From contig NZ_JBKBHT010000005.1 in the NCBI RefSeq assembly GCF_046297595.1, positions 145,179 to 177,178 on the forward strand: a DNA stretch of 32,000 nt, given 5' to 3'. The position numbers were made by a program, and so were the translations under genes. Shown here in pieces: positions 1 to 32,000 of the stretch (position 1 is its first letter; each line of letters begins with the position of its first letter). The notes under the pieces were generated by a model. That model was not told where the DNA came from. It made no database searches and saw only the letters and a program-made list of their open reading frames with translations. This DNA comes from Ferrovibrio sp. (GTDB lineage: Bacteria; Pseudomonadota; Alphaproteobacteria; Ferrovibrionales; Ferrovibrionaceae).

Positions 1-108
1 TCGTCGCGCATGCCCGACCCGACGGCTTCGCGCCTGCGCAGCCTGATCACCCATCTGGTGTTCGGCACCGGACTGTTCATCGCCGCGCGCTTGACGGCGG
101 CACTCTAA
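1..108 (+). CDS. 3' end of an unidentified gene (last 35 codons, hydrophobic C-terminus ...THLVFGTGLFIAARLTAAL); 5' part outside the window
   Basis: Frame open from base 1 to TAA at 106-108. Same strand as the next gene, which starts 32 nt downstream. Too short for a family call. Confidence 0.3.
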   Translation, partial: SSRMPDPTASRLRSLITHLVFGTGLFIAARLTAAL

Positions 109-140
109 ACCGCTCTCCCAAACCCGAAAGGAAAACAAAG

Positions 141-365
141 ATGATCTCCCCCCGATTTGCCCCCGTTGTCTTCGGCTTTGTGCTCTCCGCCCTGATGTCG
201 TTCATCGTCTCGGGCATCGCCACGCTGCGCACCGCCGGCTGGGTCGAAAGCTTCATGACGCTGTGGACCGATGCCTGGCTCACCTCATGGCTGGTGGCGT
301 TTCCGGTTGTGCTGGTGGTCGCGCCGGTGGCGCGCCGCATCGTGCAGGGACTGGTGAAGGCGTGA
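141..365 (+). CDS. small two-helix membrane protein, DUF2798-like
   Basis: 74-aa ORF with ATG preceded by AAAGGAAA. Two hydrophobic segments with the pattern FGFVLSALMSFIVSGI...W.DAWLTSWLVAFPVV..VAP.ARRIV typical of DUF2798. Confidence 0.65.
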   Translation: MISPRFAPVVFGFVLSALMSFIVSGIATLRTAGWVESFMTLWTDAWLTSWLVAFPVVLVVAPVARRIVQGLVKA

Positions 366-373
366 AGAATGCT

Positions 374-417
374 GGCCGGATGCGCAGACATGCGTGTCCG
401 GCCGCTGCCCGTGCAGC
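374..417 (+). terminator. two adjacent GC-rich hairpins just after the DUF2798 stop (no clear U tract)
   Basis: First hairpin: arms 374-386 / 391-403, 11 of 13 positions pair, loop GACA. Second hairpin: GCTGC-CCGT-GCAGC at 404-417. Confidence 0.3.
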
Positions 418-528
418 GGTGAATACGTCTCTGACAATGTCTGGAAAGAATGGCTCCCCGGGGTCGGCGAAGATGCGAACTACGAGTTCTCGATTTCCCT
501 ACTCCCAACTACGCCAGAACTGCCTAAA

Positions 529-759
529 ATGCGCAAGCGCGACCGGGATCGCGCAGAGGCGCTACGCCTCGCCGGCGGCCCAAAACCCTCGCTGAGGGAC
601 CGAGCCGTCGCCCTGGCCAATGAGCGCGGCGTGGTGCGAACACGCGATCTCACGGACATTGGAATTCCCCGTTGCTACCTGAGCCGTATGTGCAACGAGG
701 GACTGCTCATCAAAGTCGGATATGGACTCTATCGAACCGCTGAACGCAAGGCGGCATAA
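529..759 (+). CDS. AbiEi-family (type IV TA antitoxin) N-terminal HTH domain only; short or truncated, no toxin partner
   Basis: 76 aa from ATG 529. ...VVRTRDLTDIGIPRCYLSRMCNEGLLIKVGYGLYR matches the AbiEi_4 N-domain signature. TAA at 757-759 is followed by 155 bp non-coding. Full-length AbiEi proteins are much longer. Confidence 0.5.
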   Translation: MRKRDRDRAEALRLAGGPKPSLRDRAVALANERGVVRTRDLTDIGIPRCYLSRMCNEGLLIKVGYGLYRTAERKAA

Positions 760-914
760 TGCAAACTTGGCTCAGCTCCTCTCGTTGGCAATTACGGCAG
801 CGCGCCGAAGCATAACGGAGGCCGGGCGGCAAAATCGGCCCTTCGTGGGGCTTACAGGTGGTTGGCTTCTAGGACGCCGAGTGGGTCTTGAAGTCGGCCA
901 CTCAAATCGCCCTC

Positions 915-2165
915 CTATCGAAGGCGCATGAGAGCGAGAGTGCCTGCGGCCATCAAGATGGCCGCAGCAGCGAAGCTGAAGGTGGGTGATACGGCGGTCC
1001 ACAACACACCGACGGCCGCGCTGGATACGAACTTCGCTGCGCCGTTGACCGTGCCGAGCGCCCCATAGCTCGTCGCGAGCGTATCCTGGCTGACCATCTC
1101 GGCGGTCACGGTCGATTCAAGGGCTTCCTGAACGGCGACATAGAGGCCAGCAACGAAGAATATTCCGGCAAGCATCACGACGGTGCCCGCGCCAGTGGCG
1201 AAAGCGTACGCGGTCAGCGCCGCAGTGAGTGCGCCCAAGCTATAGCCCGCGATCAGCACGCTGCGCTGGCCGTAGCGATCCGCCAACACGCCGATCGGAT
1301 AGGAAATCGCGACCTGGACGATATTGCGCCAGACATAGAGCAGGCCCGCGACCTGGGCGGCTTCGATCACGCCCATCGAAGGCGTCAGCATCTGCGTCGC
1401 GGCCAGAATGAGCAGGCTGTGTGAGAAATCGCCCATCCCGAAAATGCCGACCGCGGCAAGGTAGCGCTTGAAGCGCGCCGGCAGGCCCCGCAGCGTCGAG
1501 AACAACTTCAGTCCCGGGTTCGGCGATTGCTCGGGATCACGAACGAGCACCAGAAACGCGAGCACCGCGAGGACGCCAGGAATGAGCGTCAGCCAGAACA
1601 CCAGCCGGAAGGGATCTTCTGGCGCCTCCCATTGGAGATGCTGCGCCCAGCCGAGCAAGGCGACGCCGAGCAGCGGTCCGGCGACCGCGCCGATGGTGTC
1701 CATCGCGCGATGGAAGCCGAAGGCCCGTCCGCGCTTATCCGGCGCAATCGACTGGATGACGATGGCGTCGCGCAACGGGCCGCGCAGGCCCTTGCCGAAC
1801 CAGGACACGATGCGCCCGAGCAGGATGAGCGGCCAGCCGACGGCAAGCGCGATCAGCACCTGGCCGAGCGGGGTCAGGCCATAGCCGACCAGCACCAGCA
1901 GCTTGCGATGGCCGAATTTGTCGGCGATGTAGCCGGCGATCATCTTGGTGAAGCTCGCCACGGCGTCGGCAATGCCCTCGATGATGCCGAGCGCCGCCGC
2001 CGGCACGCCCAGAACGGCAAGAAAGCCCGGCAGGATGACCGTCGTCGTCTCGTAGCAGAAATCCCCGAGCGCGCTGGTGAGCCCCGCACCGGCCACGGTC
2101 CGGTTGAACCAGCCCTTCGGCTGGCCGTTGGGGGTTGTTGCGACGGCCTCCGTATTCGAAGTCAT
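915..2165 (-). CDS. MFS transporter (416 aa)
   Basis: 12-TM-like hydrophobic pattern. MFS loop motif GYIADKFGHRKLL and second-half motif GVLADRYGQRSVL. ATG at 2165 overlaps the upstream stop (ATGA at 2162-2165). The longer track ORF to 2381 is an Arg-rich extension. Confidence 0.85.
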   Translation of the reverse strand: MTSNTEAVATTPNGQPKGWFNRTVAGAGLTSALGDFCYETTTVILPGFLAVLGVPAAALGIIEGIADAVASFTKMIAGYIADKFGHRKLLVLVGYGLTPLGQVLIALAVGWPLILLGRIVSWFGKGLRGPLRDAIVIQSIAPDKRGRAFGFHRAMDTIGAVAGPLLGVALLGWAQHLQWEAPEDPFRLVFWLTLIPGVLAVLAFLVLVRDPEQSPNPGLKLFSTLRGLPARFKRYLAAVGIFGMGDFSHSLLILAATQMLTPSMGVIEAAQVAGLLYVWRNIVQVAISYPIGVLADRYGQRSVLIAGYSLGALTAALTAYAFATGAGTVVMLAGIFFVAGLYVAVQEALESTVTAEMVSQDTLATSYGALGTVNGAAKFVSSAAVGVLWTAVSPTFSFAAAAILMAAGTLALMRLR

Positions 2166-2971
2166 GGCGCCACCTCGAAGGTTGCGACAATGGGATAGTG
2201 ATCCGAAGCCATATTCGTCGCAGGCGCGCGGACGACCTCGTAGCTGGCAGCGCTTGCCGCCAAGGCCTTTGTTGCCAGCACATAGTCGCAGCGCATCGCC
2301 GCGAACTCCGTGCCTACGAACCCGGCCGTCGGCACGGTGGGCGTGATCGCCTTGTCGAGGACATGGCCGACATCGACCCACCCGGCGGCCTCCAGATGGG
2401 CGAGCACGCTGCGGTCGGCCGCCTTCAGATCGTCGGCGAGATAACGGGTGCGATGGTGCGCCGGCAGCGTGTCGAACCCCGCCGGCTCGGGATCGTGCGG
2501 CGACGCGGAATTGAAGTCGCCGGTGAGAAGCGCGAGGGTATCCGGCGCGGCCTGGACCGCGAGGTGTGCGGCCTCGCGCCGACGGATTGCCGGGCCATTT
2601 GGGCAGAGATGGGCGCTAATCAGCGTCAAGGGCCGCTCGTTGCCCCGCAGCTTCACTTTGAGCGTGGCCAGCGTGTGGTGGAAATTGGCGCTGTCCGCTT
2701 CGAAGGAGATCGGCTTGAGCGGTTCGCGAATGAAGATCGCGACGTTCTGCCCGGTGCGCGGCGCGACTGCGAGGAAGCCGCGCATGCCGATCCTAGCTTC
2801 AAGCGCGTGCAAGAGTGCGCCGCCTGCGGCATCGAACCCTTTTGCCTCCTGCATCAGGAAGACGTCGGGCTTGATGCCGGCGATCAACTTGATCTGCGCC
2901 GCGGCCCGGCGATCATCACCGCCGTCGCGGCCGGCAAAAAGCGTGTTGTAGGTCAGGATGGTTAGCGTCAC
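2162..2971 (-). CDS. endonuclease/exonuclease/phosphatase (EEP) family protein
   Basis: 269 aa. N-terminal ILTYN...D, LMQE, LISAHL, GDFN and C-terminal SDHYPI motifs of the EEP fold. GTG start with AGGGGG 6 nt upstream. Confidence 0.85.
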   Translation of the reverse strand: MTLTILTYNTLFAGRDGGDDRRAAAQIKLIAGIKPDVFLMQEAKGFDAAGGALLHALEARIGMRGFLAVAPRTGQNVAIFIREPLKPISFEADSANFHHTLATLKVKLRGNERPLTLISAHLCPNGPAIRRREAAHLAVQAAPDTLALLTGDFNSASPHDPEPAGFDTLPAHHRTRYLADDLKAADRSVLAHLEAAGWVDVGHVLDKAITPTVPTAGFVGTEFAAMRCDYVLATKALAASAASYEVVRAPATNMASDHYPIVATFEVAP

Positions 2972-2983
2972 TGAGCGCCCCCT

Positions 2984-3526
2984 TCATTTGTTCTCGTCAT
3001 GGGCGTCGAAGACGCGTTGCGCATATGTATCGAGCAGACCTTCGCAGGCTTTCAGCCGCTCAACCGACTCAGCCGCCAGGGGTGCGCCGTAGAAGTCGAG
3101 TTTCCGGATCTTCTCGATCCAGCCCTTGAGTTTCTTCAGATCGACGTCGTTCTCTTCCAGCTCGGCATAGGTGAAGTGCTCCGCTGCCGTTTCCTTGGCG
3201 ATTTCTTTTTCGAAGTCGTCACACTTGTCAATGAACTCGCGGTAGGCCTCGTCCCTGTCGGCCTTGAAGCGACCGACGACCTTTTCTTCCTGGCTACGGT
3301 CGAGCGCGACCGTCTCCAGAAGCACCGATTCACCGGCGACTTCGGCGACGTCGTTCTCCAGCATTTTGAGGCGCCGCACATGATCGTCCGTCTTCGGGAG
3401 CAAGCAGACGCCGTTCTGCAGATAGACGGCGCCCATGCCTTTCAGCCGCCGCCAGATTGCGACGCGCTTGGAAGCCGGCTCGGGCGGAACTTTGTAGGTG
3501 AGGAGGAGCCATGAGTGAGATGCCAT
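2984..3526 (-). CDS. ChrB N-terminal-domain-like protein (chromate-resistance regulator family), 180 aa
   Basis: N-terminus SWLLLTYKVPPEPASKRVAIWRRLKGMGAVYLQNGVCLLP is the ChrB_N signature. The rest is a charged helical region. It heads the EEP-MFS genes. Confidence 0.65.
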   Translation of the reverse strand: MASHSWLLLTYKVPPEPASKRVAIWRRLKGMGAVYLQNGVCLLPKTDDHVRRLKMLENDVAEVAGESVLLETVALDRSQEEKVVGRFKADRDEAYREFIDKCDDFEKEIAKETAAEHFTYAELEENDVDLKKLKGWIEKIRKLDFYGAPLAAESVERLKACEGLLDTYAQRVFDAHDENK

Positions 3527-3532
3527 GTCTCA

Positions 3533-3561
3533 AAAATATTGTAACGGCCGTAACAAGTCAA
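3533..3561 (-). promoter_or_regulatory. sigma70-like promoter for the ChrB-N-like gene, predicted leaderless; near-palindrome in the spacer
   Basis: Minus strand: TTGACT (3561-3556), 17-nt spacer, TATTTT (3538-3533), then 6 nt (TGAGAC) to ATG 3526 with no SD. Spacer holds TTGTAACGG/CCGTAACAA (3539-3556) with core ACGGCCGT. Local AT-rich pocket. Confidence 0.4.
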
Positions 3562-3617
3562 TCGATACTAAACAGCGTTGCCGCTGGTGCCTAAGTCGGT
3601 CTCGTCCCGTTCTATAG

Positions 3618-4409
3618 CTAGGCGTGCCGCCAGACTTTGACCGCCGAGACCAGCAGGATCGCCGCCAGCGCCGGCAGCAAGATCGCGGCTGGCACGATGC
3701 CGAGCAGCAGGCCGCCTACGAGCGATCCGGCAATCGAACCCAACGCCATGATGAGGATGAAGCGACGGTTGCGGCCGAGCACTGCGAAGCTGCTGTCACG
3801 GCTGTAGCGGGTGAAGCCAACGATCATGGTGGGCAAGCTGACCGCTAGCGACAGGCTGCCGGCAAGCTTGATGTCAGCGCCGAACAGGAGCACCAGCGTC
3901 GGGATCAGCATCTCGCCACCCGCCACGCCGAGCAGGGAAGCGACCACGCCGATGACGAACCCCGCGGCGACGCCTGCGATGGCCTGCGCGATCCCGCCCA
4001 TCAGCGGGACGCCGGAGCCATCCGCGTCGTGTCCGAACAGCAGCACGATCGCGATGCCGACAAGCATCAAGGCGATGACGCGATAAAGCACATGGGCCTT
4101 CATGCGAACCGCCCAGCCGGCCCCGAGCCAGGCGCCCAGCAGGCTGCCAACGAGAAGATTGACGATGACGGACCAGTGATCGGCAACGACGGCGAACGGC
4201 ACCGTACCGGCGCGGAACGGCAGGGCTGAGGCCACGACCACCAGGCTCATCGCCTTGTTGAGGATGATTGCCTCCAACGCGGCGAACCGGAATAGCCCGA
4301 TCAGCACCGGCAGGCGGAATTCCGCGCCGCCGAGGCCGATCAGGCCGCCGAGCGTTCCGATCATGGCACCCCAGCCGAAGGCCATCGCAGGGCGGTCGAC
4401 CTGCGTCAT
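3618..4409 (-). CDS. TSUP-family anion permease (sulfite exporter TauE/SafE family)
   Basis: 263 aa, 8 hydrophobic segments. Duplicated G-rich motifs GGLIGLGGAEFRLPVL and LLGVAGGEMLIPTLV are typical of TauE/SafE. ATG 4409 overlaps the modC stop (ATGA); an alternative ATG is at 4385. Confidence 0.85.
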   Translation of the reverse strand: MTQVDRPAMAFGWGAMIGTLGGLIGLGGAEFRLPVLIGLFRFAALEAIILNKAMSLVVVASALPFRAGTVPFAVVADHWSVIVNLLVGSLLGAWLGAGWAVRMKAHVLYRVIALMLVGIAIVLLFGHDADGSGVPLMGGIAQAIAGVAAGFVIGVVASLLGVAGGEMLIPTLVLLFGADIKLAGSLSLAVSLPTMIVGFTRYSRDSSFAVLGRNRRFILIMALGSIAGSLVGGLLLGIVPAAILLPALAAILLVSAVKVWRHA

Positions 4410-5515
4410 TGCGCTGCCTCGTTGTGGGTCGGGGCACGGGCGACGTGATCGCGGGCGACCGACATCGACTTGACGATGGCGTGGACGTCATCGCCGGGTT
4501 TGAGGCCCAGTTGCTCGACGGCACGGCGCGTGATGCGGGCGAGGATCTCACCATCGCCCACCTGGACGTGGACGATCACGCCCGGCCCTGTGCCGGGAAC
4601 GATGCCGGCGACTTTCCCCGCGAGGATGTTCTGCGCGGAAAGGCCCTCCGGCCGCTTCCGCGCCAAAATGACCTCATGCGCCATGATGCGCACGCGCACC
4701 CGCGTGCCAGGTGCGCTCTCGATGGTGGGCAGGAACAGCGGACCCGTGGCGGCGTCGAGCCGAGTCAGCCCGTCATCCAAATGCTCGACAATGATCGCCG
4801 GCAACATAGCGGCGACCTCGCGGATGCCCATGGCACGCAGGGCTTCGGGATCGGCCATCACCTCCGCCGTCGTGCCTTCACGCACCACGCGCCCATTCTC
4901 GATCACAACCATCCGGTCGGCCAGCAACTGAGCTTCGTTCATGTCGTGGGTGACGAGCACCACCGGCATTTTGAGATGGGCGCGCAAAGCGATGATCTCA
5001 TCGTACAGCCGCTCGCGCGTCGCTCGGTCGACGGCCGAGAACGGCTCGTCCAGCAAAAGCGCCTGCGGGCGGCGGGCCAGCGCGCGCGCTACCGCGACGC
5101 GCTGCTGTTGGCCGCCCGAAAGCTGGCTTGGCTTGCGATTGGCTAGCCCTGGCATGTTCACGAGGGCGAGAAGCCGCTCGGCCTCGGCCCGCGGGTTCGG
5201 CGCTCCCCGGTCCATCGCCGCGGTCACGTTCTGCGCCGCCGTCATATGCGGAAACAGCGCATAGTTCTGGAACACAATGCCGACATGCCGCCTGTGGGGC
5301 GGCAGGTTCACGCCGGCAGTCGTGTCGAGCCACACCTCGCCATCCACCGCCACCCGCGCCGTCTCCGGCCGCCAGAGCCCCGCGATGGTGCGCAAAAGCG
5401 TCGTCTTGCCCGAGCCGGAATGACCGACCAGCGCGAGCAGCTCACCCGGTTCGGCGCGGAATGAAGCCTCGAGCGGAATGGGGGCTGCCGCCCGTGCCAT
5501 CACTTCCAGCGCCAT
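4406..5515 (-). CDS. modC: molybdate ABC transporter ATP-binding protein with C-terminal TOBE/Mop-like domain
   Basis: Walker A GHSGSGKTT, signature LSGGQQQRVAVARAL, Walker B LLLDEPFSAVD, then a roughly 130-aa TOBE-like tail. Sits in modA-modB-modC order. Confidence 0.9.
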   Translation of the reverse strand: MALEVMARAAAPIPLEASFRAEPGELLALVGHSGSGKTTLLRTIAGLWRPETARVAVDGEVWLDTTAGVNLPPHRRHVGIVFQNYALFPHMTAAQNVTAAMDRGAPNPRAEAERLLALVNMPGLANRKPSQLSGGQQQRVAVARALARRPQALLLDEPFSAVDRATRERLYDEIIALRAHLKMPVVLVTHDMNEAQLLADRMVVIENGRVVREGTTAEVMADPEALRAMGIREVAAMLPAIIVEHLDDGLTRLDAATGPLFLPTIESAPGTRVRVRIMAHEVILARKRPEGLSAQNILAGKVAGIVPGTGPGVIVHVQVGDGEILARITRRAVEQLGLKPGDDVHAIVKSMSVARDHVARAPTHNEAAQ

Positions 5516-6183
5516 CAGGACAGTCTCCGTCCCACGCGCGCCGACAGCATGTAGGTCGCCGCGATGGTGAAGAGTGAAATCGCCACGAGGGTCGCCGACA
5601 TGATGCCGGCGCCGGCCATGTCGAAGCCCTGCACCCGGTCGTAGATTGAGATGGCGATCGTCTTGGTTTCGCCAGGGATCGAGCCGCCCATCATCAGGAT
5701 AATGCCGAACTCACCCAGCGTATGGGCGAAGGTCAGAACCATGGCCGTCATCACGCCAGGCCAGGCCAGCGGTAACTCGACCCGCCAGACGCCGCGCAAC
5801 GGCGACATGCCGCAGCAGGCGGCCGCTTCGCGCACCTCCACCGGAACCGCCTCAAATCCCCGTTGTGCCGGCTGAATAGCGAAGGACAGATTGAAGATCA
5901 CCGAGGCTACCAGCAGTCCCTCGAACGTGAAGACCAGTTGGTGGCCGAAGGCCGCCTGCCAGAAGGCGCCGATGGGCGAGTTCCGCCCGAAAGCCAGCAG
6001 GAGGTAGAAGCCGAAGACCGTCGGCGGCAGCACCAGCGGCAGCATCACCACGGCCTCGACCAGCCCCTTGCCTCGGAACTGGCGGTAGGCCAGCCAACGG
6101 CCGGCCACAATGGAGACCGGCAAGAGGATCGCCACCGTCCAACCGGCGAGCCTCAGGGACAGGGAGAGGGCGGTCCAATCCAA
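5515..6183 (-). CDS. modB: molybdate ABC transporter permease
   Basis: 222 aa, 5-6 TM. EAA-type loop EAAACCGMSPLRGVWRVELPLA. TTG start 4 nt after the modA stop. Stop overlaps the modC ATG by 1 nt. Confidence 0.88.
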   Translation of the reverse strand: MDWTALSLSLRLAGWTVAILLPVSIVAGRWLAYRQFRGKGLVEAVVMLPLVLPPTVFGFYLLLAFGRNSPIGAFWQAAFGHQLVFTFEGLLVASVIFNLSFAIQPAQRGFEAVPVEVREAAACCGMSPLRGVWRVELPLAWPGVMTAMVLTFAHTLGEFGIILMMGGSIPGETKTIAISIYDRVQGFDMAGAGIMSATLVAISLFTIAATYMLSARVGRRLS

Positions 6184-6187
6184 AGGG

Positions 6188-7021
6188 TCAGCCCTCAGCC
6201 GGCAGCACGAAGCCGAATTTCTTCATGATCTCGCGGGCTTTCGGCGTCTTCATATAGGCGTAGAACTCCTCGGCGACGGGACCGGCGTTCTTCAGCAGCG
6301 CCATGCGCTGCAATAGCGGTTCGTGCCAGTCATGGGGGATCAGCGCGAATTGACCCTGCGAGCGCACTTCCGGCGCCAGCGCCAGCGAATAGGCGATGAT
6401 CCCGCCCTGCGCATTGCCCGAGAGCGCGAACTGGGCCGCTTGGCTGACGTTCTCGCCGAGAACTAGATGCGGCTGCACCTTATCCCACAGGCCGCGATGC
6501 TTGAGCGCCTCTTCGGCGCGCAGACCGTAGGGCGCGTGCTCGGGGTTGGCGATGGCGAAGCGGGTGATCCGGCCCGCTGCCAGTTGGGCTGCGAGATCGT
6601 CCATCGCCTCATCGGCCTTCAGCATCGAGCCGTGCGGCACCATCAGCACGATGCGGCCCTCGGCATAGAGATCGCCCGCGTCCCGGGTGAAGCCTTCCTT
6701 GTAAAGATCGGCGATGAATTTCTGATCGGCGGCCATGAAGACTTGAAAGGGTGCGCCCTGGCGGATCTGGGTGGCGAAGTTGCCCGTGGAGCCAAACGAG
6801 AGCTTCACCTCCTTGCCGGTGTCCGCCTTGAAGGCCGAGGCGAGTTCGGTCACGGCGAATTTCAGGTCGGCCGCGGCGGCGATGACGGGCACGTCCGCCT
6901 GCTGGGCATCCGCGCCGGTCATCTGAATTGCGAGGGCCGCGATCGCGGCTCCAGCCCCGAGGCCAAGCGTGAGAAGAGCACGTCGTGTCCAGGCATGAGC
7001 CATCGCCGAATGGGTCATCAT
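6188..7021 (-). CDS. modA: molybdate ABC transporter periplasmic substrate-binding protein
   Basis: 277 aa. Signal peptide with twin-Arg-like TRRALLTLGLGAGAA. ModA-type motifs FGSTGNFATQI and VFMAADQKF. GGAGA SD 6 nt upstream of the ATG. Confidence 0.88.
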   Translation of the reverse strand: MMTHSAMAHAWTRRALLTLGLGAGAAIAALAIQMTGADAQQADVPVIAAAADLKFAVTELASAFKADTGKEVKLSFGSTGNFATQIRQGAPFQVFMAADQKFIADLYKEGFTRDAGDLYAEGRIVLMVPHGSMLKADEAMDDLAAQLAAGRITRFAIANPEHAPYGLRAEEALKHRGLWDKVQPHLVLGENVSQAAQFALSGNAQGGIIAYSLALAPEVRSQGQFALIPHDWHEPLLQRMALLKNAGPVAEEFYAYMKTPKAREIMKKFGFVLPAEG

Positions 7022-7034
7022 GAGCGTCTCCGTT

Positions 7035-7060
7035 CCGATGTAGTCATTTGACTATATCGG
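7035..7060. promoter_or_regulatory. Mo-box-like palindrome (candidate ModE operator) directly upstream of the modA SD
   Basis: Minus strand reads CCGATATAGTCA-AA-TGACTACATCGG, 12-bp arms with one mismatch. It resembles the CG..TATA...TACAT..CG ModE operator pattern. Ends 3 nt from the SD (7027-7031). Confidence 0.45.
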
Positions 7061-7098
7061 GCGCGACCCAGCCTGCCAAGGCTGTACGCCTTGAACAC

Positions 7099-7470
7099 TC
7101 AGCCTTCGGGGGACTCGTCGACGATAAGGTCGGAAAAGGCGTCGAGATCGCGCGCCGCCGCTTCGGACGCCTGATTCTCGATCGACCGGTAAAGTTCCAG
7201 CACCTTCTCGCCTATCGCCGTCAGATGCGCGCCGCCACGCGAGCTGCCGCCCTTGCTGGCCACCACTAGCGGTTCGCGGAAGCACCGGTTCATGGTGTCG
7301 ATCAGGTACCACGCCTTCTTGTAACTCATGCCCATCGAGCGCCCTGCGGCCGAGATCGATCCGGTCTCGGCGATGGCTGCCAGAAGATCGGCTTTGCCAG
7401 GGCCGATGGCGATCGACCGGCCCAGGACGAGCCGGAAACGCAGACGTGGTTGAAGTGATTCACTTGCCAT
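7099..7470 (-). CDS. ModE-like winged-helix regulator, N-terminal DNA-binding domain only (123 aa, no Mop domains)
   Basis: ...IAIGPGKADLLAAIAETGSISAAGRSMGMSYKKAWYLIDTMN... is the ModE/LysR-type HTH signature. ATG at 7470. The 456-aa track ORF upstream of it is a shadow frame over the neighbouring permease gene. Confidence 0.8.
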   Translation of the reverse strand: MASESLQPRLRFRLVLGRSIAIGPGKADLLAAIAETGSISAAGRSMGMSYKKAWYLIDTMNRCFREPLVVASKGGSSRGGAHLTAIGEKVLELYRSIENQASEAAARDLDAFSDLIVDESPEG

Positions 7471-7529
7471 GGTGCCTGATCTTAGCCCGCCCGTGCCGAC
7501 GGACGAAGCCGTCTCAGTCGTTGTCTGTC

Positions 7530-8501
7530 TCAGGAGGCCGAGGTGGACAGAGGAAGCAGCTTGCGCGGCACGAGCCACAGAAAGCCGACCATTCCGAACA
7601 GCTCCACGAGCGACTGAAACACGATGACAATTACCGCCAGCTCCCAGGCCGCGGGTAGGGCGAGCGCGAAAGGCAGCACGACGAAGGAATTGCGCGTCGC
7701 CACACTGAAGACCAGCGTGCGCGCCTGCGGCACCGGCAGTGAGAATAGACGCGCCACGAAGATACCGATCGCCGCGGCGCCGACGAGAAACAGCAGGAAG
7801 GCGAGGAGCACCTGCCCGAGAACCGGCAGCGAACCGGCAACCGCCTCCACCTGTGATCCGGCAATCAGGAAGACTACCAGGGCCAGCAGCGGAACGGGGA
7901 ACCAAGCGAGCCGCTCGACGACGGCGCTCCGCGCTCCGTTCCGTTCCGACCAGACCTCGGTCAGGAAGGCCAGGGCAAGCGGCAGCAGGATCAGCACGAC
8001 GAATACCGCCGCGATGCGATCGGCTGAAAGAATCTCGGCAAAGCTCTCCCCCATGAAAATCCAGAGATAGAGCGGCAGCAGCGCGATCTGTAGCAGCAGA
8101 TTGACTGGCGTCACCGCGATCGCTCGCCGCGTGTCGCCCCGCGCCAAGTGTGTGAAGGTAATGAACCAGTCGGTACAGGGCACGAGAAGGACGAGCAGCA
8201 CACCGAGTCTCACCGCCGGCTGATCGGGCACGACTAGCAGCAGCGCCCAGACAAGCAACGGGACGAGGATGAAGTTGGAAAGCAGGATTGCCGCCATGAA
8301 TCGGCCATCGCGGAAGGCCTCGGGCAGATGATTCAGCGGGACCTGCGTGAACGTAACGTAGAGAAGCGCGGCCAGGCTCGGCCACAACAGCACTTCCAGG
8401 ACACCGCCCAAATCCGGTGCTGCCATTCCAAAAATCAGGCCAATCGTGATTGCCACGAGATAGATCCATGCCTGAAGTCTTTCGATCGTCTCGCGCGTCA
8501 T
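7530..8501 (-). CDS. ACR3 / bile-acid:Na+ symporter superfamily permease (arsenic-resistance-protein-like)
   Basis: 323 aa, about 10 TM. LVLLVPCTDWFITFT resembles the ACR3 Cys-containing helix. Exact substrate not inferable. Confidence 0.6.
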   Translation of the reverse strand: MTRETIERLQAWIYLVAITIGLIFGMAAPDLGGVLEVLLWPSLAALLYVTFTQVPLNHLPEAFRDGRFMAAILLSNFILVPLLVWALLLVVPDQPAVRLGVLLVLLVPCTDWFITFTHLARGDTRRAIAVTPVNLLLQIALLPLYLWIFMGESFAEILSADRIAAVFVVLILLPLALAFLTEVWSERNGARSAVVERLAWFPVPLLALVVFLIAGSQVEAVAGSLPVLGQVLLAFLLFLVGAAAIGIFVARLFSLPVPQARTLVFSVATRNSFVVLPFALALPAAWELAVIVIVFQSLVELFGMVGFLWLVPRKLLPLSTSAS

Positions 8502-8901
8502 ATCGATGGCCGGTCTCCTTTTGCGTTCACGCTTGTAACATGACTAGACGCATGTCCGACTGATCTTGGCGGATGCGGATGCGGCCCGAAAGCTTGAGGT
8601 ACGGGAGGTCCGCCAGATTGTGTCGCCAAGCCCGCCGAACAGCTTGGGGGCGCTGGACACCAAGTTCCGTGAAGCGGTCAAGCACGTCGGCCGACAAATA
8701 TGTCCATTTCGTATGGAATCTTTGCAAACGCGTCTCAATAGCAATTTTATGTAGGGCTGATTACAGTCCTACCAGCAGTTCTGCCGATCCGAGTCGGTTG
8801 CGCTCCCGGACAGTCAAAATTCCGGCGCGCAATTCCCATATTGGTTGAGGCGGTTGCCGCTCGGCCGGGCACATAAATTTCGGGAGTGCCATGACAGGAG
8901 G

Positions 8902-9850
8902 TTGCCGGAATCACTGGAGGAGTTCCGATCGCTGGAAGCGCATATCGAACTGAGACACCTGCGCTATGTGGTCGCAGCTGCACACTATGGCAGTTTTCGG
9001 CGGGCGGCTGAGGCGCTTGGGGGCAAGCAATCGACCCTGAGCCGCTGCATTTCGCAATTGGAAGAGCGTCTGGGCGTCGTGTTGTTCGAACGAACCAGCG
9101 GTGGCGTTCGGCCGACTACGGCTGGCGTCGAGATATTGCGGACATCCCGGCATCTCGTCGAAACGGTCGATCATATGGCCGCGACCGCCAAGGACATAGG
9201 CAGAGGCGAGGCCGGCCGCCTCACGGTCGGGTTCTACACCTCGCTGTCGGCCGGGAACCTGCGGGCCAGCCTGATCGAGTATGCATCGCGGTTCCCCAAG
9301 GTCGAAATCCAGACATATGAAGGCGCACGCGCATGCCTGTTCGCCGGCGTCGACGCTGGCCGGCTTGATGTCGCCATCGTGACGGGCGATCCGATCTCTC
9401 GCGGGGGGGAAGGTCATGGGGCTCTGGAGCGAGCGCATCATGGTCGCGCTGCCCGAAGGTCATCGATTGGCCGGCAACAACATCGTCTATTGGACCGATC
9501 TGAAGGACGAGACCTTCCTTTTCAGCCAGCGCGATCCCGGGCCGGAGATCCAGGATATCTTGCTGGCGAAGCTCGCCGCGCCGGGCGAACGGCCCAAGGT
9601 CATCAGTCACGATGTCAGCCGCGAGAACATCAAGAGCCTCGTGGGAGCAGGCTTCGGCGTCAGCCTGATGTGCGAAGCCTGCATCGGGGCTTCTTATACA
9701 GGCGTCGTCTGCCGCGAGGCGCGGGACGGCAATGGTCCGAGCCGGATCAACTACGCAGCCTATTGGCAGGGTGATAACGACAATCCGGCACTGGCGGGTT
9801 TCATCAACCTGCTGCAAGAGCGCTATCCCTCCTTGCCCGCGGGCGACTGA
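8902..9850 (+). pseudogene. LysR-family transcriptional regulator interrupted by a +1 frameshift in a G7 run
   Basis: HTH part ELRHLRYVVAAAHYGSFRRAAEALGGKQSTLSRCISQLEERLGVVLFER is in one frame. The co-inducer domain (K)VMGLWSERIMVALPEGHRLA... continues in the +1 frame from about 9410. Removing one G restores ...DPISRGGKVMGLW.... Start unresolved: TTG 8902, CTG 8914 or CTG 8932, with no in-frame ATG. Confidence 0.8.
9403..9409 (+). repeat. G7 homopolymer at the lysR frame break
   Basis: gc-ggggggg-a. G6 would give an intact reading frame. Confidence 0.9.
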
Positions 9851-10065
9851 CGCGGTCGCCGGGCCTTCGCGAAGCCGCGATCGGTGGCCATGAAGCGCTC
9901 CACCATGGGGACGATCAGTTTGGCCGGGTCGCTTACTGGATGGCCGGTCTCGCGGGCCAGGATTTCCGCGTAAGCGACCAGATCGCGATGAACGGTCGCC
10001 GGAAATTCGATCACGAGCTTGACCGGCTTGTCGTCGGCAACGGCCCCGAGCTTCAGCTTCGCCAT
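9823..10065 (-). CDS. DUF2274 domain protein (conserved last gene of trb operons)
   Basis: 80 aa. MAKLKLGAVADDKPVKL..EFPA.VHRDLVAYAEILARETG...DPAKLI.PM.ERFMATDRGFAKARR is the DUF2274 pattern. Starts 1 nt after the trbI stop. Confidence 0.85.
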   Translation of the reverse strand: MAKLKLGAVADDKPVKLVIEFPATVHRDLVAYAEILARETGHPVSDPAKLIVPMVERFMATDRGFAKARRPRQSPAGKEG

Positions 10066-10066
10066 G

Positions 10067-11287
10067 TCAGCCTCCGTAGGGTTCGAGTACGAGGTCGCGG
10101 GTAACGATGACGCGAACGGGGAACCCCGGGCGGATCGTCAAGGTCGGGGCGATGTTCAACTGGCGGCGAACGATCTGTTGACCGGCATCGTTGATGGTGT
10201 CCTGCCCGCCGTTGCGGATCGCCTGGATCAGGCGGTCGTCGTCGTTGGTGGCGAGCTCTGCCCCAATGCTCAGCAGCGTGGACAAGCCCGCAGCCTTGGC
10301 GAGATCCCACCAGTGATAGTCGACGCCATCCTGGAGGCCGGCATAACCTTCGACATCAGCGCCAGGTTGACGCTCGAGCACGATCGAGCGGCCGTTCGGG
10401 AAGATCAGCCGGTTCCAGACCAGCAGCACGCGGCTTTGTCCGAACTGAACATTGTTGTCGTACTGGCCGATGATGCGCGTGCCTTGGGGTACAAGAAGGA
10501 TGCGGCCCGTCGGGCTGTCATAGATGTTCTCCGTCACTTGCGCGGTGATCTGGCCCGGAAGATCGGACCGGATGCCGGTGATGAGCGCGGCCGAAATCAC
10601 GGCACCCGCCTGAAGGATGTTCGGCGACGCCGGAGCCACGATGCGATCCGGCGAGACGGTGCGGCGATCGGCGGCGGCGTTGAGGAAGGCGAGTTGCCGA
10701 TCCTGGGCCGACGACGTCGCTGGCTGGGGAGCAAGCCCGAGGCTGGCGAGGTCAGGTATTGGTGGCGGAACAGCCGTCGCAGTGCCAGAGGCTGATGATG
10801 GCGTCGGCCGGTTCTCCGTGCCGGCGAAGAGCTTGGCGGTGCGGGCGCTCTCAATTTCCTGCAGGCGGCGTTGCTCCTCGGCGCTGAGACCAGGATTGGG
10901 TGATGCTACGCCGGGGTTGGGCACGGGCTGGCCGCGATTCTGCGCGCCGAGGATGGGACGACCGAGGTCGCCGGGTAGCGGCGGGCCAAGCTGAGGCACA
11001 CCGCTGTAGTCGCGGGGCAAGCCCGCCAAGCCGTCGGCGGTCGATCGGTTTTCGGTCGAATAGAGTTCTTCGGCGGACTTGCCGCCGTCGCGCGTCTGAA
11101 GGGCGTAGATCAGCGCTCCGCCCAGGCCCACGCTCGCCACGAGACCAATGCCGGCAAGCACCTTGCGCGACAGCCGCGTAACGCGCGGAGCCTCCGCACG
11201 AAGCCGCATCGGGGCGACCGCATCGGCGGTCGACCCGGTCAGCGGTGCATCATCCTCATCCTCTTTCCGGGCTTCAGGCTCGCTCAC
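10067..11287 (-). CDS. trbI: conjugal transfer protein TrbI (VirB10 family)
   Basis: 406 aa. N-terminal TM, Pro-rich linker, conserved C-terminal barrel region ...LQAGAVISAALITGIRSDLPGQITAQV...VLLVWNRLIFPNG.... GTG start overlaps the trbG stop (GTGA). Confidence 0.92.
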   Translation of the reverse strand: MSEPEARKEDEDDAPLTGSTADAVAPMRLRAEAPRVTRLSRKVLAGIGLVASVGLGGALIYALQTRDGGKSAEELYSTENRSTADGLAGLPRDYSGVPQLGPPLPGDLGRPILGAQNRGQPVPNPGVASPNPGLSAEEQRRLQEIESARTAKLFAGTENRPTPSSASGTATAVPPPIPDLASLGLAPQPATSSAQDRQLAFLNAAADRRTVSPDRIVAPASPNILQAGAVISAALITGIRSDLPGQITAQVTENIYDSPTGRILLVPQGTRIIGQYDNNVQFGQSRVLLVWNRLIFPNGRSIVLERQPGADVEGYAGLQDGVDYHWWDLAKAAGLSTLLSIGAELATNDDDRLIQAIRNGGQDTINDAGQQIVRRQLNIAPTLTIRPGFPVRVIVTRDLVLEPYGG

Positions 11288-12309
11288 GACGCCGGCCTCC
11301 CATCGGTGCGGGTGATCCGAACGCGCTTCTGGTGGTCACCGGCGCCGAAGCGCAGCTCGGCGGCCGCGAACAAGCGATCGACGATCATGTAGTTGCCGCG
11401 GACGCGGTAATTCACGAGTTCGGAGGTGTTGCCCTCGGGGCCGACCACGAAGATCGGCGGCATCTCGCCCTGGCCGATGCCGCGCGGAAACTCGATGAAG
11501 ACCTGCCGTCCGTCGTCATAGGCCCGCAGCGGCCGCCAGGGCGCACGATCGCCCTCGATGGCATAGCGGAAGTTGATGTTGGCGAGGTCGACGCCGGTGG
11601 CGATGGGACGCGCTGCCTCGGCCTGCGCGTTCTGGCGGCGCAGGGCGATGAGCTGATCCTGCGGGTACTGCCACGAGACCGACGCCATATAGGTGCGCTC
11701 CGTCGAGCGCAGTTCCAGGTGATAAGTCCGCAGATTGGTGTTGATGACCAGGTTGGTCATCAGGTCGGCGCGGGTCGGCTTCACCAAGATGTGGACTTGC
11801 AGGGTCGCGCCCGAACCGCTCTGCGTGTCGCCGATGATCCAGCGGACCGTGTCGCCAGCGGCCACCGGCCCGGAACCCACGAGCTGCTCGCCGGGCTGCA
11901 GGGCGATATCGGTGATCTGACCAACGGCGGTATAGACCTGATAGAGCGCTCCGCCAGTGTACGGATAGACTTGCATCGCATTGATGAAGCCGTCTCGGAC
12001 TGGCTGCACGCGCGCAGCCGCATTGGCTTGATTGACGCGGGCCGTCGGATCGGTCGGCTCTGGGGTTCGGCGCGATTCTTCAACGGGCTTCATCTGTCCT
12101 GGCAGCGGTAGCGGACGTGGAAGCTCCACGACCTGCACTGGCCCCGCCGGATCGGCCGTCTGCACGGCGGGCGCTGCGTCGTCATAGGATATCTCGGGCG
12201 GCTTCTGCGTCGTGGCGCAGCCGGCGAGCGCAGTTGCTGAAAGCAGCAGAGCCGCGAGTGTGGAAGTGTGAGAAGCCGGGCTTCCGGCTTTACGGAAAGA
12301 CGGCTTCAT
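11284..12309 (-). CDS. trbG: conjugal transfer protein TrbG (VirB9 family), lipoprotein
   Basis: ATG 12309 overlaps the trbF stop (ATGA). Lipobox LSATALAGC. CagX/VirB9 core ...NFRYAIEGD.APWRPLRAYDDGRQVFIEFP.... Confidence 0.92.
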   Translation of the reverse strand: MKPSFRKAGSPASHTSTLAALLLSATALAGCATTQKPPEISYDDAAPAVQTADPAGPVQVVELPRPLPLPGQMKPVEESRRTPEPTDPTARVNQANAAARVQPVRDGFINAMQVYPYTGGALYQVYTAVGQITDIALQPGEQLVGSGPVAAGDTVRWIIGDTQSGSGATLQVHILVKPTRADLMTNLVINTNLRTYHLELRSTERTYMASVSWQYPQDQLIALRRQNAQAEAARPIATGVDLANINFRYAIEGDRAPWRPLRAYDDGRQVFIEFPRGIGQGEMPPIFVVGPEGNTSELVNYRVRGNYMIVDRLFAAAELRFGAGDHQKRVRITRTDGRPAS

Positions 12310-12989
12310 TGCCCAAGCTCCCGTGACCAATTGATGGCGTTGACGTAGATGCCGAGCGGGTTCGCTCGCAGCCGGTCGGCGTTGCGAGGCACCTGCACGA
12401 CGATGGTGAGGATGGCGGTCCAGCGGGTCGTCTCGGCGAGCTGGCCGTTCTCGTAGCGCCGCTCGGTCCAAGCGACGCGGAAGCTATCCGGCGACGCGCG
12501 GATCACGCTCGAAACGTCGACGGCGACCTGCTGCCGGCCGACCTTGGTGAAAGGGTCGTTCGAGCGCGCATAGTCGTTCAGCGCCATCGCGCCGCGATCA
12601 GTCGTGAAGTCGTAGGCGCGCAGCCAGTTCTGGCGGACGATGATGGCATCGGACGGGATCGAGCGGACCTGCTCGATGAAACGTGCGAGGTGGAAGGCGA
12701 TTTGCGGGTCGGTCGGGCGATAGTCGGCGACCGCTGGCGCCACCGCCTGCGCCTGACCGAGCCGGTCGACCTGCACCACCCAGGGTACGACCGTGCCACG
12801 CGCTGATTGCCAGACGAGCGCAGCAGCGAATCCAGCCGAGAGGATCAGCGATCCGAAGGCCATGAGGCGCCAGTTCTTGGCCTGGACGCGAGCGCCGCCG
12901 ATACGATCGTCCCAGACCTGGGCGGCCCGCTGGTAAGGCGTCTCTGGTTCGGGGGACTTGCCGTAGTGAGTGGAGGGTCGTTTGAACAT
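12306..12989 (-). CDS. trbF: conjugal transfer protein TrbF (VirB8 family)
   Basis: 227 aa. Single N-terminal TM (WRLMAFGSLILSAGFAAALVW) followed by a VirB8-like periplasmic domain. Position between trbL and trbG. Confidence 0.9.
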   Translation of the reverse strand: MFKRPSTHYGKSPEPETPYQRAAQVWDDRIGGARVQAKNWRLMAFGSLILSAGFAAALVWQSARGTVVPWVVQVDRLGQAQAVAPAVADYRPTDPQIAFHLARFIEQVRSIPSDAIIVRQNWLRAYDFTTDRGAMALNDYARSNDPFTKVGRQQVAVDVSSVIRASPDSFRVAWTERRYENGQLAETTRWTAILTIVVQVPRNADRLRANPLGIYVNAINWSRELGQ

Positions 12990-14335
12990 CAGCGGTCGCT
13001 TTCGGAAAGGTTGATGGAGGAGCCGCCGCCGTGGCTGTCGCCGCTGCGAATGGCATGGGCGGCCGCTGTCACGCCATGGCTCAGCGTTTGGGAGCGCTTC
13101 ATGCGGCGAGCCCAGGCCGGTGGTCCGTCAGCCGGTGCGGCCGCCTCGGGCGTGCCTCCGCCGATCGTGCCCATGGTCGAAGTGCCACCGGTGGCTTCGA
13201 AGGCGGATTTCCCGCCCTCCGAGAAGCTCGACCGCATGCTGTCGGCGGTGCGTGAGGCCGCCCGGCGGAGGGGCGAAGCCGCCGCGCCACCGGCTGCGCG
13301 GGCGACGCCGCCAAGGCCGGAAGCGACGCTTGCCGCGCCCGATTGGCCCGCGGCCCCGAGGCTGTAGGCAGTGGCTGCGCCACCTGCCATAGCGGCGCCA
13401 CCGCGTGCGGCGGCGGCCGCTCCGCCGGCCATAGCGCCGACGCCGCCGGCTGCTGCGCCGAGAGAGGCTCCTCCGGCTGCGACCATTCCGCCGGCGGCAA
13501 GGCCAGTGCCGACCGCCGCGCCGGCCCCGAGCTGAGGCCCGCCCGAGACGAGGCCGTTGGCGATGCCGGGACCGAAGATTCCGAGGCCGAGCAGTGACAG
13601 CGCGGCGAGCACGATCGCCATGGCGTCGTCAATGGTCGGATTGGCTCCACCGAAGCCTGCAGTGAATTCGGAGAACAGCGTCGAGCCGATGCCGATGATA
13701 ACGGCCAGCACCAGGACCTTGATGCCGGAGGAGATGATGTTGCCGAGGACGCGCTCGGCCATGAAGGCCGATTTGCCGAAAAGGCCGAAGGGAATGAGCA
13801 CGAAACCGGCGAGCGTCGTCAGCTTGAACTCGATCAAGGTGACGAAGAGCTGGACGGCGAGGATGAAGAAGGCCAGCAGCACCAGCGCCCAGGCGAGGAA
13901 CATGCAGGCGATCTGGATGAAATTCTCGAAGAACGACCAGTAGCCCATCAGGCTGGAAATCGAATCGAGCAGCGGCCGTCCGGCATCGAGGCCGGTCTGC
14001 GCGACCTTGCCGGGGCGAAGTAGATCCGCTGTCGTAAAGCCGGTGCCGGAGGCCTTCAGGCCAAGACCGGCGAAGCTCTCGAAAACGATGCGGGCGAGAT
14101 TGTTCCAGTTGCCGATGATGTAGGCGAAGACGCCGACGAACAGCGTCTTCTTGACCAGGCGCGCGATGATGTCGTCGTCAGCGCCCCAGCTCCAGAACAG
14201 GGCGGCCAGCGTCACGTCGATGACGATCAGAGTGGTCGCGATGAATGCGACCTCGCCGCCAAGCAGACCGAACCCGGAATCGATGTAACGGGTGAAGACC
14301 TCGAGGAAATGGTCGATGACGCCGGTGCCGCCCAT
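12989..14335 (-). CDS. trbL: conjugal transfer protein TrbL (VirB6 family) with long Gly/Ala-rich C-terminal tail
   Basis: ATG 14335 (MGGTGVIDHFLEVFTRYIDSGFGLLGG...). Polytopic core, then a low-complexity tail of roughly 170 aa. The upstream part of the 517-aa track ORF is a non-coding extension. Confidence 0.9.
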   Translation of the reverse strand: MGGTGVIDHFLEVFTRYIDSGFGLLGGEVAFIATTLIVIDVTLAALFWSWGADDDIIARLVKKTLFVGVFAYIIGNWNNLARIVFESFAGLGLKASGTGFTTADLLRPGKVAQTGLDAGRPLLDSISSLMGYWSFFENFIQIACMFLAWALVLLAFFILAVQLFVTLIEFKLTTLAGFVLIPFGLFGKSAFMAERVLGNIISSGIKVLVLAVIIGIGSTLFSEFTAGFGGANPTIDDAMAIVLAALSLLGLGIFGPGIANGLVSGGPQLGAGAAVGTGLAAGGMVAAGGASLGAAAGGVGAMAGGAAAAARGGAAMAGGAATAYSLGAAGQSGAASVASGLGGVARAAGGAAASPLRRAASRTADSMRSSFSEGGKSAFEATGGTSTMGTIGGGTPEAAAPADGPPAWARRMKRSQTLSHGVTAAAHAIRSGDSHGGGSSINLSESDR

Positions 14336-14339
14336 GATG

Positions 14340-14723
14340 CTATCGGGCCTCGTCTTGCTGCGGCGTTGTTTCCCGGGGGGTAGGATTGTCCAGCGTCGTG
14401 TTTCGCAGGTCAGCGCCAAACTGGGGCTGCGGGGCCGTCGCCGCGTCGGGCAAGCGGTCCTTGGGTCGCGCGCCCGGTGCGAGAAACCGCTCGCGGTTTT
14501 CCGCCCAGGCGCGCAGGCACGCGGCGTCACGGGGGCCGGCATCGCCGAGGCGCTGGCAACGGATCAGCTCGGTGCGGAGCGGATCGGCCTGCGAATTCTC
14601 GACGCGCCCTGCGGACCAGCCGGCCGGCTCGTCCTCCTTTCGGGTCAGCTCGATGGCGGTCGCGGTGACCGCGACCGCGACGAACACAACGGCGCCGAGG
14701 CGAGCCAGCATCTTTCCGTCCAT
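14340..14723 (-). CDS. putative entry-exclusion protein, TrbK-alt type
   Basis: 127 aa, one N-terminal TM (LARLGAVVFVAVAVTATAI). Sits between trbJ and trbL, where TrbK-alt genes are found in this element family. Confidence 0.65.
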   Translation of the reverse strand: MDGKMLARLGAVVFVAVAVTATAIELTRKEDEPAGWSAGRVENSQADPLRTELIRCQRLGDAGPRDAACLRAWAENRERFLAPGARPKDRLPDAATAPQPQFGADLRNTTLDNPTPRETTPQQDEAR

Positions 14724-14734
14724 GACTCCGCCCC

Positions 14735-15496
14735 TCAGTTGCCGCCGTAGAACATCTTGGCGTTGCCTGGCTGGTAGCCGGTGCCCGGAGTCAGGAAGCG
14801 CCGGCGCTGCTCGCGGCCCTGCTCGGCGGCCGTGGCCTGTTCGGCCGACTGGAGCGCCTGCGCCCGGCCGTTGGCGGCGACGACGGCGGTGAGGTCGGCG
14901 AGCTGCTGGGCCTGCAGGGCGAGGAGCTGGTTGCCGGCCTGGGTCGCCTGCAATGCGCCGGTCGCGCCTTGGCTCTGACCGACCAGCGCCGACATCTCGG
15001 CGCGGTTGGTGTCGATGTTGCCGACGACGCCGGCCTGCACCCGCATGGCGTCCTGCAATCCGCCGACGGTGTTCTGCCAGCGCTCGCGCGCCTGCGCCAC
15101 GAGTTGCTGGTCAGACGCCGACATCGACGCATTGCCGTAGGTGGATGTGAAGGCCCGGTCGATCTGTTGGACGTCGTAGGCGATGCGCTGGGCCTGCTGT
15201 AGGAGCTGCTGCGTTCGCTGCACGGACTGCTGCAGGTGCTGAAGCGAGGAGTACGGCAGGCTCGCGAGGTTACGCGCCTGGTTGATCAACATCGTCGCTT
15301 CGTTCTGAAGCGATGTGATCTGATTGTTGATTTGCTCCAGCGCGCGAGCTGCGGAGAGAACATTCTGCACGTAGTTCGTCGGGTCGTAGACGATCCATTG
15401 CGCGGATGCGGGCGAGACCATCACGGGCGATAGCGCCACGGGAATTGAAAGGATGGACGCGGCGAGAAACGCCGCGCGTGAGCGACGGAAGATCAT
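14735..15496 (-). CDS. trbJ: conjugal transfer protein TrbJ (VirB5 family)
   Basis: ATG 15496 overlaps the trbE stop (ATGA). Signal peptide ending ASAQW. Motif VYDPTNYVQNVL followed by Gln-rich coiled-coil. Confidence 0.9.
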   Translation of the reverse strand: MIFRRSRAAFLAASILSIPVALSPVMVSPASAQWIVYDPTNYVQNVLSAARALEQINNQITSLQNEATMLINQARNLASLPYSSLQHLQQSVQRTQQLLQQAQRIAYDVQQIDRAFTSTYGNASMSASDQQLVAQARERWQNTVGGLQDAMRVQAGVVGNIDTNRAEMSALVGQSQGATGALQATQAGNQLLALQAQQLADLTAVVAANGRAQALQSAEQATAAEQGREQRRRFLTPGTGYQPGNAKMFYGGN

Positions 15497-17931
15497 GGCT
15501 TGCTCTCCAGGTTGGTGAGGTTGGGAATGAGGTCGGACGCCCAGGCGACGCCACGCAACCGCAGCCAGGCCGGCAGGAAGCCCTCGCGGCCATGCTCGGC
15601 GATAGTGCGCTCGATGGCGGCCTGGTCGGTCTTCGACGAGGCGGCGCACAGCGCCAACGCAACGTCGGATAGGCCGAGCTCGAACAGCCGGTTGCCGCGG
15701 CGGGACTGGCAGTAATAGTCGCGCTTGGGCATCGCGCGGGCGAGGATCTCGATCTGGCGGTCGTTGAGGCCGAAGCGCCGGTAGATCGCGGTGATCTGCG
15801 GTTCGATCGCGCGTTCGTTCGGCAACAGGAGCCTGGTCTGGCAGCTCTCGATGATGGCGGGCGCAATCGCCGAACCGTCGATGTCGGAGAGCGACTGGGT
15901 GGCGAAGACGACGGAGGCGTTCTTCTTGCGCAGCGTCTTCAGCCATTCGCGGAGTTGACCGGCGAAGCCCTCGTCGTCGAGCGCCAGCCAGCCTTCGTCA
16001 ACGATGAGCAGCGTGGGGCTGCCATCCAGGCGATCCGCGATGCGATGGAACAGGTAGGCGAGCACGGCCGGTGCCGCGCCAGTTCCGATCAAGCCCTCGG
16101 TCTCGAACGCTTGGACCGAGGCTGCGCCAAGGTGCTCGCTTTCGGCGTCGAGCAGCCGGCCATAGGCGCCGCCGACGCAATATGGTCGTAGCGCCTGCTT
16201 GAGGTCATTCGATTGAAGGAGGACGGCAAGCCCGGTGATGGTGCGCTCGCCAACAGGCGCGCTCGCGAGCGAGGTCAGCGCCGTCCAGATATATTCCTTC
16301 ACCTCCGGCGAGATCGTCACGCCCTCGTGCATCAGGATCGCGACGATCCAGTCGGCGGCCCAGGCGCGTTCCGGCACGTCGTGGATACGGCTAAGCGGTT
16401 GCAGCGACACGCTGTCGTCCGCGCCTTCGGTCAGTCCGCCGCCGAGATCGTGCCAATCGCCGCCCATGGCGAGCGCCGCCGCGCGGATCGAGCCGCCAAA
16501 ATCGAAGGCGAAAACCTGCGAGCCCGAATAACGCCGGAACTGAAGCGCCATTAGCGCCAACAGCACGGACTTGCCGGCGCCGGTCGGCCCGACGACGAGC
16601 GTGTGACCGACGTCGCCGACATGAAGGGAAAACCGGAACGGGGTTGACCCTTCGGTTTTGCCGAACAGCAAGGGGGGCGCACCGAAATGCTCATCCCGTT
16701 CCGGCCCCGCCCACACCGCCGACAGCGGGATCATGTGGGCGAGATTGAGCGTCGAGATCGGCGGTTGCCGGACGTTGGCGTAAACATGGCCGGGCAGCGA
16801 CCCGAGCCAGGCGTCGGCGGCGTTGATCGTCTCCGCCATCGCGGTGAAGTCGCGGCCCTGAACGATCTTCTCCACCAAGCGCAGCTTCTCGGCTGCGATG
16901 CGTGGATCGGCGTCCCAGACGGCGACCGTCGCGGTGACATAGGCCTGGCCGGCATAGTCGGCGCCGAGCTCCTGGAGCGCGAGATCGGCATCGGCCGCCT
17001 TGTTCGCCGCGTCGGTATCGATCAGCGCCGAGGCCTCGTTGGTCATCACCTCCTTGAGGATCGCGGCGATCGACTTGCGCTTGGAGAACCACTGCCGCCG
17101 GATCTTGGTGAGCAGCTTGGTGGCGTCGGTCTTGTCCAGAAGGACGGCGCGCGTCGACCAGCGATACGGAAAGGCGAGCCGATTGAGGTCGTCGAGCAGA
17201 CCGGGCGTGGTCGCGGTCGGGAAGCCGACGATCGTCAAGATACGCAAGTGGGCGTCGCCCAGGCGCGGTTCCAGCCCGCCGGTGAGCGGTTGATCGGCCA
17301 GCAGCGCATCGAGATATATCGGCGTCTCAGGCACGCGCACGCGATGGCGTTTCGTCGAGACGGTCGAATGGAGATAGGTCAGCGTCTCGCCGTCATCGAG
17401 CCAGGCGCATTCCGGCATGAAATTCTCGATGAGCTGGAGCACGCGGTCGGTGCGATCAGCGAAGCCGCGCAACGCCTCGTAAGGGTCGATGCCGTTCTCG
17501 GCCTTGCCTTCATAGAGCCAGCTCTCGGCGCGGGCGGCGTCCTCCGCTGGCGGCAGATAGACGAAGGTCAGGAAATAGCTGGACTCGAAATGCGAGGCGT
17601 CTTCCTCGAAATCCGCCTTGCGTTCGGCGTCGACCAGGGCGGACGCGGCGTCGGGAAAGCGGCCCGCGGGATAGGCCCCGGCGCCATGGCGTTGCGCCTC
17701 GACGAAGATCGCCCATCCCGAGCCGAGGCGGCGGAAGGCGTTGTTCAGCCGGCCGGCCACGGCGACGAGCTCGGCGGGAACCGCAGAGTCGAGGTCGGGA
17801 CCGCGAAACCGCGCGGTGCGCTGGAAGCTCCCGTCCTTGTTGAGGACGACGCCCTCGCCCGCGAGCGCGGCCCAGGGCAGGAAGTCCGCGAGGCGGCTTG
17901 ACGTCCGTCGATATTCGGCGAGGTTCATCAT
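15493..17931 (-). CDS. trbE: conjugal transfer ATPase TrbE (VirB4 family)
   Basis: 812 aa. Walker A GPTGAGKS, Walker B LLIVDEGW, conserved QSLSD region. Confidence 0.95.
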   Translation of the reverse strand: MMNLAEYRRTSSRLADFLPWAALAGEGVVLNKDGSFQRTARFRGPDLDSAVPAELVAVAGRLNNAFRRLGSGWAIFVEAQRHGAGAYPAGRFPDAASALVDAERKADFEEDASHFESSYFLTFVYLPPAEDAARAESWLYEGKAENGIDPYEALRGFADRTDRVLQLIENFMPECAWLDDGETLTYLHSTVSTKRHRVRVPETPIYLDALLADQPLTGGLEPRLGDAHLRILTIVGFPTATTPGLLDDLNRLAFPYRWSTRAVLLDKTDATKLLTKIRRQWFSKRKSIAAILKEVMTNEASALIDTDAANKAADADLALQELGADYAGQAYVTATVAVWDADPRIAAEKLRLVEKIVQGRDFTAMAETINAADAWLGSLPGHVYANVRQPPISTLNLAHMIPLSAVWAGPERDEHFGAPPLLFGKTEGSTPFRFSLHVGDVGHTLVVGPTGAGKSVLLALMALQFRRYSGSQVFAFDFGGSIRAAALAMGGDWHDLGGGLTEGADDSVSLQPLSRIHDVPERAWAADWIVAILMHEGVTISPEVKEYIWTALTSLASAPVGERTITGLAVLLQSNDLKQALRPYCVGGAYGRLLDAESEHLGAASVQAFETEGLIGTGAAPAVLAYLFHRIADRLDGSPTLLIVDEGWLALDDEGFAGQLREWLKTLRKKNASVVFATQSLSDIDGSAIAPAIIESCQTRLLLPNERAIEPQITAIYRRFGLNDRQIEILARAMPKRDYYCQSRRGNRLFELGLSDVALALCAASSKTDQAAIERTIAEHGREGFLPAWLRLRGVAWASDLIPNLTNLESKP

Positions 17932-17940
17932 GGGCCCACC

Positions 17941-18222
17941 TCAGACGTTCAGATGGCCGGGAATGCGCAGGTGGCGGCGCACGACATCGACGAATTGCGG
18001 ATCGCGTTTGGCCGCCCACACGGCCGCGAAATGGCCGATCGCCCAGAGCCCGAGACCGACCAGCCAGAGGCGCAGGCCGAGGCCGAGCGCTGCCGCCAGC
18101 GTGCCGTTGAGGATGGCGATCGAACGTGGCGCGCCGCCGAGCAGGATGTGCTCGGTGAGCGCGCGATGGACCGGGACGGCGTAGCCCGGTACTTCGCCGG
18201 CGCTGTCGATCAGGCTCGCCAT
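17941..18222 (-). CDS. trbD: conjugal transfer protein TrbD (VirB3 family)
   Basis: 93 aa from ATG 18222 (1-nt overlap with the trbC stop). PVHRALTEHILLGGAPR motif and two TM segments. Confidence 0.9.
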   Translation of the reverse strand: MASLIDSAGEVPGYAVPVHRALTEHILLGGAPRSIAILNGTLAAALGLGLRLWLVGLGLWAIGHFAAVWAAKRDPQFVDVVRRHLRIPGHLNV

Positions 18223-18554
18223 CAGACGAGCGCTCCACCGCCGAAGGAGAAGAAGGACAGGAAGAAGCTCGACGCGGCGAAGGCGATCGACAGGCCGAAG
18301 ACGATCTGGATCAGCTTCCTTGCGCCGCCTGATGTATCGCCGAAGGCGAGTGTTAGACCTGTGATGATGATGATCATCACAGCGATGATCTTGGCCACAG
18401 GTCCCTCGATCGATTCGAGGATGGACTGCAGCGGCGCTTCCCAAGGCATGGACGAGCCGGAAGCATATGCGGCGGGCGCCATCATCATGCTGACGAAGGC
18501 GACGGCCGCCGCCGTCGAGATATGGCGGCGGAAGCGCAGGCAATGACGATTCAT
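18222..18554 (-). CDS. trbC: TrbC/VirB2-family pilin precursor
   Basis: 110 aa from ATG 18554 (ATGA overlap with the trbB stop). Long signal peptide ending AYA/SG and two hydrophobic helices. Confidence 0.9.
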   Translation of the reverse strand: MNRHCLRFRRHISTAAAVAFVSMMMAPAAYASGSSMPWEAPLQSILESIEGPVAKIIAVMIIIITGLTLAFGDTSGGARKLIQIVFGLSIAFAASSFFLSFFSFGGGALV

Positions 18555-19534
18555 GGGAGATCTCCTGAGAGGGGCTGGGTTGTGGGGGTGACGCGGTAGT
18601 CGCCGTCCGGCTTGAGACCCTCGACGCGGGCGAGTTCGGCGAGGCGACGGGTCGAGCCTCGGCCGCTGAGCACCGCGACGAGATCGATGGTCTCGGCGAT
18701 CAGCGCGCGGGGGACGGTGACGACAGCTTCCTGGATGAGCTGTTCGAGGCGGCGCAGCGCGCCGAGCGCGGTGCCGGCATGGATCGTGCCGATACCGCCG
18801 GGGTGGCCCGTGCCCCATGCTTTGAGGAGATCGAGCGCTTCGGAGCCGCGCACCTCGCCGATCGGGATGCGGTCGGGACGCAGGCGAAGGGAGGAGCGGA
18901 CGAGATCGGAGAGCGAGGCGACGCCGTCCTTGGTGCGCATCGCGACGAGGTTCGGCGCGGCGCATTGCAGTTCGCGCGTGTCCTCGATCAGCACGATGCG
19001 GTCGGAGGTCTTCGACACCTCGGCGAGCAGCGCATTGGTGAGCGTGGTCTTGCCGGTGGAGGTGCCGCCTGCGACGAGAATGTTGCGCCGGTCGGCGACG
19101 GCCTGACGAAGGATCGCGGCCTGGTCGGCTGACATGATCTCGGCCGCGACGTAGTCGGCCAGCGTGAAGACCGCGACGGCTGGCTTGCGGATCGCGAAGG
19201 CCGGAGCTGCTACGACGGGCGGCAGCAGACCTTCGAACCGCTCTCCCGTTTCGGGCAACTCAGCAGAGACGCGCGGGCGACCGGAGTGAACCTCGGCGCC
19301 GACATGGTGCGCGACCAGGCGCACGATGCGCTCGCCATCGGCTGCGGACAGGCGCTCTCCCGTATCGGAAAGTCCCCCGGATAGGCGGTCGATCCAGAGC
19401 CGCCCGTCGGGATTGAGCATCACCTCGACGATCGACGGGTCTTCCAGGAATCCTGCGATGGCGGGGCCGAGAGCGGTGCGCAACATGCGCGCGCCGCGAA
19501 GTATCGCCTCGGATTGCTGGTGAGAAACCGCCAT
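18551..19534 (-). CDS. trbB: conjugal transfer ATPase TrbB (VirB11 family)
   Basis: 327 aa from ATG 19534. Walker [10 protein letters not shown], Asp box LIEDTRE, His box [11 protein letters not shown]. Confidence 0.95.
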
Positions 19535-19703
19535 GTCGTCCCCGTTCCGTGCGGGACCGCCGACAAGCGGCCCTGGATCGGGGATGAGTAGAAGAGGCAG
19601 AAGTTGGGGCGTGGCAACAACCGGAATGTGGTCGTAGCACTCTGGCGTACAAAGACAGGGGAACGGCGGAACGGATGAATACTTGCGATGCCGCGAGCGA
19701 TGA

Positions 19704-20138
19704 TTATTGCGCGTCCGCGACGCCCGACACGTCTTCCGAAATTTCCTGACGCAGCTTTGGTCCCTTGGCGAGTCGCCGGCCGAGCGCAGCGACGAAGGCG
19801 TCATATCGCTCACCTGCCTGAGCACGCGCCGCGGCCTGGGCAGGTTCCGGCAACGGCGGATTGGTCGCCAACCAGAAGCGGACGAAGACGGCCAGCATTT
19901 CGACGGAGATGCCGAGGTCGCGTTCCATTCGCGTCATGCGCCGATCGACCTGGTCGAGACGCTTGGTGGTCGCTGCTTCCTGCCGTTCGGCGGCGTCGGG
20001 CGACAGGAAGGAAGCGATGGCCGCTTCGGCAATCAGGGAGCGTGATTGGTCACGCCGTGCGGCATAGACCGCCAGCGCCTTCATGACGTCTGGGTCGAGA
20101 TAGACCGACAGGCGCTGCTTCTTTGATGGCTTCGTCAT
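19704..20138 (-). CDS. ribbon-helix-helix (CopG-family) regulator located between traG and trbB
   Basis: 144 aa from ATG 20138. N-terminal RHH pattern KKQRLSVYLDPDVMKALAVYAARRDQSRSLIAEAAIASFL. Conserved position in this element family. Confidence 0.7.
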   Translation of the reverse strand: MTKPSKKQRLSVYLDPDVMKALAVYAARRDQSRSLIAEAAIASFLSPDAAERQEAATTKRLDQVDRRMTRMERDLGISVEMLAVFVRFWLATNPPLPEPAQAAARAQAGERYDAFVAALGRRLAKGPKLRQEISEDVSGVADAQ

Positions 20139-20145
20139 CGGCGCC

Positions 20146-22134
20146 TCACAGGTCCATGCCGTCATTGGGGTCGAGCGAGACCTGTCGGGCGACGCCCTGC
20201 ATGACCTGGTTCATCCGGCTCATCCGGGCGCTGTCGTCTTCCTCGTCGTCGCCGAAATCGGCCGCGAACTCGTTGTCGATCGGCGCCTTCTTCTCGACGG
20301 TCCCGGCCTTGTTCAGCTCGGGCTGGTGGCGGCGTTCAGAGCCGGTCGGATCCTCGTCGTCGCCCTGGCCATCTTTTGCGCCGGCGCCCTCGATCTCCAG
20401 CCGCGGCGGCAGCGGCATCTTGCTCCAGTCGTCCGGCTTTGCCGCCGCTGTCTTTGCCAGCGCCGGCGGTGGCAGGATGCGTTCCTGAAACCGACGATCC
20501 TCGAAGTAGCGGGCCTTCTTCGCCCGGATCGGCGGCGTACCCGCCACCATGATGATCTCGTCCGCAGGTGGGAGCTGCATGACCTCGCCGGGCGTCAGCA
20601 GCGGCCGCGCGGTCTCAGAGCGCGAGACCATCAGATGGCCGAGCCAGGGACTGAGTCTGTGCCCGGCATAGTTCCGCATCGCCCGCATCTCGGTCGCGGT
20701 GCCGAGCGCATCGGAGACGCGCTTGGCCGTCCGCTCGTCATTGGTTGCGAAGCTGACGCGCACATGGCAGTTGTCGAGGATCGAATTGTTCGGCCCATAG
20801 GCCTTCTCGATCTGGTTCAGCGACTGCGCGATCAGGAAGCTCTTCAGGCCGTAGCCGGCCATGAACGCCAGAGCGGACTCGAAGAAGTCGAGGCGGCCGA
20901 GTGCCGGGAACTCGTCGAGCATGAGGAGCAGCCGGTGCCGCCCGCCCTTGGCCTGCAGATCCTCGGTCAATCGCCGGCCGACCTGATTGAGGATCAGCCG
21001 GATCAGCGGCTTGGTGCGCGCGATGTCGGAGGGCGGGACCACAAGGTAGAGCGTCGACGGCCGCACGCCGCCGACGATGTCGGTGATGCGCCAGTCGCAG
21101 CGGCGCGTGACGGCCGCCACGACCGGGTCGCGGTAGAGCCCGAGAAAGGACATGGCGGTCGACAGCACGCCCGAGCGCTCGTTGTCCGATTTGTTCAGCA
21201 GTTCCCGGGCGGCGGAGGCTATGACCGGGTGGGGTCCGGCCGCGCCGAGATGGGCGGTCTTCATCATGGCGGCGAGCGTCGACTCGATCGGCCGCTTCGG
21301 ATCGGACAGGAAGGCGGCGACGCCTGCGAGCGTCTTGTCGGCCTCGGCATAGAGGACGTGGAGGATGGCCCCCACGAGGAGCGCGTGGCTAGTCTTCTCC
21401 CAGTGATTCCGCTTTTCCAGCGACCCTTCGGGATCGACGAGGATGTCGGCGATGTTCTGAACGTCGCGAACTTCCCATTCACCGCGACGGACTTCGAGCA
21501 GCGGATTGTAGGCGGCCGACTTCGCGTTGGTCGGGTCGAAGAGCAGCACCCGGCCATGCCGCGCGCGGAAGCCGGCGGTGAGCTGCCAGTTCTCGCCCTT
21601 GATGTCGTGGACGATGGCTGAGCCCGGCCAGGTCAAGAGCGACGGCACCACGAGGCCGACGCCCTTGCCGGAACGGGTCGGCGCGAAGCAGAGCACATGC
21701 TCGGGTCCGTCGTGGCGGAGATAGGTGCGATCGAGCTTGCCGAGCACGACGCCGTCGGGTCCGAGCAGCCCAGCGGATTTAACCTCGTCGGGTCGGGCCC
21801 AGCGCGCGGAGCCGTAGGTCTCGACGTTCTTGGCCTCGCGGGCTCGCCAGACCGACATGCCGATCGCGACCGCGATCGCGATGAAGCCGCCGGATGCGGC
21901 GATGTATGCGCCCTCGACGAAAATCGGCGGCGCGTAGGCATCGTAGAGGTACCACCACCAAAAGAAGGCGGGCGGATAGTAGATGGGCCAGCCGAACAGC
22001 TCGAACCATGGCCGACCGAGTTGCGGCTGGAAGCCGAGCTGCCAGGCCGTCCACTGCGTCGCGGACCAGGTTGTGACGAGCACGATCAGGAATACGGCGA
22101 GGATCTGGCCCCAGAGAATCTTGGTGGCGGACAT
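20146..22134 (-). CDS. traG: type IV coupling protein TraG (VirD4 family)
   Basis: 662 aa from ATG 22134. Two N-terminal TM segments, Walker A FAPTRSGKGVG, Walker B LLLMLDEFPALG. Confidence 0.95.
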   Translation of the reverse strand: MSATKILWGQILAVFLIVLVTTWSATQWTAWQLGFQPQLGRPWFELFGWPIYYPPAFFWWWYLYDAYAPPIFVEGAYIAASGGFIAIAVAIGMSVWRAREAKNVETYGSARWARPDEVKSAGLLGPDGVVLGKLDRTYLRHDGPEHVLCFAPTRSGKGVGLVVPSLLTWPGSAIVHDIKGENWQLTAGFRARHGRVLLFDPTNAKSAAYNPLLEVRRGEWEVRDVQNIADILVDPEGSLEKRNHWEKTSHALLVGAILHVLYAEADKTLAGVAAFLSDPKRPIESTLAAMMKTAHLGAAGPHPVIASAARELLNKSDNERSGVLSTAMSFLGLYRDPVVAAVTRRCDWRITDIVGGVRPSTLYLVVPPSDIARTKPLIRLILNQVGRRLTEDLQAKGGRHRLLLMLDEFPALGRLDFFESALAFMAGYGLKSFLIAQSLNQIEKAYGPNNSILDNCHVRVSFATNDERTAKRVSDALGTATEMRAMRNYAGHRLSPWLGHLMVSRSETARPLLTPGEVMQLPPADEIIMVAGTPPIRAKKARYFEDRRFQERILPPPALAKTAAAKPDDWSKMPLPPRLEIEGAGAKDGQGDDEDPTGSERRHQPELNKAGTVEKKAPIDNEFAADFGDDEEDDSARMSRMNQVMQGVARQVSLDPNDGMDL

Positions 22135-22165
22135 TGCGGGGTCCTTTCTTCGTGAGGAGTGGTGG

Positions 22166-23905
22166 TCACAGGCCGAGCCCCCGCTTGCGGCCAAAGCTCC
22201 AGTCGATGCCGCCGTCGCCGCGCGCGAGGCCGGAGACATGGCGGCCGAGCTGCTTTTCGAGTGAGGGGGACCAGGGCACGAGCTGGAAGCCGAGGCCGTC
22301 GTCGATCATCGCGAACCGGCCGGAGGCGAGCGCGAAGCGCTGCCGGTAGGTGCCGGAGACATATTCGCCGGTCGAAGCGCGCGTCAGCGGCCGTCCGCTC
22401 TCCGACGCCAGCTTTTCTCCGAGCGCGTCCAGTTCGCGCCGGCGCAGGGTCTCGATAAGATTGCGGCTGAAGCTGACTCCGCGGCCCTGACGTTCGGCGA
22501 GGCCTTGCCCGATTAGATGTTCGGCGCGGCGGTTCATCGCCCCGCGCACCTCCGCGCCGAAGCCGCCACCACCGAGGGCGACCGGTTCGCGGGCAATAGC
22601 CTGACGGTCGAGCCAGGTGGCGCCGGTCGCTGTAATCTGCCGCTCGATCGAGAGGTCCGAGCGGACCGCCAGCGCCACGCGCCGCCGGCCCTGGGCGTCG
22701 TCGAACTTGCGCAGTTCGACGATCGAGCCCGGCGTGCTGTCGCCGGCGGCATCGAGATCGGGCAGCTTGATGTAGTGGGTGCGCCCGTCGGCGCCATCGA
22801 CCACGGCATAGGCCGTGCCCTTCAGCTCGTCGTCAAGGCCACGAGCGACCAACCGGCCGACGACGGGATCGTCCAGGCTCTCGCCGGCAAGCACATAATT
22901 GGCCGCGCCACGCTCGATGCCCCGCTCGGCCAGGCCGCGATGAATGCGCTTGATGATGTCGCCGCGTTCGCCCAGCTCGCGCAGCGTCGCCTCAGCGTTC
23001 TCCGACATGGTCCATTGGCCGGGACCGATCTGGCTGGCGAGACCGAGCGATTCCAGCTTGCGTAGTCGCCCGACCTTGAGCGCATGGAACTCGTCGGGTT
23101 GGCGGTCGGGATACGGCGCGAGATCGATGACGCCGGTGCGGGTGCTGTCGCGCGCGAGCTGCCGGTCGAGGTTGGTCCAACGCTCGGCGGCTATCTGGCG
23201 TTCGAGCGTGCGGCGGATCTCCTGATCGGTGCGGGGGCCGAGCTCCTGGGTGATCAGGTCGCGCGCCCGATCGCGCATGCCCTCCTTGATGTAGTCGCGC
23301 GAGATAACGAGGTTCTCGCCGTCCTCGCGCACGCCACGCACGATCAGGTGGACGTGCGGATGCCCGGTGTTCCAATGATCGACGCCGACCCAATCGAGCT
23401 TCGTGCCGAGGTCCCTTTCCATCTGTCCGACGAGGTCGCGGGCGAAGGACTTGAGGTCGGACATCTCCAAGGCGTCGTCGGGCGAGACGATGAACCGGAA
23501 ATGATGCCGGTCATCCTCGCACCGCTCCGCGAACGCCTGTCGATCGGCGTCGTCCGTGCCGGGGCCGAACAGCCGGGCCTTCTCTCCGTCCCGGGTGACG
23601 CCCTCGCGGCTTAGATAGCTGAGGTGGGTCGCGAGCGGCGCGCTCCGTCCGCCGTGACGGACGACACGCGCCTTGACGACGGCGCCGCGCGAGCGGAACG
23701 TGATGAACCGGTTTGCCTGCACCGATGCGCGCTGGCCTCGGCCGAACCGGGAGCGGTGATTCGGCCCGATCGTCCCCTTGCGGGAGACCGTTCCGCCGGC
23801 GCGCTGGGCCGCCGCCAGCGCCTGCGCGATGAAGGGTCGGGCGCGCTGCGCGCTCGTCGAGCGGATGCGGCCTGGCCGGATGCGGAAATCGTCCTCGCCG
23901 CTCAT
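22166..23905 (-). CDS. relaxase/mobilisation nuclease with DUF3363-type C-terminal domain (RlxS/VirD2-like)
   Basis: 579 aa from ATG 23905. His-triad motif HWNTGHPHVHLIVRG. Candidate catalytic Tyr region THLSYLSREG. Long C-terminal extension typical of DUF3363 relaxases. Confidence 0.9.
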   Translation of the reverse strand: MSGEDDFRIRPGRIRSTSAQRARPFIAQALAAAQRAGGTVSRKGTIGPNHRSRFGRGQRASVQANRFITFRSRGAVVKARVVRHGGRSAPLATHLSYLSREGVTRDGEKARLFGPGTDDADRQAFAERCEDDRHHFRFIVSPDDALEMSDLKSFARDLVGQMERDLGTKLDWVGVDHWNTGHPHVHLIVRGVREDGENLVISRDYIKEGMRDRARDLITQELGPRTDQEIRRTLERQIAAERWTNLDRQLARDSTRTGVIDLAPYPDRQPDEFHALKVGRLRKLESLGLASQIGPGQWTMSENAEATLRELGERGDIIKRIHRGLAERGIERGAANYVLAGESLDDPVVGRLVARGLDDELKGTAYAVVDGADGRTHYIKLPDLDAAGDSTPGSIVELRKFDDAQGRRRVALAVRSDLSIERQITATGATWLDRQAIAREPVALGGGGFGAEVRGAMNRRAEHLIGQGLAERQGRGVSFSRNLIETLRRRELDALGEKLASESGRPLTRASTGEYVSGTYRQRFALASGRFAMIDDGLGFQLVPWSPSLEKQLGRHVSGLARGDGGIDWSFGRKRGLGL

Positions 23906-24149
23906 GGTGGCGATCCCGCACATCGCGCAACGGCACTGATTTTCTTCTGAAATTGCCGAAGCCGCAGGCTGCGCCGATCAGGCGCACCTCGCGAATTCGC
24001 TGCGCAAGCCCCTGAAAAAACACGACCGAAACGAAGCGCACATCGCGCCCCTTTATCCTGCCATCGTGCGGTCGTGTTGCCTCGCTCCCCCCTCAACGCT
24101 CTCCATGATGCGCCGGGGCACGCCAGACCGCGATCCGGTCGAGGCGCCG
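23906..24149. promoter_or_regulatory. candidate oriT region (non-coding gap between lytic transglycosylase and relaxase genes)
   Basis: 244 bp with no credible ORF. Contains inverted repeats GCGCC-GATCA-GGCGC (23971-23985), the palindrome GCGAATTCGC (23991-24000), and the 11-mer GCACATCGCGC twice (23918-23928, 24038-24048). The nick-like motif is listed separately below. Confidence 0.55.
24054..24063 (+). promoter_or_regulatory. nic-site-like motif TATCCTG/CCA
   Basis: Matches the MOB-P / VirD2 nick core (RP4 ATCCTG/C; T-DNA border ATATCCTG/CCA). With this orientation the relaxase, traG and trb genes would enter the recipient last, as in RP4. Confidence 0.45.
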
Positions 24150-24926
24150 TCATCGCGGACCTCCAGCATCTGGTTGCACGACAAACAGGCCGGTGGACTG
24201 CGGCGTGATCGCGGAAACCTTGCGCAGCGGAGCCGCCGCCGGAGCGTCTTCAGAACGGCCCCCGGTCTGCGCCCGATCAGCAGAGGTCGTGCCATCGGCG
24301 CGCGCGATGAACAGCGGGGCGCGCGTCCACGCCAGCGGATCGGCAGTCGCGACAGTGACTGTTCCGGCGATCTCGCTGCCGCCGATGAGAGGTGCGAGGG
24401 CCGCGACATAGGCCCGCGTTTCCGCCGGCAACGCACGACCGTCCGCAAGATATTCGTCGTAGCGACCAGGACCGGCGTTGTAGGCCGCGAGGAAGCCCGG
24501 CGAGCCGTAGCGGTCGTGCATTTCGCGCAGGTAGGCCGCGCCTGCCAAGATGTTGTCGCGCGGGTCGTAGGGATCATTGCCGAGATTATGGCGGATGCGC
24601 AGCGCCGCCCAGGTATCGGGCATGATCTGCATGAGTCCCATCGCACCCGCTCGGGAGATCGCGCGCACATCGCCGGCGCTTTCGACGCGCATGACGGCGC
24701 GAATCCAGGCCGCCGGAACGCCGAAGCGTTGCGAGGCTTCGGTGACATAGGCGGCGATCGGATCGGCAGGATCGGTTCGCTCGACCGGCGCGCTCTGAGC
24801 CAAAGTAGCGGCCGGCATTCCGGCGCCGAAAAGCAGGCCGGAAAGGAGAAGGATGGCGAGATGCCGGGCGGCATGCGTCCGCCCGGTATCCACGAAACGC
24901 CTGCGCGGTGGGTGAAGCGTCCGCAT
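24150..24926 (-). CDS. lytic transglycosylase (SLT domain), secreted
   Basis: 258 aa from ATG 24926. Signal peptide. Catalytic VESAG, then GLMQIMP and AAYNAGPGRY motifs. Confidence 0.9.
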   Translation of the reverse strand: MRTLHPPRRRFVDTGRTHAARHLAILLLSGLLFGAGMPAATLAQSAPVERTDPADPIAAYVTEASQRFGVPAAWIRAVMRVESAGDVRAISRAGAMGLMQIMPDTWAALRIRHNLGNDPYDPRDNILAGAAYLREMHDRYGSPGFLAAYNAGPGRYDEYLADGRALPAETRAYVAALAPLIGGSEIAGTVTVATADPLAWTRAPLFIARADGTTSADRAQTGGRSEDAPAAAPLRKVSAITPQSTGLFVVQPDAGGPR

Positions 24927-24930
24927 GGCC

Positions 24931-25266
24931 TCAGTCCCGCTCGCCGCGCTTCGGCGGACGGTTCCAGTGGAGCCCCCAGGTCGTCTTGTCGTCGCCGGAC
25001 TGGAACAGATTGGCGCGCACTGGCTGCGCGAAGACGGGATCGTCGAGGAGCAGCGAGACGTACTCGCCAGCCTTCTCGCCGGTCCGCTTCCAGCCGGCGC
25101 CGACCTCGGGGCCATCTTCGTCGCCGAGATGGACGCGGTAGTCCGGCGCGTTCTCGGCGTCGGAAGGTTCGGCCGGAAAGAGAGAAAGCGCGGCGTCGAG
25201 GGTGAGCGTGCGGACGTGTCCGGAATAGCCGGACTTCGTGCGGGTGAATTGACCGATCTGTGGCAT
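24931..25266 (-). CDS. DUF736 domain protein (copy 1)
   Basis: 111 aa from ATG 25266. MPQIGQF.....G..G.V.TL...APDYRV...E.GAGW.......EYVSLLLDDPVF..P..ANLF pattern shared with the two copies at 30.5-31.2 kb. Confidence 0.85.
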   Translation of the reverse strand: MPQIGQFTRTKSGYSGHVRTLTLDAALSLFPAEPSDAENAPDYRVHLGDEDGPEVGAGWKRTGEKAGEYVSLLLDDPVFAQPVRANLFQSGDDKTTWGLHWNRPPKRGERD

Positions 25267-25313
25267 GGGAAAGTTCCTTCTGCTGCATGTGGGGGAGAGG
25301 TTCGGCGCGCCCC

Positions 25314-25859
25314 TCAACGTGTTTGGGCGCGCCATTCGAAGTGGCCGCTGTCGTCTTCGTCGGTCCACACCGGCATCGCGCGGCCAATGATCGAGCTGGT
25401 GGGAATGGGACCGAAGTAGCGGCCGTCGAGGCTGTCACGGACGGACCAGTTCATGAGGAAAATCTCGCCGTCCGCGACGCGCCGGCAGCCCTGCCAGACG
25501 GGCAGATCACGGCCGAGGCGGTCACGCCGCAGCGCCTCTCCCATCGCGATGCCATCGACGGTGATGCGAGCGCCGGTTCGGCAGACCTGCTGCCCCGGAA
25601 GGCCGGCAACGCGCTTCATGAGCGGGACGCCGCGCGGCAGGTAGCCGCGCTCGGCCAGGAACGTGGCGAGCGGTTCGGGAGCGGCCACGGCGACCAGGTC
25701 GGTCACGTCGAGCCGGGATGATCGATCGATAGAATAGAGCCCGATCGGCGTGCTGGCCGAGGCGTTCCAAATCAGCTTCGGCGCAATGTGGATGAACGAC
25801 AGGCCGCCGATCAGCATCACGGCGAAATACGTCGTCATGCCGTAACCGAAGCGGGTCAT
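25314..25859 (-). CDS. traF: S26-family signal peptidase, TraF type (pilin maturation)
   Basis: 181 aa from ATG 25859 (ATGA overlap with DUF2840). N-terminal TM, NASASTPIGLY Ser motif, MKRVAGLPG Lys motif. Confidence 0.85.
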   Translation of the reverse strand: MTRFGYGMTTYFAVMLIGGLSFIHIAPKLIWNASASTPIGLYSIDRSSRLDVTDLVAVAAPEPLATFLAERGYLPRGVPLMKRVAGLPGQQVCRTGARITVDGIAMGEALRRDRLGRDLPVWQGCRRVADGEIFLMNWSVRDSLDGRYFGPIPTSSIIGRAMPVWTDEDDSGHFEWRAQTR

Positions 25860-26377
25860 GGCTGGGCACTCCGGCGCTTCAGGAATGCCCGATGCTGCTC
25901 GAACGTGTAGGCACGAGGCTCGTAGCCTGCCGTCAGGCGGTTGTGGATGTGCCGCCAATGATCGGGCGAGACTGCTGCCGAATCGATGTTGAGCGCTTCG
26001 ATGGCGTCGACGAGTTGGAGGACGTGCTCGACCTTCGGCCAGCCTTCGAGCTTGAGCAGGATGTCACCGCCCGGGCGCACGAACGGCAGCGTCTGATAGG
26101 GTTGGCGCGGCGAGACGGCGCGCACGATGTCGATGCGCGAGATGACCGTGCCGAAATCGTTGGAGGCCCAGCGGACGAACGCGAAGACGCTGCCCGGCTG
26201 GTAGGAGAGGATACGCCGGCGGCGATCCAGAATTTGCTCGTGGACGTCGTCTCCAAACCGGATCCAGTATTCGATCTTCTTCTCAATCCAGGTCAGTTCG
26301 ACATGGGTCAGGTGGTCGGACGCGAGCGCGGACGGCGACGGGCCGCTGCGCACGCGCAAAGCCGCGGTGCCGGTCAT
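25856..26377 (-). CDS. DUF2840 domain protein
   Basis: 173 aa. Conserved companion of the parA/RHH genes in these elements. Coupled to both neighbours by ATGA overlaps. Confidence 0.7.
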   Translation of the reverse strand: MTGTAALRVRSGPSPSALASDHLTHVELTWIEKKIEYWIRFGDDVHEQILDRRRRILSYQPGSVFAFVRWASNDFGTVISRIDIVRAVSPRQPYQTLPFVRPGGDILLKLEGWPKVEHVLQLVDAIEALNIDSAAVSPDHWRHIHNRLTAGYEPRAYTFEQHRAFLKRRSAQP

Positions 26378-26628
26378 GATGGGTCTCCTTCGGTCGGGGG
26401 AAATTCGCGCGTGAGCAGGTCGCGCAGCATGTCGGCGACCGTGACGCCGCGCCGGAATGCCGCGATCTTGATGCGCCCGCGCAATTCGGAGGTGACGTCG
26501 ATGGTCAATCGCGCCGAGAACACGGCGGCGTCCGGGCCGCGCGCAGGCGGCGTCCCTGACGACTTGATCCAGTGTTCAGCGTCGCCGGGCCGGGCGGCGA
26601 AGCCGCGTTTCTGAGACGGCCCGGTCAT
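26374..26628 (-). CDS. small ribbon-helix-helix protein, probable ParG-type centromere-binding partner of ParA
   Basis: 84 aa from ATG 26628 (ATGA overlap with the parA stop). C-terminal RHH pattern ARLTIDVTSELRGRIKIAAFRRGVTVADMLRDLL. Confidence 0.6.
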   Translation of the reverse strand: MTGPSQKRGFAARPGDAEHWIKSSGTPPARGPDAAVFSARLTIDVTSELRGRIKIAAFRRGVTVADMLRDLLTREFPPTEGDPS

Positions 26629-27262
26629 AATCCGAGCCTCCCGACCTCGGCGCAAAGTGCGGCGATCTCGCGCGCGGCCGGGCTGTCGTCGTCGACCTCC
26701 GACACGAGGCGTCCGGACTGCGCCGTATCGGCGAAGGCGACGCGCTGGCCGATGGTGGATGCCAGCACCGGCGGATCGTGATCGGCGAGCGTCTCGGCTG
26801 TTTCGCGGGCGATGACGGTTCGCGCACCGCATCGGTTCAGCACGAAGCGGGCCGTGAGCTGCGGACGATAGATGCGTGCCTCACTGAGCAGTGCCAGCAT
26901 CTCGGCCGAGGCCAGCCGTCGAATGGCGATGGCTGCACCGGGATCAGGATGAGATCGGCGGCGAGCAATGCGGAACGCATCAGCCCGGCGACGCGGGGCG
27001 GCCCGTCGATGACGATGTGATCGGCGTCGCGCGCCAGCTCCGGCGCTTCGCGATGGAGCGTATCGCGCGCCAGGCCGACGACGCCGAACAGGCGCGGAAG
27101 GCGCTCGCGTGCCCTTTGTTGCGACCAGTCGAGCGCCGAGCCTTGCGGGTCGGCGTCGATCACGGTGACGCGCTGACCGCGTCTCGCCCATTCGCCGGCA
27201 AGGTGCAGCGCCAGTGTCGTCTTGCCGACGCCGCCCTTCTGATTGAGGAACGCGACGATCAT
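26625..27262 (-). pseudogene. parA: ParA-family partition ATPase with a 1-nt deletion frameshift
   Basis: N-part (27262 to about 26912) has the deviant Walker A NQKGGVGKTT and ...LILIPVQPSPFDGW. Homology continues in another frame as (A)SAEMLALLSEARIYRPQLTARFVLNRC...TIGQRVAFADTAQSGRLV. TGG-CCT at 26914-26909 would be TGG-GCC-TCG if one G (top-strand C) were restored. Confidence 0.85.
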
Positions 27263-27326
27263 GACGCGCTCCCGGCCGCTGCTCGGCAGTTATCCGCAGG
27301 CGGGCAAAACGCGGGGTGCGTTAGAA

Positions 27327-27343
27327 AGATTCCGAAGGAATCT
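27327..27343. promoter_or_regulatory. inverted repeat AGATTCC-GAA-GGAATCT in the parA upstream region
   Basis: Perfect 7-bp arms, 65-81 bp upstream of the parA ATG, in an AT-rich pocket. Confidence 0.45.
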
Positions 27344-27388
27344 AGGTTAGAGAAGTTACGGACGCCGCAAGCTTTTGATTCGATGCGT

Positions 27389-27403
27389 GGAATCGACGAT
27401 TCC
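27389..27403. promoter_or_regulatory. inverted repeat GGAATCG-A-CGATTCC, abutting the direct-repeat array
   Basis: Perfect 7-bp arms. Shares the GGAATC half-site with the repeat at 27327-27343. Confidence 0.45.
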
Positions 27404-27467
27404 GGTCCCCGATAGCACGATGATCGGGTCCCCGATGGCACGATAGGCGCGGTCCCTGATAGCACGA
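27404..27467 (+). repeat. three 17-bp direct repeats GGTCCCYGATRGCACGA (iteron or centromere-like)
   Basis: Copies at 27404-27420, 27427-27443 and 27451-27467, spaced 23-24 bp apart (about two helical turns), each differing by one base. They lie between the repA stop (27474) and the parA promoter region. Confidence 0.7.
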
Positions 27468-27473
27468 GGCAAT

Positions 27474-28355
27474 TCACAGCTTATCCCCAGAGCGAGTGTT
27501 GGAACGGCGACGTCGCGGCATGCCGAGCGGCGCCGGATCGGTCGGTACGAAGGAAAGGCGTTCGGGGCCGCTGGCCGGCTGCTCGATGGTCAGCCGGTAA
27601 CCGGGCAGCGCCTGGCGGCGGACGATGTCGCGCAGGTCGTAGGCGAAGTGCTTGAGCGGCGAGAGCGAGCCGGACTTGGCGTGGAGGTGGATGAAATCGA
27701 AGCTCCAGCCGAACTCCTGGCGGCCGCCATGCTTGCGCACGAGCCGGTAGAGCCAGCGTTCGAGCCCGCCCGTGAGATCGAAGTAGGCGCGGTCGATCGT
27801 CAGTACGAGCGCGTCGTCGAGGACCGCGGCGTAGAACCAGTCGGGTACGATCAGCTCGAGGCCAAGGGGCCGTCCTCGGCTGTCGGCTTTCTCCTTCCAC
27901 TCGTTGATCCAGGAGAAGCGGTGCATCCGTCGCTCGGTGGGCTGGCGGATCGATGTGGCGATCGTGGTTGATTGTAGGCGGTCGAGCGCGGCCTTGAGGC
28001 GGTCGTAGTCGCGTAGCGACACGCCGCGGCCGATGAAGTTCAGGATCTCATACGGAGTGGTCCCCATGAGCCGCGACGGGCGTAGGCCGGCGTCGCGCGC
28101 TTCGACGATCTGGGAGGCTGCCCAGATCAGCACGTCCGCGTCCCAGATGGTCGCCATGCCATGCTCGGGGACGGCTTCGACGCGGATGACGATCGAGCCC
28201 GCCTTGAAGTCGATCGGCGCCAGGCGCTTCGATTTGGCGAGCGAGAAGAACGGATAGGCCATGAGGTCCTGCGCATCTCGCGGCGCGAGGTCGCCGGGCA
28301 GCGCTCGGAAGAGATCGAGCTGCTCGCGTTCGCTACTGTGATGGCGGGACGACAT
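27474..28355 (-). CDS. repA: replication initiator protein A (RPA family)
   Basis: 293 aa. N-terminal EQLDLFRALPGDLAPRDAQDLMAYPFFSLAKSKRLAPIDF is the RPA-family signature. Confidence 0.88.
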   Translation of the reverse strand: MSSRHHSSEREQLDLFRALPGDLAPRDAQDLMAYPFFSLAKSKRLAPIDFKAGSIVIRVEAVPEHGMATIWDADVLIWAASQIVEARDAGLRPSRLMGTTPYEILNFIGRGVSLRDYDRLKAALDRLQSTTIATSIRQPTERRMHRFSWINEWKEKADSRGRPLGLELIVPDWFYAAVLDDALVLTIDRAYFDLTGGLERWLYRLVRKHGGRQEFGWSFDFIHLHAKSGSLSPLKHFAYDLRDIVRRQALPGYRLTIEQPASGPERLSFVPTDPAPLGMPRRRRSNTRSGDKL

Positions 28356-28366
28356 ACCGGCACGTC

Positions 28367-28648
28367 TCAGCGCGCGTGGCGGCCGGATTGGACCGGCGCC
28401 GTCGGTTCATGGCGCTTGGCGGGAAGAACGGCGCCGCGGGGATCCGACGTGGATGTGACGGCGCCCCGATCGGCCCAGGCCTGCAGGTCGTCGATGGCGT
28501 AGACGACACGGCCGCCGAGCTTGCGATAGGCCGGGCCAGTCCCATAGGTCCGGTGCTTTTCCAGCGTGCGGCCGGAGAGACCTAGAAATCGGGCGGCTTC
28601 AGGAGTGCGTAGAAAGCGCGGCGGCAAGCCGGCGAGGTTGGCGGACAT
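28367..28648 (-). CDS. excisionase/AlpA-type helix-turn-helix protein (HTH_17); candidate recombination directionality factor or regulator
   Basis: 93 aa. FLRTPEAARFLGLSGRTLEKHRTYGTGPAYRKLGGRVVYAIDDLQAWA is the MerR-like excisionase-family HTH. Stop lies 11 nt before the repA ATG. Confidence 0.8.
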   Translation of the reverse strand: MSANLAGLPPRFLRTPEAARFLGLSGRTLEKHRTYGTGPAYRKLGGRVVYAIDDLQAWADRGAVTSTSDPRGAVLPAKRHEPTAPVQSGRHAR

Positions 28649-28782
28649 GATCGGGCCTCCGGGGTGTTCGTTGAGGCCGCTGGCGATCAGCGGCGGGCGA
28701 AGGCCACGGTGGCGAAGAGCTGCCGTCTGGGGGGATGGTGAAGATTGAGGGGGCTATTTCGCACCCCCCTGGATAGGCTCCG

Positions 28783-29551
28783 TCAGCGCCGTCTGCGCCG
28801 ACGCAACAGGTCACGGTAGCCGCCATCGACCATGGCGAGGCCATCGCGAACGAGGCGAATGGTGGAATCACGGAGCGCCGATGTTTTCCAGGAGTCGGAG
28901 GCAACGCGGGACACGCCGAACATCACCTCGGCGATCTCCCGGTAGGTTGCGCGGCAAGCGCGGCCGTCGAAGGCCCGCAGCATGTGACGGAGGCGCTGCC
29001 GGCGCTGAAGCGTCACGCGCAGATCGGCGGGCGGAGGCGGCGCTTGGAGCCCGCCCCAAATGCGCGAGATGGCCTCGATCCGGTCTGGTGCATCAGTGTC
29101 CAGCGGGACGACCGCGGCTAGTGGCTGGTCGGGACCAATGCCGCCGAGCAACACGACATGGACTGCGTCGGCGCCGTCGCCATGAATTGCGTGGAGTTCG
29201 TGCGCGCTGCGGCGCGTTACGTTCGGGTCAAGCGCGGGCAGTGGTGCGCCGGCGGAGCCAAGGGATGGCGACGCGATCAGCAGAACCTTTCCAAGGTCGG
29301 CCTCCGTCGTCCAGTGAACGGGTTCCTCGATGGCGCTGTGGCTTGGGTGGGCAGGGAAATTGCAACCCCCAGCGCAGGCGGAACGACGCGGTCGCCTGCT
29401 CTGGGTCATCCATCTCTTTCAATGCTTTTGCATAGTCGCGCTGGTAGTCGACATTGCGGCGCAAGCACTCCCACGCCAGGTCGGAAATGCCGAGATCGTC
29501 GAAATAGTCGTAGCTGGTCGAAGCTCGCCACTGCGATGGGTCCGGCGCCAT
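28783..29551 (-). CDS. FseA-like transfer/excision activator (DUF6499 N-domain + DUF2285 C-domain) requiring a +1 frameshift; 255-aa fusion predicted
   Basis: Frame a runs from ATG 29551 (AGGAGG 6 nt upstream) to the Phe codon 29359-29357. The +1 frame runs from CCU 29355-29353 to TGA 28785-28783. See the first finding. Confidence 0.7.
29351..29362 (-). promoter_or_regulatory. candidate +1 slippery site CAA-UUU-CCC-UGC
   Basis: This is where protein-like sequence switches from frame a to frame b. UUU to UUC re-pairing is possible. Confidence 0.55.
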
Positions 29552-29579
29552 CGATTACCTCCTGGCTCACATGGTTCAT

Positions 29580-29596
29580 GTATCCGGGCCGGATAC
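29580..29596. promoter_or_regulatory. palindrome GTATCCGG-G-CCGGATAC upstream of the FseA-like gene
   Basis: Perfect 8-bp arms with a 1-nt centre, 29-45 bp upstream of ATG 29551. The loop is too short for an RNA hairpin, so a dimeric-protein operator is more likely. Confidence 0.4.
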
Positions 29597-29671
29597 GATT
29601 GCCGGTTGAGCTGGATCAGGGAAGACCCGGAAAAAGCGCCGCGTGATCGCTGCGGTGCATCGCGGACCCGT

Positions 29672-29935
29672 TCAGTGATGGCCGCGCCGAAGCAGGTCGC
29701 GATAACCGTGTTCGGTCATCCATCGGGCGCGCAGGAGATGGCATTCATGGATGTGCCGGGCGCGCTCGGGATCATCTCTGGGATCAATGCCGAACAGAAT
29801 GGTAACCACTTCGCACCAGTCCGCTCCCTCGGCATCGGCATCGAGCAGGCGAACGTAGAGCTTCAAATGCTTGATGTCGTAGTCGGTCAGCGACGCGCCT
29901 CGGGGCGGTTCGTCAAGAAAATCCGGCGCGGTCAC
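29672..29935 (-). CDS. single-domain DUF2285 protein (QseM-like candidate anti-activator)
   Basis: 87 aa, GTG start with GGGGGA 6 nt upstream. It aligns by eye with the C-terminus of the FseA-like protein: L..LD....GA...E(I/V)....FG ... GYRDLLRR. Confidence 0.7.
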   Translation of the reverse strand: MTAPDFLDEPPRGASLTDYDIKHLKLYVRLLDADAEGADWCEVVTILFGIDPRDDPERARHIHECHLLRARWMTEHGYRDLLRRGHH

Positions 29936-30067
29936 GATGGGTCCCCCGACACATCAATGGCGACAGCCATTCGATTCCGAGTCGATTTTATCGAAGTTTT
30001 GAATTGTCGTAAGCTGCGCGAGAAGACATCGCGTGATGCAGCGTAGACATCGCTGCGGGTCGTGCAA

Positions 30068-30301
30068 TCAATCTTCGTCGGCGCTCTGCCGCTCGGTCCG
30101 TTCGAAAAACGCGACCGGATCGATTTCAAGCACGATCGCCAGCTTTTCCAGCATATCGATCGTCGCGGCGTGCTGTTCCCGCTCAAGCATGCCGACATAG
30201 TTGCGATTGATCTCGGCACGATCGGCAAGTTCCTCCTGCGACAAGCCCTTGGCGTGTCTCAGTCGACGCAAATTTCTGGCGACAAGCTCCCGCAATCTCA
30301 T
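30068..30301 (-). CDS. XRE-family HTH regulator (QseC / C-protein-like)
   Basis: 77 aa. LRRLRHAKGLSQEELADRAEINRNYVGMLEREQHAATIDMLEKLAIVLEIDP is a canonical Cro/C1 HTH. Confidence 0.85.
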   Translation of the reverse strand: MRLRELVARNLRRLRHAKGLSQEELADRAEINRNYVGMLEREQHAATIDMLEKLAIVLEIDPVAFFERTERQSADED

Positions 30302-30336
30302 GCGGAGAGGTCGCCGTTTCCCCTAATATACTGCCA

Positions 30337-30350
30337 CCTAGTAAACTAGG
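30337..30350. promoter_or_regulatory. palindrome CCTAGT-AA-ACTAGG upstream of the XRE gene (candidate auto-operator)
   Basis: Perfect 6-bp arms, 36-49 bp upstream of ATG 30301. A TATATT -10-like hexamer (minus strand, 30330-30325) follows. No SD lies close to the ATG. Confidence 0.4.
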
Positions 30351-30441
30351 GATTCGTACATGAGAAAAGGCGCGGTGTCATTTTTCCGGGATGATCGGGA
30401 GTTTCCGGCCGGATCGCGGACTGGATTCCCACAGGCGCGAT

Positions 30442-30467
30442 GCCCCGCCCGGCTGTCCGGGCGGGGC
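30442..30467 (-). terminator. GC-rich hairpin after DUF736 copy 2
   Basis: GCCCCGCCCGG-CTGT-CCGGGCGGGGC, an 11-bp perfect stem, 12 nt after the stop at 30480. Poor U tract. Confidence 0.55.
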
Positions 30468-30479
30468 GTTGCTGGCGGC

Positions 30480-30806
30480 TCAGTCGCCGTTGCGGCGGCT
30501 GGGGCGAGACCAGATGAGGCTGAAGCCTTCGCCTTCCTCGTCGTCGAAGAGGTTGGCGTAGATCGGAGCGTTGAAGCTCGGGTCGTCCAGCTTGAGGCCG
30601 AGATAATCGCGGCCCTCGTTGGAGCGCTTGGACCAGGCGGCGCCGATCTCGGCTCGGCCGACGAAGACGCGGTGGCTGGGAGCGTTCTCGCCGGTGGAGC
30701 GGGCGTCGGGGACGATGCGGACGTTCTTGGTCTGGACGCTGAGGGTGACGATTTCGCCGGTGAACTCGTTCGAGCCGGTCTTCTTGAAGGTGCCGATGGT
30801 CGCCAT
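30480..30806 (-). CDS. DUF736 domain protein (copy 2)
   Basis: 108 aa. MATIGTFKKTGSNEFTGEIVTL...APSHRV...EIGAAWSKRS.EGRDYLGLKLDDPSFNAPIYANLF...LIWSR. AAGGAGA SD. Confidence 0.88.
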   Translation of the reverse strand: MATIGTFKKTGSNEFTGEIVTLSVQTKNVRIVPDARSTGENAPSHRVFVGRAEIGAAWSKRSNEGRDYLGLKLDDPSFNAPIYANLFDDEEGEGFSLIWSRPSRRNGD

Positions 30807-30895
30807 GGGAAGTCTCCTTGATCACTGTCTTTCGAGCCCGCACCATTGCGGCCTCACATGAGAGATTTCCCGTCAAGGGGTGGTGAGATGAGCTG

Positions 30896-30922
30896 GGGCG
30901 CTCCGCCGGAAGCGGAGCGCCC
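30896..30922 (-). terminator. GC-rich hairpin after DUF736 copy 3
   Basis: GGGCGCTCCGC-CGGAA-GCGGAGCGCCC, an 11-bp perfect stem, 9 nt after the stop at 30932. Confidence 0.55.
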
Positions 30923-30931
30923 ACGTCGGGG

Positions 30932-31231
30932 TCAGCGCGACCAGATGAGCTTGTGTTCGCTCTGATCGCCCTGGATCAGGGTCGCGTAGATCGGCGCCGG
31001 GAAGGAGGGATCATCGATCTTGACCGAGAGGTATTCGGTGCCCGATTCCTTGGCCGCCTTGCTCCAGGCGGCACCCAGTTCGACGCCGTTGGCGGTGACC
31101 CGGAAGTCGGGCGCACGTTCGCTGTCCTTGGCGACGGGCTTGATGACCGCCTTGACGTTGATGTTGAGGGTGCGGATCGTGCCGGCGAAGGTGCCGTCGT
31201 CGCTGCGGGTAAAGGTGCCGATCTGAGCCAT
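30932..31231 (-). CDS. DUF736 domain protein (copy 3)
   Basis: 99 aa from ATG 31231 (AGGAGA SD). MAQIGTFTRSDDGTFAGTIRTL...APDFRV...ELGAAWSKAAKESGTEYLSVKIDDPSFPAPIYATL...LIWSR. The upstream part of the 193-aa track ORF is not protein-like. Confidence 0.88.
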   Translation of the reverse strand: MAQIGTFTRSDDGTFAGTIRTLNINVKAVIKPVAKDSERAPDFRVTANGVELGAAWSKAAKESGTEYLSVKIDDPSFPAPIYATLIQGDQSEHKLIWSR

Positions 31232-31772
31232 GTCGTATCTCCTGACTTTTGCCGAAGCCGCCCGATGCGGCCTCGTGGCTGTCGAGAGGCGACGGGTCGG
31301 ACGGCTGCACCCAGCGGGCCGCAGCGTGAGCGAAGGACGGCGAAAGCCGGGCTTGTTGGCTCGCGAGGAATGCGGCGCAGCCGCAGGGGAAGAAGGTCGG
31401 CGAAGCCGTTGCAGGCATAGGCCGTCCCGGCGCCAGATCAGCCCCGAACAGAGGCCATCCGGCGGCTTCACCGGCACCGTCAGCCGGAACGACAATGGTC
31501 GGTACGCCTTCACAAATCAGCGGCGCGCCTTGCGTCGGTCTGCTTGAACTGACGAACTGAGGTCCGAGCCCGTCTCCTGATCCGCGCCTATGCACGTATC
31601 AACCTCACATCCGGTCGCCGCCCGTGCGGTCGAACCAATATCCCGCTTGCGGCGGCAAGGGCTCAGGAGGGCGATTCCAGACTCGATGACGGCATTGTTG
31701 CCAGGCCGCAGATACGGTCGCCCACCTCGATCCGCAGGGCTGATCAAGCCCCGACGGAACTCAAAATCTCCA

Positions 31773-32000
31773 TTATGCGCGCACGGTGGCGCCTTCGATG
31801 ACCACGCCGGCGGTGGCGTACTTCCACAGCGCCACCAGCAGCTTCCTGGCCAACGCGGTGATCATGGTCTTCTTCATGCGGCCGCCATTGCGTTCGACAC
31901 GATCGCGAAACCACTTGGTGAGCTCGGAGCCCGGCTGATGCCGAATCCAGAGCCAGGCGAGCTGGATCAGCGTGCTGCGCAATCGGCCGTTGCCGGACTT
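31773..32000 (-). CDS. IS110-family transposase, C-terminal 75 aa (gene continues beyond the window end)
   Basis: ...KSGNGRLRSTLIQLAWLWIRHQPGSELTKWFRDRV...GRMKKTMITALARKLLVALWKY... is the conserved IS110/IS1111 C-terminal region. The frame is open to base 32000; the track's start at 31982 is a TTG artefact. Confidence 0.8.
   Translation of the reverse strand, partial: KSGNGRLRSTLIQLAWLWIRHQPGSELTKWFRDRVERNGGRMKKTMITALARKLLVALWKYATAGVVIEGATVRA

Follow-up and report, generated by a model that had tools for sequence, protein, structure and literature searches.

A two-frame FseA-family activator gene in a Ferrovibrio sp. conjugative element, probably joined by +1 ribosomal frameshifting

The window analyzed here is a 32,000-nt stretch of Ferrovibrio sp. 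DNA (GCF_046297595.1 NZ_JBKBHT010000005.1:145179-177178), and all coordinates are positions within it. Its minus strand carries, in order, genes for DUF736, an XRE HTH protein, an 87-aa DUF2285-only protein, the split gene referred to here as fseA, HTH_17 and RepA (RPA), followed by ParA (broken), RHH, DUF2840, an S26 peptidase (TraF-like), DUF736 and an SLT transglycosylase, and then by a DUF3363 relaxase, a TraG coupling protein, a CopG-type RHH protein, TrbB and further Trb proteins. The order DUF736 - HTH - QseM-like - DUF6499 - DUF2285 - HTH_17 - RepA recurs in plasmid and genome relatives. The fseA locus itself comprises the following features:

29558..29563, minus strand: perfect Shine-Dalgarno sequence AGGAGG, read from the sequence, six bases 5' of the fseA ATG
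29551..29228, minus strand: ORF-a, 107 aa, frame 0, with its ATG at 29551
29409..28783, minus strand: ORF-b, 208 aa, in the +1 frame, with an ATG at 29409
29357..29551, minus strand: 5' segment of fseA, codons 1-65, frame 0, ending on the putative slip codon UUU; DUF6499 with the AWECLRRN motif
29354..29371, minus strand: putative recoding site UGGGGG-UUGCAA-UUU-CCC, conserved in relatives, with elements as described for R7A (PMC4755241, PMC10359603)
28783..29355, minus strand: 3' segment of fseA, stop included, frame +1; PF10074, with wobble in the +1 frame
29228..29356, minus strand: frame-0 tail of ORF-a, 42 codons and a stop, Arg/Pro-rich, net charge +8; end of the non-shifted 107-aa product

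An earlier note on this DNA had described ORF-a behind its AGGAGG and ORF-b in the +1 frame, and both are present at the positions and lengths it gave. The domain assignments made there also hold. Residues 7-66 of ORF-a match the complete profile (1-60) of PF20109, formerly DUF6499, with an E value of 9.7e-24, and residues 100-203 of ORF-b match PF10074, formerly DUF2285 and now RovC_DNA-bd, with an E value of 4.5e-35 (Pfam). The DUF6499 part contains the N-terminal helix motif AWECLRRN, in which L30, R31, R32 and N33 are invariant in alignment A1 and conservation reaches 90% or more at A26, W27 and E28. The 90% cluster of ORF-a has 79 members, and all 15 of the members listed are 107 aa long.

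The two frames are open together only at about nt 133-321 of ORF-a. Within this overlap the junction reads CGC UGG GGG UUG CAA UUU CCC UGC, and skipping base 29356 in CAA-UUU-CCC-UGC (29362..29351) reproduces the 255-aa fusion proposed in the earlier note (...RWGLQF|PAHPSH...), which carries both PF20109 and PF10074 in a single polypeptide (Pfam). The putative recoding site consists of an SD-like G run coding for W-G, a 6-nt spacer and the slip codon UUU followed by C, with CCC as the next frame-0 codon.

The split layout is shared by relatives. A scan of one genome per species yielded a close set of 11 related loci with 75-96% protein identity, hosted by Ferrovibrio, Ancylobacter, Xanthobacter, Qipengyuania, Bauldia, Caulobacter, Phenylobacterium, Methylobacterium, a Hyphomicrobiaceae member and Sphingomonas. 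At all 11 loci, which come from several alphaproteobacterial families, the frame changes from N to N+1 at the same place and the junction contains CGCUGGGGGUUGC(A/G)AUUUCCC; the 769-nt alignment of the 12 sequences (the window and these loci) has no indels. The exact 107-aa ORF-a, frame-0 tail included, is recorded in 50 blocks of a public assembly collection, and in each of the 10 contigs examined that carry it, an identical junction is followed by a separately called DUF2285 ORF. These contigs include the complete Xanthobacter dioxanivorans chromosome CP063362.1 as well as several short-read metagenome assemblies. The earlier note had raised the doubt that CCC might stand for CC; an independent contig (L037), which matches the window at every one of 2066 nt, reads CCC. 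Across the 21 close loci the recoding site is invariant except for one CAA/CGA change in the spacer (L011).

Conservation extends well beyond this close set. Thirteen of 14 plasmid homologues, with 28-57% identity, have UGGGGN-N6-UUUC together with the +1 switch, and the sole clean single-ORF plasmid homologue is a Pseudomonas aeruginosa copy without the UUU. In total, 34 of the 35 related loci examined (11 genome, 10 contig and 14 plasmid loci) keep the slippery motif, and the two-ORF layout, whose conservation the earlier note had proposed to check together with that of the motif, is found in all homologues down to about 51% identity. Consistent with this, in a database of 5.8 billion proteins all relatives with at least 51% identity are called as DUF2285-only, i.e., split, and full-length two-domain proteins occur only at 50% identity or less. 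The plasmid locus L023 (pBAL398.2) was considered as a single-ORF relative and rejected, as it has a canonical +1 site and a second frame disruption.

Variation by codon position points to a change of coding frame at the junction. Among the 12 aligned sequences, variable sites at the three frame-0 codon positions number 14, 10 and 35 in the stretch that closes with the UUU at nt 198, with 35 of 59 at the third position. After nt 198 the counts are 128, 56 and 37, and the 128 (of 221) are third positions of the +1 frame. This shift of the wobble phase from frame 0 to frame +1 across the UUU is significant (chi-square p = 1.7e-10). The frame-0 tail of ORF-a (nt 199-321), with 33, 14 and 10 variable sites, follows the +1-frame pattern and not that of frame 0, and is free of protein-coding constraint of its own. 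Directly after the UUU, relatives read CCCUGC, CCCCGC or CCCGGC, which in the +1 frame are synonymous Pro codons (CCU/CCC/CCG) and in frame 0 would give Cys, Arg or Gly. A likelihood change-point scan of wobble phase also supports the switch, with an interval of nt 117-204 and a maximum at 138-144; the change-point is only coarsely placed because the linker is variable. The switch is pinned to F|P by where the Pfam match ends (residue 66) and by how the fusion aligns with single-ORF relatives. Judged from these substitution patterns, both halves are under purifying selection, each in its own frame.

The single-ORF relatives and the predicted fold are both consistent with one continuous protein. 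The fusion is collinear with 20 single-ORF relatives and aligns with them gap-free at the junction, where RWGLQF-PAHPSHSAIEEPVHW in the fusion corresponds to RWGLQF-LADPRNSALDEHVYW. At the nucleotide level, the site in single-ORF relatives reads UGG GGU UAC GAU UUC GCC GCC or UGG GGU UUG CAG UUU CUU, codings that amount to the split form with one base taken out; three more single-ORF loci were used solely for this junction comparison and are outside the 35-locus motif count. An AlphaFold2 model of the fusion, built on the alignment of relatives, has a pLDDT of 65.6 and a pTM of 0.62. The N domain (pLDDT 75-89) and the helical C domain (84-93) are modeled confidently, and the middle domain is poorly modeled, with low confidence at residues 83-157 (pLDDT 34-46). 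Compared with solved structures, the sole significant match of the model is RovC (6XZ5; E 5e-5 over 251 columns), which is also a weak two-segment sequence match to the fusion.

Several features of the junction suggest that the frames are joined on the ribosome. The junction is the one place in the 32-kb window where the motif TGGGGN7TTTC occurs, with 0.08 occurrences expected by chance. UUU is a rare codon in this DNA, as 18 window genes contain 19 UUU and 169 UUC codons for Phe. In fseA, which has five Phe codons, UUU is used at the slip site alone. The tetranucleotide UUU_C is by itself insufficient, because it occurs in frame 10 times in other window genes. A conserved downstream RNA structure was not apparent, since the RNAalifold consensus of 16 loci reached just -4.3 kcal/mol with almost no covariation. 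A stimulatory structure downstream of the site was rejected as a candidate, the window sequence folding worse than its shuffles (z = +1.7), and none is reported in the literature on FseA frameshifting (PMC4755241, PMC10359603).

The simplest objection to a programmed frameshift is that the split stems from a sequencing or assembly error (an extra base in the CCC or UUU), a recent inactivating mutation or a decaying pseudogene. Homopolymer indels do exist in the window sequence: as the earlier note cautioned, two other genes are broken at homopolymers, both of them G runs. parA (27262..26625) has lost one base in a G run, and the split in a LysR gene (8845..9850) lies close to a run of seven Gs (9403-9409). 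However, the parA region is covered in 10 of the 11 genome loci, all 10 with GGG where the window has GG, and the parA indel is private to the window, unlike the fseA layout that is shared by 11/11 genome loci, 10/10 contigs with the exact ORF-a and 13/14 plasmid loci. The lack of indels among the 12 aligned sequences and the purifying selection on both halves further speak against error or decay, an explanation that is scarcely tenable and that the comparative data effectively refute. Set side by side, the parA indel, private to one sequence, and the fseA frameshift, conserved among relatives, also illustrate a clean way of telling programmed frameshifts from errors. A distinctly unlikely, though less remote, alternative is that ORF-a and ORF-b are separate proteins forming a non-covalent activator, with ORF-b translated from a start of its own, at the ATG at 29409 or further downstream. 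Such an ATG exists, PGAP annotates two CDSs, and the rihF1b/rihF1a genes of Azorhizobium caulinodans ICEAc are described as having their own starts and stops, with complementation by both together and by neither alone (PMC9601964). That complementation result is equally compatible with a fusion made by programmed ribosomal frameshifting (PRF). Against two proteins, the annotated starts of ORF-b are scattered from locus to locus over a range that opens 95 nt ahead of the slip site and extends >190 nt past it, with none conserved, and conservation of the +1 frame begins directly after the UUU rather than at an ATG. Two separate proteins would also leave the invariant slip motif without a reason and would not account for single-ORF relatives that are collinear with the fusion. 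In R7A, moreover, a fused gene greatly exceeds the native pair in activity; the pair gives only 0.8% of the promoter activation obtained with the fused gene, and the fusion protein has been detected (PMC4755241).

Two further alternatives would yield the same fusion by a different route. It is very unlikely, if a shade less so than error or decay, that tRNA-Pro slips on CCC_U one codon downstream in place of tRNA-Phe on UUU_C, which would produce an identical protein. Bacterial ribosomes are known to be prone to +1 shifts at CCC_N, and in the window clade UUU-CCC-U/C/G encodes Phe-Pro in both frames, so that either slip gives ...QFPAH.... Across the family, however, UUU is frequently followed by CGC, with CGU instead at L014 (L014, L016, L018, L020-L022 and L024), a codon that cannot re-pair at +1, and UUU_C is the element conserved family-wide. 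Fusion by transcriptional slippage, with RNA polymerase leaving out one nucleotide of T3 or C3, has next to no likelihood. The junction does contain short homopolymers, with nothing specific to this process, but the runs are 3 nt long and programmed transcriptional slippage usually needs runs of at least 7 nt. The conserved SD-like element and the rare P-site codon point instead to a ribosomal mechanism, and the R7A event has been assigned to the ribosome (PMC4755241).

We consider it highly likely that the region encodes a single protein of the FseA family, which activates transcription in a conjugative element and whose coding sequence runs over two overlapping frames joined by a +1 slip. 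The FseA-type interpretation of the earlier note is supported by homology and comparison, on which it rests. FseA (msi172-msi171) of ICEMlSymR7A, to which that note likened the pair, is reportedly produced by +1 programmed ribosomal frameshifting according to Ramsay et al. in 2015. The FseA of the Mesorhizobium japonicum/loti element ICEMlSymR7A is covered by a review (PMC4755241) and by Jowsey et al. 2023 (PMC10359603). In R7A, tRNA-Phe slips at UUUC with an efficiency of 4-13%, and a G-rich region lies upstream (PMC4755241). About 61% of 4709 curated FseA homologues are split at a conserved +1 site in which WGL is encoded by UGGGGG, and this site is conserved across alpha-, beta- and gammaproteobacteria (PMC10359603). 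The window locus matches these descriptions in domain order, in its overlapping +1 ORFs, in UUU_C and in the UGGGGG of WGL (PMC4755241, PMC10359603). As in R7A, an N-terminal DUF6499 with the AWE(F/C)LRRN helix is followed by a variable middle and a C-terminal DUF2285, two ORFs overlap in the +1 register with UUU_C preceded by a UGGGGG that encodes the conserved WGL, a gene for a QseM-type antiactivator and one for an XRE regulator are nearby, an RdfS gene is the presumed target, and a TraF/relaxase/TraG/Trb conjugation backbone is present. The window protein differs in sharing about 39% identity with Mesorhizobium homologues, a value obtained with plasmid copies and not with the R7A gene itself, and in position 4 of the helix motif, which is Cys in the window, as in RovC, and Phe in the R7A type.

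The neighboring genes strengthen the resemblance to FseA systems and also show where the window module departs from R7A. The relevant features are as follows:

29672..29935, minus strand: gene for a QseM-like putative antiactivator of 87 aa with DUF2285 as its sole domain; it directly precedes fseA, in the same direction
30068..30301, minus strand: XRE-family HTH gene, 77 aa (PF01381 HTH_3, E 1.1e-12), in the position of QseC/RihR, with conserved synteny
28367..28648, minus strand: gene for an RdfS-like excisionase / recombination directionality factor, 93 aa, HTH_17, downstream of fseA
28736..28764, minus strand: candidate FseA box GTGCGAA-N15-TTCACCA, which begins at -116 relative to the ATG of the rdfS-like gene

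Residues 7-84 of the 87-aa protein match the QseM NMR structure entry 7UQT with an E value of 1.8e-17, and the protein matches PF10074 at 1.7e-6. Its net charge is -5 versus +10 for the DUF2285 region of fseA (fusion residues 147-255), a contrast that has been described for the QseM/FseA pair (PMC10359603). The qseM of R7A is convergent with the traI2-msi172-msi171 operon (PMC4755241), whereas its counterpart in the window is directly upstream and co-directional. The 93-aa HTH_17 protein matches RdfS (PDB 8DGL, E 1.2e-10) and PF12728 (E 1.6e-8), and its operon is, by analogy, the presumed target of FseA; unlike in R7A, the gene comes next after fseA and precedes repA-parA. No LuxR/LuxI-type (TraR/TraI) genes adjoin the module in the window neighborhood or in the retrieved relatives, in contrast to R7A. 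The upstream input probably differs from that of R7A because TraR/TraI quorum-sensing genes are missing near the module, and many FseA/QseM elements are without quorum-sensing genes (PMC4755241).

Upstream of the rdfS-like gene, distant loci have 7-nt inverted repeats at -115 to -118 with a spacer of 14-16 bp, and the arms covary between loci (TGTCGAA/TTCGACA, TGGCGAA/TTCGCCA, GGGCGAT/TTCGCCC and GGTCGTT/AACGACC). These repeats appear to fit the published FseA box, which consists of inverted hexamers separated by 15-16 bp (PMC10359603). The candidate box of the window clade occupies the position of these repeats, is highly conserved in sequence and has arms complementary at just 4 of 7 positions, and unlike in R7A this box-like inverted repeat is degenerate. 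A scan of 28300-30500 found no sigma-70 promoters or intrinsic terminators, and an Rfam scan of 28300-30400 gave no match at E values up to 1.

By these comparisons, ribosomes would initiate at the ATG at 29551 behind the strong Shine-Dalgarno sequence and make the DUF6499 domain in frame 0. Most would stay in this frame, read a meaningless 42-residue tail and release the 107-aa product. A minority would slip at UGG-GGG-UUG-CAA-UUU-C, where the rare UUU occupies the P site and tRNA-Phe (anticodon GAA) would re-pair on UUC, probably aided by the SD-like UGGGGG six bases upstream. Continuing in frame +1, these ribosomes would add a middle domain and a DNA-binding DUF2285 domain and so complete the 255-aa activator. 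If the analogy with Mesorhizobium ICEMlSymR7A holds, the full-length protein would dimerize and bind the inverted repeat upstream of the rdfS-like gene, and excision and transfer genes would be switched on; the 87-aa acidic QseM-like protein would bind the DUF6499 domain and block the activator. Extending the same analogy, low-efficiency frameshifting may hold the dosage of the activator low and damp transcriptional noise. Frameshifting at the window locus itself is thus what we infer from sequence comparison.

The window locus can also be set beside other systems. prfB, which encodes RF2, uses a +1 P-site slip onto an overlapping cognate codon, with an SD-like GGGGG upstream at a spacing of 3 nt. 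The putative fseA site is alike in its +1 P-site slip onto an overlapping cognate codon and its upstream SD-like G element. It differs in that the A site holds no stop codon, in that the SD-like run is 6 nt and not 3 nt from the slip codon, and in that the protein is unrelated and is not autoregulated through release-factor abundance. The Yersinia protein RovC (PDB 6XZ5) likewise has a DUF6499-like N-terminus packed on a DUF2285 HTH, but it has 15% identity, is encoded by a single ORF without a frameshift and is a transcriptional activator of a T6SS and not of conjugation.

A closer parallel in gene content is the RihF1b/RihF1a-RihF2-RihR set of A. caulinodans ICEAc, which also combines a DUF6499 ORF, a DUF2285 ORF, a small DUF2285 protein and an XRE regulator. 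Deletion of the rihF1 pair lowers transfer about 1000-fold (PMC9601964). Unlike our FseA reading, PRF is stated to be absent from this system, each ORF being assigned its own start and stop (PMC9601964). A PRF fusion would be expected to need both halves for complementation, as was observed, and this would be in friction with the stated absence of PRF (PMC9601964). Another A. caulinodans draft genome has an ORF-a at least 90% identical to that of the window in the same split layout.

A bolder and rather doubtful proposal is that the 107-aa product serves as a decoy that titrates the QseM-like antiactivator, with the ratio of frameshifting setting the threshold of a bistable switch, and that the reported absence of PRF in RihF1 is a misreading of the same recoding. 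Were this so, the module would be a self-contained bistable transfer switch, and the abundant 107-aa DUF6499 product would not be waste. The setting of this proposal is a lineage without quorum sensing in which the qseM-like gene lies directly upstream of fseA on the same strand.

FseA-type +1 recoding has already been published as a family-wide feature, and the window locus is a further, well-supported instance that confirms rather than extends what is known of it. The window clade shows the FseA/QseM/RdfS core without adjacent quorum-sensing genes. Annotation pipelines are known to mis-annotate such split genes (PMC10359603), and PGAP calls this regulator as two proteins, a 'DUF6499 domain-containing protein' and a 'DUF2285 domain-containing protein'. 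An FseA-type master activator of widespread alphaproteobacterial conjugative elements becomes invisible in automated annotation because it is called as two unrelated small proteins. At the protein level, the predicted peptides across the junction are WGLQFPAHPSHSAIEEPVHWTTEADLGK for the fusion and WGLQFPCPPKPQR for frame 0.

Programmed ribosomal frameshifting (PRF) has been asserted to be absent from the homologous module of Azorhizobium caulinodans ICEAc, where rihF1b and rihF1a are the counterparts of the split fseA halves (PMC9601964). The complementation data reported there for rihF1b/rihF1a are equally compatible with a fusion produced by PRF. In another A. caulinodans draft (L040 among the fetched relatives, GCA_036600855.1), the genes of the module are laid out in the split form found in the window.

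Among the relatives, the homologue on Rhodopseudomonas sp. BAL398 plasmid pBAL398.2 (L023, 1501-2262) had given the impression of a single ORF from tblastn alone, a reading overturned by its canonical +1 site and by another break in the frame, located in the middle domain. With this second disruption, no frame is open along the whole length, and the homologue is likely a pseudogene or a long-read assembly error.

The XRE gene in the QseC/RihR position (30068-30301) is co-directional with the qseM-like gene and fseA in the window clade and divergent in several of the distant relatives compared (L018, L021, L024, L025, and L028). This difference fits the reported observation that top-level regulators are often rearranged (PMC8627217).

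Downstream of fseA, the 5' leader of the rdfS-like excisionase gene contains a conserved element some 30-45 nt 5' of the ATG:

28676-28694, minus strand: hairpin-forming inverted repeat GCCGCTG-N5-CAGCGGC

Distant loci keep the repeat arms in altered form, e.g., GCCGCC...GGCGGC. The repeat could be an operator or an RNA element; autorepression by RdfS is known in ICEMlSymR7A (PMC11963761).

Upstream, similarity between the window and every related locus ends at about 30855, just 5' of the first DUF736 gene. This limit, together with the sequence beyond it (30856-32000), may represent a recombination junction. A second DUF736 paralogue lies within 30932-31513, a position at which no copy was seen in the relatives, and a third copy is found at 24931-25368.

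Two genes in the window are broken at or near G runs:

26625-27262, minus strand: parA, split in two frames, one G missing from a GGG run (indel near 26912-26914)
8845-9850, plus strand: LysR-family regulator, split near a G7 run (9403-9409)

Eleven related genome loci were fetched, and all 10 that span the parA region have GGG and an intact ParA of 212 aa. The break in the window copy reflects either misassembly or a genuine inactivation of partitioning. In the split LysR gene, one frame encodes HTH_1 and the initial third of the substrate domain, with the remaining substrate domain in another frame.

Cargo genes of the element lie within 1-10000, beyond trbI. Pfam-tested matches in this region are limited to HTH_1, ChrB_N, and Exo_endo_phos, and the other products were named from reading translations only:

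within 1-10000: molybdate-type ABC transporter (periplasmic binding protein, permease, and ATPase), by translation
within 1-10000: TauE-like membrane protein, by translation
within 1-10000: MFS transporter, by translation
within 1-10000: ModE-like/LysR HTH, Pfam HTH_1
within 1-10000: ChrB_N protein, Pfam ChrB_N
within 1-10000: endonuclease/exonuclease/phosphatase protein, Pfam Exo_endo_phos

Follow-up and report, generated by a model that had tools for sequence, protein, structure and literature searches.

A co-linear controller-protein, QseM-like and FseA-type locus in a Ferrovibrio conjugative element

Among the bistable switches that control ICE transfer in alphaproteobacteria, the QseC/QseM/FseA circuit is the one best understood, and the model for it was built on one element that has divergent promoters and quorum sensing. 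How, then, might the supply of antiactivator be set in an element in which the regulator gene lies upstream of the antiactivator gene on the same strand? Such a locus is present in the 32,000-nt stretch of Ferrovibrio sp. DNA analysed here (the window), in which an initial annotation had described an XRE regulator, a DUF2285 protein and a frameshifted activator arranged head-to-tail. The ORF coordinates and strands confirmed this order, with the XRE gene (30301-30068) and the DUF2285 gene (29935-29672) both on the minus strand and separated by exactly 132 bp (29936-30067). The contrast that the annotation had drawn was also correct, i.e. qseC and qseM of ICEMlSymR7A (Mesorhizobium japonicum R7A) are divergent and share operators (PMC4755241, PMC8789080).

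Components of the locus

On the minus strand, the gene order is DUF736, XRE (77 aa), the 132-bp spacer, DUF2285 (87 aa), +1-frameshift FseA, HTH_17 and repA. The main features are as follows.

30806-30480, minus strand: DUF736 gene, upstream of the XRE gene
30068..30301, minus strand: XRE/controller-protein gene, QseC paralogue, 77 aa, Pfam HTH_3
29936..30067, minus strand: XRE-qseM spacer, 132 bp
29672..29935, minus strand: predicted QseM-family single-domain DUF2285 antiactivator gene, 87 aa, GTG start
29552..29671, minus strand: qseM-fseA spacer, no strong structure predicted
28783..29551, minus strand: FseA-type activator gene in two frames (DUF6499 frame 29551-29228; DUF2285 frame to 28783)
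~29371-29356, minus strand: FseA +1 shift site read from the sequence, UGGGGG and UUUC
28765-28760 and 28742-28737, upstream of HTH_17: FseA-box-like inverted hexamers GGTGCG and TTCACC, assigned by position and pattern only
28367..28648, minus strand: HTH_17 (RdfS/excisionase-like) gene, Pfam HTH_17

The XRE protein matches Pfam HTH_3 (E 1.1e-12), and its best PDB match is QseC (9XZ9, E 3.4e-13), followed by C.BclI and C.AhdI; C.Esp1396I was also matched. Its identity to QseC is 45%; by contrast, the reverse-strand XRE2 protein of related loci is far closer to QseC (E 4.7e-23, ~68% identity). Moreover, the XRE clade and true QseC co-exist in 20 related loci. The XRE protein is thus a controller (C) protein of the restriction-modification type and a paralogue, not an orthologue, of QseC. 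The label of repressor in the initial annotation was an assumption; the operator geometry described below resembles that of C proteins that activate at low dose.

The 87-aa protein has a single Pfam match, to PF10074/DUF2285 (residues 9-83 of 87, E 1.7e-6, above the curated cutoff), and has neither DUF6499 nor the AWEFLRRN motif, as expected of the QseM family. It matches the QseM structure 7UQT (E 1.8e-17) with 78 residues aligned gap-free, and its AF2 model (pLDDT 85.7) has the helix-extended-turn-helix fold of QseM, with 7UQT as the only significant PDB match in Foldseek (prob 1.00, TM 0.63, 48% identity). In R7A, QseM R28, D31, R68 and W71 are essential for FseA binding or antiactivation (PMC10359603); in the 7UQT alignment these residues correspond to R29, D32, R69 and W72, and R29, R69 and W72 are invariant in 23 homologues. 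The net charge of the protein is -4.9 vs +12.9 for the DNA-binding DUF2285 domain of FseA, with charge serving only as a proxy for the surface. GTG and ATG alternate at the same qseM start codon in relatives, and the host genome contains only this one QseM homologue. In total, the sequence and model comparisons identify the 87-aa protein as a QseM homologue and predicted antiactivator of that family, in agreement with the initial annotation. The full-length similarity to the C-terminal DUF2285 domain of the activator, which had been offered in support, stood as far as the shared family is concerned, whereas direct similarity is weak (22% identity, E 0.048); therefore, it is the common Pfam family and the QseM homology that support paralogy.

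The split activator gene matches PF20109/DUF6499 (E 9.7e-24) and PF10074 (E 4.5e-35); as in the FseA family, a +1 shift at UUUC, following a G-rich stretch that encodes WGL, links the two domains. Of the R7A FseA residues compared, R37, a partner residue of QseM, and Y19 are retained (R32 and Y14), in line with the predicted QseM-FseA interaction, whereas F34, which contributes to QseM binding in R7A, is Cys in the Ferrovibrio element and speaks against it. The inverted hexamers upstream of HTH_17 are conserved and covary with FseA type across loci; the HTH_17 gene is the likely target of FseA.

The surrounding element is an ICE with a trb T4SS, TraG and a DUF3363 relaxase. As the initial annotation had stated, no tra-box-like sequence is present in the window. 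The reported lack of traR extends to the whole 99.96%-complete genome, in which no autoinducer-binding (LuxR/TraR) domain was detected in a search with a positive control; thus, the genome offers no TraR as a second target for dual-target antiactivation. A search of the genome for the LuxI family gave zero matches, with its control equally silent. QseM/FseA elements that lack quorum sensing have been noted as common in the literature.

Controller-gene promoter and XRE-qseM spacer

Upstream of the XRE gene, the following features were distinguished.

30337..30350, minus strand: OL, strong palindromic candidate operator of the XRE/C protein, CCTAGT-TT-ACTAGG, read from the sequence
30323..30334, minus strand: OR, degenerate second candidate operator GCAGTATATTAG, 2 mismatches to the operator pattern, conserved in alignments
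30302..30322, minus strand: conserved 21-nt block between OR and the XRE ATG, GGGAAACGGCGACCTCTCCGC, presumed core promoter

The palindrome CCTAGT-N2-ACTAGG at 30337-30350, already noted in the initial annotation, forms the strong half of a candidate dual operator with the sequence CTAGTTTACTAG-GTGG-CAGTATATTAG. OL matches CTAGTWTACTRG exactly and is separated from OR by GTGG, with 15 bp from centre to centre. Relative to the XRE ATG, the OL palindrome is placed at -48 to -50 in every related locus (58/58), a conservation at fixed position that is beyond chance, and two adjacent operators are recognizable from the sequence upstream of the C gene in these 58 loci. The OL-GTGG-OR layout recurs in more distant XRE clades, and OR and the ATG stay 20-22 nt apart even where XRE identity has fallen to 52-58%, as they do at the true QseC orthologue of locus L059. 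No further copies of the operator were found in the related loci (~6 kb each), the window or the host genome; in the 4.0-Mb genome the operator is single-copy, and the sole other match has 2 mismatches and is at control level. As judged from these searches, the operator is confined to the XRE gene's own promoter. Contrary to the initial annotation, its palindrome is not the only strong one of the region: a second, GTATCCGG-C-CCGGATAC, is found at 29596-29580, a short way beyond the interval that the annotation covered.

The QseC mRNA is leaderless in R7A (PMC8789080), and the 21-nt block is presumed to be the core promoter of a leaderless or short-leader XRE transcript. A leaderless start would imply a -10 region that does not look like a sigma-70 element. 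Were TATATT inside OR the true -10, both operators would repress and the XRE protein would be a plain autorepressor.

Further features flank the XRE gene or lie in the two spacers.

30437..30472, minus strand: GC-rich hairpin after the DUF736 gene, end of the preceding transcription unit (-34.9 kcal/mol, z -3.1)
30056-30038, minus strand: weak hairpin, XRE-qseM spacer
30039-30027, minus strand: GCATCACGCGATG, XRE-qseM spacer
30013-30008, minus strand: -35-like CTTACG, XRE-qseM spacer
29994-29982, minus strand: palindrome TCGAT-AAA-ATCGA, XRE-qseM spacer
29990-29985, minus strand: -10-like TAAAAT inside that palindrome
29971-29956, minus strand: AATGGC-N4-GCCATT, with inner ATGGC-TGTC-GCCAT at 29970-29957, XRE-qseM spacer
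29947-29942, minus strand: RBS GGGGGA upstream of qseM
29664-29657, minus strand: CGCGATGC, an 8-mer enriched at this position across loci, qseM-fseA spacer
29650-29640, minus strand: GCGATCACGCG, qseM-fseA spacer
29596-29580, minus strand: palindrome GTATCCGG-C-CCGGATAC, qseM-fseA spacer

Operators common to divergent qseC and qseM promoters were not found, and the region upstream of OL and OR is occupied by the terminator hairpin of the DUF736 gene; for its equivalents in 49 related loci, the median folding energy is -28 kcal/mol. By contrast, the best hairpins of the XRE-qseM spacers across relatives have a median of -16.5 kcal/mol; in the Ferrovibrio spacer folding is at background (z -0.8), and no terminator-grade hairpin was found between XRE and qseM. 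A consensus scan of 28300-30900 returned neither a promoter nor a terminator. The TCGAT/ATCGA repeats and ATGGC-N4-GCCAT that the initial annotation had listed in the spacer are present; the AT-richness it ascribed to the spacer is real but modest (53% GC vs 58-65% nearby). The spacer sequence is conserved only within close relatives, and in some relatives the XRE-qseM gap is just ~54-69 bp.

As to the 3' side of the XRE stop, a hairpin with a 6-bp stem has pairing in 87% of cells across relatives. Its candidacy as a conserved RNA structure was rejected, covariation not being above that of shuffles; a hairpin at this place could attenuate read-through.

XRE and qseM thus lie on one strand and nothing resembling a terminator was found between them, yet the 132-bp gap holds a promoter-like pair. 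The confinement of the operator to the XRE promoter and the lack of a terminator-grade hairpin in the spacer fit read-through, a coupling that the initial annotation had named as an example, and we infer that the C protein probably controls the antiactivator in this way, by analogy with the C-to-R operons of restriction-modification systems. Moreover, XRE proteins stay 74-97% identical while QseM and FseA are swapped as a cassette (56% and ~30% identity); therefore, any link cannot be a matched operator in the qseM promoter.

The same spacer can also be understood as the boundary between independent units. A plausible promoter, CTTACG-N17-TAAAAT, with 17-bp spacing and an overlapping palindrome, lies in the 132 bp, and therefore qseM may own a regulated promoter. 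The C protein would then autoregulate itself only, qseM would be driven from the spacer with another factor acting via TCGAT-AAA-ATCGA or GCATCACGCGATG, and the head-to-tail order would be a by-product of module shuffling without regulatory meaning. Consistent with this account, the 8-mer CG[CT]GATGC is >10-fold enriched 70-112 nt upstream of qseM, an enrichment that spans otherwise unalignable spacers and recurs upstream of fseA; qseC genes are often duplicated, replaced or pseudogenised (PMC8627217, PMC8789080), and XRE and QseM/FseA evolve as separate modules. However, the consensus scan gave no promoter here, certain XRE-qseM gaps are too short for a separate promoter, and related loci show clear purifying selection on both the XRE gene and its operators. 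Together with the constant orientation of the two genes described below, this makes independence of the units unlikely in our judgement, if still a serious contender.

Distribution of the layout

Among 80 loci with close XRE relatives, the same-strand XRE-qseM layout is found in 39, and a further 20 have a three-gene form in which a true qseC lies between XRE and qseM. Wherever the XRE clade lies near qseM, the two genes point the same way (59/59 loci), and in 9 further loci an unrelated small HTH_3 family takes that place upstream of qseM on the same strand; both argue against independent units. At large, about one-fifth of the QseM loci sampled have a small HTH regulator directly upstream on the same strand. 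In the iterated C-protein HMM analysis, ORFs overlapping qseM were left out. Far from being rare, the arrangement predominates in the XRE clade. The synteny comparison proposed in the initial annotation therefore shows head-to-tail order to be common, yet we found no published study of the co-linear layout, although an earlier figure may still depict a same-strand pair. In the plasmid collection, no record spans XRE and qseM at the DNA level.

The three-gene relatives raise the question whether the Ferrovibrio locus arose from them by deletion of qseC and its operators, leaving a locked-off, non-switching remnant in a decaying element. The presence of a true qseC in the 20 related loci would accord with such a history, as would the frameshift in the element's parA, a sign that the present copy may be decaying; the likeness between the 3' part of the spacer in the window and the sequence next to qseM in three-gene loci is marginal (score 36 vs a shuffled maximum of 35, i.e. 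borderline) and was not relied on. By contrast, the three-gene loci form one nested clade of the XRE tree, the two-gene form occurs across other lineages in >20 genera, and XRE, qseM and the XRE operators are intact in each of the 39 two-gene loci. The tree (77 columns) is poorly resolved, and we relied on the three-gene clade, the core of which is well supported, and on the well-supported divergent-type XREs. These patterns fit a two-gene form that is ancestral or at least stably maintained, and we regard a degenerate switch as improbable. Finally, action of the XRE protein in trans on a co-resident element or a host gene, rather than on its neighbours, is most improbable given the single genomic copy of the operator and of a QseM homologue, even though C proteins can act between related cassettes and a second XRE homologue (52% identity) adjoins an integrase-like gene on another contig of the genome.

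Proposed mechanism and comparison with known systems

We read the locus as a quorum-sensing-free, co-linear variant of the QseC/QseM/FseA switch. In the read-through explanation, the C protein would bind the dual operator (strong OL, weak OR) directly upstream of its own gene and nowhere else, and would autoregulate, activating from OL at low dose and repressing from OR at high dose, by analogy with other C proteins. The transcript would start at or near the XRE ATG; since it meets no real terminator, it is proposed to run into qseM and possibly on into fseA. Antiactivator supply would thereby be set by the C protein via read-through, like the endonuclease gene in C-to-R operons. The QseM-like protein is predicted to mimic the DUF2285 domain of FseA and so to sequester the activator's DUF6499 domain. 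FseA would be made only after a rare +1 frameshift, and FseA that escapes QseM would activate the HTH_17/repA/transfer operon. On balance, we lean towards this explanation as a whole, including the view of the locus as the regulatory head of a quorum-sensing-free ICE of the ICEMlSymR7A/Tn4371 backbone type.

A more speculative extension, which we think has a modest chance of holding in all its steps, is that the co-linear C-protein-to-qseM unit is a timer with a sign opposite to that of the R7A switch. In a new recipient without C protein, the promoter would be weak, little QseM would be made and FseA would fire briefly; this transitory derepression would help the element to spread epidemically from fresh transconjugants. 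The C protein would next switch on XRE-qseM transcription by positive feedback and lock the element silent, and rare collapse of the feedback would yield a donor subpopulation. Bistability would come from a single C protein, with no need for QseC, QseC2 or quorum sensing.

A large share of related elements, in >20 genera, wire the same proteins differently from the published model, i.e. with a paralogous same-strand C protein, with an unrelated small HTH protein in the same position, or in a three-gene form with a convergent qseC. If read-through feeds the antiactivator, the sign and dynamics of control would differ from that model, and this would bear on the timing of transfer competence for elements that often carry catabolic or resistance cargo.

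The locus resembles the C-to-R operons of C.PvuII, C.AhdI, C.Esp1396I and C.BclI in its small HTH_3 controller, in the controlled gene downstream on the same strand, and in having, immediately before the C gene, a strong distal and a weak proximal palindromic operator with a GTG-containing spacer between them. In those operons, however, the downstream gene encodes an endonuclease and not a conjugation antiactivator, and C and R usually overlap or abut, whereas the Ferrovibrio locus has a 132-bp spacer and no methyltransferase partner.

The three-gene relatives (XRE, reverse-oriented qseC, qseM; e.g. L059) share the XRE clade, the operator and the position after DUF736. As in the antisense-qseC/QseC2 arm of R7A, a promoter directed at qseM, and also antisense to qseC, would in these loci be under the control of a second C protein; qseC2 of R7A is divergent from the antisense promoter, whereas in the XRE-clade loci the C gene would lie on that transcript. 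The Ferrovibrio window has no qseC and therefore, unlike the three-gene relatives, no opposing arm.

With the ICEMlSymR7A switch the locus shares a C-protein regulator, a single-domain DUF2285 antiactivator, a +1-frameshift DUF6499-DUF2285 activator, an HTH_17 RDF-like target and the conjugation backbone, as well as conserved QseM-FseA interface residues (PMC10359603), paired operators immediately preceding the C gene and an operator-to-ATG spacing as in the QseC orthologue. By contrast, no TraR/TraI or tra box was found for the Ferrovibrio element, and the operator is CTAGT-N2-ACTAG instead of the GGAAC-N4-GTTCC of QseC orthologues in related loci. In ICEMlSymR7A, qseC and qseM are divergent and share OL/OR, with fseA convergent on qseM, whereas XRE, qseM, fseA and HTH_17 are co-linear in Ferrovibrio. 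Finally, QseC represses the divergent qseM promoter in ICEMlSymR7A, whereas in Ferrovibrio the sign of control over qseM is likely reversed.

Gene order and the QseM/FseA pair

Analysis of ORFs and Pfam domains gave, on the minus strand from 31240 to 27474, the gene order DUF736 (two genes), XRE, DUF2285, split DUF6499/DUF2285, HTH_17 and repA.

Features of the regulatory region
30301-30068, minus strand: HTH_3/XRE gene, 77 aa
Between 30068 and 29935: XRE-DUF2285 spacer, 132 bp
29935-29672, minus strand: DUF2285 gene (qseM), 87 aa, GTG start
Spacer between the DUF2285 gene and the split activator gene, 120 bp
29551-28783, minus strand: split DUF6499/DUF2285 gene (fseA)
28648-28367, minus strand: HTH_17 gene, followed by repA

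Re-reading of the sequence reproduced the coordinates, the 132-bp spacer and the three sequence features quoted in the initial annotation; the spacer, described there as AT-rich, is enriched in AT by base composition, but only modestly. Further downstream lie a frameshifted parA and genes for DUF2840, a DUF3363 relaxase, TraG, TrbB, TrbE, TrbL, TrbG and TrbI. This is the conjugation backbone common to ICEMlSymR7A and Tn4371-like elements. parA occupies two overlapping frames (ORFs of 141 aa and 188 aa, 26625-27262); either this copy of the element is frameshifted or a sequencing error is responsible.

The 87-aa protein gave a gap-free alignment with 7UQT, the solved structure of QseM (E 1.8e-17), with a numbering offset of one residue, and 7UQT was the sole significant PDB match of its AlphaFold model (alignment of 23 homologues, pLDDT 85.7). 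In QseM, substitution of R28, D31, R68 or W71 abolishes FseA binding or antiactivation, while Y18, D19, Y26, L29, L30, H65 and L66 are structural residues (PMC10359603); the alignment shows that all of these are kept in the 87-aa protein. FseA R37, the proposed salt-bridge partner, corresponds to R32 in the activator of the window, in which FseA F34 is replaced by Cys. Moreover, the 87-aa protein is acidic (net charge -4.9) and the DUF2285 domain of the activator strongly basic (+12.9), the same charge contrast as in the published QseM/FseA pair.

Consistent with the initial failure to see traR/traI or a tra-box, a domain search detected no LuxR-type autoinducer-binding domain in the genome, and the window contains no tra-box-like sequence. 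QseM/FseA elements without quorum sensing have already been noted as numerous in the literature.

Distribution of the same-strand layout

In ICEMlSymR7A, qseC and qseM are divergent with the operators OL and OR between them (PMC4755241, PMC8789080); fseA is convergent toward qseM, and qseC2 follows qseC. We examined two samples of loci, one centred on QseM (64 loci, that of the window among them, from sampled genomes of the class, order and phylum) and one centred on XRE (80 loci from 185,579 species genomes scanned).

Gene arrangements in the two samples
QseM-centred, immediate upstream neighbour (one locus is in two rows, as its C-protein gene is divergent and its HTH_3 gene on the same strand)
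C-protein gene, divergent: 28 loci
Unrelated small HTH_3 gene ('MITARQ...'), same strand: 9 loci
C-protein gene, same strand: 3 loci (own locus, congener, L125)
No regulator detected: 25 loci
XRE-centred
XRE followed by qseM on the same strand, gap 69-256 bp: 39 loci (gap exactly 132 bp in 12)
XRE, reverse-strand second XRE, qseM: 20 loci
Divergent, XRE identity only 55-58%: 8 loci
qseM absent nearby: 13 loci

fseA directly follows qseM in 27 QseM-centred loci, 12 of which have a same-strand regulator upstream of qseM. Over 20 genera are represented among the same-strand loci, for example Caulobacter, Xanthobacter, Sphingomonas, Bradyrhizobium, Methylobacterium, Afipia and Novosphingobium. The components of the switch are already known, and several C-protein families adjoin qseM homologues at loci that are often rearranged (PMC8789080, PMC8627217). 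Within the literature text searched, the coverage of which is incomplete, the same-strand layout is neither described nor studied functionally; we conclude that it is common in nature but uncharacterised.

The unrelated HTH_3 protein ('MITARQ(S/T)RAARALL...', 83-92 aa) has the same upstream, same-strand place before qseM-fseA-HTH_17-repA (loci L002, L004, L005, L107, L108, L113, L116, L117 and L119) and is a second regulator family with the head-to-tail layout. At another locus, L003, an antitoxin/PIN-toxin-like pair (925-1230, 480-914) is in the regulator's place directly upstream of qseM.

The best solved relative of the XRE protein is QseC (9XZ9, E 3.4e-13); C.BclI, C.AhdI and C.Esp1396I, controllers of restriction-modification systems, come next. 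In the three-gene loci (L046, L053, L055, L058-L065, L067-L070, L072, L073, L075, L078 and L085), a window-type XRE gene is convergent on an interposed reverse-strand gene that is itself divergent from qseM. The product of this gene has ~68% identity to 9XZ9 (E 4.7e-23), and 21 nt upstream the gene has operators of its own, two GGAAC-N4-GTTCC copies facing qseM. It is the true QseC orthologue, and the window XRE therefore belongs to a separate C-protein clade, in which the gene invariably shares its orientation with qseM. In an XRE tree that is poorly resolved overall, the three-gene loci grouped in a single nested clade, and a separate, well-supported clade held the XREs of divergent type. 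The genome encodes a second C-protein homologue (L148, on another contig, C2:96408-96599, 52% identity), which adjoins an integrase-like gene and has no QseM homologue nearby.

Operators of XRE and probable coupling to qseM

Upstream of XRE lies the dual site CTAGTTTACTAG-GTGG-CAGTATATTAG (30349-30323), of which the initially annotated palindrome CCTAGT-N2-ACTAGG is the predicted strong half, OL. That palindrome had been considered the only strong one; however, GTATCCGG-C-CCGGATAC, with perfect 8-bp arms (29580-29596) just upstream of the fseA ribosome-binding site, is stronger, and is only partially conserved in close relatives. In all 58 of 58 loci, the OL 12-mer lies 48-50 nt before the XRE ATG and departs from CTAGTWTACTRG by one mismatch or none; alignment of related loci places the weaker second site, OR, next to it after the GTGG spacer. 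Across all these loci, position-weight scanning detected no further copies except one weak match in L072, 786 nt ahead of the XRE start; pattern searches found no second copy in the window and this single copy only in the 4.0-Mb genome.

OR and the start codon are 20-22 nt apart, also in clades of 52-58% identity with unrelated intervening sequence and for the QseC orthologue of the three-gene locus L059. R7A QseC mRNA is leaderless (PMC8789080); if XRE mRNA is likewise leaderless, the centres of OL and OR would be at -42.5 and about -27.5, respectively. By analogy, this geometry suggests a C protein that activates at low dose and represses at high dose. Alternatively, if the -10 element is the TATATT inside OR, the XRE protein would be a plain autorepressor. 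In the 21-nt stretch from OR to the start of the C gene, otherwise dissimilar clades share a loose pattern, GGCnnCCTnTCGCc (window 30302-30322; L059, L087, L089), which may be a core-promoter or 5'-end signal of leaderless C mRNAs. Sites of CcrM-type methylation, GANTC, adjoin OL (GAATC, 30351-30355) and occur in the qseM-proximal spacer (GACTC and GAATC, 29974-29983); the site beside OL is present in most two-gene (XRE and qseM) loci, with GAATA instead in three-gene loci.

No site for the XRE protein is present in the spacer, and the protein can therefore reach qseM only via transcription from its own promoter. The spacer folds no better than shuffled sequences (z -0.8) and contains no terminator by consensus scan, and the XRE-qseM gap is only ~54-69 bp in some relatives, all of which favour read-through from XRE into qseM. 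Hairpin strengths also favour it: an 11-bp GC hairpin (-34.9 kcal/mol, z -3.1) closes the DUF736 gene, and the median over loci for the best 44-nt hairpin is -28 kcal/mol following DUF736 versus -16.5 kcal/mol in XRE-qseM spacers. Against read-through, the spacer contains CTTACG-N17-TAAAAT, overlapped by TCGAT-AAA-ATCGA, and a 6-bp hairpin follows the XRE stop, for which covariation is not significant. XRE identity remains at 74-97% while that of QseM falls to 56% and that of FseA to ~30% (56-83% for the backbone proteins DUF736, HTH_17 and RepA); thus, QseM and FseA appear to diversify together as a cognate cassette beside a portable XRE module. This portability would fit promoter-level rather than operator-level coupling to qseM.

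The 8-mer CG[CT]GATGC, on either strand, is >10-fold enriched at two fixed places among 59 loci, i.e. 70-112 nt upstream of qseM and in the qseM-fseA spacer ~100 nt upstream of fseA (30027-30039 and 29640-29664 in the window; loci L026-L086). The enrichment persists across groups with otherwise non-aligning spacers, and the 8-mer could be a shared cis-element of qseM and fseA.

A proposed switch and its relation to known systems

In total, the locus is most likely a quorum-sensing-free, co-linear variant of the QseC/QseM/FseA switch. The C protein would autoregulate a transcript that also supplies the antiactivator, following the logic of C-to-R operons; QseM would neutralise the small amount of FseA arising from +1 frameshifting; and free FseA would activate the HTH_17/repA/transfer operon via inverted hexamers upstream of HTH_17. 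Compared across loci L026-L086, these hexamers are GGTGCG-N17-TTCACC in the window (28737-28765) and GGACAC-N16-TTGTCC where FseA is of the other type, and look like an FseA box with a half-site that covaries with the FseA allele.

The three-gene relatives have an opposing qseC arm, whereas the window lacks it. Because XRE converges on qseC in these relatives, its promoter would yield antisense-qseC RNA, running through qseC toward qseM, in parallel to R7A, in which an antisense-qseC promoter is controlled by QseC2.
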